Shown here: positions 1 to 54,687 of the stretch, in pieces
Position numbering within the stretch: position 1 is the first letter of the stretch
Layout of the letters: each line of letters opens with the position of its first letter
IMG/VR virus record: IMGVR_UViG_3300037212_000012
Location: 1-54,687 of that record
Direction: 5' to 3' (one strand)
Source: a virus
Lineage: Duplodnaviria; Caudoviricetes
Length of the DNA stretch: 54,687 nt
Made by a program: the position numbers and the translations under genes
The notes under the pieces: generated by a model
Seen by the model: only the letters and a program-made list of their open reading frames with translations
Database searches by the model: none
Told to the model about the DNA's origin: nothing

Positions 1-127
1 GTGCAAGATCCACCACATGATTTAATCCGCCTTTGGATCGAACTCGAAGTGTATAACCTGCCGTGTGCAAGATCCACCACATGATTTAATCCGCCTTTGG
101 ATCGAACTCGAAGTGTATAACCTGCCG
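1..127. repeat. 64-bp unit, two tandem copies at the window start; same unit at the window end
   Basis: GTGCAAGATCCACCACATG...TATAACCTGCCGT at 1-64 and 65-127 (63 bp). Identical to the copies at 54510-54687. Confidence 0.95.
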
Positions 128-973
128 CTTGGGGGCATAGTAGCTTGTTACGTAGCCTCTAAACATTGGGTGGGTGGTTATGACCTGCCCCAGGTTCAAG
201 TCCCAAGTGGCGGGCAGACTCAGAATCTCAACCAGTTTGTCCACAATTCCCGAATCCTCGCCAAATTTGGTCTTTTCGAGATCCCGCATGACTCCAAGCC
301 AGACCTTTGCCCTTTCGCTTGATTCCTCACAGTTATAACGACATGGGAACCACGGAATTACCTTGAACCCATAATAACGAAGATCTGACCTTATTAGAGG
401 GTCAAAGTTTGAAAGAGATATTGAGCCATCTAGATTCTTTTTGTGGGGCATGGCTAAGGCGGCTGGCATTACGGGATCAAAATTAACCTTGAAGTTCTCT
501 GTAAAGGCCGCGCTGCAACAATCCGGATAGCCCAGGTATCCGCCCATCCTAGCGTGATCACAACCGCCGAGTTTGAGTTCTGCCTTTACGAAGTCCTCGG
601 CTATATCGAGATCGCGAGCCACCACCCCAAATACCATGACATCTGGCCCGAGCCGATCTGTTGGAAAATGGGTGTGAGAGAACCCTTCGTATTGGAGGCT
701 CCGCCTCATTGGCAGAAACGCCAGTTTGTCCCTCATTATTTGGGCTATCTCGTTATCGTAGTTGTGCGGGGATAGGTGGAAGATATTCGCCTCCCTCTTG
801 CCCTGCCTGACCATTTCATACTCACTTTCATAGGCTAAGGTCGCTATTTTTCTCTTTAATCCCACTAAACCATGATCGGGATACTTTGCCATGAAAGCTG
901 AAAATGGTTTTGGATCTGTGATCTGAGTTTTTAAAGTTTCCTGATTTTGATTATCCATATTTACGCCCCCCAT
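86..973 (-). CDS. DUF483-like Cys-rich protein, putative accessory of the radical SAM cassette
   Basis: GGYLGYPDCC..AF and IPWFPCRYNC motifs resemble archaeal DUF483 proteins. Gene abuts or overlaps the end of the rSAM gene; the true start may be the second Met (958). Confidence 0.55.
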   Translation of the reverse strand: MGGVNMDNQNQETLKTQITDPKPFSAFMAKYPDHGLVGLKRKIATLAYESEYEMVRQGKREANIFHLSPHNYDNEIAQIMRDKLAFLPMRRSLQYEGFSHTHFPTDRLGPDVMVFGVVARDLDIAEDFVKAELKLGGCDHARMGGYLGYPDCCSAAFTENFKVNFDPVMPAALAMPHKKNLDGSISLSNFDPLIRSDLRYYGFKVIPWFPCRYNCEESSERAKVWLGVMRDLEKTKFGEDSGIVDKLVEILSLPATWDLNLGQVITTHPMFRGYVTSYYAPKRQVIHFEFDPKAD

Positions 974-2208
974 GAATCACCATGCGGCGAATCTCCGTGA
1001 TCATCGTAATCTCCATGACCGCCTGATTCCGAATCTCCATGCACCTGCTGTCTTGGCTGGCAGGCCGGTTGCTGGTGCCGCTGTTGCTGCTGCGGATATG
1101 GTTCTACCCATTTATTTTTAAGGTAGTAATCTTGATAAAAGTTTGGTACATCTATCGCCAGCCTGCGGCCAGGGTCCATAGCTCTTATGTGACGTTCCAA
1201 GTATTGCAGGAGTGCATAATAAGCCTCGCAGAATTCGGTTTTATTTCTCACGTCGCCGCCTACTCCCTCAGCAGGGCAACCGCCCGCGCAGATTTCAAAA
1301 TATCTGCACCCCTTGCACTGGGTCTGCTTTAGCATCTCTGACCGGACTAAAGTGGCCTGATGGGGTTGGTAGTAATATCCAGACTCAAAGCATCTGTCGC
1401 ACCTGGATAGATTGCCATCCGGCATTATGGTGGTGCATCTGGTCACGAGATAGTCACATCTCGTATAGAGACAGCAATTTAGCCCCTGGCCTTTCAGGTT
1501 TTTCATATTCTCTATGACCACTGCGGGCCGGAACTCATTTGGATGCTCTATATATGCCTGTGCAAATTTGAGAAAGGCTATTTTCAGCTCTTCGGGCGAG
1601 AGTTTATACTTCAACAGATGGCTTGCCTTGCAACTCGGCAGGAACATTTGGTTGTATCTACCATCGCTCTTGGTTTCAATTCCCCACCGAATTAATTCAT
1701 CAATCTTAGAAGGCGATGCATTGAGTTTAGTGAGAACCGTTATGGTGCCCACCTTTATCCCTTCGTCCTTCAGCCACTTTATGTTTTCCTGTAGCCTCTT
1801 TTGGTACTCTCGGTTGGCTTTCTTATCCCTCGGACCTCTTAAGGTATTGAATTTTGCCGGTCCATCTATCGAGACACCAACGCTCTGCATATGATATTCC
1901 TTAATTAACCTGATGTGTTCTGCCGTGAGATTCCAAAGGGCTGTCTGCATTGAGGGTTGACCGCCAACCGACTTTATGGTTTCCAATGAGAACTTAAAAT
2001 CTTCTATTGGCAAACTGGTTACGTCTCCGCCGTGGAGGATAACTTGGGGATGTTCATCCTTGCCCCATTGTTTAGATATGTCGCGCAGGGTAGCCGCCAT
2101 AGCCTCTTTATTATATCTCCCCGGTATGGATGGCTTGTTCTCGTCCTCAAAGCAATATTCACAACCTGTAGGGCAGTCCAACAGCATGTACCATAATATC
2201 GTGTTCAT
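961..2208 (-). CDS. Radical SAM/SPASM-domain enzyme (peptide/protein maturase type) with HGD-repeat C-terminal tail
   Basis: CPTGCEYC (CxxxCxxC), LHGGD, VGVSIDG; SPASM cysteines in IMPDGNLSRC and CKGCRYFEICAGGCP...C; Q-rich linker, then HGD x4. Confidence 0.93.
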   Translation of the reverse strand: MNTILWYMLLDCPTGCEYCFEDENKPSIPGRYNKEAMAATLRDISKQWGKDEHPQVILHGGDVTSLPIEDFKFSLETIKSVGGQPSMQTALWNLTAEHIRLIKEYHMQSVGVSIDGPAKFNTLRGPRDKKANREYQKRLQENIKWLKDEGIKVGTITVLTKLNASPSKIDELIRWGIETKSDGRYNQMFLPSCKASHLLKYKLSPEELKIAFLKFAQAYIEHPNEFRPAVVIENMKNLKGQGLNCCLYTRCDYLVTRCTTIMPDGNLSRCDRCFESGYYYQPHQATLVRSEMLKQTQCKGCRYFEICAGGCPAEGVGGDVRNKTEFCEAYYALLQYLERHIRAMDPGRRLAIDVPNFYQDYYLKNKWVEPYPQQQQRHQQPACQPRQQVHGDSESGGHGDYDDHGDSPHGDSWGA

Positions 2209-2249
2209 CTTATTCCTCGTTTATTATTATCATAATAATCATACTTTCG

Positions 2250-5243
2250 CTAATCGTAGAATGTATTGTCGTGTGGGGTATCCTTGTGCGGTAAGTCGTT
2301 ATGGTTATCTGCGTGAGGCGCATCTCCGTGTGGGATGTCCCTGTGGGGTATTGGATTATCGCTATGCGGTGAATCGGAGTGCGGTGCATCTTCGTGCGGT
2401 ATCCCGCAATCGCAGTGCCAAGACGAATCTTGGAAACTGGCTCCTTCTGAGTTGGCGTGGGCCGTGTTGCCGTGTGGTACTTCTGCCTGTATTACTTTTG
2501 CTGGCGTATTGCACCAGCTTGGGTCACCTGTGCTATCCGAATAGCCATGTTGGGTGAATAGAATCTGATAATCCCAGATAGGCTTATATTCAGGTCCGGG
2601 ACCTTCGTGTGAGCCTGTCACAATTGCATGACACCAGCTAGGATCACATTTTGGGCTTGATTGCTGGCAACCGCTCGGGTCTGGATTCCCTGTTGAGGCG
2701 CTTCCTGTGATAGTTGTGCATTCATCTATGTAGGCACCGTGATCACAATGATCCTGGTTTAAGAAGGGCACTGCGTCTTGGTTTGCGTGGAGCGTGTTGC
2801 CGTGGGGGGTGTAGGGCTGATTGGCATGGTTTGAGAAATCTGGAGTCGGACAATCACATTCATGATCTGCGTGAGGAGTGTCTGAGTGCGGCGTATCTGT
2901 GTGGGCTGGTCCACCATCGTTATAGATAACATCATTGTGAACGATATCGCTATGATGCCAATCATCCGAGTGCGGAGTATCCGAGTGCGGAGAGCCTGCG
3001 CAATCGCAATGGATTGCCTTGTCTGTGAAGGGCACTGAATTCGAATCGTAATGATTATTATCCAAATGAGAGTCTATATGCAGATTGTCATCGGAATAAT
3101 CGGTGTAACCGTCTTCGTAACCTGCGTCTCCATGCTCTACCGCGGGAACATTGAAATGGTCGTCAAAGTCTGGTGAGACTAATGAGGGGTCGTAGCTATT
3201 TTTATGGGGTACTGCCGCCTGAATGACTTTGGCTGCATCGTTGCACCAGGTCGGGTCTAGGGAGGAGTCTATATAAGCAAACTGGTTGAAATCAACCTGC
3301 CCGTCAACCATATGGCACCAACTCGGGCTACATTTCGGATGGCTCGGCGGGCATCCTCCTGAGTAGCCTTGCAGCATGGTGCATTCATCTGTCCAGATCC
3401 CACTGTTACAATGATCCTGGTTTATGAACGGAATGGGATCAGCGTCCGCATGACCACAATCGCAAAAAGGCATATCGGTAAAGCTATCACTATGCGAAAC
3501 ATTGCCGTGGACTATTTCGTCATTATGGCCCCCGTTGTGTTCATCTTGATAAGGTGCATCTCCGTGCGGCACATCATCGTGGTTTGAGTCTCCATGCGGT
3601 GTGTGGTCCCAAGGCGAATCTGCGTAGATATCCTGATAATTATTTTCATGAACCGGGCCGGGCGTATTCGAATGATTGCAAAAGTCTGAATGCTCGATTA
3701 CTTGGTTGGTATCCTGCCAGTTTTGGTGAATCGAGTCTGCAAAAGCTCTGTCGGAGTAGTTTGAAAAGTCTGCAAAAGCTCTGTCGGAGTAGTTTGAGAA
3801 ATCTGAAAATGTCGTATTATTATGGGTGGTATAGTCTGAATGCGCTTGATTTCCAAATGGACTGTCGGCGTGATTCGTATCAATGTGGTATGGGCCGTCG
3901 ATATGCGAGACATCGGAATGGGTAACATCGCTATGATTTGAAAAATCCCCATGACTAGAATCGATGTGGGCGGTATCGCCGTGAGCTCCCGTATGATTAT
4001 AATGAGCCACGTCACTGTGGGAACTATTTTCGTGGGCTAGATCTACATGGGATGATGGGGAATCCGTATGCGGGTCGTTATAATGTCCCGACATGTCGCT
4101 ATGGGGGGTATTCCCATGTGCGTTATCGGTATGCCAGTTATGCTGATAGCTATCATAATACCCATCATTGTGCTGCTGATAAGCGTAATCTACATGGGCC
4201 TGGTTTCCGTGCGGATTCCCGTCATTATGTGCTGTATTGCCGTGGTTTGCGAAATCCGAATGTGAGATATCTCCGTGCGAAGCATCTGTATGTGGCGTGT
4301 CGCCATGATCATTAAAATTGCTAAATGGGGTATCTCCATGACTTGCGGAGTTTGTGTGATCATTGTAATTGCTAAAATCCGTATTTGAGAATGGCGTATC
4401 ATTGTGGTTGGTCCAATCGGAATGTGCACTGCTATTTTCAAATACACTATCGGCATGCGCTATATCATGATGGTCCGAAAAATTTCCAAACGGCGTGTCG
4501 CTATATCCTGGATCGTTAAAATGTGACTGGTCGCTATGATCAGATATATCGAGATGAGCCTGATTTTCGAAAGGTGTATCAATATACTCAGAATCGTTTG
4601 AAAAGGCTACATCCTCATGATAGCCTGCGCTGGCATCATCAACATAATATTCGATGGCATCGGAGTGAGGGGTATCACCATGCTCAACCCCTCCCTGGTC
4701 GGCGTGCGGATTTTCACACCCTTCGTTGAGATGGTGATATGCTTTATATCGGTAACCTTCCACCTCATCTAAATATGCAGAATTGGCATGGGACGAATTG
4801 CACCAACTTGGATCTGATGAGCTTTGATTATGTCCATATTGGAGAAACCGTGTGTGGGTTGCCCCGTCGCCCGGATCATAGCTGCTACATTCTGAAGTTT
4901 TTCCTGACCTTGGGTCGCTGGGCGGACATCCTGGCTGTCCGGTTGATGGGTCTATCCAAGGTTCCCTATCAAGAAGATAGATAGGTACCCATTCGTCTTT
5001 GGGGATACCGCTATTACAATGCTCTGCGTCGCCGTGCGGTGCGTCTAAATGGCCGATTGGGTCGTTTGTGGCTTCGGGACCTCCCGGATCGGATTCTTGA
5101 GCTGGACCGAGACCATCTGCGAAAACGTATGTGTCGTTGTGTGTACCAGAATCGCAATGCGCTACATCTAAGTAGGGAATCTCTGCTACATCTTCATGTG
5201 AGCTATCTAGATGTGCATTGGTCCAACCGATACATTCACCCAT
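2250..5243 (-). CDS. 997-aa His-x-Asp/Asn repeat protein; candidate radical SAM substrate and tail-associated protein
   Basis: About 90 H-x-[DN] motifs by manual count, often 5 residues apart (e.g. PHSDSPHSDNPIPHRDIPHGDAPHAD). Also F/Y/W-x-[DN] motifs and three Cys-rich DPSWC-type modules. Confidence 0.85.
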   Translation of the reverse strand: MGECIGWTNAHLDSSHEDVAEIPYLDVAHCDSGTHNDTYVFADGLGPAQESDPGGPEATNDPIGHLDAPHGDAEHCNSGIPKDEWVPIYLLDREPWIDPSTGQPGCPPSDPRSGKTSECSSYDPGDGATHTRFLQYGHNQSSSDPSWCNSSHANSAYLDEVEGYRYKAYHHLNEGCENPHADQGGVEHGDTPHSDAIEYYVDDASAGYHEDVAFSNDSEYIDTPFENQAHLDISDHSDQSHFNDPGYSDTPFGNFSDHHDIAHADSVFENSSAHSDWTNHNDTPFSNTDFSNYNDHTNSASHGDTPFSNFNDHGDTPHTDASHGDISHSDFANHGNTAHNDGNPHGNQAHVDYAYQQHNDGYYDSYQHNWHTDNAHGNTPHSDMSGHYNDPHTDSPSSHVDLAHENSSHSDVAHYNHTGAHGDTAHIDSSHGDFSNHSDVTHSDVSHIDGPYHIDTNHADSPFGNQAHSDYTTHNNTTFSDFSNYSDRAFADFSNYSDRAFADSIHQNWQDTNQVIEHSDFCNHSNTPGPVHENNYQDIYADSPWDHTPHGDSNHDDVPHGDAPYQDEHNGGHNDEIVHGNVSHSDSFTDMPFCDCGHADADPIPFINQDHCNSGIWTDECTMLQGYSGGCPPSHPKCSPSWCHMVDGQVDFNQFAYIDSSLDPTWCNDAAKVIQAAVPHKNSYDPSLVSPDFDDHFNVPAVEHGDAGYEDGYTDYSDDNLHIDSHLDNNHYDSNSVPFTDKAIHCDCAGSPHSDTPHSDDWHHSDIVHNDVIYNDGGPAHTDTPHSDTPHADHECDCPTPDFSNHANQPYTPHGNTLHANQDAVPFLNQDHCDHGAYIDECTTITGSASTGNPDPSGCQQSSPKCDPSWCHAIVTGSHEGPGPEYKPIWDYQILFTQHGYSDSTGDPSWCNTPAKVIQAEVPHGNTAHANSEGASFQDSSWHCDCGIPHEDAPHSDSPHSDNPIPHRDIPHGDAPHADNHNDLPHKDTPHDNTFYD
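3734..3797. repeat. 33-bp tandem duplication inside the HxD gene (FSNYSDRAFAD x2)
   Basis: AGTCTGCAAAAGCTCTGTCGGAGTAGTTTGA at 3734 and 3767. Confidence 0.9.
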
Positions 5244-5535
5244 TTTTCTTGAACATTTCCTTATAGGCGTTCATCCGCCTCTTGTAGGTTTCCTCGTTTC
5301 CAAGCGATTCGTTTCTTTGGATAACCCTATAATCCTCGATCAATGTTACAATCATTTGAAGCTTTTCCCGAGATATGACACCTTCCTCGATCAAGAAGGT
5401 TATAACAGCCTCGGATTTGATCTCTTCAGACCATAGCCTTTCTTGTAAATTTCTGATCAAAGTGTTTTGATCCGGAGCGGTTGCTTTTGCTTCATCCTTA
5501 GCTTTTGGCAATTTGATTTTAGATTTGCTTACCAT
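5236..5535 (-). CDS. Small helical hypothetical protein (possible chaperone)
   Basis: 99-aa ORF between the tail-tip gene and the HxD gene, overlapping the HxD start. Confidence 0.6.
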   Translation of the reverse strand: MVSKSKIKLPKAKDEAKATAPDQNTLIRNLQERLWSEEIKSEAVITFLIEEGVISREKLQMIVTLIEDYRVIQRNESLGNEETYKRRMNAYKEMFKKNG

Positions 5536-5587
5536 ATTTATCCATCCTTTTCTATAATCTCTGTGGTCCCCGGATTTGCATTATCTC

Positions 5588-8500
5588 TCAAGCTCCCTTA
5601 CTAAATATAGTGTCGATGAAAATTTGCCCTTGTATCGATGCGGAGACAGCACAATGACAGGGTTGACCTGGGAAAGACTTGTTTGCCAATCCTAATTTGA
5701 GAGTATACGTGCCAACCGCGTTTACATAATCCGGATTTAATATTACCGGTCCAACCGTTCTTTCGCTGTCCGAAATTATCGCAGGCGATCCAACGACCTC
5801 CTTGAATACTCCTTTTGTATCCCCGATATATATACTTAGATACATTTCTGGGTCGGCTGGGTCGGGTGCTGGACCTGCCTTGAGGCTGTTTGCCTTTAAT
5901 AGCTCTTCAGTGGCGGGATTGCCAAAATTGTAATTTCCGACATTTATTATTAGAGGGACCGGTTGACCGTTCTTATTCGTCGTGCCTATTGTGAGATAAT
6001 CGTGCAAGGCATCATTCGTAAATTCTTCAGTCTCAAAAGCTTCAATTTCGTGGTCGTGGTCTGCTGGCGAAACGTCCACCGCGCCCGATGCCGGACCGAT
6101 ATCACCCGAGAGTGGATGCTTATGTATGGCTGAAGCTACGTCTATGGCCTCGACGTTGACTGATGTTACTACCTCTTTTGATGCCGATCCTATATCGGTG
6201 ATGACATCAACGCTGCGACTTATGACATTGAAAAAGTTCTTGCTACAATTGACTGCCGTACAGCAGTCCGCGGTTAGTTCAGCAATTGCCGAATCTGTCG
6301 ATAAAGATAATTGCCCTGCTACCAGATCAGAATTTACGTCGATGTTCTGAATAGCATTGTCAGTGTCGTCGCATGTCCCAATTTCTAATGAGTTGGTGTG
6401 AGTATGCAATGCTACCGCACAAGAGACCGATGCCGCCGAAGGTAGGGTCTTGAGCGATGCTACCGGATGCTTATGAACCGCGGAAGGCGTAGAAGCGCCG
6501 CCCCCACCTCCGCTCGAACCGTCGCCTCCGCCGCCTCCGCCCTGGCTGCCTGTTGGGGAGGAAACGGTAGCATTCGATCTATTGATTGTGATATTCAATA
6601 CCAGAGATTCAACGTTAAGAGTCTTATCCGGGATGTCGAAAGTGGTCTCAAGCTCAAGGTTGTTATCAAGATTATCCTGGCTCCAAGACCAACTAAAGGG
6701 CTGGATTGTGTCGGTCTGATGCTTGATATATTTGTCAACCATATTTTTTAGGGCCTGCCAGACCTGTTCAGGCTCAATAAGCTTATCTCCCGCCTTGATG
6801 GTCTGCTTGGTTCCATCTCCAATCTGAATGTCTAGCTCCTGGACCCTTAGACAGTTCTCATAAGCAAGGCGCTTGTTTCCAACCTGGAGATTTGCCAGAA
6901 CATAAATCTCGTCGCCTAGATTGCGGGTATCCAGAATACCGCTTTCGCTCTTTACAACTAGCGGAGCTTCAAATGTAATATTCTGGCTTGGGAGCATCTT
7001 GTCGGAGAGGTAATTGCTGGCGAATTTCTCGGCCATTGACTCGCTATGTTGTCCAGGATCGGCATATCGAACGAACCGACCGCCTCTGCCCATATTAACG
7101 TGCTCCCCAGCTATTACGGCTGTGCTGCCCTGGCCGAAACCGGCCACTATGACGCCATTGACCTGATAACGAGAGTCGGCCAATGTGAGATCCTTGATAG
7201 CGAGCAGATTATCGCTGTCCAGATAACGCCCGGCTGGATATGATTTGCTGCCCCTTCCGGCGTGGTCCATGACATCGATGTAGCAGATCCCTCCCCTATA
7301 GGATTCTTCGAATTCATAACCCGCACAGGTCAGGAGGTTAAAGATCACTTCGTAAGGGAGATCCCCGTTTGCGGTCTCCCAATAGAGAATATTTTCCGTT
7401 AGGGCGTCGCCTGTGATCTGGCCTAATCTAATCGGTACTATGCCTTCCCATATATTCGGGACGCTGATTATGTGGTAGTAGGGGCTCGTTTGGTCTGCTA
7501 GCCTGATGTATAGTGTTTTATTATTACTATCATGGTAATAACCTGAATTTGTGCCCGTCTCTAGGTCGTCCAAGGAGAGCCTTGTTATCAGGGCGGTACC
7601 GTCTGAGTACATCTTTGAGATCGTGTAAGGTAATCCTGAATAAATCCATTTATATACGCCTTTTTCTGTGTTTTCGTCATCCCATAACTCATAATATATA
7701 CAACTATTCATTATATATATCATGCCTGGAATATTGTTATTATTGACGGGCTCGGAGCTATTTAATATTTCTGTAAATGATACATTCTGCCAGATGTATT
7801 TTCCTAAGTAGAGTCCACCCTTGGGCGGATTGGGTTTGGCGACCTCCAGGAAGCCAAAAAGATCGGCTAAATATGTGCCATTCTCTTGCCATTGGCATGA
7901 GCGAGAGATGCCATTAAATCGCCTTTTGTCACCTGCTATGTAGATCGTACATAGGCAGTCCTCCGGAATGGGTTCACCGAGGTACATTTTAGCCTCGGAT
8001 ATCTGGCCGTATTTCCAGCTAATATGGCCTGAGACGATATCAGGATTTAGCGCCCCTCCCTGGACCGTTGTAACCTCTATCCAATCGTCTTTTGAGACCG
8101 AGACGGGCAGGTTATAATATCTGGATTGGGGCCAACGCAGATCCAATATCTTACAAGCCCATTGCTCGGAGTGCCACTTAAGGGACAGATCTCCTCGTGT
8201 AGAACCGCCAGAAAGCCACTTGAGAGATAACCGTCGATTGGTGAATTGTTCTGAAGGCCACTCCAGGGTGAGAACTTTAGTAGCGTGTGCATTTTCGGTA
8301 AGATTGGACCAGGTAAAATACCCATATATGCCGCCGTAATCGAAACTCTGTGAAAAAACGCTTATTGTAGGCCATTGAATTGTTAGATGTCTTCCTGTTG
8401 GGCCTCCCATAGACCAGATACATGTTAGATCCTTGGCAGTCCATTGTGAGGAGGGCCATTTTAAGCTGAGGAGTCTTGCTGCTCCCTGCTTTGAGGGCCA

Positions 8501-9094
8501 TTTTAAGCTGAGAAGACGAGAAGCCCATTGCTCGGAGTGCCATTGCAGGGTTAATGATTTTAAGACTTGTTGCTGAGCATACCATTGCAAGCTCAGTTCT
8601 TTGGCGGACCATTGTGAGGAAGGCCATTTTAAGGACAGAATATGAGATATCCACTGTACTGAAGCCCACTTTAGACTCAGTAATGCGGATATAAAATTCT
8701 CTGAAGGCCATTGCAGGCTCAACGATTTTAAAACTCTTTGTTGAGATGTCCATTGTAGGTTTAATGATTTTAAGACTTGTTGCTGAGCATACCATTGCAA
8801 GCTCAGTTCTTTGGCGGACCATTGTGAGGAAGGCCATTCTAGCGTGAGCGTATTTGCGATGAATTGCTCTGCGTCCCAGAAGAACATCAGAGATTTAGCG
8901 ATGCTCCCCCCTGACGACCACAAAACCGTTAGACTTTGTCCTGCGGTTCCTCCGGCGCACCACCCAAAAGTCAAGTCCTTAGAGAGCCATTGTGCGGAAT
9001 GCCATTTTAGGCTAAGGCTCCTTGACATGTGCGCAGCTTCTTGGGGTTGAGACCAAGTGAAATGGCCGTATATTCCGCCGTAATCGCTTGCCAT
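5588..9094 (-). CDS. Tail tip/hub protein with N-terminal 14-aa Trp repeats and C-terminal HxH fibre motifs
   Basis: Directly follows the tape measure gene. Central segment (NGVIVAGFG...NLGDEIYV...LRVQEL) resembles siphovirus tail hub proteins. HKH/HTH/HKH/HDH motifs near the C-terminus. Confidence 0.7.
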   Translation of the reverse strand: MASDYGGIYGHFTWSQPQEAAHMSRSLSLKWHSAQWLSKDLTFGWCAGGTAGQSLTVLWSSGGSIAKSLMFFWDAEQFIANTLTLEWPSSQWSAKELSLQWYAQQQVLKSLNLQWTSQQRVLKSLSLQWPSENFISALLSLKWASVQWISHILSLKWPSSQWSAKELSLQWYAQQQVLKSLTLQWHSEQWASRLLSLKWPSKQGAARLLSLKWPSSQWTAKDLTCIWSMGGPTGRHLTIQWPTISVFSQSFDYGGIYGYFTWSNLTENAHATKVLTLEWPSEQFTNRRLSLKWLSGGSTRGDLSLKWHSEQWACKILDLRWPQSRYYNLPVSVSKDDWIEVTTVQGGALNPDIVSGHISWKYGQISEAKMYLGEPIPEDCLCTIYIAGDKRRFNGISRSCQWQENGTYLADLFGFLEVAKPNPPKGGLYLGKYIWQNVSFTEILNSSEPVNNNNIPGMIYIMNSCIYYELWDDENTEKGVYKWIYSGLPYTISKMYSDGTALITRLSLDDLETGTNSGYYHDSNNKTLYIRLADQTSPYYHIISVPNIWEGIVPIRLGQITGDALTENILYWETANGDLPYEVIFNLLTCAGYEFEESYRGGICYIDVMDHAGRGSKSYPAGRYLDSDNLLAIKDLTLADSRYQVNGVIVAGFGQGSTAVIAGEHVNMGRGGRFVRYADPGQHSESMAEKFASNYLSDKMLPSQNITFEAPLVVKSESGILDTRNLGDEIYVLANLQVGNKRLAYENCLRVQELDIQIGDGTKQTIKAGDKLIEPEQVWQALKNMVDKYIKHQTDTIQPFSWSWSQDNLDNNLELETTFDIPDKTLNVESLVLNITINRSNATVSSPTGSQGGGGGGDGSSGGGGGASTPSAVHKHPVASLKTLPSAASVSCAVALHTHTNSLEIGTCDDTDNAIQNIDVNSDLVAGQLSLSTDSAIAELTADCCTAVNCSKNFFNVISRSVDVITDIGSASKEVVTSVNVEAIDVASAIHKHPLSGDIGPASGAVDVSPADHDHEIEAFETEEFTNDALHDYLTIGTTNKNGQPVPLIINVGNYNFGNPATEELLKANSLKAGPAPDPADPEMYLSIYIGDTKGVFKEVVGSPAIISDSERTVGPVILNPDYVNAVGTYTLKLGLANKSFPGQPCHCAVSASIQGQIFIDTIFSKGA
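8551..8838. repeat. 78-bp exact direct repeat (8551-8628 and 8761-8838) in the Trp-repeat region
   Basis: TTAATGATTTTAAGACTTG...GAAGGCCATT twice, offset 210 bp = 5 x 14 codons. Confidence 0.92.
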
Positions 9095-9100
9095 TGAACC

Positions 9101-12100
9101 TTATCGATTTAGATTGTTGTCGGTTTGGATCTTCGCTATCTTATTTGCCAGCTCGTCTATATTGCCTATAAGAATTCCATCGAAATGATAATGATTTTCT
9201 ATCACAGACGGCTTGCCGCCGCCTTTTATTAATGCCCCTCCGTGAGGCACCACATATTCTTCACCCTCCTCGCCTACGAGGGCGGCTGTTGCTCTTGATG
9301 GGGTCGGGCCGCCTGATGCATAGGTCGGGTATTGAGAAGTGAATCCAGTAAATCCGCTACCCCAGACAGAGGTATCGCCAGCGTGGCCGAAATAATTTGC
9401 TAGATTGGATAAACCTCCGCCGTTACTGCCTGCCGAGCCTCCGCCGCCTCCAACAACGTCAATACCTACTGTTATTGTTGCCGACATACCATTAATAGTA
9501 CTGACCGCTTGATTCGCTGATGCGAGCGCAGGGGTGGTGTCGGCGTCAGTTTTAATCGTGGCTGACTTCGCGCTCATATCCTTGAGCATTGCATCGGTCT
9601 GTTGCTTGTAGGAGCCTGTGTCGAGGTTTAGGACCTGACCGTTACTCTCTCTGCTTATACCCTGTTGGGCGTAAGTATCATACAAGGCCGAACCTGTCCT
9701 AGCTGGGATAACAGGAGGATAGCCGTTAGCCTGATCCCAGGCGGCGTATTTGTCGCCTGAGGCGCCGATATAAGCGCCCCTGAATAGGTCTGTCTGGGCC
9801 TCTTGCCATTTGCCAAAATCGGACATGACACAACCGGTACAATCCGAGACTACCCCTGATAACTGATTGAATCCGACGCTGGCATTTGCTACTTGGGCGG
9901 AACAAGATCCCGCTGCTCCGCCACAAGTTGAACAGGACGAACCTAAATTTCCTAGAGCTGTGGAAATCGCAGGAATCCCCGCCCCTGACAGTGTAGCGTT
10001 CAGTTGGTCGATAAGGAGGGACCAATCTATAGTTGCGGTTTCAAGGGCTCGGGCTGATGCGTCAGTTGAAATTTTGAGGTTATCTGCTGCTATGGCGGCT
10101 TTGTCTTCTGAAATAACTTTATCAGAATCATATTTATCCCACATGCCACCTAACTTAGATATGGCGTCTGTGTCATATTGTGCGAATTTTGATGCCTGAT
10201 CTGAAGCTGTGCCCATATCTTTTATGCTTTTACCAAGATCATCGGTTTTAACTTGCGTATCGGCGAGATTTTTGGGGGTGTAAACATTCGGTTGTGGGGT
10301 CGCTGGAGGGTATTGTGTCATTCCAGGTTTGGTGGTTGTGGTGATAGGGGTGAATGACCCTGCGCCCCCCACTGGCGATTTAAGACGGGTGTTCAGGTCA
10401 ACATCCTGCTGTTCCATATAGTTATAAGCCGATGCTGCTAGGCCCTCTATTGCAGGTTTCCATATCGAAGACCATATAGTACTTCCGCCTTGCGTTGTCC
10501 CGGCGACTTTATCAGCACCCGATCCCTGAATTATGCCAGTATTGCCGCCTATTCCAGAGCCGGGGATTACATCGCCAGATTTATAAATGTCTTCGCCTGC
10601 GGATGCTCCCATTCCAAGTTTTCCAAGTAACCAAGCTTCGCTGCCTCCAAGTTTATCAGACCATGATTGCCCGGATGCGGATTGGGTTTGTGGAGCCGGA
10701 ACATTGGTTTGTGGCGCGGGGGCTGGGGTATTGACGATATCATTTGGATGCGTTGCAAGATACTGGTTTATGCCACTCTCGGCAGCGGATTGTGAAGCAT
10801 ATTCAGAGCCATAAGCCCCCTGCATCGGCTTTCCGGTTGATGCGTCCATTATAACATATGTTGGGCCGCCTAGAACACTCTTATCACCATTTGGATTAGC
10901 AGCAACAGAAAACCGGGTTTGATTAACTTGCGGGGCTGATGTGCTTTGACTTGTGCCTGTGCCAGTTCCTGCCCCTTGTTGAATTAGATTGAATCCGCCT
11001 GCCGCCTGCGATGCACCATTTATCGCACCGACCAAATCCCCACTGAATGCATCGGCTAACATTTCGACAGATGCTATGACTCCTGCTATTGCCCCCACTG
11101 CACTATCATGGAAATTGTAGATTGCCTGGATAGCACCGATTGTGCCTTCATCAAAATTCAGTTTCATGGTGTCGGCGGCTAATTTGGAGTGATCGCCGAG
11201 TACGGTTTCAAGAGGTTTTAGAAGCGAATCGAGCGGCGTTTTTCCAAATAGAATATCCTGCCAGTTTAGCCCGGCCCCAATTACACCTTCCACATAAACA
11301 AGGGCCCCATTCAGAAGAGTAGCGAGAGCGTTCCCTAATGCGCCTGCATCCTGGTTATCTATGCCTGATGCAAACCGTGATACTAGGTTTTGGCCAGCCT
11401 TTTCGCCCGCTGCGCTCCAATCATAATTTTCGAAGTCCTGTGCTAGACTATCAAGGGCTCCTTTTATGTCGCCTGATTGAATTTTCTTGATAAATCTGTC
11501 GAATGCGTCGTAACCAGGACCTGCCAGCCAATTAGACCAATCTTGCGCAGGTCCGGCTACAACCTTTCCAATCTCATGGCCCATCTGGTCGAAAGTTTCG
11601 CCACCTCTATTTAGAGCGCGAGAAAGGTCATCGGTCTTTTGGCCTAGATCTGTGTCGGCTCCCGCTGCATCTTCCAATCCAGCTTTTAAGGCATATACTT
11701 GCGGCAGATTTTGAGCTATAGATAAAGCCATGCCAGCGTTTCCAGCGCCGAAAATTGGGGTAAACAGATCCTTCCCCGTTTTCTCCTGAGCTGCATATAA
11801 ATCTTGGATAGCCTTGATAGGGCCTTCTGCTTGTAATCCCGAGACTGTTAGGCCGGTACCTGTCAGATATTGGCCTATACCTTTTGCGGCTACAACCGTC
11901 TGGGTAACTTTACCTTTTGCCGATGTTGTAGATTTAAGCGCAGCATCCGATGACTTATCGAGATTGGCAGCAAAACTAACTAAAGTCGAACCGATCATGT
12001 TGGGCATTGCTTGAGGGGCTACCTGTTTCATCGTCTCTAACAATGCCAGCTCGCCGGTAAACCCGCCCAATGATTGGGACACTGCTTGTGACCCCTCCAT

Positions 12101-12976
12101 GGTCATTAAGGCAGACTTGCCTCGACCGCCTAGTTGGGTGGGGTCTAACGAGGGAATCATTTCGTAGGCTTTGGAGTAGACATCCATTGCCTGTTGAGCG
12201 GTTAAGCCAGATTTCTTATAGAGCTCTGTGGTTGACTGAATTGTTTTAGCAACATCAGCAGGGCTATTCATGGTGCCGACTGCCATGTTCATATACTGGT
12301 TTAGCTGGGCATCCGACATCTTCGAGGTATCAATGTTATAGGACCTGAGAAGCCCTAACATCCCATCAACATCGGACGCTGAAGTACCATATTGTCGCCC
12401 TAACTTCAGTGACTGGTCGGTAATGGCAGAAGTCGCAGAGGCCATGTTAGATTGTGTGGTGCCCCCTGACATCGCAGCCCTCGTTGCCGCATCGTTCAGG
12501 TCTGCGTAACCTTGAATATCATTCTGGATGCCAGCATAGATGTCTTCAAGACCTGAGACAACCGCGTCAAAGGCTGCTACTCCCGCGCCTATGGCGGCTC
12601 CCGCCGCGACCATGTCCCACATAGAGCTGCTTGCCCGGTCTGCTCCACTAGCGACTTCATCGAGAGCCGCGGCGTTTTCACCCGCGCTTAAGACGCCTTG
12701 AGCTGCTTCTTCTCCAGCCTGGCCTAAACTCCTAAGACTCTCGGCTCCTGTGTCAGCGGATGCTTGGATTCTGTCGCCTACTTCATCAGCAGAATCCTTG
12801 AGGACTTCAAAATCTGCTATGATTTCATCTGTCGGTAAAGCTAGTTTAGTGCCTTGAAAAGCGTCTTCGATTTCTTGGGCTTTGTCCTCTGCCAGGCTTA
12901 CCGCATCATTTAGAGCATCTTCAAGGTCATCAGTCGTGCCCTTTATCGCGATGCTAACCGAACCGGCGTCAACCAC
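9101..12976 (-). CDS. Tail tape measure protein
   Basis: 1291 aa, Ala/Gly/Ser-rich helical; N-terminal DAGSVSIAIKG; C-terminal YASGG...ALVGEEGEEYVVP typical of TMPs; position in the tail module. Confidence 0.88.
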   Translation of the reverse strand: MVDAGSVSIAIKGTTDDLEDALNDAVSLAEDKAQEIEDAFQGTKLALPTDEIIADFEVLKDSADEVGDRIQASADTGAESLRSLGQAGEEAAQGVLSAGENAAALDEVASGADRASSSMWDMVAAGAAIGAGVAAFDAVVSGLEDIYAGIQNDIQGYADLNDAATRAAMSGGTTQSNMASATSAITDQSLKLGRQYGTSASDVDGMLGLLRSYNIDTSKMSDAQLNQYMNMAVGTMNSPADVAKTIQSTTELYKKSGLTAQQAMDVYSKAYEMIPSLDPTQLGGRGKSALMTMEGSQAVSQSLGGFTGELALLETMKQVAPQAMPNMIGSTLVSFAANLDKSSDAALKSTTSAKGKVTQTVVAAKGIGQYLTGTGLTVSGLQAEGPIKAIQDLYAAQEKTGKDLFTPIFGAGNAGMALSIAQNLPQVYALKAGLEDAAGADTDLGQKTDDLSRALNRGGETFDQMGHEIGKVVAGPAQDWSNWLAGPGYDAFDRFIKKIQSGDIKGALDSLAQDFENYDWSAAGEKAGQNLVSRFASGIDNQDAGALGNALATLLNGALVYVEGVIGAGLNWQDILFGKTPLDSLLKPLETVLGDHSKLAADTMKLNFDEGTIGAIQAIYNFHDSAVGAIAGVIASVEMLADAFSGDLVGAINGASQAAGGFNLIQQGAGTGTGTSQSTSAPQVNQTRFSVAANPNGDKSVLGGPTYVIMDASTGKPMQGAYGSEYASQSAAESGINQYLATHPNDIVNTPAPAPQTNVPAPQTQSASGQSWSDKLGGSEAWLLGKLGMGASAGEDIYKSGDVIPGSGIGGNTGIIQGSGADKVAGTTQGGSTIWSSIWKPAIEGLAASAYNYMEQQDVDLNTRLKSPVGGAGSFTPITTTTKPGMTQYPPATPQPNVYTPKNLADTQVKTDDLGKSIKDMGTASDQASKFAQYDTDAISKLGGMWDKYDSDKVISEDKAAIAADNLKISTDASARALETATIDWSLLIDQLNATLSGAGIPAISTALGNLGSSCSTCGGAAGSCSAQVANASVGFNQLSGVVSDCTGCVMSDFGKWQEAQTDLFRGAYIGASGDKYAAWDQANGYPPVIPARTGSALYDTYAQQGISRESNGQVLNLDTGSYKQQTDAMLKDMSAKSATIKTDADTTPALASANQAVSTINGMSATITVGIDVVGGGGGSAGSNGGGLSNLANYFGHAGDTSVWGSGFTGFTSQYPTYASGGPTPSRATAALVGEEGEEYVVPHGGALIKGGGKPSVIENHYHFDGILIGNIDELANKIAKIQTDNNLNR

Positions 12977-13057
12977 AGAGAAACCTCGCTAACTGAAAAT
13001 AGATGTTATCGGATTTATGTTTTTCCTAAGATAGTAAATTTGATAAGTTTGCGATTC

Positions 13058-13245
13058 ATGGTTCATGAACCGTGAACCATAATTCTTAGATAACCTTAAA
13101 ACAACTATTTATCTTATATCTATCTTAATATTTCCTCTTCCTCGAAGTAAGTGCTATATAGAATTTAGCAAAATCCGGCTAAATTCTTGCAGTTTTGAAC
13201 TCTCTAGTTGGAGAGTCTAATTATGGTTCACGGTTCATGAACCAT
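13058..13245. repeat. Perfect 27-bp inverted repeat flanking an AT-rich spacer (origin-like or operator)
   Basis: ATGGTTCATGAACCGTGAACCATAATT (13058-13084) and its reverse complement (13219-13245); each arm contains the palindrome GGTTCATGAACC. Confidence 0.9.
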
Positions 13246-13674
13246 AGATTTAAGCTCAAGAAGATTCTTTCGGGGATCTAAGCTCGATGGTCGCGCAATT
13301 AAAAAATCGCATTGCTTAACCAGTTTTGAAAAGCTACTCTTCGGCATCTTCATCTTCTTCCTTGCATCTATCGAAAGCATCTTGCCCCCGCTGGCGGCAA
13401 TTAAGAGATGAAGGATGTCAGCCTTATCCTTCAGTTCTGAAGTCGGATCTTTGCGGATAGATCTTGTTAGATTAGCCACAACTTCAGAAACATCAGCTCT
13501 CCACATTTCCAGATGTTCTATGCGCTCGATATATGGTCGATTTGCCGCCTTAATAATCGCTCGAAGCTCTTTGGAATTAATAAGAAAAGCCTGTTCAGTA
13601 TCCGGTACACAATCGGCTTGCTGCGCCGACCCAAAGCCTTTTAAGCTTTCCAGTAATACCTTCTCTTGTATCAT
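13228..13674 (-). CDS. Coiled-coil plus C-terminal winged-helix-like DNA-binding protein
   Basis: KMLSIDARKKMKMPKSSFSKLV...LDPRKNLLEL resembles a MarR-type wHTH; its 3' end overlaps the inverted repeat. Confidence 0.55.
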   Translation of the reverse strand: MIQEKVLLESLKGFGSAQQADCVPDTEQAFLINSKELRAIIKAANRPYIERIEHLEMWRADVSEVVANLTRSIRKDPTSELKDKADILHLLIAASGGKMLSIDARKKMKMPKSSFSKLVKQCDFLIARPSSLDPRKNLLELKSMVHEP

Positions 13675-13777
13675 ACCGTTCTCCGGTAGGCTCGGGGGGT
13701 CTAGACCCGAGCAATTCTTCTATTTTGATTTCTAGCAATCCCTCGGATGGGTTCCATGAATTTAAACCTGCCTAAAC

Positions 13778-14023
13778 TCATGCCCTTATTCCGCGTGGAT
13801 TTCTCGGGTGTATGCTAAGAGCTGGATAGTTGTCTTTGATCATAATTTCCGATTGTGTCGTGCCTCCTATTAGGATTAGAAAACGCTCTTCGCACTTCTC
13901 ACAAATCGCAAATTGAGTATATCCGCGCTCACGCCTCACCTCATAGGATTTATAACCACAACCGGGGCAGCCATATTCTCTAACATCCGAGATTTTGACA
14001 GCAATCATCAGAGCCATCTCCAC
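13778..14023 (-). CDS. Small Zn-ribbon protein
   Basis: CPGC...CEKC motifs. Confidence 0.65.
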   Translation of the reverse strand: MEMALMIAVKISDVREYGCPGCGYKSYEVRRERGYTQFAICEKCEERFLILIGGTTQSEIMIKDNYPALSIHPRNPRGIRA

Positions 14024-14047
14024 TGATCTTTGCCCGCTGAATGAGTA

Positions 14048-14356
14048 TCATAGCACCCCAAAATCCTTAGCTCCGAGAATCGTTTTGCTGTTGTTCAGGT
14101 ATTTCATAAGCTCAATTCCACGAGGTGTAATAGCAACTAAGCCACTCTCTAAATACTCGAAGGCCCCGCAGCTTAACAATTTATTGAAATGTTTATTCCC
14201 TATCGTCCAGTTTACACCGGTTGCATCGAATATACCCTGTTTTGGTAATGCTTCTGGTTCCTTTCCCGTCACGACTTGGAGCATAGAAAGTCTAATATCC
14301 ATATCACCGCGCTTTGGCCTAGCTTTCGGTCTTTTTGTTTTCATAATATCACCCAA
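14048..14356 (-). CDS. Winged-helix DNA-binding protein
   Basis: NKHFNKLLSCG...VAITPRGIELM, typical archaeal wHTH C-terminus. Confidence 0.6.
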   Translation of the reverse strand: MGDIMKTKRPKARPKRGDMDIRLSMLQVVTGKEPEALPKQGIFDATGVNWTIGNKHFNKLLSCGAFEYLESGLVAITPRGIELMKYLNNSKTILGAKDFGVL

Positions 14357-14617
14357 TTTTAAGTCTCATAGTTCCGGCTCAATCAAATGATCATAAAGTC
14401 CACTAGACAAAGTGTGCCGGAACTTTCGTCCTTTATCTAAATGACAATTCCAGAATACTTAAACTTATCTATGGTTAGTATATAAACTTCTATAAATTTC
14501 TTCGAAGTATCGTTGCTGTATGCTTATTATAGGCCTAAAGTATCATAGATACTGTAAATGAGTAACTATTTATGTCAATCGAAGGATTTTAGATAAGGGT
14601 ATTGCGGAGACACGAAA

Positions 14618-15880
14618 ATGAGAATAAAGATAGAGGATATCAAGAGGGGAGAACGCCTGCGGCCCATCGACCGGTCAAAGGTCAAGGATCTAGCCGACAG
14701 CATCAAAGAGGTTGGACTGATTCACCCCATTGTGCTTACGCCTGATAACGTATTAGTCTCAGGTGAACATCGCATAGAGGCCATGTTACTGAATGGCGAA
14801 ACTGAGATAGAGTACACCGTCAAGGATTACGACGCTTTGCATAAAACGCTCGCTGAAATTGATGAGAATATCCAACGAGCAGAGCCTGAATACCTCTCAA
14901 GGGGCCGTATGTTGCTCAAGCGAAAGGAACTTTGGGAAGTTCTGCATCCCGAATCTGTATCAAGAGGCGGCGACCGAAAATCGCCAGACTACCAGGAGAA
15001 GAAGCAGGCTGGAAAACTCCCTAGCTTTAGGACCGATACCGCAAAGAAGCTCAGCATAGCTCCCAAGACCGTCGATAGAGAAGTCATGATAGCCCAGAAA
15101 CTCAGCCCTGTGGTCCAGGAGGAGGTTAGAAAAGTAGACCTACCGAAGAAAGATGCTCTGCTACTAATCAAGCATGCCCCTACTGAGCATCAGCAGATGG
15201 CGATTCTTAAACGTATGGAAGTTGGAAAGGCCAAAGATGTTAAAGATGCTTACAAGCAAATCGAAAAAGAAGATATGGCCGCCAAAGGTCGCGACATAGA
15301 GGGCGACGAGCTGGCAACTTTCCAAGAGGGCGACCCTATAGAATTGCTGAAAATGATCAATAATGAATCATTTAAGGCAATATTGACCTGCATATCGGAA
15401 GAATCTAAGATAGAAATTCTCTTGCGCGAGGGATCACGCATATTAGAACCTGAGGGGGTTCTCGCTCTGATGATACCGCCTTCCCTAATTGGGGCGGTCA
15501 TAAAGGCATCATGCCCAGTGGAAATAAGATACTACTGGACCATAGCCGACACCCTGGCAAAAACTATTGATGCCCTTAATGTCACCTCGGCTTGGATGCC
15601 CGTTATGATCTACGTTAAGGATGGTCAGGCCTTGAAACTCACCGCCGACTGCATCACCAAGGCTATAGACGCCCTGACACGAGAAGAGGACCACGCCATA
15701 CAGCTCATAGGCAAGATATCCAAGCCCGGGGATACCATCTTGGACCCATTCATGGGCCAGACATTACAGACCTACTTGGGGCCTGCGGTGGGCCGCAAAT
15801 TCGTGGGTTTCGGCAATAAGGGTATGATAGATCTAGCGAAAGGTCATTTGCATAGAGTCAAGGGCTTGGTAGCCATCTAA
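14618..15880 (+). CDS. ParB/Srx-like N-terminal domain fused to a degenerate N6/N4 DNA methyltransferase-like domain
   Basis: LADSIKEVGLIHPIV, SGEHRIEA, EIDENIQR, HTH; C-terminal PGDTILDPFMG...GRKFVG; no DPPY catalytic motif. Confidence 0.8.
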   Translation: MRIKIEDIKRGERLRPIDRSKVKDLADSIKEVGLIHPIVLTPDNVLVSGEHRIEAMLLNGETEIEYTVKDYDALHKTLAEIDENIQRAEPEYLSRGRMLLKRKELWEVLHPESVSRGGDRKSPDYQEKKQAGKLPSFRTDTAKKLSIAPKTVDREVMIAQKLSPVVQEEVRKVDLPKKDALLLIKHAPTEHQQMAILKRMEVGKAKDVKDAYKQIEKEDMAAKGRDIEGDELATFQEGDPIELLKMINNESFKAILTCISEESKIEILLREGSRILEPEGVLALMIPPSLIGAVIKASCPVEIRYYWTIADTLAKTIDALNVTSAWMPVMIYVKDGQALKLTADCITKAIDALTREEDHAIQLIGKISKPGDTILDPFMGQTLQTYLGPAVGRKFVGFGNKGMIDLAKGHLHRVKGLVAI

Positions 15881-16554
15881 GCCAAATCTTTTGCACCAAA
15901 AAAACTTTTTGCGCTCTTAAATGATGGCTCTAAATTTGTCGAACCTTCGGAGATTTTTTGAGCCTCTTCCTGGTAATTTAAACCAGTATTGCCTTGGCTT
16001 GTCGAATTCCACCAATCCCACCCATCGAGGTTGAAACTATCAGCTAACTTGTATATGTCGATGAACACCCTTTCAGGCTGGTTATAATATCCGTACACCT
16101 TGAAATCTGGGGCGCTTTGGTCGGGACTATGCAGGTAAAGAGTTATAATATTAGGATTCACGCGAGTATGGGGGTCATATCCTGCATTTCCATCAATATA
16201 ATAATATTTTCCTGAGAGTTTTACCCTAACCCAGGCATGGCCTGAGGAACCATTTTCTGAAAAATGCTTGAAATGGTTCGACATGCAAATCTCAGCATCA
16301 TACCCCCGAGACATGAGCCTCCATTGGACATAGGTCGCTATATTGCTGCAACGAAATACTTTCGAATCATAGGGTCTAGGAATTTCTAAGCCCGTGGCAT
16401 TCATAAGGGCCTCGGGTGTCATGCCAGGGCAAGCGAGACTCAAATAATAAGGCCGCGGGATCTTGGCTAGGTTATCTGCTTCGCTAATCGCGGATACCGC
16501 TACGCTCATTAGGAGGGTTACAAGAATTACGCCAGACAGATAAGCCAACCCCAT
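15877..16554 (-). CDS. Secreted transglutaminase-like cysteine protease-fold protein
   Basis: N-terminal signal peptide; Cys-His-Asp triad candidates FRCSN, GHAWV, YYIDG. Confidence 0.65.
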   Translation of the reverse strand: MGLAYLSGVILVTLLMSVAVSAISEADNLAKIPRPYYLSLACPGMTPEALMNATGLEIPRPYDSKVFRCSNIATYVQWRLMSRGYDAEICMSNHFKHFSENGSSGHAWVRVKLSGKYYYIDGNAGYDPHTRVNPNIITLYLHSPDQSAPDFKVYGYYNQPERVFIDIYKLADSFNLDGWDWWNSTSQGNTGLNYQEEAQKISEGSTNLEPSFKSAKSFFGAKDLA

Positions 16555-16563
16555 AAAAGACTA

Positions 16564-16584
16564 TTATAGGTTGTTAGCCTATAA
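16564..16584 (-). promoter_or_regulatory. Palindromic operator overlapping TATA box (copy 1 of 5)
   Basis: TTATAGG-N7-CCTATAA just upstream of the start at 16554. Confidence 0.7.
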
Positions 16585-16974
16585 GGTTTTTGGTAAGTCC
16601 TTCTTCCTGCTCAGATCTTCGCAAGACTTCGTGTGATCTGGTTCGGTCGGTTTTGGCTCTTCCGGATATTCTTCTTCGAAATCTTTCAGATTGCCCATGA
16701 AAGCGGCCCCAATATCCCGCGCTGCCCTCCATGTAAAATACTGCCTCTCTCGGATTTTATTATTATGATATTCAAACAATCCTCGCAACTCATAATTTTT
16801 AAGCCTGAAAAATTGGGCCTCAGTCAGCCCGAGGATCTTGATCGCTTGGTCTAAGAGAGGCTGCCAATCTAAGGCACTTTCTCCAGGCTGAGGTCCTCCA
16901 TTGGCGAGGCCGTGGCCGGAACCTTTTCCTTGACCCTGGTTCGAGAAGGGACACCAAGAAAGAAGTCTGTGGCC
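16579..16974 (-). CDS. Tail assembly chaperone, T-like part (probably expressed by -1 frameshift)
   Basis: Frame is open from about 16974 and reads ...DWQPLLDQAIKILGLTEAQFFRLKNYELRGLFEY, like phage gpT segments. It is in the -1 frame relative to 16869-17372. Confidence 0.6.
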   Translation of the reverse strand, partial: GHRLLSWCPFSNQGQGKGSGHGLANGGPQPGESALDWQPLLDQAIKILGLTEAQFFRLKNYELRGLFEYHNNKIRERQYFTWRAARDIGAAFMGNLKDFEEEYPEEPKPTEPDHTKSCEDLSRKKDLPKTL

Positions 16975-17372
16975 TCAACAATCTTGTTAAATAAATTCGT
17001 TCTGGCTCCGATCGTGGTAACTAATGTGATTTCGTTGCCCTCTTTATCCAGGATAGGCTTACCTGCCCTATCCGTGGCTTTTTCCTCTTTCTCATACGGC
17101 ACGAAGGATTTCACGTAATCTTTATAGATCTTTGAGATATCTTCAAATTCTACATCGGGATTGGCCACAATCAATGACTGCCAGATGATTACCCTCATCC
17201 TGTCCATCGACATGTTATCACGGTCATTTAGGATGGGCAGGAACGTAAGCCTATCCTTTCCCGTTCGTCCTTCTGACATATTGATTATACCCTCGACCTT
17301 GGCCATTACGCCAAAGTCTATTATGATTTCCATAGGGCTAGGCGCATTAATGAAAAATTTGGTTTCTCCCAT
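16869..17372 (-). CDS. Tail assembly chaperone (gpG-like)
   Basis: Follows the tail tube genes; overlapped by a -1 frame ORF. Confidence 0.65.
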   Translation of the reverse strand: MGETKFFINAPSPMEIIIDFGVMAKVEGIINMSEGRTGKDRLTFLPILNDRDNMSMDRMRVIIWQSLIVANPDVEFEDISKIYKDYVKSFVPYEKEEKATDRAGKPILDKEGNEITLVTTIGARTNLFNKIVEATDFFLGVPSRTRVKEKVPATASPMEDLSLEKVP

Positions 17373-17388
17373 AAAATTCCTCTACCGG

Positions 17389-17409
17389 TTATAGGCGTTT
17401 AACCTATAA
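17389..17409 (-). promoter_or_regulatory. Palindromic operator overlapping TATA box (copy 2 of 5)
   Basis: TTATAGG-CGTTTAA-CCTATAA upstream of 17372. Confidence 0.72.
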
Positions 17410-17435
17410 AAGATTTGCTGTTAGCACAGCCAGAC

Positions 17436-18320
17436 TCAGACCGTGCTAACCATAATGGACTCTCCGACTGCATGGAGGGCTTTCGTTGTGTCGTGTGCCC
17501 CTCTGGTGCAGCCTGCGAAAGTGCAAGCGGGCGTAGTCCCGCTCTTGCTTGTATACTCTATCTGCTCGTCCTCGATGAATAGGGTTCCGGCATCGGGGAA
17601 TTTAGCATTATCCACGCAGGCAACCGTTGTATCCGAGGCTCCGGCTTCTAGTTCAGTCCTGAGTGTAGTTTCCGCGTTGGTCTCATAATAGAAACCCCCT
17701 GTTCCTGATATCGTTAGATCCTCTTCCTTTAGGGCTTTTACATCAAAATCGGCGGTGAATCCATCCAAGTGGCCGAGACCCGCGATGTTATCCTTGAATA
17801 TGCCGTCTCTGGTGAACAGGACGAACATGATGGGCGTATCTATTGTGCTGGCGTAGATGAGCCACGCGGCCCTATTTGCATCAAAAAGCCTCTTAACGGC
17901 AGCGGTCCAGCTTTTATGAGCTGGCAGAAACTCTTTATTCAGGCCGGAATCGAAGTTCGTGGACTCGACTTTATCCTTTGTCATGGACAAAGAGACTGAT
18001 AACAGCTCTGCCAGCTTGACCACCGACGTTCTTTTGCCACTGCCCCTCACCTTGTCCGCGTGATTGCCGCCAGATGCTAACGAGACGCGACCTCTGAGGT
18101 AGTCAAATACACATAGGCTCGTGATATCGTGCCAATCGCCTGCGCCGTTGGTCTGGCGCTCGATCAGGAACGTCTCACCCTCTGCCCAGAACCTCGAATC
18201 CCAGGGGGCGGTATATTTCTTATGGTTCTTGTCTGGGTAAAGGGCGATTTGGCTAAAAGTTGTAAGTGGGGCGTCTGGGTTGCTGACATAGGCTGCCCCT
18301 AACTTTCCTAGTACAGCCAT
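17436..18320 (-). CDS. Second tail-tube-like protein with extra N- and C-terminal domains
   Basis: DKVESTNFDSGLNKEFLPAHKSW is paralogous to DKVEVTNHDSGLVKEFLRAHLEW of 18330-18743. C-terminal CTRG..TT..H..G module shared with 52343-53080. Confidence 0.7.
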   Translation of the reverse strand: MAVLGKLGAAYVSNPDAPLTTFSQIALYPDKNHKKYTAPWDSRFWAEGETFLIERQTNGAGDWHDITSLCVFDYLRGRVSLASGGNHADKVRGSGKRTSVVKLAELLSVSLSMTKDKVESTNFDSGLNKEFLPAHKSWTAAVKRLFDANRAAWLIYASTIDTPIMFVLFTRDGIFKDNIAGLGHLDGFTADFDVKALKEEDLTISGTGGFYYETNAETTLRTELEAGASDTTVACVDNAKFPDAGTLFIEDEQIEYTSKSGTTPACTFAGCTRGAHDTTKALHAVGESIMVSTV

Positions 18321-18329
18321 CTTATCCCC

Positions 18330-18743
18330 CTAAGCCCCAATAGTCAAAGCACCGGTTCCCTGGAGGGTCATGGTGAACTTCTGACCGTCTTTCAAAGGGA
18401 AATCCAGCCCCAGGTTTGTGGCAAACATGCTACCAGAGATCACATTGCCGCCCTCAGCATCCGTGATGGTAAAGCTGTCTATTATGGCATCATCATCATC
18501 TTCTGCCAGATATGCATCCACAAGAGCCTTCTGGCCTGCCGTATCTGAGAGCTTCAGGTTGGCCTCTAAATCAATGCTCCATTCCAGATGAGCTCGCAGA
18601 AACTCCTTGACTAAACCACTGTCGTGATTTGTCACTTCTACCTTATCTCTGCCCGATTTCAGGCTTGCCTTGGTCCATTCCGCTATCGTGTCAGCGCCTA
18701 TCAAGACAGACGCCCTCATACCCAGCTTTGCGCCAGTTGTCAT
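18330..18743 (-). CDS. Major tail tube protein
   Basis: 137 aa; VEVTNHDS...KEFL...WSID and C-terminal FTMTLQGTGAL, like TP901-1-type tail tubes. Confidence 0.8.
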   Translation of the reverse strand: MTTGAKLGMRASVLIGADTIAEWTKASLKSGRDKVEVTNHDSGLVKEFLRAHLEWSIDLEANLKLSDTAGQKALVDAYLAEDDDDAIIDSFTITDAEGGNVISGSMFATNLGLDFPLKDGQKFTMTLQGTGALTIGA

Positions 18744-18814
18744 AAAATACCACTCCGCTTATGCGTATTTCTTACTTGCTTACTAATATTAGCTATTATT
18801 ATTTTAGGGTTTGC

Positions 18815-19273
18815 CTATGGAAGGGCTCCAGCCGATCGCAGATGTTCCCATATCAAGAATATCCCTATTCCTATGAAGCTTAGGAAATCCCAGAGTGTCG
18901 GAGATAATATTAATGCCGTAACCCACTCTCGGTCTTTTTGCTTACCTTCTTTGCCACCTCGGTCGAAAGCACATCGGGTATTGATTACGTTAATAGCCTG
19001 TTCAAGTTCGCCTACCTTATCTATCTTAGGTTTTACCTGCTCCAAAGCGAGAATTCTATCATCGGTTTTATCTAGTCTTTTCTCCGTCCTCTCACACCTA
19101 TTACAAATCTCTTTATACGATTTTTCTATACTTTTGAAACCCTCCTCTATTTTACCTTCAAGATGAGCCACGATTAATGCGGTCTGTGCATCTTGTCTAG
19201 CGTCGGCCCTGCCCATCGAAGCAAACTCTGGCCCCCTCTCCATCGTTTCGCCGCTAGAATCATAGTCTTCCAT
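18815..19273 (-). CDS. Coiled-coil protein with C-terminal transmembrane segment (lysis-associated?)
   Basis: Heptad-rich middle and hydrophobic C-terminus; next to a holin-like gene. Confidence 0.55.
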   Translation of the reverse strand: MEDYDSSGETMERGPEFASMGRADARQDAQTALIVAHLEGKIEEGFKSIEKSYKEICNRCERTEKRLDKTDDRILALEQVKPKIDKVGELEQAINVINTRCAFDRGGKEGKQKDREWVTALILSPTLWDFLSFIGIGIFLIWEHLRSAGALP

Positions 19274-19295
19274 GTGGCCTCAAAAAGATATGTGT

Positions 19296-19553
19296 TCAAG
19301 CATGCTTGAACACGGACCAGAGCATCGCCTGAAGTGCGCTGCTTCCCACGGTGCCCATTGCAGCCAGAATGTCCTTGATGGCCTGCTCAAGAGCTGGACC
19401 GGTGATCTGGTCGTTGGCTATAGCAGCATTGAAGTCGTGCAACGCCACCTCTGTTACGGCGCAACCTTTCTTGACTTCGGTTCTCTTATCCATAGGCAAC
19501 ATAACCCAAGCTTGAGTTAATGTGGCTGCGGTTGCATCTTCCATAATTCCCAT
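19296..19553 (-). CDS. Hypothetical protein
   Basis: Likely start at ATG 19553 after GGAG; 85 aa. Confidence 0.5.
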   Translation of the reverse strand: MGIMEDATAATLTQAWVMLPMDKRTEVKKGCAVTEVALHDFNAAIANDQITGPALEQAIKDILAAMGTVGSSALQAMLWSVFKHA

Positions 19554-19629
19554 TTTCGTAATCTCCTGCCGTATTCGGCATTTATTATTATCATAATCAT
19601 AATCACGATTGTAAATTTGGTAAAGGGCA

Positions 19630-19890
19630 CTAAGGCCCTTTAGGTGTCTCAAATGTTGCGGGTGTTGGAGGCGGCAATTCACAGACCGCTTGTAATCGCT
19701 TTAATCCCACGACGATCAGAGCGCAGACCATCAGGATCGTGGCGGGGCTAACAGATAGCCCAAACTGAGCGAAAAAGGCAACCACGATGTTCGCCGCACT
19801 TGGATCTATTGCACCCCCAAGCCCCAAAATCATCATGACGAACGCAGAGATATAATGCTTGTAGCCCTCCAAAAAGCCAAACAGGGCCAT
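19630..19890 (-). CDS. Holin-like membrane protein
   Basis: 86 aa, LEGYKHYI N-terminus, 2-3 hydrophobic helices; adjacent to the protease gene. Confidence 0.6.
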   Translation of the reverse strand: MALFGFLEGYKHYISAFVMMILGLGGAIDPSAANIVVAFFAQFGLSVSPATILMVCALIVVGLKRLQAVCELPPPTPATFETPKGP

Positions 19891-19892
19891 AT

Positions 19893-21395
19893 TCAGGCCC
19901 CTTTGGATTTCTTAGCCTCGGCTACCTTAGCATCCAGCCTGGCATTTATCGCGTTATCCTGTCGCTTATCACAGGCCGCCTCAAGCTCATCGGCTAGGCA
20001 GGCATTGGCCTCCAGATCCTCGATTGTCTTGGCTGCTTCCATCGCTGCCTTAGCAGCCACCAGAGCTTCGGAGACCGACAGGAGTCTTACAATGAGACTG
20101 ATGCTGTAGCGGATCATGCCGCCAATCTTTACACCCATCTGGACCAGCCACATATTAGGTATGAGGTTCTTGTCATGGCCATACATCTTGACCAAAACGA
20201 GATTTGTTATCTCGCCGGTCTTCTGGTCCTTCAGGCCAAATGTCAGGCCGTCGCCATTATTAAATTTTCCTTCAATGTTGGTCTTGGGGTAAAGCTGCAT
20301 CTTCGAAATCTTCCCGAGACTCTTGTCATTCAGGATGAGGTCGTATTTCACATTAGAGTAGCCAAAAGGCGCGATGGAGATCTGGCCTGCTGCCTGAAGG
20401 TTTATGTCAGCCTTCGCGACGGGTTGCAAGGTCACGGCTAAAGTCGTGACCTGCTTATCTAGGACATCGAAAGCGATATCCTGCGAGACATAACCATCTT
20501 TCTGGATGGTTGCCTTGTAACTGCCTGCTACTAGGGCAATATCGCCGTCTGTGGCGCCCACTTTAGCCCCATTAACCAGGACATCAGCATTTAGGCCACC
20601 TGCATTGATGTGAACGCCTGTCTGAGCTACTGGCGGAACGGGCGGTATTGCCGTAACGGTGTAGACATAACCTGCATAATCCCGGAAGATGCCGCAGACT
20701 CCATAGGCTACCCAGGCATAACCGTCGAATCCCCAGGAAGTACCCCAAGAGTTCTTAACCAGCCAAGCACCCCGGACGTCATCATATCCTACGGCGCTCT
20801 GACAGTGGCCGCCCGCATAATCACCGTACTCAGGGGAGTAAACAGCTTCGGAATCAACATCAAAATAATCATCGTCGACATCCATAGCAAACTGAACTGC
20901 TTGCCCTGCCGCGATTGCTGCTTTTGCGGCTGCATCGGAAGTGATACGAGTAGCCGAGAGAATCTTAATCCTAGTATTGTTTGCACATGGTAAGGCATCG
21001 CCACCATAGGGCCAACAATCTTCTGTGCACACTCCGGTAGACTGAAGCCTTGCGTTTGCTTTCTCAAGCGTGGCTCCATTCGCGCAGGTGCCTATCGTGG
21101 CGAACAGGTCCGCCTCGGAGAGGTCGAGAACTTCTGTTTTGTTCTGGTCAGCGAACTTCTTTGTAGTCTCAAAGGTAGCGCACGAGCCAAACGCCACACA
21201 TGAACCACAATCTCCCTGGTCCTTTATGGGGGTGGCATAATCTTTCAGAGTGAATGCTACCGGTGTAGCTCCGAACCTATGCCCTTTGATGTTCTTATCT
21301 GCGAGATCTTCTTTTGTGGTTCTTTTCAGATCATCAGTGATGATGAGTCCCAATCTACGGACTTTTCCGCTTCCTTTCTTTGGTTCTCCCAACAT
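19893..21395 (-). CDS. Papain-family (C1A) cysteine protease with PEGA-like domain; candidate endolysin
   Basis: DQGDCGSCVAF (Gln/Cys), GGHCQSAVGYDD (His), WLVKNSWGTSWG.DGY (Asn); PEGA-like ADVLVNG..VG.T...GSYKATIQKDGY. Confidence 0.88.
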   Translation of the reverse strand: MLGEPKKGSGKVRRLGLIITDDLKRTTKEDLADKNIKGHRFGATPVAFTLKDYATPIKDQGDCGSCVAFGSCATFETTKKFADQNKTEVLDLSEADLFATIGTCANGATLEKANARLQSTGVCTEDCWPYGGDALPCANNTRIKILSATRITSDAAAKAAIAAGQAVQFAMDVDDDYFDVDSEAVYSPEYGDYAGGHCQSAVGYDDVRGAWLVKNSWGTSWGFDGYAWVAYGVCGIFRDYAGYVYTVTAIPPVPPVAQTGVHINAGGLNADVLVNGAKVGATDGDIALVAGSYKATIQKDGYVSQDIAFDVLDKQVTTLAVTLQPVAKADINLQAAGQISIAPFGYSNVKYDLILNDKSLGKISKMQLYPKTNIEGKFNNGDGLTFGLKDQKTGEITNLVLVKMYGHDKNLIPNMWLVQMGVKIGGMIRYSISLIVRLLSVSEALVAAKAAMEAAKTIEDLEANACLADELEAACDKRQDNAINARLDAKVAEAKKSKGA

Positions 21396-21413
21396 AATAT
21401 TACCTCATTTATT

Positions 21414-21545
21414 TCACTTCTTTCTTGAACCATCTGGCTTTACAATAGTGTGGGCCAATTGCTTGTGATTAGCCCTCTCTGCGGCGGCCTGGCTTTTAAA
21501 GGTCTTGTCAGAACCGCCAGATTTACAGGTAGTTTTATCAGCCAT
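21414..21545 (-). CDS. 43-aa basic microprotein (not in ORF track)
   Basis: MADKTTCKSGGSDKTFKSQAAAERANHKQLAHTIVKPDGSRKK, preceded by GAGG. Confidence 0.45.
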   Translation of the reverse strand: MADKTTCKSGGSDKTFKSQAAAERANHKQLAHTIVKPDGSRKK

Positions 21546-21594
21546 TTTTTAGCCTCGAAAATTCTTTATGACTATGATATCAAATGGACTTTAT

Positions 21595-21984
21595 CTAAGT
21601 ATCGCCGCCAAATATCTGGAACTCTACGATGAACATGTAAGTGTTCATCTTATCATCCAACCCTAAAGATATCGGGCAATCCTGAGAGGCCCACACGCCC
21701 TGCCCTATTAGGTCTATTGCATTTAAAAAGTGGTCTCTGATGGCATCCGCTTTTGATGCGGCGACCGACATGGTTTGATTTAGCACGTAAATTTGAAGCT
21801 TTGGCCTGGCGGTAGATGATCCACCTGAAGCTATGATAGGCCCCTGCCCTGGTATGAGCCGAACGGCAATCTGATTCTTTTGGCTAGGATGGTACTGAAA
21901 TTTGTAGAGGTCCGTGCCCAATGTGCCGTAACCTTCGTCCTCCAGCTCTTCTAGTACATCATCGATCAAAGATAAGATCGTCAT
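21595..21984 (-). CDS. Tail terminator / neck protein
   Basis: GTLGTDLY, RPKLQIYV, PISLGLDD motifs; position in the neck module. Confidence 0.7.
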   Translation of the reverse strand: MTILSLIDDVLEELEDEGYGTLGTDLYKFQYHPSQKNQIAVRLIPGQGPIIASGGSSTARPKLQIYVLNQTMSVAASKADAIRDHFLNAIDLIGQGVWASQDCPISLGLDDKMNTYMFIVEFQIFGGDT

Positions 21985-22325
21985 TAGCCGAACGCCTCCT
22001 CAAAAGCGTCGGCCTCACATTGGGCTAATTGATCAGCGGTCTCCTCCGCCGCACGTTCGGACCAATGCGATTCACCGCCATGTGGGTGATTCAGGGTGTC
22101 ATCAAAGTATTGCTTGCAAACATAAGCAAGTGGTCCATAAGTGAGACAGACATCATCACCCTCATCTTCTATATGGCCCGTTCCTACCATAGTCCCGGTC
22201 AGGACTGGGCATTTGGCGTCCGCTGCTGGTTGAAGTACCTCTTCGGCATAGGCTAACCGGGCTTGTTTATCTGCTTCTCGGGCCATCGCCATGATGCCAG
22301 CAACATCTATTTCGACTTCGGCCAT
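21984..22325 (-). CDS. HK97 gp10-like tail completion protein
   Basis: CPVLTGTM..TG, PLAYV..Q, LNHPHGGESHW.ERA. Confidence 0.7.
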   Translation of the reverse strand: MAEVEIDVAGIMAMAREADKQARLAYAEEVLQPAADAKCPVLTGTMVGTGHIEDEGDDVCLTYGPLAYVCKQYFDDTLNHPHGGESHWSERAAEETADQLAQCEADAFEEAFG

Positions 22326-22516
22326 TATGGAGCCTCGCAGATGTAGATGATATAAAGAGAATTGAATCTGTAGAGTCTACCATCTTCGGCTATCATTTCA
22401 AGGCAGCAATCTTCAATCTTGTTTATCGTGCCAGCTAAGCCGGATGAGCCGATAGATTTCAGGTAAATGCGATCTCCTGGTTCATATGCTTTTAGGATGG
22501 CCTGGCATTTGTTCAT
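22325..22516 (-). CDS. Small beta-barrel (Sm/SH3-like) protein
   Basis: 63 aa; helix then strands (GDRIYL, LAGTINKIED, LEM, LYRF, IIYI). Confidence 0.4.
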   Translation of the reverse strand: MNKCQAILKAYEPGDRIYLKSIGSSGLAGTINKIEDCCLEMIAEDGRLYRFNSLYIIYICEAP

Positions 22517-22737
22517 GGGACTATCTCCGCTTTACACGGATTATTTGGAGAGAAGTCGATTGCTGTTATCTTTTTTAATCTAATTAAACTCATGCCCTCG
22601 TTCCCCGTTTCACCCTCGATCACCAAATACTGATCATCGTAAGCAAAGAGATATCCCCTCCATTGGTCGTGGGTTCCGATTGTAACCGTGATCGGTAATC
22701 CCAACAAGGATTTTAAAAATTCTGTAGATATGCTCAT
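22513..22737 (-). CDS. Sm/LSm-like protein
   Basis: FLKSLLGLPITVTI...WRGYLFAYDDQYLVIE...SLIRLKKITAI matches the Sm1/Sm2 pattern. Confidence 0.6.
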   Translation of the reverse strand: MSISTEFLKSLLGLPITVTIGTHDQWRGYLFAYDDQYLVIEGETGNEGMSLIRLKKITAIDFSPNNPCKAEIVP

Positions 22738-23066
22738 GTGTAGATCGTTACTCCATAATCCCCATCCGACCCAACTCGCAGGATCTTTGGCGATTGACCG
22801 TTGAAGGTGATCTTATCCCTCGCCGATACCACGACATCACCATTTAGCTGAATCTGGGCGGTAGTTACTGCTTTCTCGCCCTCGGCTGTATTAATATTGA
22901 ATACTTCGTATTGAATATCACAGGAGTAAAGTTTGCCTTCAGAAAAGATGTCATCCGCCCCATCATTATTGATAAAAGATTGAATCAGAACTTCGTCCTG
23001 CATGATCTCGCCGTCTCTAATCTCCTGAGCAAAGTCTGTCTCGAAATCATCTTGTCTTAAGGCCAT
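22734..23066 (-). CDS. Head closure (stopper) protein
   Basis: 110 aa, beta-rich; EGEKAVTTAQI...RDKITF.G; position after the adaptor. Confidence 0.6.
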   Translation of the reverse strand: MALRQDDFETDFAQEIRDGEIMQDEVLIQSFINNDGADDIFSEGKLYSCDIQYEVFNINTAEGEKAVTTAQIQLNGDVVVSARDKITFNGQSPKILRVGSDGDYGVTIYT

Positions 23067-23348
23067 TTAATGACCCTCCAATGGTATTGGCATTATTGCC
23101 GAGCTAAAGAAAGCCTGCCAGTTATCTCCTATGTGGGTTTCCAAAAGAATCTCAAAGTGGTTATCCATAAGACAATCATGAACCCAACACATACTTTCAT
23201 AGGTCTCCTCGACATCTTTTTGAAGATCTAAGTTCCCCATCGAGACCTTATCGAACCAATCGGGCTGAGCATGAAACATCATGATTTGGGTTATAGCTGT
23301 ATAGCCAACCGCGCCAGATCTCGCCACTCCTAGCGCGGTCAAGGCCAT
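23067..23348 (-). CDS. Hypothetical protein
   Basis: 93-aa ORF filling the gap between neck genes with tight junctions. Confidence 0.45.
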   Translation of the reverse strand: MALTALGVARSGAVGYTAITQIMMFHAQPDWFDKVSMGNLDLQKDVEETYESMCWVHDCLMDNHFEILLETHIGDNWQAFFSSAIMPIPLEGH

Positions 23349-23728
23349 GATAGCTCGGTCTCCTGACCATGTTGTAGCCCCGCTGGGTAAGTCTCGGTAT
23401 CCTGCACAGTTCCAATCTCTGCGGTCGTTGTATCAAAGGTGGGTTCAGCTTCTTTAGCCTCTAATTTCGCGGCTAGATCAATGAAGTGAGCATATAGGTC
23501 TGAATTGCTCTTCGAATTCTTGCCCCGGGTGTAGTTGACCTTTAGGGCGAACCTGGCAGCGAGCTTGCGACAACAAGCGGCGGCGGCCAACATGATAGGT
23601 TTATTGTTTGATAACTCTTGTAAAATCGATTCATCCGAGAGGAGCTGATAATCTTCGTCGATATCCTGCAACAAGTCACGGACCTTATCAAGGTCGGATG
23701 TTAGCTCTTCATCGAACGAGAATGACAT
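23339..23728 (-). CDS. Head-tail adaptor protein
   Basis: DKVRDLLQD...LLSDESI...AAAACCRKLAARFA pattern. Confidence 0.7.
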   Translation of the reverse strand: MSFSFDEELTSDLDKVRDLLQDIDEDYQLLSDESILQELSNNKPIMLAAAACCRKLAARFALKVNYTRGKNSKSNSDLYAHFIDLAAKLEAKEAEPTFDTTTAEIGTVQDTETYPAGLQHGQETELSWP

Positions 23729-23737
23729 ATATTACCT

Positions 23738-24220
23738 CTATGGCACCGCTATTCTAGCCCACCAGCCCACGATTCCATCGGTTGATACCTGACACATTTG
23801 GGCTATGTCGCCTGGAACAGCTCCGACGCTTGCTAGATCAGTCGTATAGTAGTTCGATTGGGTCAATTTCAGGATTCCGTTGATCATCCATCGCATCGTA
23901 TAGGGCCCGGCTGGAGGAGTACACCAGATATTAACACCATTGCAGCCTATACCACTCGGTTTATCAAGTCTTTGGATGGCGATCGGGTTGTTAGATCCAG
24001 ACAATTCAACCCCCGGAAGTTTGCCAGCGCCTAATAGGTCAGCTACTACCTGGTTTACTTGGGGCCAGGTAATCCCAGGCAAGTCGCACCAATCGGCAAT
24101 AAGGATTCGTATCTCGTCATCCGAGTAATTCCTTGCCGCATATCGTTGGATCTTTTCGGTTATTCCCATATCTTCTAAATAAGGACAAAGGTCGTCTCTG
24201 GCAATACGAATATCGGACAT
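23738..24220 (-). CDS. Hypothetical protein (head region)
   Basis: 160-aa ORF with GGAGG SD. Confidence 0.55.
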   Translation of the reverse strand: MSDIRIARDDLCPYLEDMGITEKIQRYAARNYSDDEIRILIADWCDLPGITWPQVNQVVADLLGAGKLPGVELSGSNNPIAIQRLDKPSGIGCNGVNIWCTPPAGPYTMRWMINGILKLTQSNYYTTDLASVGAVPGDIAQMCQVSTDGIVGWWARIAVP

Positions 24221-24235
24221 GATCTATTTCCTCCG

Positions 24236-24664
24236 CTATTGCATTTTTCTCATGGTCAGCTCGAAGGTGTAGCTCTGATCTGCCACTTGGTCACCGTCTG
24301 GCGTTATCACGAATTTTCCCCTGAAGTAGGGCCCACAAGGTCCAGCTCTTACACCTGCTGCCATAGCACAATCTTGCACAGGCCCCATAGCCACGGTAGG
24401 AGATACAAGAGCATTGGCGAAGGCATAGAACTTCTTGACGCCCCCATTGCCCAATACCTGAGTAAACCTTACCAGATCGGTAAAGACCGTTCCGTCTTGC
24501 GAATCTTGCACGTAAACATCAAGCAAATCGCCAGAATCAGCGGCTGCGGCGGTCACGTTGAGCATGAACATGAGGGCTTTGAAAGCCCCTTGTATGGTAG
24601 CGGTGGCTCCTATATCCGAGGCCGTCCTTGCTTGCGAAGCTAAAAGGGTTACGAGGCTAGACAT
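24236..24664 (-). CDS. Putative virion structural protein
   Basis: LNVTAAA...LDVYVQDSQDG..FTDLVRFTQV beta-sandwich pattern seen in phage head-region proteins. Confidence 0.55.
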   Translation of the reverse strand: MSSLVTLLASQARTASDIGATATIQGAFKALMFMLNVTAAAADSGDLLDVYVQDSQDGTVFTDLVRFTQVLGNGGVKKFYAFANALVSPTVAMGPVQDCAMAAGVRAGPCGPYFRGKFVITPDGDQVADQSYTFELTMRKMQ

Positions 24665-24673
24665 GATCCAACC

Positions 24674-25642
24674 TCACCCGCTAATGAATCCGGCCCCGCC
24701 GACTGGGAAGTACTGGCCCACTATCAGGTAATCTGTCCCATCGCTGACTAGAGTTATCCCTCCGGCAGCATCAGTATTTTTTAGGCCCGTTACGGCTGCA
24801 ATTCCCGAAGCTCCACCCAACTTGCCCGCCGTAGTCTTGATCCTGGCAAAGAATGCGCCTGGATCGGTCTTGATGGCCACATAATATAGGCGGCCTGAGA
24901 CGGTTGCTGCATCAGGCAACGTCAAGGTGACATCAGCGCCGGAAGCGTCTATTTCGTACGTAGTCTTTGTCGAAGAGGCGGTAATTGTAGTATCTGCATT
25001 GATCACGGCATTGACCGAATACGCAACGGTTCCAGTATGGGAAACAGCCCCCGGTCCTAATGTGACCGCTCCGGTTGTCGTCTTGAAAATGCCAGAACCG
25101 CCGCTAAGATCAATTATACTTGTGCCAGAGGTTATACTAATCCCTTGGTTTGCAGGCAAGATGAATCCAGCATTGAACAACGGTCCAACAGTGAACGACT
25201 CTACCCCAGTTTGTGTTTGGGTACCATTATTCACAATTGAAGCAAAAGTTCCCGCTCCGGTCGTCCTGACGGTGGCCGATTTAACCGCATTCAGGTATTC
25301 GATACCGGTGGTTCCGTGAAGATCACCGGTTGAATTGGATAGATCGAAAGCTCCCGTTCCCACCGCCATCGTGAATGGCAGATTCGCGCCCATCATGGCC
25401 CAATGATTTATTGTTCCTGTGTTGGTGGTAGCTCCGCCTGTTACGGTGCCGGTAAATGTGGCCGAGCCTGTAATAGATGTAGCCCAGTTTATCAGGTTCG
25501 GATTCATGAGGTTGGTCGTAGCCATCGCTGGCATCATTCCAATTATCATGATAATAATAAGAGATACTAGAGCCAGCTTAGGCTTGCACCCCCCATTACC
25601 ACCCTTACCGCCTTTCGGTTTAGGTGTACTTTTCTTTGCCAT
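24674..25642 (-). CDS. Thr/Gly-rich fibre-like protein with signal-peptide-like N-terminus
   Basis: Likely start 25642 (GAGGTG SD); LALVSLIIIMIIGMMPAMA; C-terminal VTLTLPDAA...GRLY...TLVSDGTDY module. Confidence 0.6.
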   Translation of the reverse strand: MAKKSTPKPKGGKGGNGGCKPKLALVSLIIIMIIGMMPAMATTNLMNPNLINWATSITGSATFTGTVTGGATTNTGTINHWAMMGANLPFTMAVGTGAFDLSNSTGDLHGTTGIEYLNAVKSATVRTTGAGTFASIVNNGTQTQTGVESFTVGPLFNAGFILPANQGISITSGTSIIDLSGGSGIFKTTTGAVTLGPGAVSHTGTVAYSVNAVINADTTITASSTKTTYEIDASGADVTLTLPDAATVSGRLYYVAIKTDPGAFFARIKTTAGKLGGASGIAAVTGLKNTDAAGGITLVSDGTDYLIVGQYFPVGGAGFISG

Positions 25643-25652
25643 CTTCAACACC

Positions 25653-25895
25653 TCAATATAGGTAGTTTGCCGTGATTCCACCGGCTGAATAGCTTTCGGA
25701 AGGCGTTATGACCTGGCCGGAAAGCGAATAGCCTCCCTGGGTAGCCCCGTTCAATAGCCGCGCCGGGCCTCCAAAGACCTCAACGCTATCAGCCACCGGG
25801 ATGTGAGCTAAGGTAAAGGTGACGGAAGATCCCGCCACCACCTCCCCTGTTATCTGCCGCATCCCTCTTCTGTTGCCTATTACCATGTGGCCCAC
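25653..25895 (-). CDS. Small virion-associated beta protein
   Basis: TFTLAHIP..SVEVF...YSLSGQVIT...ITANY pattern. Confidence 0.55.
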   Translation of the reverse strand: MGHMVIGNRRGMRQITGEVVAGSSVTFTLAHIPVADSVEVFGGPARLLNGATQGGYSLSGQVITPSESYSAGGITANYLY

Positions 25896-26831
25896 CTACG
25901 TTGTGTCGATCTCAACGACACCCTCATTGTCACGGATAGCCATTCCCACCCATTCGTAGATCTCGACCGAGTAGTTACCTATGGGCTTGAGGCCGTACCT
26001 GTCATCGATGAAGATGGCTTTGGTCTCGACCATCTTGGCGAACTCGGGGTTCTTGCTGGTCATCAGATAGACATATGATGTCGATATCTGGTCGTTGACC
26101 ATACAGAAGTTGTTCTTAGCTGCACCTTTCGGCCTACCGAGAAGTTGGGCCACGGAATCAGCCACGCTATCCCCTATGGTGCTGTTGGGGTCCTGCTGAT
26201 CCAGGGCATCAAGGGTCTCGGAATTTCCCACCAGCCAAAGCCTGTCCTGGGCGTTTCTGAACTTCGATCTGAGTTTTCCCCGAGCGTTCAGGATATCCTG
26301 GCGGATGTCTCGGCCTGGGTCAGTGAGCCATGCGCCGTTATTGGCGGTATCGACACCGTTAGACGCCGCGGCGGTTATCTTGCCGTTTGCGTTGGCTCTC
26401 GCGGCGGTCTCGAAGCCATCTATCCCGATCTTTGCCACACCCTTGTAGAATGTGTAGTCTTCCCCTCGGAAGATCTTAGCGGTTATGCCCTGGATGAGAT
26501 CAGACTGCATAGCCGGGTACTTGTTCACGTCATTCTCGTTCAGGTCGAACCCGTCACCGTAGGAGAACACCCGTGCCCTGATCTCGTCAGCTCCAATGGA
26601 GGTATGCAATCCGGGTGTGTTCTTAGGTCCGGGTACTACGGTATTTGTCGAGAGGTCAATACGTCCAACGGGGAACTCCTCGACTCCGGCGTCCATTGGG
26701 GTGGTATCTAATAACCTCCGGGCCATCTGGTTATCTATGTTGGCATCGAGCCAAAGCGTGATAAACTCGTAGTAGGCCGCCTTGGTCTCGGGTGTGAGAA
26801 TCCCTTGGAAATTTAGAGTATCTGCGGGCAT
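25896..26831 (-). CDS. Major capsid protein (HK97 fold, inferred)
   Basis: 311 aa after the protease/scaffold and decoration genes; EDYTFYKG...IDG; C-terminal AIRDNEGVVEI. Confidence 0.75.
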   Translation of the reverse strand: MPADTLNFQGILTPETKAAYYEFITLWLDANIDNQMARRLLDTTPMDAGVEEFPVGRIDLSTNTVVPGPKNTPGLHTSIGADEIRARVFSYGDGFDLNENDVNKYPAMQSDLIQGITAKIFRGEDYTFYKGVAKIGIDGFETAARANANGKITAAASNGVDTANNGAWLTDPGRDIRQDILNARGKLRSKFRNAQDRLWLVGNSETLDALDQQDPNSTIGDSVADSVAQLLGRPKGAAKNNFCMVNDQISTSYVYLMTSKNPEFAKMVETKAIFIDDRYGLKPIGNYSVEIYEWVGMAIRDNEGVVEIDTT

Positions 26832-26832
26832 T

Positions 26833-27555
26833 TTAGATCACCTGCCTCATGAGGCATTGGTATATCTTACTGTACTTGTCATTGCTGACATCTCCTAGAG
26901 CCACGGTTGACGGAAACAGCAACGTTATGAGGGTCGCCGTGAGGTCATATACGGCATTGACCTGGACATTGCCGTTATCATCCTCCAGAAGGATGAGGTC
27001 TCCCTTTGTCAAACCCATCGTGGCGGTTTCGCCTGATGTGGTCGTGATCGTCTCGTCACCTATCGCCACGGTCGAAGCTGGGTGCTTAGCCCCTTTCATG
27101 GTCACACTTTCAAGAGCCATAGCAAGCGAAGCATCAGTATAGGTCTTGCCTGCCTGAGATCCTGCTTCCTCAAGGATACCATGCGCTCCTGCGCCTGCGC
27201 CAGATCCCAAATCAGCGGGTTCCAGGTAATCGCCAAAGTCTATGTTGGCATCGGATGTATTGTTTGGCGTTACCAGGCCGATTGCCTCGCCTCTCCAAAC
27301 CGGAACCGGGTCCTTGTAGCCCCAGAAACCATCATAGGCTCCTTTGGGAAAAAGGTCTACTCTTCTACCTGCCCAGCCAAACATATAGGCGGCTGCGGTA
27401 GGCATGGCTTGAACGGTTTCGGCTAGTTTGGTGAAGGTTACGCCCACCAGAGCGGCGCCGAAGGCCACTTTCTGACCACTTGGGATGGCAAAGTTTCCTG
27501 GTATCGGGATACTGTTTGCCGTCCTTACTTCTCTATTAACTCCCATGTTTTCCAC
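26833..27555 (-). CDS. Capsid decoration/cement-like protein
   Basis: Between scaffold and MCP; VAFGAALV, DPVPVWRG, IDFGDYL. Confidence 0.55.
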   Translation of the reverse strand: MENMGVNREVRTANSIPIPGNFAIPSGQKVAFGAALVGVTFTKLAETVQAMPTAAAYMFGWAGRRVDLFPKGAYDGFWGYKDPVPVWRGEAIGLVTPNNTSDANIDFGDYLEPADLGSGAGAGAHGILEEAGSQAGKTYTDASLAMALESVTMKGAKHPASTVAIGDETITTTSGETATMGLTKGDLILLEDDNGNVQVNAVYDLTATLITLLFPSTVALGDVSNDKYSKIYQCLMRQVI

Positions 27556-27560
27556 TCCTT

Positions 27561-29381
27561 TTAGGCCTTAGCCTTCTGTCCCGCCGTGCGCAGTCGATCT
27601 ACCATCTTCTGCCTGGCGTCGCCGTCCGGCGTTCCGACTGCGGGCGTGTTGATCTGGCCCACCAGAGCAGAGTTCATCTGCTTTGTGATCTGCCTTATCT
27701 CGGGATGCTCATCGAGATACAGGCTCTCTCCCACTGTCTTGGCCTGGGTCCAATGCTCATCTATCTTAGCTGCATTGGCGGCGTTAAGTTGCTTCTTGAA
27801 GGCTCCTTTGCGCCTGTCATCCAGGACTTTAGCCTCGGCTTCCTGCCGCTTGGTGTCCGACTCATTCAATACCTTGGCGGTTCCCTCGACCTTACCAAGG
27901 CGCTCATCCACTTTTGCCACGGTATCGAGAACTGGCTTAAGGATTGCCCCTATAGCTTCCTCGACAACCTTCTTTATATCCGGCTGTGCCGGAACTTGCT
28001 CACCTGCCATGTTATCACTTCCATTCAACAAAATGCCACACCTGGGCGGCTCGCAGGCCGCGCCGTTAAGAGCTTCTGCATAATTATATGGAACATAATT
28101 ATCCTCTATGCGTTTATATTCCTTTCCTTCATAAACTCCGGGCGTATAGTCCATGTCGGCCCTATATTCCAAGCTACCGGGAATTGGTTCGTTGTTCAGG
28201 AACTTAGTTAATTTTTCTGGGGTGAGCGTTTCGGTGAAATACTGGCTGATGCCTCTAACATCTTTCTTCGCTTCTCTCGCGTGAACATCCCAAAGCTTGC
28301 CCACTCTCGGAGTCCAGGGCATGACTTCGGCATCGCCTCCCGGAACTGCTACATGTTCGGGCGTTATGGGTATGCCGTTAAGCCAATGTGCCGTATTCTT
28401 GAAGTTTTTGAAGAGCTTCAAGGTGGGTATGCCATCAGTCCCGGTAAAGACTCCTTCAGCTAGTGGAATAGTTTCTAGCTCTACTTTGTCTATGTTGTGC
28501 TCCTTCAAGAACTGTAAAGCTTCCTCGCCTGTTTTAATGTCGGCAGGGAATTGCGGGTAGACGATCTTGCCCGTTGCGCTTGCACTGGCGTTTGATGTTC
28601 TGGCGTTCAAGTGTTTATCCACGAAGTCGGCCATATCTTTGCCCATCTCGGCCTTTCCGAACTCGCGCCTGAAGATCCTGACCATCCGGGCTTGAATAGC
28701 TCTGTTGACCATGCCTGTGTGAGCGCCTGATGCAGCTCCGAAAGCTGCCTGTAGACCCTCTTTGATATAGGTAGGCTTATCGCCTGCCATGTCGCCGAGC
28801 GGATAAGAATAATCGTCCTTGTTCTGACCATCGCCTAGTGCTACATGCCCAAACCAAGGGGCAGCACCTTTCTTGCTTATCTTAGCGTCTGCATTGGTGA
28901 AGTGCGCTAGAACACGATTCTTTGCCTGGTCGCCATTCCAAGAGGCATTTAATACTTTCACGGTGCTCGCTTGGTTGTGTTGCTTGGGATTGCCAAAGGC
29001 ATCTTCGCATTGACATCCTACGTGGGCATTAGCCACGTTTTCTCCATTCGAATAATCTTCATCTATTCCCACACTCTCACCGTCCATCGCTTCACACTCC
29101 GGGCAAACATTATCGCCGCCAGCTATCCAGGTCTTAGTTTCCATACCGCCCGATAGAGCATCAACTTTATTTGCCTCAAGTCCTGCTAAGTGGGTCTCGT
29201 TATCATAAATCACCGAAAGACGCTCTTCGCTGAAATTTGGGTCTTTGATAGCGGCAATAAAATCTTTTTTTGACCCCCAGTTATCGATTAATGCCGGTCG
29301 AATTGTTTTAACTTCGCTACTCGTCATACCCTTTAAGCCATTAGCCTTGAATACGTTTAGAGCGCCTTCGGGAAGTTTCAC
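27561..29381 (-). CDS. MuF-like head morphogenesis / prohead protease-like / scaffold fusion
   Basis: NET.LA, KTWIAGGDNVCPECEAMDG, AHVGCQC (MuF); AEGVF...GIPITPEH (DUF2213-like protease); coiled-coil C-terminus. Likely GTG start at 29381. Confidence 0.7.
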   Translation of the reverse strand: MKLPEGALNVFKANGLKGMTSSEVKTIRPALIDNWGSKKDFIAAIKDPNFSEERLSVIYDNETHLAGLEANKVDALSGGMETKTWIAGGDNVCPECEAMDGESVGIDEDYSNGENVANAHVGCQCEDAFGNPKQHNQASTVKVLNASWNGDQAKNRVLAHFTNADAKISKKGAAPWFGHVALGDGQNKDDYSYPLGDMAGDKPTYIKEGLQAAFGAASGAHTGMVNRAIQARMVRIFRREFGKAEMGKDMADFVDKHLNARTSNASASATGKIVYPQFPADIKTGEEALQFLKEHNIDKVELETIPLAEGVFTGTDGIPTLKLFKNFKNTAHWLNGIPITPEHVAVPGGDAEVMPWTPRVGKLWDVHAREAKKDVRGISQYFTETLTPEKLTKFLNNEPIPGSLEYRADMDYTPGVYEGKEYKRIEDNYVPYNYAEALNGAACEPPRCGILLNGSDNMAGEQVPAQPDIKKVVEEAIGAILKPVLDTVAKVDERLGKVEGTAKVLNESDTKRQEAEAKVLDDRRKGAFKKQLNAANAAKIDEHWTQAKTVGESLYLDEHPEIRQITKQMNSALVGQINTPAVGTPDGDARQKMVDRLRTAGQKAKA

Positions 29382-29479
29382 TTTTTCCCTTTGGTTTTGT
29401 TCGCTTTCGCCTCGCATTTTACCATAGCAGTAAACTTTGCTCTTGCCGCGACTTGTTTAGCCGATGGTTGTTTTGCCAT
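29378..29479 (-). CDS. 33-aa Lys/Ala-rich microprotein (not in ORF track)
   Basis: MAKQPSAKQVAARAKFTAMVKCEAKANKTKGKK; GAGGTG SD; stop overlaps the next GTG. Confidence 0.55.
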   Translation of the reverse strand: MAKQPSAKQVAARAKFTAMVKCEAKANKTKGKK

Positions 29480-29634
29480 GTATCCTCACACCTCTCTATC
29501 TTCTTTTATTATTATTGCCATTATAATCATAATCACGGTAATGGAGGCCCCCGGTTCAAAAATCCTGACCCTCTCAGGACAACATAAGCAATAGCTAACA
29601 GCACTATCACGAATAATAGCGTTAAGAAATCCAT

Positions 29635-31050
29635 TTAAGCCACCACACCCGGCGCAGTTTTCGCGTGCAGCAATCGGTATTCATCATATAGATCTTCCAG
29701 CGTTTCGCCCGTATAGCCCGGTGGCACATTCGCTCTATGGGGCAGTTCGTCCAACCCCTGCGCCTTACGAGCCTGATTTATTGTCATGATGCCTTGGAGC
29801 TGATTTGCCCTGATGCTGCTTTGTTCGGCCTGTACGTCTTCGGGCACTATCGAGGCCCATTTAGCGGTCACCTCCCAATCGGTAAAGCCGTTCAGGTCTG
29901 CCAGAATCGTAGTATAGAACTTCTCAAGGCCACCAACGCACAGTTTACGCTTGCTGTTCGTGAGAAGCACGAACAGCTCTAGGACAGCACCGCCCGAACT
30001 GGAAAGTTTGGCACCTCCAAGGGTATCGAGCATCTTCGAGGGCATTATAGATTGTAATATACACCGCTCAATATACTGCTCCACCTCTTGTGGTTTGTTC
30101 ATCATGTTGACAGGCGGATACGAAAGGTTGCTGCCAGGCGGGAGGTTCTGCCGGTTGCCTGCGCTCTGGAGGGCTACCAATTGGTCCAGATAGTCCCAAA
30201 TCATGGGGGGCAAACCGTTCTTTAGAGCTGGCTTACCCTTGCCTGATGCATGTTCTGCCCACCAATTCATAGCTTCTACTGATGTCGTTATGACGGCGTT
30301 GGGTTCTCCTAGTCTATGTTGGCTCAAACCCAGCGAGCGTCTGCATATGTTCCAGAAGTAGATAGTAGGCAGGATGGCGCCTAATATGGATTCGTTACCA
30401 GGAAGTTCATAAGTGCATTGTAATATCTGCTCGGCGGGAATCTCGACAGGTTCGCCGCTCTTGGTCTGTTTCTGGAAATATCTTTGAACCTTAGCGGTCT
30501 TGTCGAAGACTAGGCCCCTCAAAAGGGGATCTCTAAAATAAAGATCCTGGTCTGTCATGCTTGAGGGGTTCTGCGCGAAACTCTCAGCTGCAAGATGAAT
30601 GAAAGCGCCGGGCACATTCCGGCCCTGGTCATTTATGATATTATAATTGAAAAGCGAGTGCCTGAAACCTATGGTATCGTAAAGAACCCATCGAGCCTTA
30701 TCTAGCGGGTCCACGACTTTATTTATAGCTCTTATTATTGCTTCTGCCTCTTGGACCTGCTGGTCGCTCGGTTTTTCGCCCTTTGGAGCATGGGCTATCA
30801 TTTCGACGTCTGGTAATGCGGCTTCAGCAAACGGCACCAGAGTTTGAAGCACAGGGGGCACAGAAAAGGCCGCGACTATCGAGCTGGCATTCGTGGCTTT
30901 GGCATTGTAGGAAAATTGAGGGACGGAATTGAAAGGCTGAGAAGCCACGACAGGATAAGGTGATCCAACTACGTCATAATTGGCTTTGGGCAGCGCGGGC
31001 GCGGCAGCGTTCATCTGTCTGGGTGGTGGTCTCCTACTTCTCTTCGACAT
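29635..31050 (-). CDS. Portal protein
   Basis: 471 aa between terminase and MuF; EIPAEQIL, GNESIL, GIMTINQAR..GL. Confidence 0.8.
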   Translation of the reverse strand: MSKRSRRPPPRQMNAAAPALPKANYDVVGSPYPVVASQPFNSVPQFSYNAKATNASSIVAAFSVPPVLQTLVPFAEAALPDVEMIAHAPKGEKPSDQQVQEAEAIIRAINKVVDPLDKARWVLYDTIGFRHSLFNYNIINDQGRNVPGAFIHLAAESFAQNPSSMTDQDLYFRDPLLRGLVFDKTAKVQRYFQKQTKSGEPVEIPAEQILQCTYELPGNESILGAILPTIYFWNICRRSLGLSQHRLGEPNAVITTSVEAMNWWAEHASGKGKPALKNGLPPMIWDYLDQLVALQSAGNRQNLPPGSNLSYPPVNMMNKPQEVEQYIERCILQSIMPSKMLDTLGGAKLSSSGGAVLELFVLLTNSKRKLCVGGLEKFYTTILADLNGFTDWEVTAKWASIVPEDVQAEQSSIRANQLQGIMTINQARKAQGLDELPHRANVPPGYTGETLEDLYDEYRLLHAKTAPGVVA

Positions 31051-31187
31051 TCGGCCTCAAAAGTATCTTTAGGGGTAATTGATACCTCCTGGTTTATTTA
31101 TTTATCTATATAACTTATAAAAAAGGTTAGATAAGTCGAACGGGAATTGTGAAAAAGTATCCTGACGGGCCATAGTCACCTTTTACC

Positions 31188-31214
31188 GTATCAAATAGAC
31201 TTTGAGCGTACTTG
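31188..31214. repeat. 27-bp dispersed repeat (second copy 49126-49152)
   Basis: GTATCAAATAGACTTT(G/T)AGCGTACTTG, one mismatch between copies. Confidence 0.85.
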
Positions 31215-31357
31215 GTCCTAATAGTGCTTATCGATATCTGCTGAACAGGACAGTTCGTAAGAATAGCCTTCAGGAAGCGTTGCCTTCACCGCTCGCTTTC
31301 TGAGGGCCTTGGGAAATTTCTTGTGTGTCTTTGGTCTAATTGTTATCACCAACTTGA

Positions 31358-31954
31358 TTAATATTGCCCATATTGCCCACCCACCACCGGAGCACTGCCT
31401 ACGATTTCATAAACAGGCTGTTCATCAGGATGTGCGAAGGTCAACATAACTGCATCGCCTCTATCGGGGCTTCGTTTGAGCCTTTTTTTTGTATCTTCTT
31501 TGGGCTCGATCTGTATTTGCCCTCTTGGATTATATTTGAACGTCGGTGCTGCCAGATCCGCCAAAAGTTCATCATCGGGTGGTAATAGCAGCGGTTCTGG
31601 GTTCTTAGGATCTAGCGCTTCACGAAGGGTCCACCATAGTTCTGCCCTAAGATTTGCGTAAAGCCGGTTGCCTTTCTCATCTACGATGCCCGAAGGCTCA
31701 GCCACATTTACACCATGAACGGGCAAGTCATTTGACTTTAAGATATCAACCACACCCGCCCCTAAACCTATCGAGTCTACATTTATGAGGTCTGGTTTGT
31801 GGATTCTCGCGAGTTCCTGAATTCTGCCCGCCACTTCGACGTTATCTAGCTTCTCCATTGTGATAAGTTCAAGGATTCGATTATTATCGCGAATCGCTAC
31901 TACACTTAAATCGTCTCCGAAGCGAGCAATATCTGCCCCCATTACTAAAGCCAT
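31358..31954 (-). CDS. terL: Terminase large subunit, C-terminal nuclease domain (separate ORF)
   Basis: GADIARFGDDLSV, VDSIGLGAGVVD, NLRAELWW, SPDRGDAVML. Confidence 0.9.
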   Translation of the reverse strand: MALVMGADIARFGDDLSVVAIRDNNRILELITMEKLDNVEVAGRIQELARIHKPDLINVDSIGLGAGVVDILKSNDLPVHGVNVAEPSGIVDEKGNRLYANLRAELWWTLREALDPKNPEPLLLPPDDELLADLAAPTFKYNPRGQIQIEPKEDTKKRLKRSPDRGDAVMLTFAHPDEQPVYEIVGSAPVVGGQYGQY

Positions 31955-32676
31955 AGAATCACTTTAAACCTTTTTGAGTATAATAAGCTGTTAATTAGCT
32001 CAATCCAGTAACCTTTGTTATAATTAGTTTTAGTATGGCACGAACCACATAGCGGAACTAATGCCCACTTCTTCCCATTGCAGCCCTGCTCACGGTCATA
32101 ATCAACATGGTGAACATGTAACTTTCTCTTGAGTTCTGATTCGGGCCTCTCACATATCAAGCATCCCCTATTAAATTCATCTCTAATTGAGTCCTTGAGC
32201 GTCCTATTGAATTTTGGGCAGTAAGGGGTGAAAGATGTCCCACCATTCCAATTAGGGTTTTCTTCTCCAACCATTTTACCTTTTTTTGATGCAATCATTT
32301 TGTCCCTCGTCTCTGGGTTCTTCATGGGGTTGTTTTCGAGATTTCTCTTCCTCAAGACGATGTTCTGTTTTCCATGACCTTTATTTGCCTTTCCAAACTG
32401 ATTCCCGACCAGTTGCTTTGCATATTTGGCTATAGAAGGAGAATCCTCTTTGGTCAACCCTTTATTCCAAGCTATCACACCTTTATGATTTCGGCTCATT
32501 CTTTCTCGGACTTCTTGAGAATTGGTATGTCCATAATTGGGATTTCCTGAACCTATCCAACTCAGATTTCGGCATTTTGCAGAACAGTAAACCCTTTCAC
32601 TTTTGTTTCTACGCATCTCAGATTCATATCGCTCGAATTCTGTACCACATTGAAAGCAAATAAATTTAGCTTTCAT
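31945..32676 (-). CDS. HNH homing endonuclease with NUMOD-like repeats
   Basis: CFQC...YCSAKC; GEENPNWNGG; LHVHHVDYD...LVPLCGSCHTKTN. Likely start 32676 (ATGA overlap). Confidence 0.88.
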   Translation of the reverse strand: MKAKFICFQCGTEFERYESEMRRNKSERVYCSAKCRNLSWIGSGNPNYGHTNSQEVRERMSRNHKGVIAWNKGLTKEDSPSIAKYAKQLVGNQFGKANKGHGKQNIVLRKRNLENNPMKNPETRDKMIASKKGKMVGEENPNWNGGTSFTPYCPKFNRTLKDSIRDEFNRGCLICERPESELKRKLHVHHVDYDREQGCNGKKWALVPLCGSCHTKTNYNKGYWIELINSLLYSKRFKVILWL

Positions 32677-32807
32677 TTTTTCGTTCTCCGTTCCTTGTTC
32701 CAATAGCGTGACTTGCATTTTGGATTTGGGCATATATCGGGCAACTTATCGCTGCGGGGGTGCCACTTATGACCACAGCGTTTACACTCTAAAGTTGGTA
32801 GATCCAT
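32673..32807 (-). CDS. 44-aa Zn-ribbon microprotein (not in ORF track)
   Basis: MDLPTLECKRCGHKWHPRSDKLPDICPNPKCKSRYWNKERRTKK. Confidence 0.75.
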   Translation of the reverse strand: MDLPTLECKRCGHKWHPRSDKLPDICPNPKCKSRYWNKERRTKK

Positions 32808-32819
32808 ACTTATAAGTAA

Positions 32820-33728
32820 CTACTCAATGGTATTTAATGGTTGTGTTTCTTGCCACAAATTCATAGATTTTTCTATCCAAGAGAGTGGGACGACTTGGTT
32901 CTCTCCTTTCTCCGCAAAGTCGCCAACAACACGTGCCGCATATGCCGGATGTCCTGGGCCCCATCGAACATATTTGTCATATGCCCAGGCAGGAGTGATA
33001 AGATAAGGTGCCGGAAGTGGCCCTGTTATCTTTTCTTCCCACGTACCCTTTTTGAAATCTTCCTCGGTGATACCAAAGGTCGTAAAGTTGGGAGTGTCAA
33101 AGGCTGAGGTATGACCTACATACCATCCAGACTCTCTAAAGGCTCGATAGAATGTGCCGCCTATGTTTGTTGGGTTGCCTATTAAGATTAGCCTGCAATG
33201 CTCTGAGGTTAAGACGCCCTCGATAGCCTCAAATATATCCTCACCAACTCCCGCCGCCTCATCCACAACTACTAAAAGATGTTCGGCGTGATATCCTTGG
33301 AATCGGTCGGGCATATTTGTTGATAAACCGATAGCAGCCCACTCAACACCGTCTAAGGAAAGTTGGCAAGATTTGGGCGCAATCTGCCCACCGAGATCAA
33401 TATTAGAATTATTATATGCAGACCGTATTTCTTTCCAAATCAGGTCTTCTACCTGACGCCATGTCGGAGCTGTTGTAAGTACAATTGAGTAAGGAAAACT
33501 ATACAAAAAGGTGAGTACAAGCCTAGCACAAATATACGTTTTGCCAATACCGTGTGAAGATCTCCACGCCGTTCTAGGATTATCTTTAACCGCAAGTATG
33601 ATTTCTTCCTGATCTTTCCACAGAGGAGAGCCTAGCAGATCGCGTATGACTCCTAGCGGGTCCTGCTGCATGGCTTCGATGGCCTGTTGCTCTTCGCGGT
33701 CCTGCTTGGATTGGCGCTTTTTGGGCAT
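32820..33728 (-). CDS. terL: Terminase large subunit, N-terminal ATPase domain
   Basis: Walker A SSHGIGKT, TAPTWRQV, FQGYH, Walker B VVVDEAAG, LIGNP. Confidence 0.92.
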   Translation of the reverse strand: MPKKRQSKQDREEQQAIEAMQQDPLGVIRDLLGSPLWKDQEEIILAVKDNPRTAWRSSHGIGKTYICARLVLTFLYSFPYSIVLTTAPTWRQVEDLIWKEIRSAYNNSNIDLGGQIAPKSCQLSLDGVEWAAIGLSTNMPDRFQGYHAEHLLVVVDEAAGVGEDIFEAIEGVLTSEHCRLILIGNPTNIGGTFYRAFRESGWYVGHTSAFDTPNFTTFGITEEDFKKGTWEEKITGPLPAPYLITPAWAYDKYVRWGPGHPAYAARVVGDFAEKGENQVVPLSWIEKSMNLWQETQPLNTIE

Positions 33729-33770
33729 GGTATTTTACACTTAGCAAATCTATTCTTATAGTCTATATGA

Positions 33771-34187
33771 TTATATCGAGCATTTTATGTGATGCTTCTG
33801 ACTCAAATTAGAAAAAGATTTCTTTTTGTTGAGTTCTTCTTCTGCTCGCCGTTCTTCAATCAGCGCCTCAAGTAGCAGGCTGTAGTTTATGACATCTGTA
33901 ATCTTCTCGCTCAGTAGCTTAGGCTCCGGCACTTTGCTATGATGCTCAATTGCATTGATTATATCTACCACAGAAACGATATGCTTGGCCCACATGCCCA
34001 ACAAAGCAGTCTCGGGCTCGATGTCCTGCAATGCAGCAGCCACCTTGAAGTTGTGCAGGCGGTCGCTTGTGGCGTATTCAGCGGCCTTGATCTGCAATGT
34101 TCTACCGCAGAATCCTAGCCTGGCATCAACCAGCTTATCAAAGTCTTCAGCTTTCATTTTGATCCCTCCAGCGTCGCATATCTCCAT
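33771..34187 (-). CDS. DUF1599-like / all-alpha nucleotide-associated phage protein
   Basis: KAAEYATSDRLHNF...KH...EKITDVINYSLLL pattern. Confidence 0.5.
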   Translation of the reverse strand: MEICDAGGIKMKAEDFDKLVDARLGFCGRTLQIKAAEYATSDRLHNFKVAAALQDIEPETALLGMWAKHIVSVVDIINAIEHHSKVPEPKLLSEKITDVINYSLLLEALIEERRAEEELNKKKSFSNLSQKHHIKCSI

Positions 34188-34816
34188 AGGACGATATCAA
34201 CCACAGGAACGCTATCGCCCGTCAGTTCCGAAATATGGCTACAGAAGGCTTGCACATCCTCGTATCCCTCGCCCTCGGCGATCCTCACGAGATGGCGGTC
34301 TGGTTTAGCCACAGGTAGGCCGATATTCTTGGCGAGATGGTAGCAGGTTATGGGGCCGATGAAAGAGAACTCCCGCAAGACACCGAGCGGATCTTTTGAG
34401 CCTTGGAGCCTTTTTTTGATATGAAACCAGCCATTGCCCTTGACCTTCCAGGCACCGGCTATTATGGCCCCAATCTTGCGTTTATTGTTGAAAGCCTTAA
34501 GAGCTTCAGCTTTACATTCTGTCTCATGCTCTGTTATGGCCTCGGCAGATCCGAAATCTAAGAACGCTGCTGTAATCCGTGGGAATACTTGCCTTATGAT
34601 CTTCTCTTTCATGCCGGATGCTAGGATAACCCAGGCAAGCTCTCTTAAGAAATCCTGCTCGGTCACTTTATCAAGCCTAATATTCTCCTGCCATTCGATC
34701 TCTTTTGCGTATCCGGCCTTTATTACTCGGCATTTCGCAAAGCGATACATAAAAGCTAGAGTTTCGTCGCTCATTGTTTCACCATCGCCTCGGCCCTCTG
34801 TGCCCTCTCTTTCCAT
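34154..34816 (-). CDS. HhH-GPD-like DNA glycosylase-family protein
   Basis: FSFIGPITCYHL..NIG..VAKPDRHL.R and VDIVLWRY. Confidence 0.6.
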   Translation of the reverse strand: MEREGTEGRGDGETMSDETLAFMYRFAKCRVIKAGYAKEIEWQENIRLDKVTEQDFLRELAWVILASGMKEKIIRQVFPRITAAFLDFGSAEAITEHETECKAEALKAFNNKRKIGAIIAGAWKVKGNGWFHIKKRLQGSKDPLGVLREFSFIGPITCYHLAKNIGLPVAKPDRHLVRIAEGEGYEDVQAFCSHISELTGDSVPVVDIVLWRYATLEGSK

Positions 34817-35286
34817 GTCATGATCTCAGCATAGTTGCATAGGATCAGCTCTAACAGATCATCCCAGGCTAACGTGACCAACGCGGCCTCTCGGCTCTTC
34901 CTGTGAACCACCACAGCATATTGAGTGCCCGGGCAATTGTACGAAGCCTGCTGCATGGCCCCGGAAAGCTGCAATCTCTCTGTCCTCTTGCACTCTATCG
35001 CCAACGGCAAGACCCCACTTGCTGCTTTGCTTAGTAGAATATCAACCCCCAGGTCGCCCATTGCTCGGCAAGTCACATCCTGCGCTGAGAGCTGCGGGAA
35101 AGATTTCAAGATACTGTCGCGGATCTCGTTTTCGAAAGCACGACCTTTATCCTTAACGCCACGCCCCGTGGTTCGTTTTAGAGTCTTCTTCCTAACATAC
35201 GCCGAACAAGAGTCGTTTGGGTTATCCATCGAATTATACAAGCACCCCGGAAACGCGCTACAGGATCGGCAATGATTGAGTTTCAT
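34771..35286 (-). CDS. Holliday junction resolvase-like PD-(D/E)xK nuclease
   Basis: KGRAFENEI, GVDILL, AIECKR, VVVHRKSR. Confidence 0.75.
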   Translation of the reverse strand: MKLNHCRSCSAFPGCLYNSMDNPNDSCSAYVRKKTLKRTTGRGVKDKGRAFENEIRDSILKSFPQLSAQDVTCRAMGDLGVDILLSKAASGVLPLAIECKRTERLQLSGAMQQASYNCPGTQYAVVVHRKSREAALVTLAWDDLLELILCNYAEIMTWKERAQRAEAMVKQ

Positions 35287-35502
35287 TTGTGCCTATTGTC
35301 CACAGCATTATTCCCCTTCTTTTCTTTCTCTTCGTCTTTCCGGTCCTGTTTAGCTTTGGCGATCTTCTGGTAGAGTGATGCTCTCATTTTAGCCCCATCT
35401 CTTTTAATACGGCCTCGTAGTCGTAAAGTTCATGGCTGCAATCGATGGCTCGCATGACGCCGAGCCTGGCCCTAACCTCTGCCGTCTGCTTCTCAGTTTC
35501 GA

Positions 35503-37292
35503 TCATGCTTCTTGGCCTAATGGTATCGACTCCAGTTCTTCTCGATGCCTTTCATAGTCGCCCCTCAGATTATTCGCTATAAAGCTCGCATATGCCAGTA
35601 CCACAGCCGGAGAAGATGGCTCCTTTTCTCCTGTTATCCAAAGAATCGATTTACCATTTCCGATTTCTGTATGTGCAAATTTGTTCCTGAACTGCGGCCC
35701 CATGTTCTTTACTAAGAAATTTCCGCTATCTAGCGGTAATATGATTTGCCCAATTTCTAAACTTTTTATCATATCCTACAGCTCCAAATCCTCAATCTCT
35801 CTTATCTCCGTGGCTCGATTTATCGCTATCGAGAACCGCCTTTGATACTCGTTGGTGACTACGCTCTTGAGCAGATAGCTCTTACCCTCTTTGAGCGGCA
35901 AGCCTTTCTTAGTTGGACTACCCAGAGGCTCAACGCTGCCCTTTCGCCATACCACAAATTCCAGATCGTCGGTCTGGTCTTCCACAGTGCCCTTCTTTCA
36001 CCTTCACTTTTTCAGCTTTGCCCAAAACCACGAAGTAGATCCTCTTATTCTTCCCTGCTACTATCAAACGATGAAAATGATGAGATACTGACTTTGGATA
36101 AGCGGGCGTGATGTAGCCTTGATTCTTCAGCTCATCTAAGATAGCTAGGTCCATATGCTCCGACCGGGCCACCTTGCCTATAACTTTGCCCTGGAAGCTC
36201 GGGCCGTTGGTCCATTTGACCTGATCGCCTATGTTGAATAGATTCAAACTCCTTAAGTCAGTTCTCATACAAACCCATGAAACCAGTTTTGCTTATAATC
36301 GCATCCAGCAACCGGACAAATCCAACCTTTCTCTGTAGCTATCAAAGAATGATCTGAGTGAAATTCACAAGTATAAGGATGTCTATCTGTTCTTTTTTGT
36401 TCTTTGTTTAATCGATCTATGGTATCCTTGTCCCAAGGAGTTTTAATCATAACTTTACCTCCGTCTTGAACTTCTCTCGTGCTCTCAAGAGCCGCAGCCT
36501 CCGGGCCTCGACCTGTTCAGGGTCCGACAACTTGCCCTTTGTCAGATCTACGCTACAAACGCCGTCCTTACACTCGCTCATATTCAATCCTCGGATTCAA
36601 GACAGAGCCTCAAAGCTCGAACATAAGCCCTATGTTTTAGCCAGCGAGTCAGGTCTTTGTACTGCCCTGTCGCTTGGTATCTTTCCCAGAAGCAGCCCGT
36701 TCTTTTTTCGTGAATAATCATTCCGGCGCTCCCTCCATCTCTTTCCTTAGATTCTCTATGCGCTTCTGGTGGGCGGCTATATCCTCAGCATTTCGCCTCG
36801 GGCCTCGCTTCTTTGCTCTTGTAAGCCTTTGCTGTTCTAGGTAGATTTCGTTACCTATGTCGGTCTTGGTGCGCGGCATATCATACCTTCTTCACAGCCC
36901 ATCGAGTCACGGTTTCCTCAGCTACGCGCTCAAATTTGGTTCCATGTACGATAAGTCGCGGCTCATATCCGATCTCATTTATGCACTTCACCAATTCGGC
37001 CTCTGTCAAGAACTCTTTAATTTCCCAGATCCAATCACGTTCATAGAATACTGCATAATACTTCTCTGGTTCTGCCATATTATTTACCTCCAAACAAAAT
37101 CTCAGCCATCTTGCACGACTCGGTTTCTGAAAGCCTCACAAGCACTTGGGCCGCCTGGCCTTTGCGTTTCTTGTAATAATCCCTGTTGTGTTTCCTGATA
37201 CGCTCTTTATTATTATCATAATACTTTCTTCTGCCTTCAGTATAGCCGATCCTTCTATTCTGGTTTAGCCTTGATAGACTTCCTTGCCCCAT
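35503..37292 (-). other. Cluster of small hypothetical ORFs (35503-35772, 35776-35985, 35930-36268, 36265-36450, 36881-37093, 37080-37292)
   Basis: Closely packed minus-strand ORFs with no recognised motifs. Confidence 0.5.
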
Positions 37293-37902
37293 GCTCTTTC
37301 TCCCTTTCTTTTGTTTCTTTCTGCTTCTTCGCCACCCCCAATACGAAATCGCGCAGTGTAGCCACGACCACCGGATTATCTTGGTTGCCCTCGTGAGTGA
37401 GAGTATCTTTATTTCCCCATCGATCCCTGTACCTTCTTGAGAGCTTCGATTCTGCCGCTCTCCAATCAGGCTCTAAAATATATTTGTCGTATTCTTTTTC
37501 TGATGTTATATTTCCCTCTTTATCATATTTCTTTTCGACTACATGGGTTTTGATGCCGGTAGCGCCAATATCTATAGCATGAGCGGCCCTTATCTCGGAT
37601 TCGACTAAAGCATCTTCCACGGCATTGAAGAAATTTGCGTAATCTAATTCGCCTTCGGTTAATTCTTGGCCTTTGGCTTGAGCTTTTGTCAGCCGCTCAC
37701 CTTGTTTCATGTACTTGCTGAAGGTATCAAAGGTGATATGACCATATTTGGCGGCTATTTCCTTTGGCTCGCCTAATATGAGGGCGTGGACTATGCGAGA
37801 TTGGACCTCCGCGGTGAGTTTGTAGGGGCCTATCGTGCCTTTTGGCCTGCCTGCGCCCTTCTTGTTTGTTCGCTTGGGGAGATGCGTAGATTTCTTTCTC
37901 AT
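37255..37902 (-). CDS. Terminase small subunit-like HTH protein
   Basis: GAGRPK, HTH, DWRAAESKLSRRYRDRWG, LTHEGNQDNPV. Confidence 0.6.
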   Translation of the reverse strand: MRKKSTHLPKRTNKKGAGRPKGTIGPYKLTAEVQSRIVHALILGEPKEIAAKYGHITFDTFSKYMKQGERLTKAQAKGQELTEGELDYANFFNAVEDALVESEIRAAHAIDIGATGIKTHVVEKKYDKEGNITSEKEYDKYILEPDWRAAESKLSRRYRDRWGNKDTLTHEGNQDNPVVVATLRDFVLGVAKKQKETKEREKEHGARKSIKAKPE

Positions 37903-38140
37903 ACGGTTCTCGTGTAAAGACTCGAATTTAATTTCTATCTATGCTTTTTTTCGCTGTCTAGCGAGCCCATTATTTTCTTTATGATTTTTGGGGTTATTTT
38001 GGGTTTTATTCCTATTATTTTCGAATAAAATATGATTGATTAGAAATTATTGGGGATTATTCTCGATTATAGCTTTCTCGGGACAGTCCCATGTATATAC
38101 AGCAGGATTCGCTTTCCTTCCCAATGTTTGCCCTCTAATA

Positions 38141-38323
38141 TCAATAATACTCTCGCATCCTGTTAACTTCTATAATTAGTACATTAAGACTTAACCATAG
38201 TGCAACGAGCACATCTATTACACCATGCGGAAAACCAAGCGCTATTATCTTCACCAATGCAAACACTACGATGGCAGATGACAGAATCATTAAGAACGCT
38301 TGCAACGTTCCCGCGTTGCTCAT
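38141..38323 (-). CDS. Small membrane protein
   Basis: Two hydrophobic helices in 60 aa. Confidence 0.5.
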   Translation of the reverse strand: MSNAGTLQAFLMILSSAIVVFALVKIIALGFPHGVIDVLVALWLSLNVLIIEVNRMREYY

Positions 38324-38537
38324 ATCAGTCCAACCTCGCCCCTCAGATCCTTGATTATATCTAATGCTACTGCTTCGGGTATTGGGACTGCCTCTCCCTC
38401 CACCTCTAAAGAATATGTCTCTCTCGTTCGGATATATTTTTTATATATGAAATCGGTCGGGTCCTGACTATCGATCGATATGGGTTTAAGTATGCGCATA
38501 TGTTCTACAATCACTTTGATTTCACCATGCTGAATAA

Positions 38538-38756
38538 TCATATCTCGACCCCTCTTTTTCGCAGATAATCCCTTAAGACGACCTCCAGGACCACATCGCC
38601 ATGCTTCGAGGAGCCTACCTTCTTCTTGATATTCCAATCTCCGGTGATCCTCTTAACATTCATCCCCGACAGGCTGGCTATGTAGGCTCTCCAGGCTTCG
38701 ACGACATCAGCGGGCAGCTTGTAACTAATGAGGGCTTTGTCCATCCTACGCCTCAC
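38538..38756 (-). CDS. Ribbon-helix-helix-like protein
   Basis: SYKLPADVVEAWRAY...LEVVLRDYL; paralogous to the C-terminus of 38746-39186. Confidence 0.5.
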   Translation of the reverse strand: MRRRMDKALISYKLPADVVEAWRAYIASLSGMNVKRITGDWNIKKKVGSSKHGDVVLEVVLRDYLRKRGVEI

Positions 38757-39186
38757 CTATCGGGAATCCATGGGTGGGCAGGTACTCGCGCAAGATCTCC
38801 TCCAATAGCGGGCCCGCGCCTAACTGACTGCCACACTCCTTTAGGACATAGCCCCTCCAAGCCTGCACGACCTTTTCATCTATGCGATAGGCCATCGGCA
38901 GAAGCTTAACGGTCCTTGCTCTGATGCGAAGCTCGCGGGCCTCGTCTTCCTGTGGATCTTTGTAGGTTCCTGTGACTTTCGCGCATATCATGTCTGCCTC
39001 GGGTGGCTCAGAGAATACCAGCTTTTCGCCTTCCGTATGTGCGTCTACACCTGGGGCCAACTCCACAGTCACGCCAGCTTCGGGGGCCTGCTCTTCTGCT
39101 ATGCCTTCAGCCTTTACAGCTTGCTTTTTATCTTCTTTCACGCTCTTCTTTTCGTTCTTTCCTACCATATTATACCACCATATCAT
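38746..39186 (-). CDS. Protein with C-terminal ribbon-helix-helix-like domain
   Basis: AYRIDEKVVQAWRGY...LLEEILREYL. Confidence 0.5.
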   Translation of the reverse strand: MIWWYNMVGKNEKKSVKEDKKQAVKAEGIAEEQAPEAGVTVELAPGVDAHTEGEKLVFSEPPEADMICAKVTGTYKDPQEDEARELRIRARTVKLLPMAYRIDEKVVQAWRGYVLKECGSQLGAGPLLEEILREYLPTHGFPIGEA

Positions 39187-39226
39187 TAAGCTATATAAAA
39201 GAGTTGTGGTTATGAGATAAAAAGCT

Positions 39227-39607
39227 TTAAAGCTTTGCCTGCCAGACAGCCTTATAGTAATCCTCGTTAAGCTCCTTATCTTGAGTAAGTCTGCCTATGA
39301 AAATATAACCTCCGCCGCTTTGATTTTTATACATCCTCCTCCGAAGGTAAATGCTGAATCTATGTTTAGCTACATCCAAATATATCGAGAATATTTCTCT
39401 TGATATAAATGTGCTAAATATGGGAAATTCTCTTGATATAAATGTGCTAAATATGGGAAATTCTCCGAAGAAAGGCAGACAGAAATTAATCCTTCCTTGG
39501 TTTAGGAGTTGATCTTTGATCCTTAACAGTTCATCTTTAACTGTGGGCTCTTCCTGGCAATCTGGTTCTTGTTGGTCGTACATCTGTTGCGCTGATTCGA
39601 AAGACAT
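39227..39607 (-). CDS. Hypothetical protein with in-frame 11-aa duplication
   Basis: EFPIFSTFISR x2; 33-bp tandem repeat at 39395-39465. Confidence 0.55.
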   Translation of the reverse strand: MSFESAQQMYDQQEPDCQEEPTVKDELLRIKDQLLNQGRINFCLPFFGEFPIFSTFISREFPIFSTFISREIFSIYLDVAKHRFSIYLRRRMYKNQSGGGYIFIGRLTQDKELNEDYYKAVWQAKL

Positions 39608-39609
39608 TT

Positions 39610-40095
39610 TTATTCACCTTTTAAATCCTCAAGAGAATATGTATAAGAGGTCTTTTTGGTTACATATTTATCGAGAATATCAGCCCCTATAGCCTTTTCA
39701 GCTTTGCCTACTTCAATTTTACAGATTTTAAGGGCTATCTTTTCGAAGTCCTTGATAAAAGCATCTTGGAGAACTGATCTCCTTACCTCGATATGTCTTA
39801 TAAGCTTAATAGAGCCTTCCTTATAGCTATCTCCTTTGATCTTTAGGGCCTCAAGGAATTTATCAGGCTTGAACTCAATCGATGGTATAAGCTCTTCTAA
39901 CATGCTGTTATAGTCAGCCTGTCGTTTATCTCTATCTGCCTTGAGCTGATCAATTCCATAAGCCTTTTCTGTTAAAGCTATCTGGTTATTGAAATCCTCG
40001 ATTTGAGCCTTGATAGCTGCCAGCTTTTCGAGAGGAGAAATTGATAAGCGGATCTCCTCTATTTGATCTACTTTAGCTGCCATAATTTTATTCAC
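39610..40095 (-). CDS. Coiled-coil hypothetical protein
   Basis: 161 aa, Lys/Glu-rich helical N-terminus. Confidence 0.55.
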   Translation of the reverse strand: MNKIMAAKVDQIEEIRLSISPLEKLAAIKAQIEDFNNQIALTEKAYGIDQLKADRDKRQADYNSMLEELIPSIEFKPDKFLEALKIKGDSYKEGSIKLIRHIEVRRSVLQDAFIKDFEKIALKICKIEVGKAEKAIGADILDKYVTKKTSYTYSLEDLKGE

Positions 40096-40254
40096 CTCAC
40101 AGAGTGTTCTTCGTCGGGCTGTATAAGATCAAGCTTAACCCTTGGTATCTTTTCCATAACCGCTTTTGGTATTTCGATAGTCTCATCCTTTACGGCCTTT
40201 GACCGATTGGCTTTTATTATCATTATCATAAACTCCTTGTCATCTTACTATATC

Positions 40255-40330
40255 ACCAAAGTATTTAAACTTAATGGTAACATTAACATATCAACAACTT
40301 TAAATAGGTTGCTAATGTAATAGAGTATTA
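40255..40330. promoter_or_regulatory. Divergent archaeal promoter region
   Basis: TTTAAATA boxes on both strands (about 40262-40268 minus, about 40298-40305 plus) at the switch between minus and plus gene blocks. Confidence 0.55.
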
Positions 40331-40370
40331 TGCCAGGATAAGAAGCCTGGTAAAAAGGAGATGAAAGACA

Positions 40371-41482
40371 ATGAGAAATCAATACACTGTATTAATGCAA
40401 GTAGGCTGTGATGCCTTCGTTTATGAAAAAGTGATAGCAGCTAACGCCAAAGATGCAAAGGAAATAGCACATAATCAAATAGGGTATGGCGTGGTTTGTG
40501 GTGCGTGGTGGGCTTAATGGATCTCTCATCTTTTACAGGCCCACAGCTCGAAGAGCTTGAGGCGGAGGTACGTGCAGAACTGAACTATCGATATATTGAG
40601 CGTGTCACAGCCAGTGATGACGATTTCAATGGCATGAATCCTTTGTGGTGATCTTATGCACGACGATTTGAAGAAATATCTTGAATCTATTCACTGGAAC
40701 ACAGATAATCAGCTAATGGGCTTGATATTCGCAGACATCACCATAAGGCCCCATGCAGCCCAAAAGTACGCCAGGAAGCTATTAAGGGAGTGTTCATAAT
40801 GAAGTACCTAATCTGGTTCGCGATGGGTCTAAATGTGACCATGAATCTGACAAACCATGTATGCAATGTGGTCTTTCAGAACGTGACATATAACCACACC
40901 ATGACCATGTTAAGCCATAGTGTATTATTGGGGTGGTAAATATGTCTGAGTTTGGAGCTGTTCAAAATCATTTCGATCTTGAAGACTCCATAAAAAGGCA
41001 GACCTCTTTGGAGGACACTTTCGCCAGGCTTTCACGCCAGGACAGAGAGGAAGCCTTTAAGGTAGTACGTGCGAAGGTAGGCCCCAATAAGGCTGTTAGC
41101 TTGAAGGATATGATAGAGGCCCATAAGAAGCTTAAGAAGGTGTCTTAATATGCACAAAACCCATAGATATAATGAGTTTGGTATGCCCATTATTCACACT
41201 AAAGAGGTTTTTGATAGTGGTATCAGCAAGTCTCTTGATGGGCTGAACCCTGGAGAAAAATCTAAGATAATACTTGATGCGTTTAGTGTTATCAAGCGTG
41301 AGAGATTAGGTAAAGTTGTAAGGGAGATCAATGTAGAAGGTGGGGTCTTAAAACTCTGGAAGGGAAAGGAGGGATATACAATTGAGTATAAAAATCGTAG
41401 AATGGGTATAGGACATTGGCACGAAGAGTTGGAAAGCTTGCCCTGGGAACAAGCGAGCAAAAAAATGTTAGAATATTTCTGA
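40371..41482 (+). other. Plus-strand operon of small ORFs (40371-40517, 40517-40651, further short ORFs, 40933-41148, 41150-41482), putative early genes
   Basis: TAATG stop/start coupling and GGAG/GGTG SD motifs; no recognised domains. Confidence 0.55.
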
Positions 41483-41837
41483 TAAGGGTGTGACCAAACC
41501 CAACGGTCTTAAAAATTTTATTTTCTTAGCAATTGCAGAATTTAGCCGTGTAAAATCGTCTGAAGAAATTGTTTTGGGCCTGTTCTTGGGCCTTACAGAA
41601 ATTATAAATCTTGGATTAAATAAATATCGGCGAGTCAATTGGTTATTCTGAGGGCTTGAAGTGTGTATGACTCTTGAACTCGCTGAGATTGCATCCGAGC
41701 AAGCCCAAATCAATATTTAATCCGTTCTTAATATAATACTCAATCTGTTCTATATCCTTTTCTCCGATTATCCTAAAGACTTCGTTGGGGTTGAGTCTAG
41801 TGAACGCCTCAATCTTCGCCTTGCAGCTATATCTCAT

Positions 41838-42024
41838 AGCCGCTTGCTGCGATGGAGAGCCTGTCCATTTTGCGGCCCTCTGCAATAAACATCATTCTAA
41901 GATGAATGGAGAGCGTGAGCGATGGGAGGCAATGCTCCATAAAATCATTGATGAGGTCTATCATGGGCGTTCGTATTACACAAAAGATGAGTGGGCGGCA
42001 TTACATCCGCCCAAGAAATATTAA
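41838..42024 (+). pseudogene. C-terminal remnant of an HNH endonuclease
   Basis: ACCDGEPVHFAALCNKHHSKMNGERERW resembles GCNGKKWALVPLCGSCHTKTNYNKGYW of the intact HNH at 31945; no N-terminal part. Confidence 0.55.
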
Positions 42025-42049
42025 GAATAAAAGAGATTGCGAAAGCGAG

Positions 42050-42190
42050 TTACTTTTTGTTTGCTTTGTTTGCTTCTCTCACAACTTCGCCTGGCTGCCC
42101 TGCATTGCCACCCGTACTTCCACCGCTTCCGCCTCTACCGCCCCCGCCACCTAGTTTCGGGTTGGGTGTCTCTCCTGATGTCCTGCCCAA
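42050..42190 (-). CDS. 46-aa Gly-rich peptide (not in ORF track)
   Basis: TTG start after GAGGTGA; MGRTSGETPNPKLGGGGGRGGSGGSTGGNAGQPGEVVREANKANKK. Confidence 0.6.
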   Translation of the reverse strand: MGRTSGETPNPKLGGGGGRGGSGGSTGGNAGQPGEVVREANKANKK

Positions 42191-42194
42191 ATTA

Positions 42195-43346
42195 TCACCT
42201 CACATTATGATGGTATGCTTGTTGATGTGCTTCTGTCCATAACCAGCCCCGCTCTGAGCAGAGCTTTTCTACATCTTTATTGCCTCCATATACATAAAAT
42301 AGTAGGTCTTTTTCATCCATCTCTGAGTGCTTCAAAGCCTGTTCAAAATCCTGGTGAAGCCATTCAATATTATAATCCTTGGTATATGTATATGTAGCAT
42401 AACATCGATAACCTTTTGGTACGCCCAAAAGGGCAAGGTCGCGATGCCGGGGGGCTACCGCCAAATCGACCCATACATTTAAGCCGTATTCTTGCCAGGT
42501 TCTAGCTAAATATCTCTTGAGATAAATATAATATTGTACTACCGCCCGTCTCATGTTATCGTTCGTGCTGAAATTCGGCTCTATGATAGAAACACATCCC
42601 GTTTTTAAAACCACTAACGGATCATTTAAAATTCCTGTGAATTTATAATCATCAGTATAAAAATGTATTAATCCACCATCTATTCTTTTTGATCTTGCTT
42701 GTGTGCCCCATCGGTTTATAGGGGTGTCAAGCTTTTTGGGTTGCCTTGAGAGCAATAAGGAGGGGATTTCTAACTCGTTATCGCTTGGATAGATCGCGTT
42801 TAGATCTACGGTGTCGGCATTTTCTTCTGATGGGTTTGGACCGGCTTCGAGCGATTCAACTTGCTTGCCGTCTTCGTTCTTCAATTCGCTTAAGCCAATA
42901 ATCGGCTCCAAAGGACGAGTCCACTTCTCCAATTTTAGGGGCTGGAGGGGCTGCAAATCCATGCCAGCCGCTTTCAGGCCGCTTAACTCCTGCGTGATAT
43001 TCGCGTCGTTATATTTACTTAACCTCGATGTCTGATTGTGGGCTATTCGGTAAGCCTTTATCTGTTCAGGAGAAAGGTTTTCTAAGATTAGAGCTAACAC
43101 TTCTGATATTCCCGCCTCCTTCGCTGCAATAATTCTACCGTGCCCCGCGACCACCGATAGATCAGCATCGCAAATAACGATATCTGCAAACCCAAATTCT
43201 TTTATGCTTGCATGAATAGCCTCTAAATCTTTGGCCCCATGTTTTTTGTTATTTAATGGGTACATTTTAAAAGAGTCTATTGGCAGCATCTCTATTCTCT
43301 GCCCGCGTTCCTTCAACTTAATATCGATATCAGATGCCATCAACAA
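42195..43346 (-). CDS. ParB/Srx-like domain fused to DUF4417-like domain
   Basis: SIKEFGF, VAGHGRIIAA, AYRIAHN; IHFYTDDYKF, IIEPNFS, GVPKG, YVYGG. Confidence 0.75.
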   Translation of the reverse strand: MLMASDIDIKLKERGQRIEMLPIDSFKMYPLNNKKHGAKDLEAIHASIKEFGFADIVICDADLSVVAGHGRIIAAKEAGISEVLALILENLSPEQIKAYRIAHNQTSRLSKYNDANITQELSGLKAAGMDLQPLQPLKLEKWTRPLEPIIGLSELKNEDGKQVESLEAGPNPSEENADTVDLNAIYPSDNELEIPSLLLSRQPKKLDTPINRWGTQARSKRIDGGLIHFYTDDYKFTGILNDPLVVLKTGCVSIIEPNFSTNDNMRRAVVQYYIYLKRYLARTWQEYGLNVWVDLAVAPRHRDLALLGVPKGYRCYATYTYTKDYNIEWLHQDFEQALKHSEMDEKDLLFYVYGGNKDVEKLCSERGWLWTEAHQQAYHHNVR

Positions 43347-43395
43347 ACCTTCTCTTTTATCTTTTTCGGAAGCTACCCTAGCCAGCCTTTGTTAA

Positions 43396-43416
43396 TCATA
43401 GGCATTTAACCTATAA
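43396..43416 (-). promoter_or_regulatory. Palindromic operator overlapping TATA box (copy 3 of 5)
   Basis: TCATAGG-CATTTAA-CCTATAA; reads AAAAACC-TTTATA on the minus strand (BRE-TATA). Confidence 0.7.
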
Positions 43417-43440
43417 AGGTTTTTTGTGAGAAGAGAAAGT

Positions 43441-43830
43441 AATGAGGAGGCCAGCCGGTAAATATGGTAAACCCGGCTGGTATGTGTCGATTTGGTGTCT
43501 GGCTAGATGTCGATCTATGTCTGGAGGGTATCGCGGCTTGCTGGTGCACGTTCACGGCCCGCCTCGGGTAATCCTATTCAGGCAAGAACCCCTCAAAGTT
43601 TCCCCGAGTCTTATAGGCCCACCGGCAAGCCGGTCTCAATTCAGGCTATCCTACCGAAGTCCTAAGGACAAGCTCGGATATCCCTCTTATCACAGACAGC
43701 CTCTTATGATTAGCAGAACCGGAGTTTACAGCTCCGGTATTTTGCCTTGCCTATCTGCTGATGGAATCTGTGCTATTTGTCTTCTAAGGCCCTGCTCTCT
43801 CCAGATTGAAGGGCCTTTGATGACTGTGAT
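43441..43830. ncRNA. Candidate large structured RNA, left part (continues at 45065 to about 45360 beyond the IS)
   Basis: Dense nested stems: 43451-58/43473-80, 43563-68/43603-08, 43621-34, 43718-38, 43712-17/43754-59, 43786-93/43810-17, plus long-range 43524-40/43669-86. Confidence 0.55.
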
Positions 43831-45064
43831 GTCAGCTACCAAGGGCTAAAGCACCTTGGCTTGCGGCTGCGCAAAAAGTCGCGCCACAATAGGCTGGCTG
43901 ACTCCAGCCCTAAAAGCTATATTCATAGCAGCGATGTAGTCCGCATCACCAGCGAAGCTGCAAGACTCACATCTAAATTCATCTCTTGTAGGTCTATTCG
44001 CCTTAGCGATATGCCCACAAGACGGACAGGTTCGAGACGTATTTCTAGGATCTACCAAGACCACAGGAACCCCTGCAATCTTAGCCTTGTAGTCCACAAA
44101 CATCCTGAGCAGTCCAAAGTTCCAAGTATGCAAGCTACGACGCTGAGCTTTCCTAACCGTTACTCTGTCTCTAATGCCCTGGAGATCTTCGAGGGCTATA
44201 GACCTGAGAGTGCCTTTAGCTTTCGTAACAAGCTTTTTAGAAATGCAGTGATTAACATCCTTAGAGAATCTAGCCATCCTGCCAGACAACTTCTTAAGAT
44301 GGCGTTTAGCCGATTTAGTTCCTTTGCTTTGGAGTCTGGATTTCAGAGAATCGAACTTCTCTCTGTTGTTGGTGGTCTGTTCACCAGAATGTACTTCACC
44401 ATCAGAATCAACCGCCAGATTCTTTATACCAAGATCTACACCCAAAACGCCTTTAGGATCAAATGGAGTCTCTTCGGATACTTCGACTACAACGCAAAGG
44501 TAGAATATCCCTTTAACAAGTATAAGGTCTACCTGTCCTCTGATCCTATCCATTCTAGCTCTCTGGTAGTCTCCGATCTTGGTAGGGATAACCTGTCTGC
44601 CTTGGAGAGTAGCCATAGAGACTTTGTCAAGCCCCTTCCAAGAGAGAACCCTCTGATCATAAACCAAAGCTCCATCATGACGGAATTGTGGCTTAATGGA
44701 CTTGTCTCTCTTGTATGCTTCACAGACCTTGCGAATAGCAAGAATGGTAAGCTGTGCGGAGAGTCCGAACTTTTCCCTGATAGGATAATATACGGTCTTC
44801 TGAATTTCTATCTTGTTGGCACTATGGATAGCAAAAACAGTCTCCGCTATCTCATTACAAGCTTCGTTAAACCTCTTCATTGTATCGCAAAGCATAGTAT
44901 ATTGCTTTGGAGAGGGGTCAAGCTTTACCAACAACGTTTTAAGCATAGTATTGTGTATATCCTTCAATGGTTATATAGTTATCGCATAGCAACAGTGGGG
45001 TACGCTCCTCCCAGGGCTGAAGCACCTGGGATTCCGCTACCCCTACACCCCGCGTCCCTCTTGA
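43831..45064 (-). mobile_element. TnpB-only IS200/IS605-family element (IS1341-like)
   Basis: Related subterminal hairpins on the minus strand, CCAGGTGCTTCAGCCCTGG (left end) and CCAAGGTGCTTTAGCCCTTGG (right end); right end ...TAGCTGAC; no tnpA. Confidence 0.85.
43846..44967 (-). CDS. tnpB: RNA-guided endonuclease TnpB
   Basis: RuvC GVDLG / ALEDL / DADYIAAMNI; Zn finger TSRTCPSC...CESC; N-terminal KTLLVKLDP. Confidence 0.95.
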   Translation of the reverse strand: MKDIHNTMLKTLLVKLDPSPKQYTMLCDTMKRFNEACNEIAETVFAIHSANKIEIQKTVYYPIREKFGLSAQLTILAIRKVCEAYKRDKSIKPQFRHDGALVYDQRVLSWKGLDKVSMATLQGRQVIPTKIGDYQRARMDRIRGQVDLILVKGIFYLCVVVEVSEETPFDPKGVLGVDLGIKNLAVDSDGEVHSGEQTTNNREKFDSLKSRLQSKGTKSAKRHLKKLSGRMARFSKDVNHCISKKLVTKAKGTLRSIALEDLQGIRDRVTVRKAQRRSLHTWNFGLLRMFVDYKAKIAGVPVVLVDPRNTSRTCPSCGHIAKANRPTRDEFRCESCSFAGDADYIAAMNIAFRAGVSQPIVARLFAQPQAKVL

Positions 45065-45360
45065 TGTGATGAAATGCGATAATCGTCATGGGATGTCCAG
45101 GGTCAACGGGAAGCACCCCAAACGCTCAACGGTCGATTCGTGGCTATACCAAAGAGGTGTATCCTCTCAAGATGATATCAAGGTTGGACCGTCCATCGAA
45201 TACACTCCCGCCGTTCATCTTTGTGTCTCAAGGCACACATCGCGGCGGGTAACTGCTTTGTATGTAGCATCTTTTAGGATTAATCCTTTTCCATCAGATC
45301 ATACCTATTCTTGAAGAAATGAGGCAATCCCGGAAGAGATACGAGCTTCCCACCCTCATC
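45065..45360. ncRNA. Candidate large structured RNA, right part
   Basis: Stems AGAGG/CCTCT (45153-67), CCCGCCG/CGGCGGG (45207-13/45243-49) with an inner hairpin, AGGATTAATCCT; no convincing ORF. Confidence 0.45.
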
Positions 45361-45589
45361 ATAAAGAGATACGATATAGATATCTCCGCAATCGCACTCA
45401 ATTCTGATGGCCTCTTTATCTATTATCGAGAATTCCATCACGCTTAATCATCTCCATCGTCATCGGGCCAGGGCCACGGCATCGGTATTGCGGGATTGGG
45501 TATTTTCATCATTTTGTTAACCTCATTTTTATATTAGCTTGCACTCACTCGCTTGTAGATTTTCTGAGCTTAAATATGGCTGGCATATC

Positions 45590-46135
45590 TCAAATCCTGC
45601 ATTTCTCATTTTGACTTAATGCCTCAGAGGGGCTAGGAGGTGCCGGAACCTTGGGGATTTCATTAAAGATCTCCTCGAAGTAGTAGTTCCTGGTGCTCAA
45701 AAGATCCTTCTTCGTGTCCTCGGCCTGCATCTCAAGTTCGGCCAATTCTCCGTTTAGAATCTCAATCTCTTCATAAACATTATCCAAGGACCTCAAGCCC
45801 CTTTGATAATCGTCATCGCATTTCGTGACCTCCAAAGCGATCTTCTCGGCCTGCTCTCTCGATAGCTCGTAAATCCTGTTCTCGGGGATGTCACGGCAGA
45901 TATGCTCCTCAAATACTTCATCCTCTACCAAGGCCCGGAAGCCATCTTTCCCTATGAGCATTATCTTATCGAGCTTGACCTTCTGACATGGTTGGCAGAA
46001 CTCCAGGCGGTCCACTGGTTCAGCAACGAAATCCCCAATTTCAAAGGCGATTGATCCATATTTAAGCCTGATAGAGGGTAGATGGACTTGAACGGAGCCT
46101 AGCGACTTTTGGCATAGAGCACAATGGCCTATCAT
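45590..46135 (-). CDS. Hypothetical protein with Zn-binding CxxC pairs and coiled coil
   Basis: CALC...CQPC; acidic coiled-coil C-terminus. Confidence 0.55.
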   Translation of the reverse strand: MIGHCALCQKSLGSVQVHLPSIRLKYGSIAFEIGDFVAEPVDRLEFCQPCQKVKLDKIMLIGKDGFRALVEDEVFEEHICRDIPENRIYELSREQAEKIALEVTKCDDDYQRGLRSLDNVYEEIEILNGELAELEMQAEDTKKDLLSTRNYYFEEIFNEIPKVPAPPSPSEALSQNEKCRI

Positions 46136-46172
46136 GCAAGAAACCTTACATAGCGTTGACTGTCAGTGGTTT

Positions 46173-46463
46173 TCACTCGTCTACCTCCATTATGCTGCCC
46201 TTCGTGTCGGTCCTTTGGCCCTGGATCGTGTAAGGCACCAGCTTGATACCGTTCATCACCAAGAGCTTTCTTGTAGCCCTCGGTAGGGTCTTTTCATGCC
46301 CGCCTGCGAGCCTGACCTGCTTGATGCCTGGGTAGTTTCTCACAACATCCAAGAAGTCTGCCACGGTCGGCCTGAAAGCCAGGAATACGGCCTCTGTTGC
46401 GGGTAGCCCTTGGTGGTTCTTTAGCTCTTCTCGACTGCTCAATATTCGCATTTTAATTTTCAT
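46173..46463 (-). CDS. DUF1699-like protein (methanogen family)
   Basis: MRILSSREEL, VFLAFRPT..D, KTLP...LL.M.GIKL, IQGQRTD. Confidence 0.7.
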   Translation of the reverse strand: MKIKMRILSSREELKNHQGLPATEAVFLAFRPTVADFLDVVRNYPGIKQVRLAGGHEKTLPRATRKLLVMNGIKLVPYTIQGQRTDTKGSIMEVDE

Positions 46464-46467
46464 CTAA

Positions 46468-46809
46468 TCACATCTTCTCTAACCGCTTGACAGCTCGGAT
46501 GAAGCCCAAGCCCTTCGGTGTCGTCACATAAAGCCTACTATCTACAAAGTTTAGAAGCTCTTTTCTGATAAGTTCGTCTAAATATGGTATGACAGTTTTA
46601 AAGTTCAAATTGGCCTGATAAACCAGCCTTGTTTTATTTGACGGTTGCACAGCCGCCACCAATATTTCCTTTTCAATCGTCCTGCGGTCTCGCTTTTTCA
46701 CTCTCGGCCCTCCTTTGCCCAGTTCTAACTGAATTGGATCATCGCGTTTGATGTTTAGTTTCATGTTTGTCCTCCCGTTTTTATCATCATAATCTATAAC
46801 CCACCCCAT
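46468..46809 (-). CDS. Archaeal winged-helix transcription regulator (COG3432-like)
   Basis: RDRRTI..EIL...KTRLVYQANLNF...YLDEL...YVTTPKG. Confidence 0.8.
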   Translation of the reverse strand: MGWVIDYDDKNGRTNMKLNIKRDDPIQLELGKGGPRVKKRDRRTIEKEILVAAVQPSNKTRLVYQANLNFKTVIPYLDELIRKELLNFVDSRLYVTTPKGLGFIRAVKRLEKM

Positions 46810-46976
46810 GCAATGCCTAGCTTAATATCGAGCCTAAGCACCGGCCCGAGCACCTTGGCCTTATTCTTTGAGCTTTCGCCATGAACCACAGGACCGCCGC
46901 AGAACTTACATTTTTGATTGGGCGTATCACCAACATAATATCTTGGAACCTTACAACCTACGCAATATCCCATCCT

Positions 46977-47330
46977 TTAGCCCCTAATGCTACTTATCCC
47001 GAAATCTATTTCGTGCCCATCCATCGCGTCCATCCATTCGGTATCTCGATTATGAGACCTGAACATGGATGAATACTCAAACCCTGGAGTTGGCGGGCGG
47101 TGAGCTGCGTAATCGATTCTATATAGGCAATCCCCTATTGAACTGCCGTGATCTAGCCTGAATATATCTTCATGAGTTATTATTTCTTGGCTGTGAAAAT
47201 TACTATCTTTGTCCAATAACATTGATATCTTTACCTGGGAATGCATTGCCGAATTTCCTGCATTTACCTGGACTGATATAGCCATGCAGGGAGATATCAA
47301 GATCATTATTATAATAAATTCTTTTATCAT
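46977..47330 (-). CDS. Secreted hypothetical protein
   Basis: Signal peptide MIKEFIIIMILISPCMA. Confidence 0.55.
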   Translation of the reverse strand: MIKEFIIIMILISPCMAISVQVNAGNSAMHSQVKISMLLDKDSNFHSQEIITHEDIFRLDHGSSIGDCLYRIDYAAHRPPTPGFEYSSMFRSHNRDTEWMDAMDGHEIDFGISSIRG

Positions 47331-47866
47331 AAGATTACCTCATATTGGGACCATTTTGATAGAGACTTCTCGCCCTCATAAATAGCCAGCATTTTGTAGT
47401 GATTTATTTTATTTCCGGGTATAAGCCAAGCGTGCTGTATTTCTAATGAGACGCGATCATTCAATGCAAATAATATGAAGCGATCTGCTGAAGGATTCTG
47501 ATGTATGTTAAATTGCCAATATTCAGAACCATGCTTAGATTTTAATCGGCTGCTACTTTTCACCTCAATCTTTTGCCCATCACAATTACAATCAAACCCA
47601 CGATTTCCAAAGGACATCCATTCAATATGTTCGAATATCTTAGATAATATCGATTCAGCAACTTGCTTTTCGACTGTATAAATCCCGAGGTATTGAGGGC
47701 AATCTTTGTTTCCGGCCATAGGACCACAAATTCCCTTTTTATGATTCCAATTAGTTTTATATTCTGGATTATTTTTTCTCCACAATCGATTCGATTCTGC
47801 GTGTTTCTTAAGATCCACTTGTCTCATGTTTCCTCCAAAAAGATAATAGAGGGACAACCCCCTCAC
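47327..47866 (-). CDS. PD-(D/E)xK nuclease-like protein (possible homing endonuclease)
   Basis: GFDC..DGQKIEVKSS, WQFNI, ADRFILFAL, HAWLIP. Confidence 0.6.
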   Translation of the reverse strand: MRGLSLYYLFGGNMRQVDLKKHAESNRLWRKNNPEYKTNWNHKKGICGPMAGNKDCPQYLGIYTVEKQVAESILSKIFEHIEWMSFGNRGFDCNCDGQKIEVKSSSRLKSKHGSEYWQFNIHQNPSADRFILFALNDRVSLEIQHAWLIPGNKINHYKMLAIYEGEKSLSKWSQYEVIL

Positions 47867-48645
47867 AGACCGACATTGAACGGTATATTATAGATTTGGT
47901 AGTTGATCTGATTAGTTATCTTCCATTCACCATTCAGATCTCCAATAGTCGGCGCCCACCCACGAGCATCGATCCAATTAAATTGCCTGTAAGCCTGTGA
48001 CTCGTCGGTTCCCGGTGTTCCTGGGATTGTAGCCTGTGTATAGCTCGTCATCACTGGGTTGAGATTGCCCGCCGAATCGTAGCCAGTCGCCTGGATAAAG
48101 TCATCTTGGCTGCTCATGATCTGAGAGAAGACCTGCCTAGAGCCGTCATTGCCCCCGGGAATAAGCGTTCCGGTGTTATCATAGGTTCCTGCACTTCCGC
48201 CCATTGTGTAATGCATGATATCGTAGCGTTCATCTATTGCTGCCTGCGGGATGGCCCCGGTGGCGCTGAATGTTGGTACTGTTGATGTGCCCACGGCTCC
48301 TACTGTGATGTCGCTATCAATTGTTTCTCCTACTAATGGATCGACGCTCTGTCCATTCTTCACGAAGTTCAAGGTTATGGCCTCGTGACTCTTCTCTTCG
48401 GGAGCCGCATTACAAGGCACATCCAGCGTCTTGAATTGGCTAATTGAGTCAAAGGTTCCCGCTGTTGCAGACATCGAATGACTCCAACTATTCCAGCCCG
48501 TCATAGTCGCGCTATCTGAATAAGCATAGTTCCCCGGTCTATTGATCTGCTCGGAGAACTGGATATCGCCACTCATCGCACTTGCCATTCCTACTGCCGC
48601 AAGTATTATAAATGCGGTCCAAGATATTGCATTTGCTTTATACAT
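47863..48645 (-). CDS. Secreted beta-rich hypothetical protein
   Basis: Likely start 48645 after GGAGG; signal peptide WTAFIILAAVGMASA. Confidence 0.6.
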   Translation of the reverse strand: MYKANAISWTAFIILAAVGMASAMSGDIQFSEQINRPGNYAYSDSATMTGWNSWSHSMSATAGTFDSISQFKTLDVPCNAAPEEKSHEAITLNFVKNGQSVDPLVGETIDSDITVGAVGTSTVPTFSATGAIPQAAIDERYDIMHYTMGGSAGTYDNTGTLIPGGNDGSRQVFSQIMSSQDDFIQATGYDSAGNLNPVMTSYTQATIPGTPGTDESQAYRQFNWIDARGWAPTIGDLNGEWKITNQINYQIYNIPFNVGL

Positions 48646-48724
48646 TTGAAGCCTCCAGGAGCGGGTTTGTGGCCTGCTCTTGGTGTTTGTTACCTTAATT
48701 GATAACTGTAATTTGCCAATCACA

Positions 48725-48745
48725 TTATAGGCATTTTACCTATAA
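48725..48745 (-). promoter_or_regulatory. Palindromic operator overlapping TATA box (copy 4 of 5)
   Basis: TTATAGG-CATTTTA-CCTATAA. Confidence 0.7.
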
Positions 48746-48755
48746 AGCCTTTTCC

Positions 48756-49061
48756 CTAAGTTAACCCTTCTATCAATTTCATGATGATTTCGTTTTGCGT
48801 GGTCTGGTAAAATCTTAACTGCTCTTTTAACCATCTCAGAGAAGGAATCTGATACTTTTGTGGCCTACTGGATACCGATTTCTGTATATAGCTTTTGTGA
48901 ATCAAGCCACTGAGAGCTATGCTTATGTCGGGCTGCGCCTTCGCGATGTTCTTGCTAAGGTCTGCCTGTGTGTGTTCTCCTGGGTTCATTAGAAGATAAA
49001 AAACTATGTCAGGCTCGACCGGCCCACCAATAATAACCTTAAGATCTTCTTTGAGTGCCAT
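48756..49061 (-). CDS. Winged-helix regulator (MarR/TrmB-like)
   Basis: TQADLSKNIAKAQPDISIALSGL...RPQKY; flanked by two operator copies. Confidence 0.7.
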   Translation of the reverse strand: MALKEDLKVIIGGPVEPDIVFYLLMNPGEHTQADLSKNIAKAQPDISIALSGLIHKSYIQKSVSSRPQKYQIPSLRWLKEQLRFYQTTQNEIIMKLIEGLT

Positions 49062-49067
49062 AAAAGG

Positions 49068-49088
49068 TTATAGGCGTTTAACCTATAA
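49068..49088 (-). promoter_or_regulatory. Palindromic operator overlapping TATA box (copy 5 of 5)
   Basis: TTATAGG-CGTTTAA-CCTATAA immediately upstream of 49061. Confidence 0.75.
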
Positions 49089-49140
49089 AGGTTTTTCTGA
49101 TATTGATCTACCGGCACATAAAGCAGTATCAAATAGACTT

Positions 49141-49533
49141 TTAGCGTACTTGATTCTCGCGAAGGATCTCAAAACTTATTACGTAGACCTCTTGTGATGG
49201 ATTCCAATCTCTTTTTAATTCGCTTTTCCAATAATTCATGAAGAACCAAAGAGCTGTGATACCGGCCCGCGGCTTAAATCCTTCGGCCATCGCATCCTCC
49301 TCAGTCATATCTCCGAGCTTCTGCTTGTAGACATATAACACCTTGATTTTGAAATAGATCTCCTTGGAGTACATGCCACCCTTTCGAACGCCATAGGTGC
49401 CACCTACTTTGACGTGCGGCCTTTTCCAAATACGACGGGTTGCGGTCTTGCAGCCTTCTTCTATGGCCGCTCGCATATTAGGCTTGAAGAACATGAGCCG
49501 TCGCCCCCTCATAAAACTCTTTGGATTTCCCAA
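49141..49533 (-). CDS. ASCH domain protein
   Basis: GCKTATRR, LGDMTEEDAMAEGF, VYVISFE. Confidence 0.85.
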   Translation of the reverse strand: MGNPKSFMRGRRLMFFKPNMRAAIEEGCKTATRRIWKRPHVKVGGTYGVRKGGMYSKEIYFKIKVLYVYKQKLGDMTEEDAMAEGFKPRAGITALWFFMNYWKSELKRDWNPSQEVYVISFEILRENQVR

Positions 49534-49720
49534 GCAATATCAAAGCAGAGCCATCCGGGTAGAGTTGCCCGATGCCGCTTATATAGATTGGCTCAACATC
49601 AAAGAACCTTCGGCCTGTGAAGACCTTTTCGGGATTTGAAGGGGTACGCCAGAATACCCAGAAGTGGTCATTTTCTTTGCTGTACGAATTAGCAAAATCT
49701 GCATGATTCATGAATGGCAT
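49478..49720 (-). CDS. Hypothetical protein
   Basis: 80-aa ORF with GGAGG SD. Confidence 0.45.
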   Translation of the reverse strand: MPFMNHADFANSYSKENDHFWVFWRTPSNPEKVFTGRRFFDVEPIYISGIGQLYPDGSALILLGKSKEFYEGATAHVLQA

Positions 49721-49723
49721 GGC

Positions 49724-50200
49724 CTAGCCTCCTCGGTAGTTGTTTACAGAGCTTTTCGCTATTCCTAAAGACGCGGCTATGGCCCGACTCCCTTCGCCTC
49801 TCGCTACTCTGCGCCTGATGAGTTCCTGCGTAGCGAGATCTGTCTTAAGCTCGCGGGCTGGCTTCCGCACGGCTAGTAGCTCTTCATCATCCATTGCGCT
49901 GAAACTCGATAACAATATTCTAGCAAGCTCGATAGGTTTCCTTTCGCCCATGCCCACCACAGGGCCGCCCTCGGCCTTTGCTCCTTCCACGGAGATACCA
50001 GACCCACAGAGAAGCTTATCTACTGGATCTTGCTCTTGCGCTTGTGCCCTGAAGTCGACCAGCTTTCCGGGCCTCTTGGATTTCCTAGAAGAGCGTTCAT
50101 CTCTCGTTAAATTCTGTTTGCAGCTCGGGCAGCATTTCGGATTGTCTACGCGAGATTCCCACGAATAGCCGCACCATTTACATTTCATCATCTTGGACAT
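49724..50200 (-). CDS. Zn-ribbon plus C-terminal HTH protein
   Basis: CKWCGYSW...CPSCK; GEGSRAIAASLGIAKSSVNNY. Confidence 0.7.
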   Translation of the reverse strand: MSKMMKCKWCGYSWESRVDNPKCCPSCKQNLTRDERSSRKSKRPGKLVDFRAQAQEQDPVDKLLCGSGISVEGAKAEGGPVVGMGERKPIELARILLSSFSAMDDEELLAVRKPARELKTDLATQELIRRRVARGEGSRAIAASLGIAKSSVNNYRGG

Positions 50201-50282
50201 ATGGTTTGATTATGATTATATTCATAGTTAAAACCATCGGAAAAGAAGAAAAGAAAAAGAAGGGGGAGGGGGTCAGCTTAAC

Positions 50283-51077
50283 TTAAGGCTGAACCCAGAT
50301 GCTCGGATACTGGTCTGTTTTGGCCTTGATTGCAGCTAGTCGGGTTGAGTTGCTATCCATCTCGGTTCTATTTGCCGTCGCTAAAGCACCTTTTCCTGTA
50401 GCTGATGGCGCATCTACTATGTCCATCTTGTCGCCCGCCTTCGCGGGCGCATACGCCGCCTGAGCAGATGCCAGAGTTACAACAGGTTCGCCCGTTATTG
50501 CAGGCGTTGGTATTGTTTGGCCCGCCCATTTCGTAGCATTTACTGCCTGATCCGCCGCCAGGCTATAACCTGTCTTATCGTTGTTGGTTGAGACTGTAAC
50601 GCCTCCCGTCACCGAGGCCACGGCCCCTCCTGCATACGTTGACCTGGTGCTTATGGCAGCGTCTATGTCATCTTTCAAGAGCTTGCCTATCGAGCCTGCC
50701 GTGGTTATCGCGGTCAACAGGCAATTCCAGATAGCCGCTACCATTGGAGCTGTGGCCCTGTTCTCGATAGACCAGTTTGCGATTACTGCGCCTATGACCG
50801 AAATGCTATCCACGGTCCCGGCTGTTAGGACGGCTTGGTAATTGTGACCCGCTGCGTAGAAGGCATCGGTCATAACCACGTTGACATTGTGCATACCGGT
50901 CTGCCCATCGAAATCGACTGTCAGGGTAACGCCTGTAGTCGATTCAGTTGCGCTATTATCCTTGTAGATGCTCACCGCTGGAGTTCCTGCTAGCGTTATA
51001 GGCGTCCCATCTCCTTTATGAGTCGGGAACTTGAAATCGTGCGTTCCACCCGCCGCTAGATCTCCTAAAGAATTCAT
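50283..51077 (-). CDS. Tail/baseplate-associated structural protein
   Basis: Thr/Ala-rich; FPTH..DG.P.TL.GTPAVSIYKD; last gene of the tail operon across the junction. Confidence 0.55.
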   Translation of the reverse strand: MNSLGDLAAGGTHDFKFPTHKGDGTPITLAGTPAVSIYKDNSATESTTGVTLTVDFDGQTGMHNVNVVMTDAFYAAGHNYQAVLTAGTVDSISVIGAVIANWSIENRATAPMVAAIWNCLLTAITTAGSIGKLLKDDIDAAISTRSTYAGGAVASVTGGVTVSTNNDKTGYSLAADQAVNATKWAGQTIPTPAITGEPVVTLASAQAAYAPAKAGDKMDIVDAPSATGKGALATANRTEMDSNSTRLAAIKAKTDQYPSIWVQP

Positions 51078-51087
51078 ATCATCACCT

Positions 51088-51612
51088 TCATGCGTCTATC
51101 AACCCCTTGCCCACCAAAGGGCCCAGACCTACCAGACCATCGCCGACTAATCCGACTCCACCGACTGAACCCCATGCAGCTATAGAGATGTCATATGTGG
51201 TATTAGAAGCTAATCCAGTTGGGTTATTTGGAAAAGCGGAGCTATATGGGTAGAATGATTTATATCTAATCGTTTTACCGCTCTGTCCATAAGCGCAACA
51301 AATACTTCCTCCGGCCGTCGCCACCGCTAACCAATAATTGTTGCCGTTAATTATCCTACAATTTGAGATCGCAATAAGTCCAGAGCTTGCGAGATAAACC
51401 GCTGCGCTTTCTCCAAGCACCGAGCCTGGTTCGCCCGCATTGTCCGAATATATACCAACATGAAGAGTATCGGCCATGTTGGTATATGCATAAATCTTTT
51501 TTGCTATTCCGCTCTGTATAGCCGTGAACTTTTGAAGCCAGATATAGTATGTTGACAACGAAATTGAGCCGACCAGACCATTGCCAATTAATTTTATATC
51601 AGCCATAAGCAA
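51088..51612 (-). CDS. Putative tail-associated beta-sandwich protein
   Basis: QKFTA, VGIYSDNAGEPGSVL, NYWLAV. Confidence 0.5.
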   Translation of the reverse strand: MLMADIKLIGNGLVGSISLSTYYIWLQKFTAIQSGIAKKIYAYTNMADTLHVGIYSDNAGEPGSVLGESAAVYLASSGLIAISNCRIINGNNYWLAVATAGGSICCAYGQSGKTIRYKSFYPYSSAFPNNPTGLASNTTYDISIAAWGSVGGVGLVGDGLVGLGPLVGKGLIDA

Positions 51613-52309
51613 ACCACCTGTAAGCCCTTCCAGCAGGGGAAACGGTAAATTTCATGTTCGTTGTGCCCTGAGTTCCAAATACCGCCGACACTGGATAGTC
51701 TGGGTCTGTGGCGTAGATCACGATCTTGCTCGGCTCGGCCCCGAGACCGTGCGCTATGGTCTGCTCCGAGGCCGTGCTCTCGCTCGTGCCTGTGGTCGGT
51801 AAGAACTTTCCGAAAGGTGAGCCAATAGAGATAGGCGCTATGCCGTCATTGTTTGGGACATAATTGCCGAATGTTCCTGTCACTAGCCCGTTTTCTGTGA
51901 TCCTAAGACAATAGAGAGGGATGTATGTAAGAAGGATTTGGGAGGGCAATGGCAGATAGTTCTCCAGGAAATCGTTCAAAGGGCTTCGACCATACCTGCC
52001 AGAGGGTACCTCCTCGGTGCCTTCGATTCTTTTGGTGGTGCCGTCTCCTAGGTCCACCACTACCATGTCGTAACGATGCTTACCTGAACTTGCGACAGGG
52101 ATACCGGATAATACCGCCTGAACCACCGGTACACGCGCGAGAGCGCCAATGGCTATCCCAGCCGCCACTGTCACCGATGATGCAGAATTCCTCGTGATAG
52201 CGAATCCTGAATCTATCCCGTTCCCAAGGGATGGCAATTCTAACCTCTGAAGATGCCAAGCCGCCGCCGCCAAGGATTCCTCAGTCGGAAATAGAGCCGT
52301 TATAGGCAT
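51599..52309 (-). CDS. Putative tail fibre/baseplate protein
   Basis: SVTVAAG.A, RYDMVVV, TIAHGLGAEPS. Confidence 0.55.
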   Translation of the reverse strand: MPITALFPTEESLAAAAWHLQRLELPSLGNGIDSGFAITRNSASSVTVAAGIAIGALARVPVVQAVLSGIPVASSGKHRYDMVVVDLGDGTTKRIEGTEEVPSGRYGRSPLNDFLENYLPLPSQILLTYIPLYCLRITENGLVTGTFGNYVPNNDGIAPISIGSPFGKFLPTTGTSESTASEQTIAHGLGAEPSKIVIYATDPDYPVSAVFGTQGTTNMKFTVSPAGRAYRWFAYG

Positions 52310-52342
52310 GGTTCTATCTTACCTCCTTTGACTCGGTTCGGT

Positions 52343-53080
52343 TCATGCATCTGTCGTGCCTTCAACTGCGATTTGTGGATTTACGAGTGCGACCGCCCAA
52401 CTGCCTTTAGGTACTTTCCGCCGCAGCCATATACCACACATTTCTCCGGGACCCAGGTCGCCCATTTGACAACCATCATCATAATCCATTGGCATCGTGA
52501 AACTGAGACTTGTGGGGGCTGTATCCTCATTGGCGATGTGCTGGACATAACCGGGCTGTGCTGATGGTGCTTCTATTGCCATCCTAAATTGGCTGTCCTC
52601 AATTGGCTTGCCGACCGCATGGAGGACCTTTGTTGTGCTATTGGACCCCCTTGTGCAGCCTGTGAAGCTGCACGTTGGACGGCTACCAGCCTTCCCGGTA
52701 TACAGTATTTCCTCGTCCTCTAGGAAGAACGCCCCTTTGCTCGGAAAACTGGCATTATCAACGCAATCTACTGTGTTTTCTACACCGTTACTTGCCAATT
52801 GGGTCCTGAGGGTCGTATAGGGCGAATCAGATACTAGGTATAGCCGTGCATCGGTCAGGGGTAAGGTTTCGTGGTTGTTCATTACGAAGATGCACCGATA
52901 TTTTTCACTGCCATTCTTGCTTTCATTAGCCGTGACCTTTGCGAACAGGTTCTCCATAGTAGCGTCTTCGATCTGTACCGAAGATCGATATTTCCCCAGA
53001 TTGTCGGGGCTCGATTCGCCGTCGCCGGTGGCGGTCGATTTACTGCCGTCATATATTATGTCTGTTTCAGTTACGGGAAT
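52343..53080 (-). CDS. Virion structural protein, probable ATT start
   Basis: Frame is open 41 codons upstream of ATG 52957 to an ATT 5 nt after GAGGTG; NLFAKV, YRCIFVMNNH, GIWLRR; shares a module with 17436-18320. Confidence 0.6.
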   Translation of the reverse strand: MPVTETDIIYDGSKSTATGDGESSPDNLGKYRSSVQIEDATMENLFAKVTANESKNGSEKYRCIFVMNNHETLPLTDARLYLVSDSPYTTLRTQLASNGVENTVDCVDNASFPSKGAFFLEDEEILYTGKAGSRPTCSFTGCTRGSNSTTKVLHAVGKPIEDSQFRMAIEAPSAQPGYVQHIANEDTAPTSLSFTMPMDYDDGCQMGDLGPGEMCGIWLRRKVPKGSWAVALVNPQIAVEGTTDA

Positions 53081-53120
53081 AGTCCCACCTCTGCCAGTTA
53101 TTTATTTTTATTATTAAGAT

Positions 53121-54260
53121 TTAAGATAGATAATTATCATACCATGATAGATTATAGTCGAGATTCCCATTTGTGAATTTCAGCGTTGCACCTTCATCCG
53201 ACGCTCCAGCCGTTACATAAATTTCCGGTTGGCCTGAAATGCTATGCCAGGATTCTAGTTTTAGAGAGTTTAGTTTAAGTGAGTCACTGGCCCCACATAA
53301 GATTCGCCAATTGAACCACGATAGGCCATACAACTTGGTCAGCGTGTATTTTTTCACGCCGTTTATTATAGTATCCACATCATACCAGCTACCCGAATCA
53401 GCGGCGGCCTGAAGTTTAGGTGCTCCTATGACTTCGGAGGCATCCAGAGTTAATTTAGGATCATCGCATAATGGGTGTTTAATATGATAATAATAATCTA
53501 GGTATCCGTTAACTGTGAATACTAATTTCTTCGAAGAATAAGACACGCCCGAATAGTGGGCCCGATTTCGTTGCCATCGATCGCCATCCTGTAAGGTGTC
53601 TTCAGATACGAGGTAAGCTAGTTTTTGTTTGGGGTAGAAATCCAATATTGCCCCATCCAGAAGGACCGGGGCTATTTCAAGATCTACGCCGAGGTCATCA
53701 AATGAGACTAATATATCTGTCGGGTTTGCGGTCGCATAGGCCGCGCTGATTCCTATATGATCTATGGGTGCGTCTTTGTTACCAGCATTTGCCATCATGG
53801 TTATTGATTCCAGGGAATTCGTAGCATTTCCGGTCTTGGATTCGGCTATGCATCCCTCCGGGGATATCGACCCCAATAATATGACAGCTACGAAAGAGTA
53901 TCGTTCTAACGACATGGGTTTTAGGGGCGATGTATTCAATGAGAATCCTAGCACCCGCCATCGCTTTGTTTCTCGTTCGACCAGATAGATATCGTTATCA
54001 TTAGATAGCCAATCGAAATTATTTAGGTCATAATATGCTAATGCGTCCTTCTCGGCCCTTCCTATTATCATCCCGGTCATCTCGACCTTGACCAGTTCGG
54101 CCTTGAAATCGGATAAAAAGGATCGCTGGCCTCTGCGGGGGGATGTGTTTGATGGCGTTGAGTGATCTGGAAAATTGACATCAAAAATCTTGTAGCCTGG
54201 AGCTGAGGCTGAACCCCCGCTATTTAATTCAAGATCTCCGATCTTCCAATTTGAAACCAT
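53121..54260 (-). CDS. Distal tail (Dit)-like protein
   Basis: 379 aa, beta-rich; WKIGDLEL, NAGNKDAP, C-terminal WYDNYL; tail context across the junction. Confidence 0.5.
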   Translation of the reverse strand: MVSNWKIGDLELNSGGSASAPGYKIFDVNFPDHSTPSNTSPRRGQRSFLSDFKAELVKVEMTGMIIGRAEKDALAYYDLNNFDWLSNDNDIYLVERETKRWRVLGFSLNTSPLKPMSLERYSFVAVILLGSISPEGCIAESKTGNATNSLESITMMANAGNKDAPIDHIGISAAYATANPTDILVSFDDLGVDLEIAPVLLDGAILDFYPKQKLAYLVSEDTLQDGDRWQRNRAHYSGVSYSSKKLVFTVNGYLDYYYHIKHPLCDDPKLTLDASEVIGAPKLQAAADSGSWYDVDTIINGVKKYTLTKLYGLSWFNWRILCGASDSLKLNSLKLESWHSISGQPEIYVTAGASDEGATLKFTNGNLDYNLSWYDNYLS

Positions 54261-54290
54261 CCAAGCCTCATATACATAAACTCAGTACTA

Positions 54291-54527
54291 TTATTTCAAA
54301 TCTTCCTCTTTTTGTTTCCCAAAACCCGCCACTTCCTTAGTTACTCTATTTGTTATCAGAATTTCATAGGCGGATTCGCCGGTATCCAGTTTCTCTACGT
54401 CTTCAGGTGATAACAGTTTTAATACCGCTTCCCTGAACCTGGCCGGGCATGTGGAGCTGACAATGTAGTTTGGCGGGCCGCTGCTAGGTTTCATTCCGGG
54501 ATTTTTTCTGTGCAAGATCCACCACAT
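54291..54527 (-). CDS. Small hypothetical protein directly after the DUF483-like gene on the circle
   Basis: With one copy of the 64-bp unit the junction reads GAT TAA ATC ATG TGG TGG. Confidence 0.5.
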   Translation of the reverse strand: MWWILHRKNPGMKPSSGPPNYIVSSTCPARFREAVLKLLSPEDVEKLDTGESAYEILITNRVTKEVAGFGKQKEEDLK

Positions 54528-54687
54528 GATTTAATCCGCCTTTGGATCGAACTCGAAGTGTATAACCTGCCGTGTGCAAGATCCACCACATGATTTAATC
54601 CGCCTTTGGATCGAACTCGAAGTGTATAACCTGCCGTGTGCAAGATCCACCACATGATTTAATCCGCCTTTGGATCGAACTCGAAGT
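54510..54687. repeat. 64-bp unit, about 2.8 tandem copies at the window end
   Basis: Copies start at 54510, 54574 and 54638 (partial). Confidence 0.95.

Follow-up and report, generated by a model that had tools for sequence, protein, structure and literature searches.

Phages probably modify one of their tail proteins chemically in a way that has not yet been described. We found a conserved three-gene phage cassette, encoding a repeat protein, a radical SAM (rSAM)/SPASM enzyme and a DUF483-like protein, and we favour, with somewhat more belief than doubt, the reading that it performs a post-translational modification of the cyclophane type on a tail-associated repeat protein used at the tail tip or as a fibre. 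We infer the substrate role of the repeat protein, the type of bond and the location of the product in the virion. The aromatic-x-Asp/Asn repeat cassette recurs in many phages beyond the single virus record described here, including cultured Thermus phages, and if our reading is true, dozens of covalent rings would lie along a giant viral protein, compared with the one to three motifs of short triceptide peptides.

The cassette and its repeat protein

The window, which is the whole stretch of DNA analysed (54,687 nt), covers a complete virus record whose ends carry a direct repeat of 114 bp, so that gene order can legitimately be read across the junction. Translation confirmed the coordinates, sizes and tight packing of the four minus-strand ORFs described in an earlier note on this DNA, which are joined by a 13-nt overlap, a 41-nt gap and an 8-nt overlap. 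The features discussed below are:

1–114, no strand: direct terminal repeat, identical to 54574–54687 (114 bp)
86–973, minus strand: DUF483-like partner gene, 295 aa
961–2208, minus strand: radical SAM/SPASM enzyme gene, 415 aa
964–1044, minus strand: C-terminal tail of the rSAM, residues 389–415, with four H-G-D motifs like those of the repeat protein
2250–5243, minus strand: acidic repeat protein gene, presumed substrate, 997 aa
5236–5535, minus strand: small ORF overlapping the start of the repeat-protein gene, 99 aa
5588–9094, minus strand: tail protein (by synteny) directly upstream of the cassette, 1168 aa
53121–54260, minus strand: 379-aa gene after the cassette, across the terminal-repeat junction (conserved synteny)

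The 99-aa ORF is an uncertain member of the cassette, its sole Pfam match being weak (MCM winged-helix, E 0.059), and BLASTP (E ≤ 1e-5) found no homologue of it in the syntenic relatives.

The 997-aa protein has a pI of 4.55 (171 Asp+Glu against 18 Lys+Arg) and contains 149 [HFYW]-x-[DN] motifs, most of them at a five-residue spacing. Compared with 1000 shuffles of its own sequence, H-x-[DN] occurs 92 times (23.2 ± 4.0 expected, shuffle maximum 36), [FYW]-x-[DN] 57 times (19.9 ± 3.8 expected, maximum 33) and the period-5 signature [DN]-x-x-H-x-[DN] 49 times (4.9 ± 2.2 expected), and H-x-[ST] is depleted (1 observed, 17.5 expected). The earlier estimate of about 90 H-x-[DN] and many F/Y/W-x-[DN] motifs was therefore accurate, both counts lying far above the shuffles. 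A His, Phe, Tyr or Trp stands two residues before 149 of the 213 Asp/Asn residues. There are also 28 cysteines and four x-C-D-C motifs, and a Cys module occurs three times, at about residues 60–150, 590–680 and 815–915; most repeat arrays across the family are without Cys. Alignment with the closest relative (P0001, the window protein, against P0002; 45% identity) showed 95 of 106 aromatic, 95 of 108 Asp/Asn and 19 of 21 Cys positions to be kept, and the middle residue of the motif to be 43% identical. Retention of about 90% of the aromatic and Asp/Asn positions in aligned motifs, at 45% overall identity, points to selection at the level of the motif.

No family in Pfam, NCBIfam, PHROG or PADLOC matched the 997-aa protein, PHROG and Pfam searches of the array-bearing proteins mostly returned nothing, and no leader was visible when its N-terminus was read. 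The ESMFold model (Atlas) has a pLDDT of 0.29 and a pTM of 0.16, and no autonomous fold is predicted. It is very unlikely, in our judgement, that the array stays unmodified and forms a fibre module of beta-helical or His/Asp metal-binding type, with the rSAM and DUF483-like proteins acting on DNA or a host molecule. His and Asp are indeed classic metal ligands, the fibre tips of phage T4 bind iron via His-x-His motifs, and the five-residue Asp/Asn period resembles that of pentapeptide-repeat proteins. However, the Pfam pentapeptide families gave no match at E ≤ 0.1, the low pLDDT also speaks against such a module, and His is freely replaced by Phe, Tyr or Trp, as in the L004 partner (3 H-x-[DN] among 30 motifs), which would be intolerable in a metal site.

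Association of enzyme, array and DUF483-like partner

Membership of the rSAM family was set at 140 bits or more against the family profile, which gave 49 loci and 44 distinct rSAM sequences, including the window and one locus reached from the repeat side (L008). A motif-rich ORF (at least 14 motifs per 100 aa, same strand, within 3 kb) was present near 27 of the 44 distinct enzymes and near 22 of the 32 having at least 700 nt of upstream DNA. A separate DUF483-like ORF was found at 25 of the 30 loci with at least 800 nt downstream, the domain being fused to the rSAM in three of the five others. At control loci of other SPASM enzymes from the same scans, both motif-rich and DUF483-like ORFs numbered 0/119, and control ORFs of at least 100 aa (n = 3557) reached a maximum of 11 motifs per 100 aa. 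Searching from the repeat side yielded seven loci, six with an intact family rSAM directly downstream and one with fragments only: P0009 led to one viral locus with the rSAM in this position, and P0010 to six, where five had the intact rSAM followed by a DUF483-like ORF and the sixth had the fragments. The joint occurrence of H-x-D protein, rSAM and DUF483 that the earlier note had proposed to look for is therefore recurrent in many phages. Against the link, 10 of the 32 loci with enough upstream DNA lack an ORF above the threshold. Three of these (L037, L042, L050) have weaker arrays of 8–11 motifs, in L028 the array sits on the enzyme itself, which terminates in 13 motifs, L052 has four HxD motifs only, in the enzyme's own tail, and no array was present in the flanking DNA examined for L030, L039, L041, L097 and L098. 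An HxD tail, defined as at least two HxD within the last 60 residues, was carried by 16 of the 41 family enzymes whose C-terminus is complete and by 0 of 111 control SPASM enzymes.

The 295-aa protein scored 20.2 bits on DUF483, under the Pfam cut-off of 25, and we keep the label DUF483-like from the earlier note because Atlas clusters and the GenBank annotation of the homologue in Thermus phage Cumys also support it. Conserved in this protein are E51, R60, H100, LGYPxCC (147–153), D166-P167, Y200 and PCxxxC (210–215). Its AF2 model (pLDDT 90.2) had no clear solved fold among its matches, with a best Z of 6.7 (2guk) and a Z of 4.9 for NleE. A model of its complex with the rSAM scored 0.76, against 0.01 for the best of three controls, with at least 69% of contacts agreeing between runs and a partner pLDDT of at least 82; 58 of 80 solved complexes came up to this mark, as did 2 of 110 mismatched pairs, a calibration that holds only roughly here as the model was made with our own alignments. 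The DUF483-like protein is thus predicted to dock on the SPASM domain of the rSAM. The two are fused in L096, L097, L098, L041, P0075, P0092, P0137 and P0204, and DUF483 domains are joined to methyltransferase domains in some viral clusters. Comparative genomics strongly supports a functional link between the rSAM family, the repeat arrays and DUF483, and the proposal of the earlier note that the two proteins act on the repeat protein, its presumed substrate, is strongly supported by co-occurrence, controls, fusions, HxD tails and the complex model.

Both genes are present in the cultured Thermus phages Cumys and phiMa, at about 29–30% (rSAM) and 28% (DUF483 protein) identity to the window. 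The Cumys genes run in the order repeat protein, rSAM (with an HxD tail) and DUF483 protein, downstream of baseplate and tail collar fibre genes. Upstream of the rSAM, Cumys_13 has 343 aa with 54 H-x-[DN] and an N-terminal repeat domain, whereas the window protein has 997 aa with Cys modules. The rSAM and DUF483 of the Thermus module are common to the window, and the repeat protein was compared in Cumys. In Thermus phage phiLo, no motif-rich ORF occurs among the annotated neighbours, and the DUF483 copy is annotated as a methyltransferase. A 2024 preprint named the 'rSAM module' of Cumys and phiMa, described the third gene as 'unknown', reported copies in prophages as well as fusions of DUF483, and guessed a role in DNA modification from cyanobacterial homologues beside deazapurine genes (10.1101/2024.08.14.607894). 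The word 'histidine' appears 0 times in the main text of that preprint, so the repeat motif is not discussed there; the view that this is not a described system holds to that extent, but the trio itself had been noticed (10.1101/2024.08.14.607894). The DNA-modification proposal favours an unmodified array, against which stand the tie between enzyme family and arrays, seen from the enzyme side as well as from the repeat side and absent from the controls, the HxD tails and the enzyme fused to an array, and the SPASM type of the enzyme, that of peptide and protein maturases. The cyanobacterial locus L100 also carries a 375-aa protein with 57 H-x-[DN].

Tail-module context

The 1168-aa protein is 31–32% identical, over about 1070–1150 aa, to its counterparts directly before the cassette in L002, L005 and L094; in L014, where the contig end truncates the ORF, the match is shorter (917 aa). 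The L002 copy matches phrog_6079 'tail protein' (4.6e-7) and is preceded by a tape measure protein (phrog_1533, 7.8e-94); the window protein reaches only 0.0024 on phrog_6079. On the other side, the 379-aa protein, which has no PHROG family and no family name, shows 28–35% identity to the ORF after the DUF483-like gene in L002, L005 and L094, and also to an L014 ORF about 1.5 kb beyond that gene. Gene order puts the cassette behind the tape measure and tail protein genes, and its place in the tail module is strongly supported. The tail setting suggested earlier thus agrees with the synteny, while the labels 'tail-tip', 'Dit-like' and 'fibre' found no family match.

The N-terminal domain of P0009-type arrays gave 24 PDB and 207 BFVD matches to tail-hub proteins (E ≤ 1e-3), at a model pLDDT of 56 and low TM-scores (0.15–0.33). 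Arrays of another clade are fused to a tail-hub-like domain and immediately follow long ORFs that occupy the place of the tape measure gene; elsewhere the fusion is to small fibre-like N-terminal domains. None of the searches of Pfam, NCBIfam, PHROG or PADLOC identified the 997-aa protein as a structural one. These fusions and the conserved tail gene blocks argue against the modified protein being a non-virion effector produced in infection or lysogeny (for instance in superinfection exclusion or counter-defence, like the bacterial HXS effector) or a released RiPP-like product, which we consider improbable. The window protein is also without a visible leader and strongly acidic, with H-x-[ST] depleted, whereas HxS repeats are basic, and the PADLOC models gave nothing beyond a generic rSAM resemblance to viperins. 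An effector would fit with HXS, where an rSAM-matured His-x-Ser protein is able to keep phage DNA from entering (PMC13128918), and with the temperate lifestyle of phiMa-like phages (10.1101/2024.08.14.607894). There are also cellular loci, L096 on a chromosome of 6.3 Mb and L100 with a twin-arginine-like leader, and the L035 array protein ends in a membrane anchor.

Candidate chemistry and known maturation systems

The translation and family alignment place the cluster motif of the rSAM at C12-x3-C16-x2-C19, and because it begins at residue 12 the enzyme is without an N-terminal (RRE-type) extension. H59-G-G-D and the full SPASM pattern (C251-x13-G-x4-C270, C298-x2-C301-x5-C307-x3-C311, C327) are present, and the 415-aa enzyme scores 48 bits on Pfam Radical_SAM (cut-off 29.5) and 27.4 on the NCBIfam SPASM domain (cut-off 27), in keeping with all the features first read from the sequence. 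Over 28 family members, the best NCBIfam matches were AmcB (1.2e-28), DynA (3.1e-28), anSME (5e-26), TIGR04083 and YhhB; HxsB was a weak match (best E 1.8e-11, 20 of 28 members). Among solved chains, anSME (9e-26) was the sole full-length relative, and the triceptide synthase ChlB scored 1e-18. The window rSAM lies well under all curated family cut-offs (AmcB 60.8 against 425 bits, DynA 66.7 against 450, anSME equivalog 61.8 against 349). On these profiles it represents a new family whose nearest kin are anSME and the maturases that form cyclophanes. The triceptide-type chemistry suggested in the earlier note is therefore favoured by AmcB, DynA, YhhB and ChlB, and qualified by the failed cut-offs and by anSME, whose reaction is an oxidation, not a crosslinking.

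In the mechanism that we propose, the substrate would be an acidic chain, not folded by the structure predictor, with about 150 aromatic-x-Asp/Asn motifs separated mostly by two-residue linkers, the aromatic being mostly His, but also Phe, Tyr or Trp. The rSAM, with no peptide-recognition domain of its own, would act in complex with the DUF483-like protein, which probably handles the substrate or performs a second step. Most likely, hydrogen would be abstracted from the beta-carbon of Asp/Asn and this carbon joined to the aromatic ring two positions earlier, giving a three-residue cyclophane per motif, as in triceptides. With such a ring formed at each successive motif, the flexible chain would become a rigid row of small covalent rings that withstands heat and proteases. 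It would serve at the tip of the tail or as a fibre, in the window virus as a separate giant protein.

The same substrate could instead undergo a different chemistry, with the rSAM and DUF483-like protein altering Asp/Asn or the aromatic without a three-residue ring, which is possible but which we hold to be unlikely. The options are anSME-like beta-carbon oxidation, epimerisation, hydroxylation, an HxsA-like +8 Da carbon insertion, or Cys-to-Asp thioethers in the Cys modules. Such options gain from anSME, which is the closest full-length solved relative and takes whole proteins as substrates, from the 28 cysteines in conserved modules, and from the DUF483–methyltransferase fusions and the phiLo annotation. 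Further support comes from HxsB/HxsC, reported to give +8 Da, not -2 Da, at one site, the S-H-R-S-S motif of HxsA (PMC13128918), and from CrpC, which makes ranthionine links on a Cys-rich protein (PMC13692751). On the other hand, all four aromatics share one repeat position with Asp/Asn exactly two later, the layout that defines triceptide motifs (PMC11499958), Cys is absent from most arrays, and of the five best profiles all but anSME belong to crosslink-forming peptide maturases or TIGR04083.

Among known systems, anSME (PDB 4K36) resembles the window rSAM in having no RRE and in aligning over its full length as the closest solved structure by profile, and acts on a folded protein at the beta-carbon; unlike anSME, the window rSAM has no sulfatase nearby, and its neighbouring presumed substrate is a repeat array. 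The dynobactin and darobactin maturases DynA and DarE link the ring of an aromatic residue to the beta-carbon of the second residue after it, Trp-x-Asn being one such case. DynA, the second-best NCBIfam match, aligns over nearly its full length, but the substrates of both are short antibiotic precursors, unlike that of the window.

The HXS system (HxsA–D) is similar in that an rSAM and a small partner mature a repeat protein of His-x-small-residue type in phage–bacterium conflict, but it is a host defence with two rSAMs, as opposed to one phage-encoded rSAM, and its substrate has five basic HxS repeats and a peptidoglycan-binding domain in place of acidic HxD/N arrays (PMC13128918). CrpC/CrpA of Methanococcus voltae likewise pairs an rSAM/SPASM enzyme with a sizeable adjoining protein substrate, but CrpC has an RRE and forms Cys thioethers on a Cys-rich protein, whereas the arrays of the window family are largely Cys-free (PMC13692751). 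The triceptide maturases (XyeB, GrrM/OscB, FxsB, YhhB, AmcB, ChlB, HtkB and HaaB) share with the window a SPASM rSAM adjoining a substrate with aromatic-x-x motifs, and rank with the best-scoring profiles; for HtkB and HaaB, crosslinking of His-C2 to X3-C-beta within H-x-x motifs is established (PMC11499958). The window rSAM differs from them in falling under all curated cut-offs, in its lack of RRE/leader logic and in its DUF483 partner, and its family has presumed substrates of 200–1400 aa with tens to about 150 motifs, compared with one to three in short triceptide peptides, in the setting of a viral tail gene block.

The cassette and its repeat protein

ORF reading found the four tightly packed minus-strand genes claimed by the earlier note at 86-5535 of the window, at exactly the positions claimed:

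86-973, minus strand, DUF483-like ORF, 295 aa
961-2208, minus strand, radical SAM (rSAM) enzyme, 415 aa
2250-5243, minus strand, repeat protein ORF, 997 aa
5236-5535, minus strand, 99-aa ORF

Taken in order of coordinate, successive genes overlap by 13 nt, lie 41 nt apart and overlap by 8 nt. The 997-aa protein contains 13.7% Asp, 10.8% His and 10.6% Ser, and its calculated pI is 4.55, with 171 acidic versus 18 basic residues. About 90 H-x-[DN] and many F/Y/W-x-[DN] motifs had been claimed for it; we counted 92 and 57, respectively, more than in any of 1000 shuffles of its sequence, from which the expected values were taken.

Motif counts in the 997-aa repeat protein and in shuffles of its sequence
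Motif; observed; expected; shuffle maximum
H-x-[DN]; 92; 23.2 +/- 4.0; 36
[FYW]-x-[DN]; 57; 19.9 +/- 3.8; 33
[DN]-x-x-H-x-[DN] (period 5); 49; 4.9 +/- 2.2; 11
H-x-[ST]; 1; 17.5; 30

Two adjacent spacings, H-[DN] and H-x-x-[DN], are rarer than expected, and 149 of the 213 D/N residues are preceded by a His or aromatic residue two positions earlier, giving 149 [HFYW]-x-[DN] motifs. The 28 Cys residues belong to one module present in three copies and to four x-C-D-C motifs. No match to the protein was found in Pfam (E<=0.1), NCBIfam, PHROG or PADLOC. It could not be assigned to the pentapeptide-repeat proteins either, as no Pfam model matched at E<=0.1 and no confident beta-helix was obtained, the Atlas ESMFold model being essentially unfolded (pLDDT 0.29, pTM 0.16). 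Judging from this model, the array is predicted not to fold alone.

One close relative (P0002, 45% identity) retains an aromatic residue at 95 of 106 positions, D/N at 95 of 108 and Cys at 19 of 21, with the middle motif residue only 43% identical. As the aromatic and D/N positions are kept and the residue between them varies, the motif itself is under selection. Among array proteins located beside homologous enzymes, the dominant aromatic differs widely, H-x-[DN] accounting for 3 of 30 motifs in locus L004 and for 27 of 39 in locus L005. Such variation argues for an aromatic-x-D/N definition of the motif and against a simple metal site, and the L004 protein is difficult to reconcile with a rival explanation in which the repeat protein is an unmodified metal-binding fibre and the enzymes act on DNA.

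Co-occurrence of the three genes

Loci were gathered from 6 viral contigs, 80 metagenome contigs and 80 species genomes, and all their ORFs were scored with the family profile. The viral contigs were scanned with a 12-sequence rSAM alignment; a scan of viral contigs with the single rSAM sequence found nothing. Family membership, set at 140 bits or more, was reached in 49 loci with 44 distinct enzyme sequences, including the window and L008, a locus reached from the repeat side. An ORF rich in the motif, defined as 14 or more aromatic-x-[DN] motifs per 100 residues, lies on the same strand no more than 3 kb from 27 of the 44 distinct enzymes, nearly always ending a few bases ahead of the rSAM start; among the 32 whose upstream DNA spans 700 nt or more, 22 have one. 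Of the ten exceptions, L028 carries the array on its own enzyme, L052 has HxD motifs, four in number, in the enzyme tail only, and L037, L042 and L050 have small upstream ORFs containing 8-11 motifs; L030, L039, L041, L097 and L098 have no array within the available locus DNA. Thirty loci have 800 nt or more of sequence downstream; in 25 of them the enzyme is followed by a DUF483-like ORF, and three of the other five are fusions. By comparison, the 119 control loci from the same scans, which encode other SPASM enzymes, contained no rich ORFs and no DUF483-like ORFs, and their ORFs of at least 100 aa (n=3557) reached a maximum of 11 motifs per 100 residues. The co-occurrence that the earlier note had proposed checking is borne out on both sides of the enzyme.

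Searches from the repeat side led back to the same enzymes. Repeat homologue P0009 yielded one viral contig, with a family rSAM directly downstream, and P0010 yielded six viral loci, five with an intact family rSAM and a DUF483-like ORF directly downstream and the sixth with rSAM fragments only; P0007 and P0008 yielded no viral loci. P0007 and the rSAM homologue P0049 have the same sources, the longest contig being 113181 for both, which hints that they lie on one contig. We consider it very probable that the repeat protein, the rSAM enzyme and the DUF483 protein form a functional unit.

Individual loci vary in layout. At L179:10484-11249, beside an array protein, the family rSAM is split into three short ORFs, which may reflect a decayed copy or an assembly error. 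Locus L095 encodes a 129-aa Cys-rich protein with C-x-x-C-x-x-C-C (2124-2513) between the repeat protein and the rSAM, and a 282-aa ORF, glycosyltransferase-like by sequence reading (583-1431), upstream of the repeat-protein gene; these may be extra tailoring genes. The 1022-aa protein at L035:7948-11016 has an HxD array at its N-terminus and a hydrophobic anchor at its C-terminus, with a long middle part between them, and its gene comes after the rSAM and DUF483-like genes instead of before. On a 6.3-Mb bacterial chromosome (L096:3674-10007), a 1412-aa protein ending in P-H-[VI]-D-T type repeats is followed by a 679-aa rSAM-DUF483 fusion, and L100 encodes a 375-aa leader-bearing protein with 57 H-x-[DN]. 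L096 and L100 are cellular versions of the system.

A tblastn search of 50,697 deposited phage genomes located the enzyme and its partner together in the Thermus phages Cumys, phiMa and phiLo. The gene order in Cumys is baseplate genes, 'tail collar fiber protein', two hypothetical proteins, 'rSAM protein' and 'DUF483-domain protein'; the 343-aa hypothetical protein just before the rSAM (Cumys_13) contains 54 H-x-[DN], and the rSAM itself ends in an HxD tail. No rich ORF was found among the annotated neighbours of the phiLo rSAM, and that enzyme carries a long HxD tail. Two IS605 OrfB-type transposase fragments lie directly upstream of the phiLo rSAM (L181, record 150661-153832), at the usual position of the repeat protein, and the phiLo DUF483 homologue is annotated as a methyltransferase.

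The preprint on Cumys (10.1101/2024.08.14.607894) describes a three-gene 'rSAM module' which recurs in phages and prophages, mentions that DUF483 occurs fused to methyltransferase or rSAM domains and proposes a DNA modification of unknown kind as the role of the module; 'histidine' and 'mass spectrometry' have 0 occurrences in its main text. It was the only result of a whole-word literature search for DUF483 with 'radical SAM'. Within the literature covered, no paper tying phage HxD arrays to rSAM was found, and nothing relevant on phages, rSAM and tails or crosslinks. The earlier view that this is not a described system is therefore correct in part: the gene trio is already in print, in the preprint, but within that main text and the literature covered, the repeat motif and the protein-modification reading are not. 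Since the enzyme pair is present in cultured, non-pathogenic Thermus phage-host pairs, with the full trio in Cumys at least, the question is directly testable.

The enzyme and its DUF483-like partner

Enzymes of the SPASM subfamily have a C-terminal seven-Cys motif which binds two auxiliary clusters. The window enzyme has the cluster motif C12-x3-C16-x2-C19 and H-G-G-D at residues 59-62, scores 48 bits against the radical SAM superfamily model PF04055 (Pfam gathering cut-off 29.5) and contains the SPASM Cys set C251-x13-G-x4-C270, C298-x2-C-x5-C-x3-C311, C327, which is invariant in 28 homologues; its TIGR04085 score is marginal (27.4, cut-off 27). The cluster motif begins at residue 12, so the enzyme has no N-terminal recognition domain. 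All four features previously claimed for it (CxxxCxxC, HGGD, SPASM and no N-terminal extension) were confirmed. Against the curated cut-offs of NCBIfam, the enzyme scored far below every specific model.

Scores of the window rSAM enzyme against specific NCBIfam models
Model; score (bits); cut-off
AmcB (triceptide); 60.8; 425
YhhB (triceptide); 51.9; 445
GrrM (triceptide); 35.1; 310
FxsB (triceptide); 24.6; 370
Dynobactin maturase DynA NF041298; 66.7; 450
anSME TIGR03942; 61.8; 349
TIGR04083, methanogen peptide-modifying rSAM; 72.2; 300

Over 28 family members, the best NCBIfam matches were AmcB (1.2e-28), DynA (3.1e-28) and anSME (5e-26), then TIGR04083 and YhhB; HxsB is not among the best 25 of the 35 families matched by the window enzyme and matches weakly across the family. 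The best solved structure was anSME (9e-26, full-length alignment), with the triceptide synthase ChlB second (1e-18, N-terminal part only). Because all specific cut-offs are missed and the best matches are the AmcB, DynA and anSME profiles and the anSME and ChlB structures, the enzyme is best placed, from such profile comparisons, as a new family within the SPASM peptide/protein-maturase radiation. The profile placement suggested by the earlier note thus brought out AmcB, DynA, anSME and YhhB among the nearest families, but assigned the enzyme to none of them, with HxsB weak.

The C-terminus of the window enzyme carries four H-G-D motifs, a feature absent from the earlier note. At least two HxD motifs occur in the last 60 residues of 16 of the 41 family enzymes with a complete C-terminus, compared with 0 of 111 control SPASM enzymes. 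At L028:1570-2877, the C-terminus of a family rSAM is itself an array of 13 H-G-D motifs, and the 1.5 kb upstream contain no separate repeat protein; this enzyme may be an enzyme-substrate fusion.

The DUF483-like protein matches PF04467 with 20.2 bits (gathering cut-off 25) over residues 128-167 only. PF04467 is found in 16-40% of the members of its nearest Atlas clusters, which are mostly viral, some being fused to methyltransferase domains, and its Cumys homologue is annotated as a DUF483-domain protein. In an 18-sequence alignment E51, R60, H100, LGYPxCC, D166-P167, Y200 and PCxxxC are invariant or nearly so. Its AF2 model is confident (pLDDT 90.2), and no solved fold was found for it by Foldseek at E<=1e-3; the best VIA-align scores (Z 6.7 to the uncharacterised 2guk, Z 4.9 to the Cys methyltransferase NleE) are in a commonly seen range, and the profile had 0 matches to PDB sequences at E<=1. 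As no clear fold emerged, we do not name an enzymatic activity for this protein. Its profile has 2575 relatives among 1.84 billion cluster representatives at E<=1e-3, 1217 at 1e-10 and 215 at 1e-30, and four of the best 150 of the 2575 are rSAM-DUF483 fusions; such fusions are also seen in loci L096, L097, L098 and L041. Complex prediction for the window rSAM and DUF483-like protein gave 0.76, compared with 0.01 for the best of three controls; of 80 solved complexes, 58 score this high, as do 2 of 110 mismatched pairs, a calibration which is only rough as our own alignments were used. The runs share at least 69% of contacts, with partner pLDDT of at least 82, and place the SPASM region of the rSAM (residues 254-322) against the N- and C-terminal strands of the partner. 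The prediction supports binding between the two proteins.

The array is probably the substrate of this enzyme pair, because the trio travels together in both search directions with clean controls, because the enzymes often carry the same motif and one is fused to an array, and because the enzyme belongs in a peptide/protein-maturase branch and the array is predicted not to fold alone.

Tail context, proposed chemistry and known systems

The window record, 54,687 bases long, is complete, with a direct terminal repeat measured at 114 bp, and its remaining genes are of tailed-virus type: a terminase fragment, an HNH endonuclease, a Mu-F-like head protein and long tail-type ORFs, with a weak major-head match. 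At 31945-33728 (minus strand), the terminase large-subunit fragment (302 aa; phrog_2, 3.5e-25) covers profile positions 265-468 of 807 only and adjoins the HNH endonuclease gene; the terminase gene may be split or interrupted. A 500-aa protein among the head-tail and tail genes (19893-21395, minus strand) has a papain-family cysteine protease domain (PF00112, 4.4e-28) and a PEGA domain, and could process virion proteins. A transposase-like gene (43846-44967, minus strand; phrog_506, 1.1e-45) is overlapped by a 402-aa ORF on the opposite strand (43861-45069, plus strand). Two ParB-like nuclease or methyltransferase-type genes lie at 14618-15880 (plus strand) and 42195-43346 (minus strand), the former being among the few plus-strand genes and breaking up the tail block. 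MAG labels on related contigs are Dehalococcoidia and Pirellulales, labels which are unreliable for short contigs; an archaeal host, prompted by the DUF483 and TIGR04083 matches, was dropped for lack of evidence.

Gene order around the cassette is common to the window and loci L002, L005, L014 and L094, in which the cassette is preceded by a homologue of the window 1168-aa protein (31-32% identity, up to 1146 residues) and followed by homologues of window genes 53121-54260 and 52343-52957. The same order of flanking homologues in four relatives confirms the gene order across the terminal-repeat junction. In L002, a tape measure protein (phrog_1533, 7.8e-94) precedes the 1058-aa homologue of the 1168-aa protein, itself a match to PHROG 'tail protein' (4.6e-7). 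This places the cassette, which the earlier note had put in the tail operon, within a tail block of siphovirus type. The repeat protein in these four loci is 228-253 aa long, and the window version is therefore about four times larger. The 1168-aa tail protein (5588-9094, minus strand) belongs to no known family; its N-terminal ~300 residues consist of ~20-residue tandem units of the L-S-L-K-W-P-S-x-Q-W type, and it also has a Gly-rich stretch. No relatives of it or of the portal-position protein were found among 50,697 deposited phage records.

The array of a second clade (L008, L174-L176) is the C-terminal half of a 709-870-aa protein, which in L008 and L174 comes after a long ORF at the tape-measure position; these long ORFs have no PHROG match, so they are 'tape measure' by position only. 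A third group (L006, L007, L177, L178 and Cumys) has short repeated N-terminal motifs and then the array. P0009-type carriers had no Pfam or PHROG match, and ten array-bearing proteins gave nothing against these databases except weak tape-measure-like matches for P0003 and P0011. The poor AF2 model of the L008/P0009 N-domain (pLDDT 56) had 24 PDB matches at E<=1e-3, with TM-scores of only 0.15-0.33, all to tail, baseplate-hub or spike proteins of phages, contractile injection systems or type VI VgrG, and 207 BFVD matches at E<=1e-3, also with low TM-scores, including 'Phage protein D', '43 kDa tail protein' and 'Minor tail protein'. The matches of this low-confidence model, which concerns P0009-type carriers and not the window protein, are almost exclusively tail-hub, gpD or gp27-like; the fold search changed a first reading as 'Dit-like' to 'tail-hub-like'. 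On balance, we lean towards a virion location of the repeat protein; the competing explanation is a non-virion effector, and PADLOC detected only a generic viperin similarity in the cassette.

The triceptide bond joins a ring carbon to a C-beta, with a loss of 2 Da per motif. His-C2 to C-beta bonds are documented in triceptides (PMC11499958). By analogy, the most likely first step here would be hydrogen abstraction at the D/N beta-carbon, which would then be coupled to the ring carried by the residue two positions earlier. Crosslinking appears the most likely reaction because the motif layout is exactly triceptide-like (PMC11499958) and because crosslink-forming maturases are among the best profile matches; the cyclophane bond itself we propose tentatively, as a little less than an even prospect. 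Other chemistry on the same substrate is a rival, with precedents in anSME-type oxidation, in the +8 Da change reported for HxsA (PMC13128918) and in the thioethers made by CrpC (PMC13692751).

A possible, if doubtful, extension of the crosslinking reading is that phages build a tail tip or fibre part from a 'poly-cyclophane' protein, modified by an rSAM-DUF483 holoenzyme. A ribosomal chain would then carry three-residue carbon-carbon macrocycles in succession, up to ~150 of them, the HxD tail of the enzyme would serve as built-in substrate or docking strand, and the system would occur widely among phages, thermophilic phages included, and also in some surface proteins of bacteria. Such a chain, if real, would far exceed any known RiPP-like product in size and amount to a new biological material made rigid by covalent bonds.

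The known targets of radical-SAM maturases are short peptides and a few enzymes; the rSAM described here is tied to large structural-type viral proteins with tens to ~150 target motifs in each chain. The modification, if confirmed, would represent a new kind of post-translational chemistry in phage virion assembly, provide a function for DUF483, whose profile has the reach described above, lead to reinterpretation of the Thermus phage 'rSAM module' and offer a natural route to heat- and protease-stable stapled polypeptides.

Triceptide synthases have a neighbouring substrate with aromatic-X-X motifs, as does the window enzyme, with 149 [HFYW]-x-[DN] next door, and the motif-rich neighbour is conserved across the loci of the rSAM family. 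The HXS system differs in having His-x-Ser repeats in its effector, whereas H-x-[ST] occurs once in the window repeat protein against 17.5 expected, and in having an HxsB/HxsC rSAM pair plus HxsD, whereas the window cassette has one rSAM gene only. The cassette therefore resembles triceptide or HXS-type rSAM maturation, yet by membership tests belongs to none of the named families, and it is distinctive in that a putative obligatory DUF483 partner replaces the RRE, the putative substrates carry tens to ~150 motifs and the genes lie in phage tail modules.

Follow-up and report, generated by a model that had tools for sequence, protein, structure and literature searches.

An HGD-motif tail on a phage radical SAM/SPASM enzyme encoded beside an H-x-D repeat protein: conservation and possible roles

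Why would a radical SAM enzyme carry, at its own C-terminus, a motif resembling those that fill the protein encoded beside it? This question is raised by a cassette in the window, the whole 54,687-nucleotide stretch of viral DNA that was analysed, in which the genes for an HxD-repeat protein, a radical SAM (rSAM) enzyme with an HGD tail and a DUF483-like protein follow one another in this order (Table 1). The original prediction regarded the tail as the strongest internal link between enzyme and substrate, and offered self-modification, autoinhibition or a relic of a precursor-enzyme fusion as its meaning.

Table 1. Positions of the cassette genes, their parts and the adjacent ORFs in the window
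Feature	Position	Strand	Basis
Enzyme C-terminal stretch including tail and stop	961-1110	minus	translation WVEPYPQQQQRHQQPACQPRQQVHGDSESGGHGDYDDHGDSPHGDSWGA, followed by the stop
HGD tail, residues 389-415, four HGD, VHGDSESGGHGDYDDHGDSPHGDSWGA	964-1044	minus	translation, shuffles, background counts, predicted disorder, HGD blocks in relatives
Enzyme stop codon	961-963	minus	
Gln-rich low-complexity linker, residues 372-388, PQQQQRHQQPACQPRQQ	1045-1095	minus	translation; hypervariable in relatives
Radical SAM/SPASM enzyme ORF, 415 aa	961-2208	minus	
Catalytic core, residues 1-371	1096-2208	minus	Pfam PF04055, PHROG 1802, family profile, AlphaFold2
CxxxCxxC radical SAM cluster motif, C12/C16/C19	2152-2175	minus	invariant in 43 aligned family members
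SPASM auxiliary-cluster cysteines C246, C251-x13-G265-x4-C270, C298-x2-C301-x5-C307-x3-C311, C327	1228-1473	minus	all invariant in the alignment
295-aa DUF483-like protein	86-973	minus	Pfam DUF483 below cutoff; homologues in loci; predicted complex with the enzyme
997-aa Hx(D/N) pentad-repeat protein, presumed substrate, upstream gene	2250-5243	minus	motif counts; neighbour in related loci
ORFs of 1168 and 1291 aa, both very large, directly upstream, interpreted as tail/tail-fibre genes	5588-12976	minus	ORF list, context

The HGD tail and the genes of the cassette

The minus-strand translation of the end of the enzyme gene matches both of the strings quoted in the original prediction, bearing out an enzyme that ends in four HGD after a Gln-rich linker. 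Shuffles of the same 27 tail residues contained a mean of 0.24 HGD, and the observed number of four was never reached in 20,000 trials. Enzyme residues 1-371 lack HxD altogether, and among the 12,025 residues encoded by the window's 43 other minus-strand ORFs there are seven HxD, none of them HGD. In the AlphaFold2 model, which was built from a 43-row alignment, the catalytic core has a mean pLDDT of 87.3, the value drops from ~90 to ~50 across the Gln-rich linker, and residues 379-415 (pLDDT <50) are predicted to be disordered, with the tail placed nowhere.

The 997-aa product of the upstream gene, the presumed substrate, contains 67 HxD, compared with 14.9 ± 3.5 (maximum, 29) in composition-preserving shuffles, and 92 Hx[D/N], with a dominant motif spacing of 5. 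These are laid out as four HxD arrays with three Cys-rich modules between them. Searches of Pfam, NCBIfam and PHROG yielded no match for this protein. The tail motif had been described as dominating it, and this holds for the H-x-D frame but not for HGD itself, which accounts for 11 of the 67 HxD, the commonest form being HSD. Because most of the neighbour's HxD are not HGD, the tail shares with it the H-x-D frame and not the typical middle residue. As in triceptide-type systems, a protein with repeated aromatic-x-x motifs is encoded beside the enzyme, both here and in 62 of the 76 related loci. Across the family, the presumed substrates in phages range from 170 to 1180 aa in length and contain as many as about 110 motifs. 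The enzyme probably modifies the neighbouring tail-fibre-like HxD-repeat protein. A pentapeptide-repeat beta-helix was considered for the H-x-D-x-x arrays, but the 997-aa protein and eight related presumed substrates have no Pfam match at E <= 0.01.

The enzyme is a member of the radical SAM superfamily (Pfam Radical_SAM PF04055, 48 bits against a cutoff of 29.5, 2e-12; PHROG 1802 rSAM, 2.5e-24) and contains a SPASM domain (TIGR04085, 27.4 bits against a cutoff of 27) with a complete cysteine motif. The SPASM formula, CX9-15GX4C, gap, CX2CX5CX3C, gap, C, corresponds to two auxiliary clusters. Among solved structures, the family profile matched anSME best, over its full length (4k36, 1.1e-29, profile positions 2-357), followed by the radical SAM domain of ChlB (9gm3, 2.3e-21). 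The enzyme does not belong to the anaerobic sulfatase maturases of TIGR03942 (61.8 bits against a cutoff of 349.45), and its neighbouring ORFs showed neither a sulfatase nor a C/S-x-P-x-R motif. It also lies outside the curated triceptide-type maturase families YhhB (51.9 bits against 445), GrrM/OscB (35.1 against 310), FxsB (24.6 against 370) and AmcB (60.8 against 425). HxsB and HxsC, the rSAMs of the HXS system, are absent from the best 25 of its 32 NCBIfam matches (weakest E, 2.1e-4). For every curated peptide-maturase family the enzyme's score falls well short of the cutoff, so homology cannot tell what chemistry it performs. Membership of a defence system was also considered and rejected: PADLOC gave generic viperin-like rSAM matches for the enzyme (~1e-9) and no match for the repeat protein or the DUF483-like protein. 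A single-protein scan of genome contigs for cellular homologues returned no relative.

The first ATG of the 295-aa protein lies within the last codons of the enzyme gene, so that the two genes overlap. This protein scores 20.2 bits against Pfam DUF483 (PF04467; cutoff, 25), its homologues in two related loci score 26.8 (L051) and 31.7 (L045), and DUF483 is assigned to 16-40% of the members of the Atlas clusters nearest to it. Of the 76 family enzymes, 69 have a homologue of this protein in their locus, and C152, C153, C211 and C215 are invariant. A complex with the enzyme is predicted with an ipSAE of 0.81 (best control, 0.28), and the predicted interface on the enzyme comprises residues 254-297 and 319-322 in the SPASM domain, with the tail not among them and all residues other than those named being uncertain. 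For the fold of the DUF483-like protein, Foldseek returned nothing from the PDB at E <= 1e-3, and a profile search of PDB sequences nothing below E 0.95. The VIA-align matches to 2guk in a wide search (Z 6.9, rmsd 3.9, 106 aligned) and to the NleE cysteine methyltransferase 4r29 (Z 5.2, rmsd 3.0, 103 aligned) are within the common range of that tool.

Cassettes of this type lie among tail and baseplate genes, and the cultured Thermus phage Cumys has one in such a module. No family match was found for the 1168- and 1291-aa ORFs of the window. A homologue of the former lies directly upstream of the cassette in locus L001, and related cassettes are preceded by ORFs of 724-1711 aa or, in Cumys, by annotated baseplate and tail-collar-fibre genes. 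The three syntenic genes define a module of the type found in Cumys and phiMa, and tblastn matched the enzyme to the rSAMs of Cumys, phiMa and phiLo with E values from 8e-27 to 1e-21.

Distribution of the tail and comparison with the presumed substrates

The enzyme family is large, with 881 clusters (50% identity) in a profile search at E <= 1e-30. The original prediction proposed its own test, namely whether homologues keep HxD tails, and the outcome was positive in three samples. Tails were present in 20 of 32 homologues from a word search (at least two HxD in the last 60 residues), compared with none of seven anSME-like outgroup matches; in 65 of the 94 short representatives found within the top 150 of a profile search (at least two HxD in the last 70 residues); and in 57 of 76 enzymes, complete and distinct, taken from 96 phage loci (at least two HxD after the catalytic core). 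The tail is kept even in enzymes that are just 21-30% identical to that of the window. As the tail is retained by relatives in many other phages, it is likely to be functional.

A quick maximum-likelihood tree of the 76 cores placed tails in every major clade, and the 13 tail-less enzymes, which form two clades, represent only two changes. The loci of 10 of these 13 nevertheless contain an ORF rich in HxD or HxN (HxN-rich in L017), which indicates that the tail is dispensable in the sense that the system can exist without it. The tail-less clades also differ in gene order, and their DUF483 protein is longer and has a methyltransferase-like domain. Other tail types occur in the family, defining CxCG-tail and EHLDG..RHLDS-tail subfamilies. 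In the representative set, fusion proteins of rSAM and DUF483 contain 0-3 HxD each and no C-terminal HxD cluster; a viral contig scan seeded with these fusions recovered unfused cassettes only.

Where a tail is present, the median distance from the core to the start of the HxD cluster is 49 residues, and that from the end of the cluster to the C-terminus is 8. Two clades each have an invariant terminal block (GH.N.PHGDHMNHI.R and HGDRPHGDRPHGD), whereas the linker that precedes it cannot be aligned and contains indels; the counterpart of the linker in relatives is hypervariable in both sequence and length. One subfamily has a conserved DP.WR..NPWW after the HGD block, and a near-identical cluster representative has HCD in place of the fourth HGD. 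Some tails are much longer. Locus L078 encodes two enzymes in tandem, whose tails measure 130 aa (12 HxD) and 279 aa (25 HxD), and the tails of P0070, P0118 and P0136 contain 17-25 HxD; with these, the tails form a continuum towards substrate size. Long tails consist of PHGDHTD units with spacers of 10-17 residues and not of pentads.

An HxD-rich ORF, defined by at least nine Hx[DN], is usually located directly upstream of the enzyme, and 49 of the 62 enzymes with such an ORF in their locus have at least two HxD in the tail. Tail copy number rises with the number of motifs in the substrate (Spearman rho 0.42, p 6e-4, uncorrected for phylogeny). The claim that the tail links the enzyme to its HxD-repeat neighbour is thus supported. 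The tail consensus is, however, distinct from that of the presumed substrates: it is HGD, often in the form PHGDHTD, and HGD makes up 179 of 290 HxD (62%) in tails but 317 of 1948 (16%) in presumed substrates. Recent gene conversion from the substrate gene was considered and rejected. A blastn-short comparison detected only 8-14-nt matches, the longest exact shared word is 11 nt, and control 150-nt windows of the enzyme gene share words of 8-11 nt with the substrate gene. By the HGD share and the lack of DNA similarity, the tail sequence does not duplicate that of the substrate. The motif is genuine and not a product of chance, is conserved in the family, co-occurs with HxD proteins, has a consensus of its own, is disordered in the predicted structure and belongs to phage tail modules.

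Possible roles of the tail

We tentatively propose that the tail is a tethered substrate mimic, a conserved and flexible array of recognition motifs in a triceptide-like or HXS-like protein-modifying system. The enzyme would be an anSME-like radical SAM/SPASM protein without an N-terminal leader-binding domain that acts in complex with the downstream DUF483-like protein, and the putative substrate of this complex would be the adjacent tail-fibre-like repeat protein, modified post-translationally at its H-x-D/N motifs. The likeliest chemistry would be hydrogen abstraction at the beta-carbon of Asp or Asn and then a cross-link to the His two positions earlier, by analogy with the triceptide synthases, which act in this way on H-x-x motifs. 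The HGD block, carried on a disordered linker of ~20-70 residues, could enter the active site in cis and may itself be modified, so that the tail would occupy or prime the enzyme while the long repetitive substrate is absent. The geometry appears permissive in that both tail and linker are predicted to be disordered. The identity of the closest solved relatives, anSME, which acts on the beta-carbon of whole proteins, and the triceptide synthase ChlB, is counted in favour of the mimic. Counted against it are the AlphaFold2 model, which docks the tail nowhere (in itself no evidence either way), the confident enzyme-DUF483 interface, from which the tail is absent, the tail-less rSAM-DUF483 fusions and the 10 of 62 loci with an HxD-rich ORF whose enzymes have no tail. 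In addition, the difference between the tail and substrate motifs would be explained equally well by an independent role, such as metal binding.

Metal binding is the main rival, a possible but rather unlikely one in our view. The His and Asp residues would chelate divalent metal (Fe, Zn, Ni or Co), and the tail would supply or buffer metal, or form a bridge to the likewise metal-binding HxD arrays of the fibre protein, and would never enter the active site. The consensus HGDH[T/Y/W]D provides four potential ligands in six residues, H-x-D is described as the metal-binding pair of 2-oxoglutarate dioxygenases, and the middle residue of the tail motif is unlike that of the substrates. Tail copy number is also highly variable (1-25), with loss in two clades; the His-rich tails of metallochaperones, which chelate metal, behave likewise, those of HypB, SlyD and UreE being variable in number and sometimes lost. 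His motifs of phage fibres and spikes (HxH in T4 gp37) bind iron. However, one would not expect a generic metal-binding tail to follow the occurrence and count of HxD motifs in an adjacent gene, nor does chelation need Gly at the middle position, which is occupied by Gly in 62% of the motifs. Moreover, Fe-S clusters are normally delivered pre-assembled.

A bolder version of self-modification, which we consider doubtful, takes the enzyme as a true self-substrate, with cross-links formed in its own HGD tail. Once modified, the tail would be chemically the same as the fibre repeats and would co-assemble with the HxD arrays, perhaps via metal sites common to both, so that the enzyme would either travel with the tail fibre or act as a primer or ruler for processive maturation. 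If so, it would be the first of the radical SAM enzymes to contain a core peptide of its own, and there would be a class of phage fibres with tens of enzymatically cross-linked His-x-Asp rings.

Unlikely, too, is a docking or recruitment peptide that binds the DUF483 partner or the non-repeat domains of the substrate and holds the enzyme on the substrate or the assembling phage tail for processivity, being neither substrate nor inhibitor. Several of the observations described above would fit such a peptide: enzymes fused to DUF483 have few HxD and no C-terminal cluster of them, one subfamily has the conserved DP.WR..NPWW block behind its HGD block, and the tail-less clades have a longer DUF483 protein and another gene order. 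The fusions may, however, belong to a subfamily with other substrates, and the supported interface with DUF483 lies on the SPASM residues named above (the others being uncertain) and not on the tail.

The relic fusion raised in the original prediction, in which the tail would be a non-functional, low-complexity leftover of recombination or slippage with the adjacent repeat gene, is already disfavoured and seems highly improbable. The variable copy number, the loss in two clades and the HCD that replaces the fourth HGD in a near-identical representative would fit it. Nevertheless, the tail is found in all deep clades and at 21-30% enzyme identity, its motif block is invariant beside a hypervariable linker and has a consensus different from that of the substrates, and its DNA similarity to the substrate gene is limited to words of up to 11 nt that are matched by other parts of the enzyme gene. 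Equally improbable is DNA modification by the module, as suggested for Cumys and phiMa, with the HxD protein and the tail unrelated to the enzyme's substrate: rSAM and DUF483 homologues do lie beside deazapurine DNA-modification genes in some cyanobacteria (PMC11437467), but the enzyme profile is nearest to protein- and peptide-modifying SPASM enzymes, the repeat-protein gene is a near-constant neighbour (62 of 76 loci), the enzyme itself bears the motif and the cassette resides in tail modules and not in replication modules.

If the tethered substrate mimic is correct, phages apply RiPP-type radical chemistry to large structural proteins instead of small peptides, with a tail-fibre-like protein offering up to about 110 modification sites and an enzyme carrying a tethered recognition motif. 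Virion components would join natural-product peptides and the bacterial HXS defence as settings of three-residue His cross-linking, and DUF483 would gain a role. The tail would also give a sequence handle on substrate recognition in leaderless SPASM enzymes, for which HGD or PHGDHTD may be the preferred motif. Because the family is present in a cultured and non-pathogenic system, the Thermus phages Cumys, phiMa and phiLo, these proposals are directly testable.

Relation to known systems

The closest known counterpart is the 'rSAM module' of the Thermus phages Cumys and phiMa (Kolesnik et al. 2024, Viruses; PMC11437467), whose three genes and their order match those of the window. The Cumys rSAM (gp12) is 29.7% identical to the window's enzyme (E 8e-27) and ends in EHGDYTDHGDAPHGDHWDG, gp13, with 54 HxD in 343 aa, is the counterpart of the repeat protein, and the cassette is located behind the baseplate and tail-collar-fibre genes. 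In that paper, the first gene of the module was assigned no known function and DNA modification was proposed; its main text does not describe HxD repeats or a tail on the enzyme, and the words 'histidine' and 'His-rich' do not occur there. In the main texts covered by the literature searches, only the gene trio was found in print, and no description of the HxD repeats or of the enzyme tail was found.

Triceptide synthases belong to the rSAM/SPASM enzymes; their targets are three-residue motifs with an aromatic residue in first position, modified at the beta-carbon of residue 3, and their precursors can hold several motifs (PMC11499958). Cross-links from His-C2 to C-beta are formed by HaaB (HAA), YhhB (HNR) and HtkB (HTK) (Phan & Morinaka 2024, PMC11499958). 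The H-x-D/N of the window fits this three-residue frame, whereas the substrates of triceptide synthases are short leader-core peptides and not phage proteins of 170-1180 aa, and the text covered in PMC11499958 describes no motif tail on an enzyme.

The HXS anti-phage system (Li et al. 2026, PMC13128918) comprises HxsA with HxS repeats, the rSAMs HxsB and HxsC, and the partner HxsD; the repeat protein is matured by a complex of rSAM and small partner, and both the His and the third residue of the motif are essential. It shares with the window the logic of a repeat protein, an rSAM and an accessory protein. However, HXS is bacterial and defensive, with five repeats, two rSAMs and a periplasmic effector, and its definition includes a peptidoglycan-binding effector domain, whereas the cassette of the window is phage-encoded, belongs to tail modules and has HxD/N instead of HxS, tens of repeats and a DUF483 partner in place of HxsD.

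Like the enzyme of the window, anSME (4k36) has no N-terminal peptide-recognition domain and combines an rSAM barrel with a SPASM domain that contains two auxiliary clusters. It also acts on the beta-carbon in whole proteins, as is proposed here, but has no substrate-like tail. An enzyme with such a tail is known from the borosins: OphMA is a methyltransferase fused to its own core peptide, modifies its own C-terminus, and has split versions with a separate substrate. OphMA differs in being a SAM-dependent N-methyltransferase, with another chemistry and fold, whose tail is the precursor of the product. In the system of the window, by comparison, the presumed substrate is large and separate, and the tail would be a minor and idealised copy of its motifs.

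Sequence of the radical SAM enzyme and its tail

The minus-strand translation of positions 961–1110 is WVEPYPQQQQRHQQPACQPRQQVHGDSESGGHGDYDDHGDSPHGDSWGA, with a stop at its end, and is identical to the enzyme C-terminus quoted in the original prediction. Four HGD motifs lie within the last 27 residues; when these residues were shuffled, the mean was 0.24 HGD, and four were never attained in 20,000 trials. No HxD was counted in residues 1–371 of the enzyme, and the 43 other minus-strand ORFs of the phage (12,025 residues) contain 0 HGD and 7 HxD. Residues 379–415 are disordered in the AF2 model. In the near-identical representative of the cluster to which the enzyme belongs (P0001), the fourth HGD reads HCD (…DSPHCDSWGA).

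The enzyme matches Pfam Radical_SAM with 48 bits (cutoff 29.5). The three cysteines of its CxxxCxxC motif (C12/C16/C19) are invariant in a 43-sequence family alignment, as is the full SPASM set (C246, C251-x13-G265-x4-C270, C298-x2-C301-x5-C307-x3-C311, and C327). Among the best 25 of 32 NCBIfam matches, TIGR04083 (72 bits, cutoff 300), DynA (67, 450), anSME (62, 349), AmcB (61, 425), YhhB (52, 445), and GrrM/OscB (35, 310) are weak and far under their cutoffs. Full-length similarity to anSME 4k36 (1.1e-29) was found with the family profile, which also matches the N-terminal part of ChlB, a triceptide synthase (2.3e-21). Because the protein starts right at the radical SAM motif, it is without an N-terminal leader-binding domain.

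Features of the window and of related phage loci (L-numbers, from IMG/VR)
Feature	Position	Strand	Remark
Radical SAM enzyme, 415 aa	961-2208	minus	from the ORF list
HxD-repeat protein, 997 aa, upstream of enzyme	2250-5243	minus	67 HxD, 92 Hx[D/N]
DUF483-like protein, 295 aa, downstream of enzyme	86-973	minus	DUF483, 20.2 bits
1168-aa ORF, upstream of cassette	5588-9094	minus	N-terminal repeats
Copies of 64-bp unit (gtgcaagatccaccacatgatt...)	1-128 and 54507-54687		two at start, nearly three at end
Long DUF483 protein, 476-488 aa, tail-less clade	L051 2994-4448; L045 7995-9425; L036 4585-6051		

The window, a complete virus record, belongs to the direct-terminal-repeat class; the 64-bp copies at its ends may be either a genuine terminal repeat or a circular-assembly artefact.

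Tails and repeat proteins across the family

Whether homologues keep HxD tails, a check proposed with the original prediction, was answered positively in three collections. A word-based search yielded 39 proteins, namely 32 true family members and seven anSME-like outgroup matches. In their last 60 residues, 25 of the 32 members contain at least one HxD and 20 at least two, with tails kept down to 26–30% identity and reaching 11 HxD in one member (P0029); none of the seven outgroup proteins has HxD there. A profile search of 1.84 billion representatives gave 881 clusters at E <= 1e-30, and 144 of the best 150 were examined; at least two HxD are present in the last 70 residues of 65 of the 94 representatives that are 520 aa or shorter. 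Finally, scans of IMG/VR identified 95 loci, which together with the window provided 86 distinct enzyme ORFs, or 76 after the removal of 10 partial ones, and 57 of these carry at least two HxD after the core. A quick maximum-likelihood tree of the 76 cores has tailed enzymes in every major clade, and the 13 tail-less rows represent just two changes. In two clades, the terminal tail block is invariant and the linker directly before it is unalignable, with indels. This is direct evidence that the motif is constrained and the linker is not; therefore, the Gln-rich linker in the window is incidental. In three family proteins (P0057, P0147, and P0160), an insertion of ~350–400 aa, perhaps an intein or a different domain, splits the core, and the proteins still end in 4–5 HxD. 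Another (P0136, residues ~500–567) has 18 tail HxD, after which come two apparently hydrophobic, membrane-like segments.

The motif was also said to dominate the neighbouring protein, which holds for HxD (67 versus 14.9±3.5 in shuffles, maximum 29) but not for HGD, which accounts for only 11 of the 67; HSD is the commonest form, and the dominant spacing is five residues. This protein has no match in Pfam, NCBIfam, or PHROGs. It is interrupted by three Cys-rich modules (residues ~70–165, ~605–690, and ~825–925), the second and third of which share, by eye, the pattern DHC..G...DEC...GC..S.PKC.PSWCH...DP[ST]WCN..AKVIQA.VPH.N, a similarity that self-BLAST at 1e-4 did not report. The 1168-aa ORF, which has no family match, opens with a 14-residue unit, L[ST]L[KQER]W... 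(e.g. LSLKWPSSQWSAKE), present in ~13 copies, and its homologue stands before the cassette in L001.

An HxD-rich ORF, defined by nine or more Hx[D/N] and a density of over 3%, was found in 62 of the 76 loci and usually ends a few bases ahead of the enzyme gene. The enzymes of these loci have at least two tail HxD in 49 cases, one in three, and none in 10; the other 14 loci lack an ORF of this kind, and in six of them the enzyme lies within about 2.2 kb of a contig end. Tail copy number and the motif number of the presumed substrates are correlated (rho 0.42, p 6e-4, uncorrected for phylogeny). ORFs of 724–1711 aa typically precede the cassette. In the Thermus phage Cumys, annotated baseplate and tail-collar-fibre genes are followed by the cassette, in which gp13 contains 54 HxD in 343 aa, gp12 ends in EHGDYTDHGDAPHGDHWDG, and gp11 is annotated as DUF483. 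In phiLo, another Thermus phage, the baseplate-wedge genes are succeeded by three consecutive HxD-rich proteins (58, 104, and 75 Hx[D/N]); a radical SAM gene whose product has nine tail HxD lies about 4.4 kb from these. Two substrates match the lectin-like domain Laminin_G_3 (1.7e-18 and 9.9e-15). Taken together, these features of genomic context suggest that the repeat proteins are tail or fibre components. Many substrates (in L012, L013, L015, L020, L021, L024, and L025, and Cumys gp13, L026 4928–5959) begin with a domain built from two or three GS.W.EG..L.Y.D..G..R units and have a C-terminal cap, H.D[QNK]P.[FVY][VE]G. The 997-aa protein has neither and shares an F.NFCNH.DTY-like C-terminal ending with those of L001, L003, and L004.

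The tails differ from the substrates in composition. Of 290 tail HxD, 179 (62%) are HGD, compared with 317 of 1,948 (16%) in the substrates; in the first 15 enzyme–substrate pairs, the counts are 40 of 48 and 86 of 618. In L013, HEN repeats dominate the substrate; nevertheless, the enzyme ends in HGDRQHGDRAHGDHGDHGDS. PHGDH[T/Y/W]D is a frequent tail unit, and very long tails (e.g. L078, P0070, and P0118) consist of such units spaced by 10–17 residues rather than of pentads. Other subfamilies have EHLDG..RHLDS tails, an extra DP.WR..NPWW motif, or CxCG tails. The tail DNA of the window has nothing in common with the substrate gene beyond 11-mers. Judged from these sequences, the tail is more than a mere fragment of substrate. 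L078 encodes tandem radical SAM enzymes (8001–9506 and 9508–11451) with tails of 130 aa (12 HxD) and 279 aa (25 HxD), the latter having about ten IPHGDHTD units with spacers between them.

The tail is absent from 13 enzymes in two clades, yet the loci of 10 of them contain HxD/HxN-rich ORFs (e.g. 62 HxD in L051–L053), which limits the claim for the tail. In the larger clade (L036, L045/L047, and L051–L053), the DUF483 protein is longer and weakly resembles class I SAM methyltransferase domains, at scores under the cutoff. The genes there stand in a different order: substrate, DUF483-methyltransferase, a ~200-aa gene, and radical SAM enzyme. An Asn version of the system seems to be present in L017 (9974–15518): the locus has two genes each for radical SAM enzymes and DUF483 proteins, neither enzyme has a tail, and the abundant motif of a 228-aa protein is HSN instead of HxD (17 Hx[DN], one HxD).

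The predicted DUF483-like partner

The DUF483 score of the 295-aa protein is under the cutoff of 25, and its relatives score 26.8 and 31.7 bits; the nearest Atlas clusters carry DUF483. Four cysteines (C152, C153, C211, and C215) are invariant. The AF2 model is confident (pLDDT 87.7), and structure searches with it revealed no clear structural relative. In a complex model with the enzyme, ipSAE was 0.81 versus 0.28 for the best of three controls, values that express model confidence. The pair reached the mark applied, as did 58 of 80 solved complexes but just 2 of 110 mismatched pairs, counts that are approximate here owing to custom alignments. Runs share at least 47% of contacts, with a partner pLDDT of at least 80. 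The DUF483-like protein is predicted to bind the SPASM domain, through enzyme residues 254–297 and 319–322. The predicted complex agrees with the existence in other lineages of single-chain radical SAM–DUF483 fusions; these contain 0–3 HxD per protein, with no cluster of them at the C-terminus, a further limit on the claim for the tail. Such fusions also appear in Kolesnik et al. (PMC11437467).

Proposed function and relation to known systems

The most economical reading is that the cassette is a protein-modification system. The tail would represent the recognition motif in idealised, tethered form, having stayed HGD while the fibre repeats diversified at the middle position; it would enter the active site in cis and become modified, possibly for priming, for protection of the idle radical enzyme, or for autoinhibition. 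The chief alternative is a metal-binding tail, whose resemblance to the repeats would reflect a function in metal binding common to both. A docking peptide is less likely, as is a non-functional relic; the relic precursor–enzyme fusion initially suggested is disfavoured by the presence of the tail in all major clades, its invariant block, and the sharing of 11-mers at most with the substrate gene. Modification of DNA by the cassette, as considered by Kolesnik et al. (PMC11437467), leaves the repeats and the enzyme tail unexplained.

The gene trio of Cumys and phiMa was noted in 2024 in the same paper, whose main text contains neither 'histidine' nor 'His-rich' and mentions neither the repeats nor the tail. 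The main texts retrieved on His-Xaa-Asp/HxD repeats, phage radical SAM enzymes and tail fibres, DUF483 and radical SAM enzymes, and triceptides do not describe the system. By analogy, the cassette resembles two known systems: triceptide synthases, radical SAM/SPASM enzymes that act on three-residue motifs and join His-C2 to C-beta in HAA, HNR, and HTK (PMC11499958), and bacterial HXS, in which a radical SAM enzyme in complex with a small partner matures an HxS-repeat protein (PMC13128918). We rate the cassette enzymes as probable members of the radical SAM/SPASM enzymes acting on three-residue repeats. They are unusual in two respects: their presumed substrates are large phage proteins of probable structural role, and the motif also occurs in the enzymes themselves.

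What the first reader, a model, noticed from the sequence alone, without database searches (positions are those of the whole stretch)
2250..5243. Architecture of the HxD protein: 5-residue aromatic-x-D/N lattice with three Cys-rich modules
Motifs recur about every 5-6 residues and H interchanges with F/Y/W (PFSN, YSD, WQD), so aromaticity rather than His chemistry alone seems selected. Three paralogous Cys-rich inserts (HCN/D...GC..S.P.C...DP[ST]WCN, two followed by AKVIQA.VPH) break the repeats and could be folded knots or enzyme recognition sites. Lys, Arg and aliphatic residues are scarce. A 33-bp tandem duplication (3734-3797) shows recent expansion. An alternative role is a Ni/Co/Zn/Fe-binding sponge relevant to a metal-dependent methanogen host.
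Basis: partly seen in the sequence, partly recalled or inferred. Interest (0 to 1): 0.78.

Follow-up and report, generated by a model that had tools for sequence, protein, structure and literature searches.

The report
Giant viral aromatic-x-Asp radical-SAM substrate
A virus encodes a 997-residue, nearly structureless acidic protein studded with about 150 aromatic-x-Asp/Asn tripeptides, which sits directly upstream of a radical SAM enzyme of the peptide-crosslinking kind and is most likely that enzyme's protein-sized substrate.

Summary
ORF 2250-5243 (-) encodes 997 aa with 149 [HFYW]-x-[DN] tripeptides against 43 +/- 5 in shuffles. The commonest spacing is 5. There are three paralogous Cys modules and one 33-bp tandem duplication. 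The "lattice" is loose: no more than 4 motifs in a row keep exact 5-spacing, and relatives use spacings of 3, 4 or 5. The selected unit is therefore the tripeptide, not a pentad.

In a 45%-identical ortholog, 94 of 106 aligned position-1 residues stay aromatic (24 swap among H/F/Y/W) and 95 of 107 position-3 residues stay D/N. The gene is followed by a radical SAM/SPASM maturase (961-2208) and a DUF483-like gene (86-973). In 41 of 50 related loci a motif-dense ORF lies just upstream of the enzyme, including in cultured Thermus phages.

Best reading: a protein-scale substrate of a triceptide-like crosslinking enzyme (aromatic ring to Cbeta of D/N), probably a tail-associated fibre. The chemistry is inferred, not shown. 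A pure metal sponge is disfavoured, because Phe and Trp replace His. The Cys modules are lineage-specific and are not a general recognition element. The methanogen host was not verified.

The parts
2250..5243 (-). HxD/aromatic-x-D/N protein P0001: 997 aa, 109.6 kDa, pI 4.55, 149 motifs
4761..5036 (-). Cys module M1 (aa 70-161; 4 Cys; the most divergent of the three)
   Evidence: alignment A1; an M1-like module sits at the M2 position in ortholog P0066
3474..4718 (-). Main repeat block (aa 176-590), dense in [HFYW]-x-[DN]
3734..3799 (-). 33-bp tandem duplication, two full copies at 97% identity, encoding FSNYSDRAFAD twice; a partial third copy runs to 3809
3666..3683 (-). Internal FCNHSN signature (aa 521-526). 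The same signature lies 9-10 residues before the C-terminus of the ~180-245-aa substrates in the closest enzyme clade
3183..3446 (-). Cys module M2 (aa 600-687; 6 Cys; followed by AKVIQAAVPH)
2784..3182 (-). Second repeat block (aa 688-820), bracketed by C-D-C motifs at aa 746-748 and 796-798
2463..2783 (-). Cys module M3 (aa 821-927; 6 Cys; followed by AKVIQAEVPH). Most conserved segment versus the ortholog: 68% identity against 46-52% elsewhere
2253..2462 (-). C-terminal repeat block (aa 928-997) ending ..HDNTFYD, which resembles the ..H[TN]DTY[IN] ends of the small relatives
961..2208 (-). Radical SAM/SPASM maturase P0002 (415 aa; CxxxCxxC at aa 12-19; SPASM cysteines at aa 246-327). Presumed modifying enzyme
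964..1056 (-). Substrate-like C-terminal tail of the enzyme (aa 385-415, four HGD motifs)
   Evidence: 15 of 22 family members have 3 or more motifs in the last 70 aa
86..973 (-). DUF483-like protein P0003 (295 aa, four invariant Cys). Conserved third gene of the cassette
5236..5535 (-). Small ORF P0004 (99 aa). Its stop overlaps the start of P0001 by 8 nt. No relatives found in the fetched loci
5588..9094 (-). Large upstream protein P0005 (1168 aa), weakly tail-like. Conserved upstream of the cassette in L002, L005 and L050

Best explanation
P0001 is the protein-sized substrate of the radical SAM/SPASM enzyme encoded 41 nt downstream. Each aromatic-x-Asp/Asn tripeptide is a modification site. 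The most likely chemistry is that of triceptide (three-residue cyclophane) synthases: the enzyme abstracts a hydrogen from Cbeta of the D/N at position 3, and the radical couples to the aromatic ring at position 1. Roughly 150 such staples would turn an acidic chain with no predicted fold into a rigid, protease-resistant rod. That rod is probably displayed on the virion tail, because the gene closes the late structural operon. The protein looks like three concatenated and expanded copies of the ~200-aa substrates found in the nearest relatives, each unit opened by a Cys module.

Shown: the motif statistics, selection on positions 1 and 3, the conserved three-gene synteny, and the SPASM-maturase nature of the enzyme.

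Inferred: that the enzyme acts on this protein, the cyclophane chemistry, the virion location, and the concatenation origin.
For: 1. Motif enrichment and periodicity are far above chance.

2. Selection acts on the motif. Against ortholog P0066, position 1 stays aromatic in 94 of 106 aligned non-gap sites and position 3 stays D/N in 95 of 107. Position 2 is identical in only 46 of 104 sites, and non-motif residues in 164 of 347.

3. Across 28 distinct relatives, only H, F, W and Y are enriched at -2 of D/N.

4. Synteny. Of 50 loci that encode a relative of the enzyme and have at least 600 nt upstream, 37 have a motif-dense ORF directly upstream on the same strand, 4 more have one within 1.5 kb, 5 have one elsewhere in the locus, and 4 have none. 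Among 1633 other ORFs of at least 100 aa, only 10 are motif-dense. Those 10 are 3 antisense shadows, 2 ORFs of the enzyme itself, and the 5 displaced substrates.

5. Enzyme type. All 22 scanned family members match DynA, anaerobic sulfatase maturase, TIGR04083, YhhB, AmcB, DarW and GrrM/OscB. The only single-sequence PDB match is the triceptide synthase ChlB.

6. Spacing varies (3, 4 or 5) between relatives while the tripeptide is constant. This fits an enzyme recognition unit better than a fixed-pitch fold.

7. Precedent. His-C2-to-Cbeta triceptide links exist, and triceptide enzymes tolerate H, F or W at position 1 (PMC11499958, parts 1-2 read). A Trp-C6-to-Cbeta link occurs in a WVN motif (10.1101/2024.12.16.628070, passages read).

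8. No fold is predicted for P0001: the ESM Atlas model has pLDDT 0.29 and AF2 gives pLDDT 29.6.

9. The enzyme carries substrate-like tails in 15 of 22 family members.

10. Tail context. Cultured Thermus phage Cumys has the cassette right after annotated baseplate and tail-collar-fibre genes. Some HxD proteins have tape-measure-like or Laminin_G_3 N-termini.
Against: - No chemistry was measured.
- Every NCBIfam hit of the enzyme is far below its curated cut-off (for example YhhB 51.9 bits against 445, and AmcB 60.8 against 425). With the family profile, anaerobic sulfatase maturase scores above ChlB in the PDB. The enzyme is therefore not a member of any characterised cyclophane family.
- Known triceptides are short leader-core peptides, not ~1000-aa proteins.
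- Tail context is not universal. Of 10 upstream neighbours scanned in other loci, 1 was a tail fibre, 2 were methyltransferases, 2 were PHROGs of unknown function and 5 had no match.
- The authors who first noticed the module in Thermus phages report cyanobacterial rSAM+DUF483 homologs in a deazapurine DNA-modification context, and they proposed DNA modification (PMC11437467, passages read).
- Many loci are near-duplicates. There are only 28 distinct substrates, so the synteny counts overstate independence.
- The AF2 model used only a 2-row alignment.
Confidence: 0.6

Rival explanations
1. Metal-binding protein. His and Asp side chains chelate Ni, Co, Zn or Fe, either as a storage or sequestration sponge or as metal-stitched rungs of a multimeric fibre. 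The radical SAM gene would be unrelated or accessory.
For: The protein is 10.8% His and 13.7% Asp. Many relatives are almost purely H-x-D, for example 93 of 101 motifs in L016 and 54 of 61 in Cumys_13. Iron-binding HxH motifs in phage fibre proteins are known, but this is recalled and comes from no call.
Against: Phe and Trp cannot ligate metals, yet they occupy the same motif position. In P0001 there are 29 F and 8 W motifs. In L004 only 3 of 30 motifs have His, and in L006 only 9 of 37. Ortholog swaps include H to F (9), H to Y (4) and H to W (1). Asn replaces Asp freely, with 37 D/N swaps. The tight link to a SPASM maturase is left unexplained.
Confidence: 0.12
2. Unmodified structural repeat. 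The [STVA]-[PA]-[HF]-[SG]-[DN] pentads fold as a pentapeptide-repeat-like quadrilateral beta-helix with an aromatic ladder in the core. The rSAM/DUF483 pair would then act on something else, such as DNA, as proposed for Thermus phages.
For: Some relatives are strictly pentameric: 83 of 100 intervals equal 5 in P0007 and 51 of 62 in P0010. The FSN-rich part of P0007 gives a weak hit to PF23894 LD_SV2 (E 0.0012, below cut-off); that this family is a pentapeptide-repeat fold is recalled. PMC11437467 (passages read) reports rSAM+DUF483 homologs next to deazapurine genes. Methyltransferase genes lie just upstream of the HxD gene in L006 and L020.
Against: In P0001 the 5-residue phase never survives more than 4 motifs. 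The closest relatives prefer a spacing of 3. Pfam finds no pentapeptide family in P0001 at E <= 0.1. ESMFold and AF2 predict no structure. SPASM-domain enzymes are protein or peptide modifiers by established knowledge. The motif-dense gene travels with the enzyme in 46 of 50 loci, and the enzyme itself carries the motif in its tail.
Confidence: 0.1
3. Poly-precursor of small modified peptides. The long protein is modified and then cut into many short cyclophane peptides that act as toxins, signals or host-takeover factors. P0003 would be the processing enzyme.
For: The architecture is RiPP-like, with a motif-rich substrate, an rSAM/SPASM enzyme and a third conserved gene. P0003 has invariant His and Cys residues (H100 nearly invariant; C152, C153, C211, C215 invariant). 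The three-unit build of P0001 resembles multi-core precursors.
Against: No protease family or fold was detected for P0003. No conserved cleavage motif between units was seen. No transporter or immunity gene lies in the cassette. Relatives fuse the repeats to large virion-type N-terminal domains.
Confidence: 0.08
4. Non-structural effector analogous to the bacterial HXS defence effector HxsA: an rSAM-matured His-x-X repeat protein that blocks DNA entry of competing phages (superinfection exclusion) or counteracts such a defence.
For: HxsA carries His-Xaa-Ser repeats and needs the rSAM enzymes HxsB/HxsC to mature (PMC13128918; abstract and passages read). The HxsB model matches 17 of 22 enzyme family members weakly (best E 1.6e-10).
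Against: P0001 is acidic (pI 4.55), whereas the HxS repeats are described as highly basic. No HxsA, HxsC or HxsD equivalents, signal peptide or peptidoglycan-binding domain were detected. Ser is almost never at position 3: counting S as well raises the motif count only from 149 to 152. The gene lies in the late structural operon.
Confidence: 0.05

Closest known systems
Triceptides and their rSAM/SPASM synthases (3-CyFEs: XyeB/XncB, YhhB, HaaB, HtkB, ChlB, AmcB, GrrM/OscB, FxsB)
   Same: Substrates are defined by aromatic(1)-X(2)-X(3) tripeptides, often several per substrate. His, Phe, Tyr and Trp are all used at position 1, and enzymes tolerate swaps among them. Asn is a documented position-3 acceptor (WVN). 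The enzyme is an adjacent rSAM with a SPASM domain. ChlB is the only single-sequence PDB match of P0002, and YhhB, AmcB and GrrM/OscB match all 22 family members. Sources: PMC11499958 and 10.1101/2024.12.16.628070.
   Different: Known substrates are short leader-core peptides with 1 to a few motifs that are released as natural products. Here the substrate is a 997-aa viral protein with 149 motifs (relatives range from 176 to 1471 aa). Position 3 is almost only D/N. There is no protease or transporter gene, the enzyme scores far below every curated family cut-off, and the crosslink itself is unproven.
'rSAM module' of Thermus phages Cumys and phiMa (PMC11437467)
   Same: The same three genes in the same order: unknown protein, rSAM, DUF483 protein. 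They follow the baseplate and tail-fibre genes. The unknown protein Cumys_13 has 61 motifs in 343 aa. The enzyme is 28-30% identical to P0002.
   Different: In the passages I read, the paper does not mention the aromatic-x-D repeats and proposes an unknown DNA modification. Cumys_13 has an N-terminal triple GSxWxEG..LxYxD domain and 1 Cys. P0001 is three times longer and has Cys modules and many F/Y/W motifs.
HXS anti-phage system (HxsA with His-Xaa-Ser repeats, matured by rSAM HxsB/HxsC; PMC13128918)
   Same: A His-x-X repeat protein that needs rSAM enzymes for maturation and plays a role in phage-host conflict.
   Different: HXS is bacterial, not viral. It has five basic HxS repeats rather than ~150 acidic aromatic-x-D/N motifs, and two rSAMs plus HxsD rather than one rSAM plus a DUF483 protein. 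The reported change is N-terminal processing and +8 Da. No NCBIfam HxsA match was found for P0001.
Anaerobic sulfatase maturase (anSME) and the Cys-Asp thioether enzymes PapB/QhpD
   Same: These are SPASM enzymes that abstract a side-chain hydrogen on protein or peptide substrates. anSME is the best PDB match of the family profile (2.9e-20). PapB and QhpD models also match. That PapB and QhpD attack Asp carbons is recalled.
   Different: The anSME target motif, recalled as C/S-x-P/A-x-R, is absent. Cys is not regularly spaced relative to Asp in P0001, and most related substrates have few or no Cys.

Membership tests
Triceptide (three-residue cyclophane) system | Substrate carries aromatic(1)-X(2)-X(3) motifs with position 1 restricted to aromatic residues | tested here: met
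   149 motifs against 43 expected. Only H, F, W and Y are enriched at -2 of D/N in 28 relatives. 94 of 106 aligned position-1 sites stay aromatic in the ortholog.
Triceptide (three-residue cyclophane) system | Adjacent radical SAM enzyme with a SPASM domain | tested here: met
   PF04055 matches at 2e-12 (48.0 bits, above the 29.5-bit cut-off) and the SPASM model TIGR04085 scores 27.4 bits against a 27-bit cut-off. The cysteine pattern is conserved in alignment A2. Synteny holds in 41 of 50 loci.
Triceptide (three-residue cyclophane) system | Enzyme belongs to a characterised cyclophane-synthase family at its curated threshold | tested here: not met
   YhhB 51.9 bits against 445, AmcB 60.8 against 425, GrrM/OscB 35.1 against 310, FxsB 24.6 against 370. 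anSME outranks ChlB with the family profile.
Triceptide (three-residue cyclophane) system | Aromatic-ring-to-Cbeta crosslink (-2 Da per motif) | not testable with these tools
   Needs mass spectrometry or NMR of co-expressed protein.
Triceptide (three-residue cyclophane) system | Short leader-core precursor peptide released as a small product | tested here: not met
   The substrate is 997 aa, and relatives are 176-1471 aa. No protease or transporter gene lies in the cassette.
HXS system (HxsA/B/C/D) | His-Xaa-Ser repeats in a protein matching the HxsA model | tested here: not met
   No NCBIfam family for P0001 at E <= 0.1. Allowing Ser at position 3 adds only 3 motifs.
HXS system (HxsA/B/C/D) | Two rSAM maturases (HxsB and HxsC) plus HxsD | tested here: not met
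   There is one rSAM gene and one DUF483-like gene. HxsB matches are weak (best 1.6e-10 in 17 of 22 members).
Pentapeptide-repeat proteins (quadrilateral beta-helix) | Match to a pentapeptide-repeat sequence model | tested here: not met
   Pfam gives no family for P0001 at E <= 0.1. Only relative P0007 gives a sub-threshold LD_SV2 hit.
Pentapeptide-repeat proteins (quadrilateral beta-helix) | Long uninterrupted runs of exact 5-residue period that form stacked coils | tested here: inconclusive
   The longest exact run in P0001 is 4 motifs and no structure is predicted. Some relatives have runs of 9-10 motifs and were not folded here.
DUF483 (PF04467), for the third gene P0003 | Pfam model at gathering threshold | tested here: not met
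   20.2 bits against a 25-bit cut-off. Atlas neighbours carry DUF483 in only 16-40% of members. The Thermus homolog is annotated as a DUF483-domain protein.

The most novel reading that the evidence does not exclude
A virus-encoded radical SAM enzyme staples a ~110-kDa virion protein at up to ~150 aromatic-x-Asp/Asn sites into a chain of three-residue cyclophanes. This would be RiPP chemistry used at protein scale to build a covalently rigidified viral fibre. The same cassette is spread through many uncultured viruses and through cultured Thermus phages. In this lineage the substrate has grown by concatenating three ~200-aa units, each opened by a Cys module.
Probability: 0.3. Interest if true: 0.9.

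Novelty: new variant of a known kind. Interest (0 to 1): 0.8.

Why it matters
Radical SAM cyclophane crosslinks are known only in short secreted peptides. If the reading here is right, the same chemistry is applied dozens to about 150 times to large viral proteins, creating a new class of covalently stapled structural material.

It would also assign a function to a three-gene module already seen in cultured Thermus phages, where it was guessed to modify DNA. Those phages make the idea directly testable.

It would broaden the substrate scope of SPASM enzymes: Asp/Asn at position 3, and His, Phe, Tyr or Trp at position 1. Finally, it offers a natural scaffold with hundreds of enzyme-installable staples for protein engineering.

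Tried and rejected
- Close relatives of P0001 and P0002 by exact peptide patterns in viral contigs: none.
- Ortholog P0066 in metagenome contigs: none, so its genomic context is unknown.
- Megablast of the first 25 kb against cultured phages: no match. tblastn of the terminase-like ORF and of P0005 against cultured phages: no match.
- Host assignment failed.
- PDB sequence search with P0001: nothing at E <= 1. ESM Atlas feature search: no usable hit, and structural rows all have TM <= 0.19.
- Complex prediction of the enzyme (aa 1-350) with P0001 aa 741-930: verdict 'no answer'. It is not used as evidence either way.
- Fold search of the confident P0003 model. Foldseek PDB: nothing at E <= 0.001. 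VIA wide: best Z 7.1 to a protein of unknown function (2guk) and Z 5.5 to the Cys methyltransferase NleE. Both are in the range the tool calls common, so no function is assigned.
- tblastn of the three Cys modules against all fetched loci: no hit at 1e-3.
- Literature. No paper holds TIGR04083, Mhun_1560 or rSAM_pep_methan. The 4 listed of 5 papers with both 'triceptide' and 'phage' are not about phage proteins by title and abstract. 'radical SAM'+phage+'tail fiber'+cyclophane gave no paper containing cyclophane. 'His-Xaa-Asp' and 'HXD repeat' gave only unrelated uses. One search was badly framed and uninformative.
- PMC10155127 (dynobactin) is not held, so dynobactin's crosslinks are not cited.
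- Supplementary files were not consulted. Figure 3B and the supplements of PMC11437467 may list further loci.


Full report
**The object.** The window is a complete 54,687-bp virus record with direct terminal repeats; I measured 114 bp of exact terminal repeat. Most genes lie on the minus strand. A Mu-F-like head morphogenesis gene is at 27561-29417. Two very large ORFs follow at 9101-12976 and 5588-9094; the second is weakly tail-like (phrog_6079, E 0.0024). The finding's ORF, 2250-5243 (-), encodes 997 aa (P0001). Its start overlaps the stop of a 99-aa ORF by 8 nt. Its stop lies 41 nt upstream of a 415-aa ORF (961-2208), which in turn overlaps a 295-aa ORF (86-973) by 13 nt. These genes close the late operon at the left end of the genome.

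**Checking the observation.**
- P0001 has 149 [HFYW]-x-[DN] tripeptides, against 42.9 +/- 5.3 (maximum 58) in 1000 shuffles of its own composition.
- The motif takes in 92 of 108 His, 29 of 34 Phe, 20 of 43 Tyr and 8 of 16 Trp.
- A scan of all residue pairs at offset +2, with no prior motif, returns H-D (z 13.6), F-N (8.3), H-N (5.9), Y-D (5.8) and F-D (3.9). Of 213 D/N residues, 149 have an aromatic residue two positions before.
- Autocorrelation peaks at lag 5 (z 7.6 for both the aromatic and the D/N positions). The interval histogram over 148 intervals is 5 (62), 3 (22), 6 (17), 8 (12), 4 (10).
- The consensus unit is [ST]-[PA]-[HFYW]-[SGA]-[DN].
- Lys, Arg, Leu and Met make up 1.1, 0.7, 2.0 and 0.5%. 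The protein has pI 4.55 and GRAVY -1.07.
- The three Cys modules (aa 70-161, 600-687, 821-927) align with 22 invariant columns, and modules 2 and 3 are followed by AKVIQA.VPH.
- The 33-bp duplication is real. TRF finds period 33 and 2.3 copies at 3734-3809, and the two full copies are 97% identical. All other internal DNA repeats are only 60-90% identical, so this is the one recent event.
- Within the window, P0001 is the only motif-dense ORF of 80 ORFs of at least 100 aa. It reaches 25 motifs in its densest 100 aa. The next is the neighbouring enzyme with 6, and the rest have 5 or fewer.

One correction applies. This is not a strict lattice. The 5-residue phase never holds for more than 4 consecutive motifs.

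**What is selected.** A profile search of the Cys modules against 1.84 billion representative proteins found only the protein itself and one other, P0066 (749 aa). P0066 is an ortholog, 45% identical over 724 aligned positions.

| Position class in P0001 | Aligned to P0066 | Outcome |
|---|---|---|
| Position 1 | 112 | 70 identical; 24 another aromatic (H to F 9, H to Y 4, Y to F 3, Y to H 3, W to Y 2, others 1 each); 12 non-aromatic; 6 gaps |
| Position 3 | 112 | 58 identical; 37 D/N swaps; 12 other; 5 gaps |
| Position 2 | 104 non-gap | 46 identical |
| Non-motif residues | 347 non-gap | 164 identical |

Positions 1 and 3 are therefore constrained by class, not by identity.

**The neighbours.**
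- P0002 is a radical SAM enzyme with a full SPASM domain.
- Its best NCBIfam matches are TIGR04083, DynA, anaerobic sulfatase maturase, AmcB and YhhB, all far below curated cut-offs.
- All 22 scanned family members match DynA, anSME, TIGR04083, YhhB, AmcB, DarW and GrrM/OscB.
- The only single-sequence PDB match is the triceptide synthase ChlB. With the family profile, anSME (2.9e-20) precedes ChlB (5.9e-16).
- It is thus a new family inside the protein- and peptide-modifying SPASM clade.
- P0003 is a DUF483-like protein (sub-threshold Pfam hit). It has four invariant Cys and a confident AF2 model (pLDDT 89), but no convincing structural relative.

**Comparative genomics.**
- A family alignment of the enzyme retrieved 48 viral loci and 4 clear relatives in genome bins.
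- Of the 50 loci with at least 600 nt upstream, 37 have a motif-dense ORF (10 or more motifs in some 100-aa window) directly upstream on the same strand, and 4 more have one within 1.5 kb.
- A further 5 have one elsewhere in the locus (downstream in L019 and L053; 3-3.5 kb upstream in L039, L046 and L047). Four loci have none.
- Among 1633 other ORFs of at least 100 aa in these loci, only 10 are motif-dense: 3 antisense shadows, 2 ORFs of the enzyme itself, and the 5 displaced substrates.
- The loci are not independent. They hold 28 distinct substrate sequences.
- In those 28, only H (4.68x), F (2.1x), W (2.05x) and Y (1.95x) are enriched two residues before D/N. The other 16 residues are all at 0.63x or less.
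- Some substrates are mostly non-His, for example L004 with 3 His in 30 motifs and L006 with 9 in 37.
- The preferred spacing differs from protein to protein (3, 4 or 5).
- A P0003 relative is present in 47 of the 52 loci, mostly directly downstream of the enzyme.
- P0005 relatives precede the cassette in L002, L005 and L050.

**Cultured examples and prior print.**
- Thermus phages Cumys, phiMa and phiLo encode enzymes 28-30% identical to P0002.
- In Cumys the gene order is baseplate genes, tail collar fibre, a 97-aa ORF, Cumys_13, the rSAM gene and the DUF483 gene. phiMa has the same layout.
- Cumys_13 has 61 motifs in 343 aa.
- The paper describing Cumys (PMC11437467; passages read) noted this three-gene 'rSAM module' in phages and prophages. 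It proposed an unknown DNA modification, citing cyanobacterial homologs next to deazapurine genes and DUF483 fusions to methyltransferase or rSAM domains.
- In the passages I read it does not mention the repeats.
- My searches found no paper connecting phage proteins to cyclophane or triceptide chemistry.

**Mechanism.**
- Triceptides are defined by aromatic(1)-X(2)-X(3) motifs in which an rSAM/SPASM enzyme links the aromatic ring to Cbeta of residue 3. His-C2-to-Cbeta links are documented, and the enzymes accept F or W in place of H (PMC11499958; parts 1-2 read).
- A WVN motif is crosslinked from Trp-C6 to Cbeta (10.1101/2024.12.16.628070; passages read).
- P0001 and its relatives show exactly the signature such an enzyme would impose: class conservation at positions 1 and 3, a free position 2, variable spacing, and obligate linkage to a SPASM enzyme.
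- Both ESMFold (pLDDT 0.29) and AF2 (pLDDT 29.6, no secondary structure, 2-row alignment) predict no fold. This fits a chain that gets its rigidity from covalent staples.
- The tail context supports, but does not prove, a virion fibre. The evidence is this window, Cumys, a tail-fibre neighbour in L033, and relatives with tape-measure-like or Laminin_G_3 N-termini.
- Against universality, two upstream neighbours are methyltransferases and seven of ten are uninformative.

**Architecture.**
- The seven distinct ~180-245-aa substrates of the closest enzyme clade (L002, L004-L007, L011, L012) all end in [FH]C[ND]H.. about 9-10 residues before the C-terminus. Four of them start with DHC[DN] within the first 22 residues.
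- In P0001 the end signature is internal (FCNHSN, aa 521-526; the ortholog has HCDHSN at the aligned place).
- The start-like [DE]HC[ND]xG opens each Cys module.
- The true C-terminus (..HDNTFYD) resembles the ..H[TN]DTY[IN] ends of the small proteins.
- I infer that P0001 arose by concatenation and expansion of about three such units.
- M3 is the most conserved segment between the orthologs (68% identity against 46-52% elsewhere), so the modules are functional.
- The modules are nevertheless lineage-specific and cannot be a general docking site, because 9 of 28 related substrates have no Cys.
- Eleven of the 28 Cys occupy position 2 of a motif, against roughly 4 expected from the share of position-2 sites. 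Four C-D-C motifs bracket modules 2 and 3. Their role is open: metal site, disulfide, or a second crosslink type.

**An unexpected detail.** The enzyme ends in a substrate-like tail with four HGD motifs, and 15 of 22 family members have 3 or more motifs in their last 70 residues.

**Rivals.**
- A pure metal sponge conflicts with Phe and Trp at the His position and with free D/N exchange.
- A pentapeptide-repeat-like beta-helix is implausible for P0001 because of the phase breaks, the absence of a Pfam hit and the absence of a predicted fold. It stays open for strictly pentameric relatives, which I could not fold.
- A cleaved poly-precursor and an HxsA-like effector are possible but lack specific support.

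**Verdict.** The aromatic-selection idea is supported. The feature is best explained as a protein-scale substrate of a triceptide-like viral rSAM/SPASM enzyme. That is a new variant of a known kind, and it is testable in cultured Thermus phages.

Noticed in passing
window 964-1056 (-), C-terminus of the rSAM ORF 961-2208: The enzyme ends in a substrate-like tail (..HGDSESGGHGDYDDHGDSPHGDSWGA). Of 22 family members, 15 have 3 or more aromatic-x-D/N motifs in their last 70 aa, against 0.3-2.6 per 100 aa in the enzyme body. In L031 and L053 the enzyme ORF itself passes the motif-density threshold. Self-modification, autoinhibition or tethering are all possible.
   Followed up: partly
window 86-973 (-): The DUF483-like third gene has invariant C152, C153, C211 and C215, a nearly invariant H100, and an LGYPxCC motif. 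Its AF2 model has pLDDT 89 but no clear PDB relative; the best matches are 2guk (Z 7.1) and the Cys methyltransferase NleE (Z 5.5). A relative is present in 47 of 52 related loci.
   Followed up: partly
L006:8789-9352 and L020:8183-8980: A class-I-like methyltransferase gene lies immediately upstream of the aromatic-x-D/N gene in two related loci (PHROG hits 1e-11 and 2.8e-27). It may be a fourth, optional cassette member, or support for the DNA-modification rival.
   Followed up: no
window 5588-9094 (-), first ~330 aa: P0005 starts with a run of Trp-containing repeats of roughly 20 aa (..SLSLKWPSSQWSAKELSLQWYAQQQVLK..). It also has a Gly-rich linker and His-rich short motifs near the C-terminus. 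Relatives at 31-33% identity lie upstream of the cassette in L002, L005 and L050.
   Followed up: partly
P0066 aa ~305-400 versus window 3183-3446: In the ortholog, the position of module M2 is occupied by an M1-type module (..EGWIDPVTGKNGCPPS..). The paralogous modules have therefore been exchanged or converted between the two viruses. P0066 also lacks the first 292 residues of P0001, or is N-terminally truncated.
   Followed up: partly
L053 (genome-bin contig), 7207-10336: The gene order is permuted: DUF483-like, then rSAM with a motif-rich tail, then the aromatic-x-D/N protein downstream. The three genes stay linked although the order changes.
   Followed up: partly
window 43846-44967 (-): A TnpB/Cas12f-like gene (OrfB_IS605 plus TNB domain) lies inside the virus genome. 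It is overlapped on the + strand by a 402-aa ORF (43861-45069).
   Followed up: no
window 19893-21395 (-): A papain-family cysteine peptidase (4.4e-28) is fused to a PEGA domain, in the middle of the structural region.
   Followed up: no
window 14618-15880 (+) and 42195-43346 (-): Two ParB-N-domain proteins are present. One has a weak DNA methylase C-terminus; the other carries DUF4417.
   Followed up: no
window 1-114 and 54574-54687: There is an exact 114-bp direct terminal repeat. The cassette's last gene ends 85 nt from the left end.
   Followed up: yes

Follow-up and report, generated by a model that had tools for sequence, protein, structure and literature searches.

The window analysed here is the whole 54,687-nt stretch of DNA of the IMG/VR virus record IMGVR_UViG_3300037212_000012 (Caudoviricetes). 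It contains a gene-free stretch that is bounded by a ParB_N/DUF4417 gene and a 53-codon ORF, both on the minus strand, and into which a tnpB-only insertion sequence (IS) of the IS200/IS605 type has inserted (43831-45060, minus strand). The genes adjoining the gap carry archaeal Pfam families, and the nearest copies of the TnpB protein (88-90% at the amino acid level) are found in Methanothrix genomes. The neighbouring families and the TnpB relatives thus agree, as far as sequence comparison goes, that the host of the virus is an archaeon, in line with the archaeal-virus reading proposed in an earlier note on this DNA. Between the left flank of the IS and the ParB_N/DUF4417 gene lies a palindromic TATA-like box (43410-43419, strand undefined), 27 nt from a plus-strand ATG at 43442 and roughly 70 nt away from where that minus-strand gene starts, which from its sequence may act as a promoter. 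A tRNA scan found none, a bacterial-type promoter scan and a count of TATA patterns gave chance levels only, and a genome-wide list of short inverted repeats was uninformative.

The IS insertion is genuine, and the element is a plain member of the tnpB-only elements of the IS200/IS605 type. The tnpB gene (43846-44967, minus strand, 373 aa as listed) gives profile matches above the cut-offs to Cas12f1-like_TNB (PF07282, 9.3e-21) and OrfB_IS605 (PF01385, 3.8e-11); its true start is likely the ATG at 44946, judging from the sequence, and a TATA-like box conserved among relatives lies 27 nt upstream of that codon (44970-44977). It is the sole credible gene within 43831-45066, and the absence of a TnpA (Y1 transposase) gene from the element fits the non-autonomous tnpB-only subgroup. 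The IS family has many copies in Methanothrix genomes. Since relatives share the RE terminus GGTAG(T/C)TGAC (45 matches in 43 of the 93 scanned loci) and diverge directly past it, the RE end can be placed exactly, at 43831, whereas a 7-nt direct repeat (43825-43831 and 45065-45071) blurs the LE boundary, which is uncertain within 45060-45066. The span of 43831-45064 assigned earlier was therefore essentially right. DNA similarity with relatives stops by 43827 and 45066 at most, the flanks are matched in none of 106 loci and are unrelated between copies, and at LE five copies from a single genome are no longer alike upstream of the TAM position.

Both ends carry subterminal hairpins with loops that resemble each other. 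The one at LE (45010-45030, minus strand) has a stem altered on both sides among relatives, and the one at RE (43839-43859) is part of a minus-strand omegaRNA scaffold (43831-44030) that overlaps the 3′ end of tnpB and in which 17 of the 27 predicted pairs show compensatory changes among 22 sequences. The omegaRNA guide is predicted to be the sequence flanking the right end (43815-43830, minus strand), because the conserved RE terminus stands immediately 5′ of it; its length of 16 nt is taken by us from what is known of TnpB. At the TAM position the 5-mer is ATCAA, against TTCAT or ATCAT in seven of eight aligned relatives, and no empty site was found. The element thus shares with ISDra2-type TnpB and the IS1341 group its TnpB domains, a conserved RE terminus, copy-specific flanks, a covarying omegaRNA over the tnpB 3′ end and LE/RE hairpins, and differs from them in that this copy is without tnpA, resides in a virus genome and has ATCAA at the TAM position.

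Transcription of the region was followed in assembled contigs and their depths from four peat metatranscriptomes (X15, X16, X17 and X19), so that strand, true ends and level are read indirectly; six RNA runs contain the stretch with 0.73-0.97 of its words. The dominant signal is an abundant discrete small RNA at 43485-43684, probably on the minus strand, seen as contigs in X17 and X19. The X17 contig is 192 nt long (43485-43676) and has a depth of 2061.1, and in X19 the bin 43503-43669 has a depth of 1123.5, bin sums placing the contig at 43485 to about 43684 and adapter letters standing directly before 43485. Depth is 50-70 over the tnpB region, 58-72 in the contigs on either side of the small RNA and 0-15 in bins of neighbouring genes; the small RNA exceeds the adjacent tnpB region about 15-35-fold and neighbouring genes about 100-fold or more; its excess over the next contig is 33-fold and 19-fold in the two runs, which have different study codes. 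The peak is present in only two of the four runs, both from 2024, of the same habitat and library type, and possibly from one campaign. In X15 the depth is flat at about 22, with no peak, and in X16 no contig covers 43389-43586 (a hole in contig cover proves nothing) while a contig at 43587-44111 crosses the 43676 end. The check in metatranscriptomes recommended by the earlier note, which had placed a candidate non-coding RNA of about 700 nt across both flanks, thus did reveal transcription, but the abundant species is only about 190-200 nt long, as judged from contigs.

The small RNA lies wholly inside the left flank and is separated from the IS by some 150 nt, so that the mature RNA is uninterrupted and the proposed interruption by the TnpB element does not apply to it. 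The right flank (45061-45239, strand undefined) is covered by the same contigs as tnpB (44082-45239 in X17 and 44203-45237 in X19), at a depth equal to that of tnpB and far under that of the small RNA. From 45237/45239, RNA contigs extend without a break across the IS and into the left flank, where those of the IS region end at 43744 (X19) and 43750 (X17), by a hairpin at 43718-43743, and cover is absent from about 45240 to 45560 in both runs. No contig joining the flanks across the IS was found in the four RNA runs, though contigs drop rare forms, and two listed contig joints fall inside the IS, with mismatches.

The orientation of adapters hints that the small RNA is probably transcribed from the minus strand: at all three informative adapter ends (two minus-strand genes in X17, and 43485 in X19) the first mate is on the plus strand. 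The better-looking promoter and terminator motifs are nevertheless those of the plus strand, namely the TATA-like box that precedes 43442 by 27 nt and the hairpin with a T-run at 43718-43743, and no clear TATA box was seen upstream of 43676-43686 on the minus strand. Inspection by eye showed two copies of a 17-18-nt motif in the roughly 40-nt tail of the RNA and, at the two RNA ends, no 4-bp central helix of a bulge-helix-bulge splice motif. Elsewhere in the virus, stretches complementary to the RNA reach 12-18 nt at most.

The small RNA contig coincides with a multibranch domain (43524-43686, strand undefined) that had been predicted independently in the earlier note, and whose closing stem 43524-43540/43669-43686 we recover in the plus-strand minimum-energy folds. 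The domain contains a 99-nt stem-loop (43534-43632) based on a 13-bp pairing of 43534-43546 with 43620-43632 (inverted repeat I2, 92% complementary). The CUUG loop once cited in favour of the minus strand does exist on that strand but competes with this 13-bp stem, and the pairing of ATGAC with GTCAT envisaged across the removed IS is a 5-bp match that carries no weight. Three G to T variants at 43536, 43625 and 43632 (one contig each) would each break a pair of the 13-bp stem without compensation, and may be sequencing errors.

Folds were scored as z against shuffles, with five coding stretches as controls, whose ten values range from -1.9 to +2.0. The dense stems that had been described in both flanks are borne out in the left one, which beats its shuffles (z -3.3 and -3.4), but not in the right one, which is unremarkable (z -1.0 and -1.5). 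With the IS removed, the joined flanks fold better than shuffles on the plus strand (z -3.1) and only to -2.1 on the minus strand. The left-flank signal is located in the 99-nt stem-loop and in three hairpins, at 43452-43481, 43718-43738 and 43779-43824. The first of these (strand undefined; z -2.9 and -3.8) is G+C-rich, with a perfect stem of 8-9 bp and a 14-nt loop, and directly adjoins the RNA at its 43485 end; in the strain variant P0004 the loop is shortened by a 9-nt deletion. The second is followed by ATTTT and is terminator-like on the plus strand (43718-43743; z -5.2 and -4.1). The third, an imperfect hairpin with 22-nt arms (I1, 77% complementary, of undefined strand), lies beside the right end of the IS (z -3.3 and -4.4). 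Around the small RNA itself, the domain 43530-43636 scores -3.0 on the plus and -2.7 on the minus strand and the stretch 43520-43690 scores -2.1 and -1.8, whereas the isolated 192-nt piece folds like its shuffles (z -0.1 and -0.7). Among 418 windows of the genome, the minus-strand windows from 43551, 43681 and 43811 rank 5th, 3rd and 6th, respectively.

Relatives of the RNA were sought widely. Rfam gave no match on the flanks at E up to 10, including to ROOL, GOLLD and group I and group II introns, nor any match when the whole virus was searched at the gathering threshold, and the suggestion of a ROOL- or GOLLD-type RNA thus found no family behind it. Nothing was returned by blastn of both flanks against INPHARED phages, by a plus-frame query and a 31-nt exact pattern in IMG/VR, or by synteny via the 181-aa neighbour, and the 13 loci found by synteny via the DUF4417 gene have a related upstream region in no case. 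Searches of GTDB genomes and JGI metagenomes found no flank homologue; the single match in the latter (L123) is a bacterial contig sharing one 10-residue peptide by chance, and was rejected as a relative. At the DNA level, five Methanothrix genomes gave only matches of 15-33 nt (best E 0.3).

The explanation that we favour, and that we regard as an even call, is that the virus encodes a discrete, very abundant small RNA, probably on the minus strand, with the IS upstream and the mature RNA uncut; in this explanation the virus is taken to be a Methanothrix-type tailed virus. Its gene-free stretch would then harbour a small non-coding RNA, specific to the virus and about 190-200 nt long (43485 to 43676-43684). 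The core of this RNA would be the long, irregular stem-loop at 43534-43632, enclosed by the 43524-43540/43669-43686 stem of the surrounding domain and followed by the tail of about 40 nt. The tnpB-only IS, whose family is common in Methanothrix, has inserted in the same non-coding region at a distance of about 150 nt. The RNA may be cut from a longer minus-strand transcript that would start near 45240 and would now run through the IS; from the contigs that are unbroken through the element, it is possible that the IS lies inside the primary transcript of the small RNA. The product would presumably act as a stable trans-acting RNA, by protein binding or by pairing with a target, and would not be a giant RNA of the ROOL or GOLLD type.

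The alternative that survives best, although we think it improbable, is that there is no RNA gene at all, that the region is regulatory or simply intergenic, with promoters, terminator hairpins and perhaps a site for protein binding, and that the abundant piece is a nuclease-resistant remnant, left by decay or processing, of IS/omegaRNA read-through or a library artefact. Most of the structure does consist of separate hairpins beside gene and IS ends, the 192-nt piece folds like shuffles, the X16 contig 43587-44111 shows read-through from the IS, the peak occurs in only two of the four runs, both of one library type, and no homologue turned up in the collections searched. However, two samples with different study codes give the same 43485 end and a similar excess, and the piece matches a closed domain predicted independently. 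A remnant standing 15-35 times above its precursor would, moreover, still be a specially stable RNA.

The small-RNA explanation must also be set against the larger structured RNA originally envisaged, a single molecule of about 560-700 nt from about 45240 to about 43450, interrupted by the IS and with the 190-nt piece as its most stable part. This we consider quite unlikely. It would account for the X17 and X19 contigs that run unbroken through the IS and end at 45239 and 45237, respectively, beyond which some 320 nt are uncovered, for the plus-strand z of the joined flanks, and for a gap that is filled by no gene. But the right flank has no excess structure and is transcribed only to the depth of tnpB, the minus-strand z of the joined flanks is low, and no Rfam family matches. 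Nor was a copy free of the IS seen: all five members of the 90% cluster of the plus-strand ORF of the left flank read into the IS.

That plus-strand frame, missed by the earlier note, is open from 43442 to 43849 (135 codons) and is longer than chance. If the IS is taken out it could continue at 45066-45314, so that the IS might have split a leaderless protein gene of some 212 codons that begins with the ATG at 43442; we reject the frame as a gene, and hold the split-gene reading to be very improbable. The longest open run of the left flank is matched by 0.9% of 2000 shuffles and the joined run of 205 codons (1234 nt removed) by none of 2000, the ATG is preceded at 27 nt by the TATA-like box, the frame spans the whole gap between the two minus-strand genes, and the 9-nt deletion of the P0004 variant is in frame. 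Yet the two parts are in frame only if the length of the IS is 1 mod 3, whereas the alignment places the LE end at 45060, which gives an IS of 1230 nt and a frame of 130 codons. Codon usage is of the non-coding type, with sense-codon scores of -0.274 (left) and -0.119 (right), whereas each of the 16 held-out genes has a positive score and its true frame ranks first, and purines occupy codon position 1 at 0.47 and 0.52 against 0.65 in real genes. Arg, Ser, Pro, Cys and His make up 39% of the residues compared with 19.5% in virus proteins, and a sharp RNA peak within the frame is unlike an mRNA. AlphaFold2 gave a mean pLDDT of 36.8 for the left ORF, which is weak evidence against a gene, as orphan proteins that lack an alignment often have poor predicted folds. 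No Pfam or PHROG family matches, and searches of 5.8 billion clustered proteins and of 1.84 billion representatives gave as homologues only the frame's own cluster and P0002. The flanks thus lack credible genes, as had been stated before.

P0002, an ORF of 141 aa from a contig of 1252 nt, is identical to the plus frame through residue 79 (window position 43678) and differs beyond it, where it is rich in Arg, Pro, Ala and Gly; this tail has no match in five Methanothrix genomes, the protein collection, 123 loci or the window, and P0002 may be a chimera joined at the end of the RNA or may represent a second genomic context. Another candidate, P0007 (2895 aa, nine stretches, E 3.2e-5), was judged a low-complexity chance match.

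The weakest alternative, put forward earlier, is an IStron-like or intron-derived element in which the flanks would form a self-splicing intron that takes the IS out of the transcript. All that speaks for it is that an IS605-type element stands between structured flanks, and it is scarcely credible, since group I and group II intron models are unmatched at E up to 10, contigs that bridge the two flanks are absent from the four RNA runs, and no exon halves of a host gene flank it. IStrons, as in Clostridioides difficile, are group I introns fused to an IS605-type element, and the present locus resembles them in having an IS200/IS605-type element beside a structured RNA, but has no group I core, no spliced joint among the RNA contigs and no interrupted host gene.

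A small RNA such as we propose would have closer parallels among the stable RNAs of tailed phages, such as the pRNA of phi29, the CI RNA of P4, which is cut from a longer transcript, and the species 1 and 2 RNAs of T4. Like these it is discrete, about 100-200 nt long, far above the surrounding mRNAs and probably processed; unlike them it belongs to an archaeal host, showed no relation to them in sequence or in Rfam, and found no homologue. ROOL and GOLLD are likewise phage-borne non-coding RNAs in a gene-free gap, but measure about 500-800 nt and have Rfam models, none of which match here, where the abundant species is of about 190-200 nt.

In peat, Methanothrix ranks among the major acetoclastic producers of methane, and an RNA about 100-fold above neighbouring viral transcripts in field metatranscriptomes offers a handle on virus-host dealings. 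It is conceivable, though we hold this tentatively and think it more apt to fail than to stand, that a hyper-abundant orphan RNA of about 190-200 nt represents a new kind of archaeal-virus RNA with a host-derived TnpB element in its leader, made by a tailed virus of Methanothrix and having no relative in Rfam or the other collections searched. If so, the orphan RNA could be, for example, a protein-sequestering or anti-defence RNA, and the nuclease and guide RNA of the element would ride on a non-coding locus whose transcription is among the strongest in this part of the virus. Few viruses of methanogens have been isolated (PMC9796341), and in the literature searched on archaeal-virus small RNAs and Methanothrix viruses we found no report of an abundant RNA of this kind encoded by a virus. 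In addition, a TnpB element of a host family is seen here fixed in a viral population.

The 1.9-kb gap bordered on the left by the minus-strand ParB_N/DUF4417 gene (42195-43346) and on the right by a minus-strand 53-codon ORF (45280-45441) holds, beside its insertion sequence (IS), a very abundant orphan RNA of about 190-200 nt from a Methanothrix-type virus. The region 43300-45500 was present in 20 of the 21 runs listed, six of which are peat metatranscriptomes with 0.73-0.97 of its words. Four RNA runs were compared with 42000-47000 as Logan contigs, which carry one depth figure each and no strand. In run X17 a 192-nt contig corresponding exactly to 43485-43676 reached a depth of 2061.1; the next contigs stood at 71.5 (43750-44107) and 62.8 (44082-45239), bins over the ParB_N/DUF4417 gene at 0-12 and rightward bins at 0-15, and these contigs by themselves account exactly for the bin means. 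In run X19 the bin 43503-43669 had a depth of 1123.5, and bin arithmetic on its two neighbors is consistent with a contig spanning 43485 to about 43684; since a loose end of Illumina adapter letters directly abuts 43485 in this run, many fragments must end at that base. Metatranscriptome mapping, advised in an earlier note, thus did place RNA contigs on the locus, and the position of the abundant piece matches a domain described in the note as closed by 43524-40/43669-86. The proposed structured RNA survives in narrower form: its length of about 700 nt is not supported, and neither is its interruption by the IS, because some 150 nt separate the abundant RNA from the end of the IS and the mature molecule is not cut. 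That it is a genuine virus-encoded small stable RNA has, in our judgment, an even chance; analogy with the small stable RNAs of phages is the sole ground for proposing a function.

The peak was found in two of the four RNA runs, both from 2024 and of one library type, which carry different study codes and may represent a single campaign. Run X16 had no contig on 43389-43586, and its contig 43587-44111 (depth 63.3) crosses 43676 from the IS. Run X15 was flat at about 22, which would be the pattern expected of DNA carry-over or of a long merged contig. That the peak is a stable by-product or an artefact in an ordinary regulatory region is possible, if rather doubtful.

The small RNA is probably encoded on the minus strand. 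At all three informative adapter ends the first mate lies on the plus strand; X17 contributes two of these ends, both on minus-strand genes (42258 and 46546), and X19 the one at 43485. Stranded libraries are usually antisense-first, and if these are, the RNA is minus-strand with its 3′ end at 43485. Counting against this, the plus strand has the better promoter- and terminator-like motifs, namely a TATA-like box before 43442 and a hairpin plus T-run at 43718-43. The tnpB contigs of X17 and X19 pass the right end of the IS by at least 80 nt and its left end by at least 175 nt (to 45239 and 45237, respectively), and no contig of either run covers the interval from there to about 45560. These extents fit a minus-strand transcript that would start near 45240, now traverse the IS and continue toward the small RNA. 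A 10-nt inverted repeat (43431-43440/43347-43356, 90% complementary) would, in minus-strand read-through RNA, base-pair with purine-rich sequence immediately ahead of the ParB_N/DUF4417 start codon, and could mask its ribosome-binding site.

The long interrupted RNA proposed earlier is unlikely. On either strand the left flank (43441-43829) is more stably folded than its shuffles (z -3.3 and -3.4), but the right flank shows no such excess (-1.0 and -1.5); ten control values from five coding stretches ranged from -1.9 to +2.0. Folding 43441-43845 separately gave -2.2 and -2.3. The signal is local, with hairpins 43452-81, 43718-38 (ATTTT directly after) and 43779-824 at -2.9 to -5.2 and a 99-nt stem-loop (43534-632) at about -3. 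In a G+C-corrected scan of 418 windows across the genome, the left flank ranked 8th (plus) and 26th (minus), and three minus-strand windows that extend into the omegaRNA, with starts at 43551, 43681 and 43811, were 5th, 3rd and 6th. The suggested Rfam comparison returned no family at the locus at E up to 10, and none across the virus at gathering score; no tRNAs were found.

Near-identical records aside, no homologue of the flanks was detected in phage records, IMG/VR, GTDB genomes, JGI metagenomes or five Methanothrix genomes, the sole metagenome match being a chance peptide match. The plus-strand frame open from 43442 has a 90% cluster of five members, its representative occurring on 30 contigs; all five run on into the IS, which makes the insertion fixed among the sequences sampled. 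Three single-contig variants fall in a 13-bp stem without compensation, and one further variant is a 9-nt loop deletion. One relative, P0002 (141 aa, on a 1252-nt contig), is identical to the frame through 43678, which is 2-8 nt from the right-hand limit of the abundant RNA contig, and then continues as an unrelated tail rich in Arg, Pro, Ala and Gly, which matched nothing in five Methanothrix genomes, the protein collection, or the collected loci and window.

The IS carries tnpB on the minus strand (43846-44967; PF07282, 9.3e-21; PF01385, 3.8e-11) and no tnpA. We collected 13 TnpB relatives from IMG/VR and 80 from GTDB genomes, the best 80 of 103 confirmed (148 candidate stretches). Among these 80, the nearest (88-90% protein identity) are from Methanothrix/Methanotrichaceae MAGs, and five copies at 80-81% sit on a single Methanothrix chromosome, in agreement with the archaeal virus assumed earlier; bacteria hold more distant copies. 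When the window was compared with 106 loci by blastn, similarity did not extend past 43827 on one side or 45066 on the other, and none of the loci matched the flanks. The right end is exact: a covarying hairpin is followed by GGTAG(T/C)TGAC, common to relatives, with complete divergence beyond, and a scan with this pattern found 45 ends in 43 of the 93 loci, the last base in the window being 43831. The final 200 nt of the IS, with three conserved stems and compensatory changes in 17 of 27 predicted pairs (22 sequences), are the omegaRNA scaffold. At the left end, the five same-genome copies diverge upstream of a TTCAT/ATCAT 5-mer; ungapped alignment puts the first IS base of the window at 45060, where the 5-mer is ATCAA, but this end is uncertain within 45060-45066 owing to a 7-nt direct repeat (43825-31 and 45065-71). 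The IS limits of 43831-45064 given previously accordingly hold. Within 44944-44977 (minus), a TATA-like box that is conserved among IS relatives and precedes the in-frame ATG at 44946 by 27 nt suggests from sequence that tnpB also has its own promoter within the IS and may be leaderless, starting seven codons after the listed ORF start.

The IS family occurs at 45-82% amino acid identity in a Gracilibacteria MAG, Alicyclobacillus, Streptosporangiaceae, Planctomycetes and Acidobacteriota (loci L032, L049, L063-L076), several copies keeping the right end GGTAGTTGAC. A 402-codon open frame antisense to tnpB (43861-45069, plus) was taken as a coding-strand shadow rather than a gene. A 424-nt X16 contig (depth 10.3, five mismatches) joins 43858-43902 to 44992-45012, skipping about 1089 nt and bringing together the right and left ends of a related IS; it looks like the transcript of a miniature derivative without tnpB in another genome.

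A plus-strand gene split by the IS is improbable. The frame, overlooked when the flanks were said to lack credible genes, is open over 43442-43849 and, given an excised length of 1 mod 3, would resume in 45066-45314. An open run as long as the longest in the left flank (133 codons) arose in 0.9% of 2000 dinucleotide shuffles and one as long as the joined run (205 codons, 1234 nt removed) in none of 2000, and a palindromic TATA-like box lies 27 nt before the ATG at 43442. However, with 1230 nt removed, as the alignment-based left end implies, the frame ends after 130 codons. A sense-codon score contrasting coding with non-coding frames gave positive values for all 16 held-out genes, each time with the true frame highest; it was -0.274 in the left half, lowest of its six frames, and -0.119 in the right. 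Purines at codon position 1 make up 0.47 and 0.52 of the two halves versus 0.65 in real genes, and Arg, Ser, Pro, Cys and His 39% of the product versus 19.5% in virus proteins. A word-indexed search of 5.8 billion clusters returned only its own cluster and P0002, HMMER against 1.84 billion representatives one further match, a repeat protein judged spurious, and Pfam and PHROG none. The mean AlphaFold2 pLDDT was 36.8, weak evidence given that no alignment lay behind the model. In respect of credible genes the earlier view thus stands. The IS is an ordinary member of a known family. An IStron-like element, offered earlier as an alternative, is most improbable.

The virus record is complete (54,687 bp, terminal repeats present), with nearly all long ORFs on the minus strand. 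Tailed-virus markers include a Mu F-like head protein and the ParB_N/DUF4417 nuclease, which matches PHROG 940; DUF1699 and HTH_45, archaeal families, adjoin the locus. Next to the nuclease gene, 40100-42195 (about 2 kb) is a second gene-poor stretch, in which the ORFs of both strands are all short and overlap; G strongly exceeds C at about 41200-41500. A 33-nt perfect tandem repeat (2.2 copies) occupies 39395-39465. Both record ends consist of a perfect 64-nt tandem repeat (1-127, 2.0 copies; 54509-54687, 2.8 copies), so the 'direct terminal repeat' is a tandem array, which could be a true repeat region or an assembly wrap-around. On both strands the virus folds most strongly in the intergenic gap 12871-13390 (G+C-corrected z -3.2 to -4.2), which contains several copies of a palindrome based on TTCATGAA and may be an origin, packaging site or operator site.
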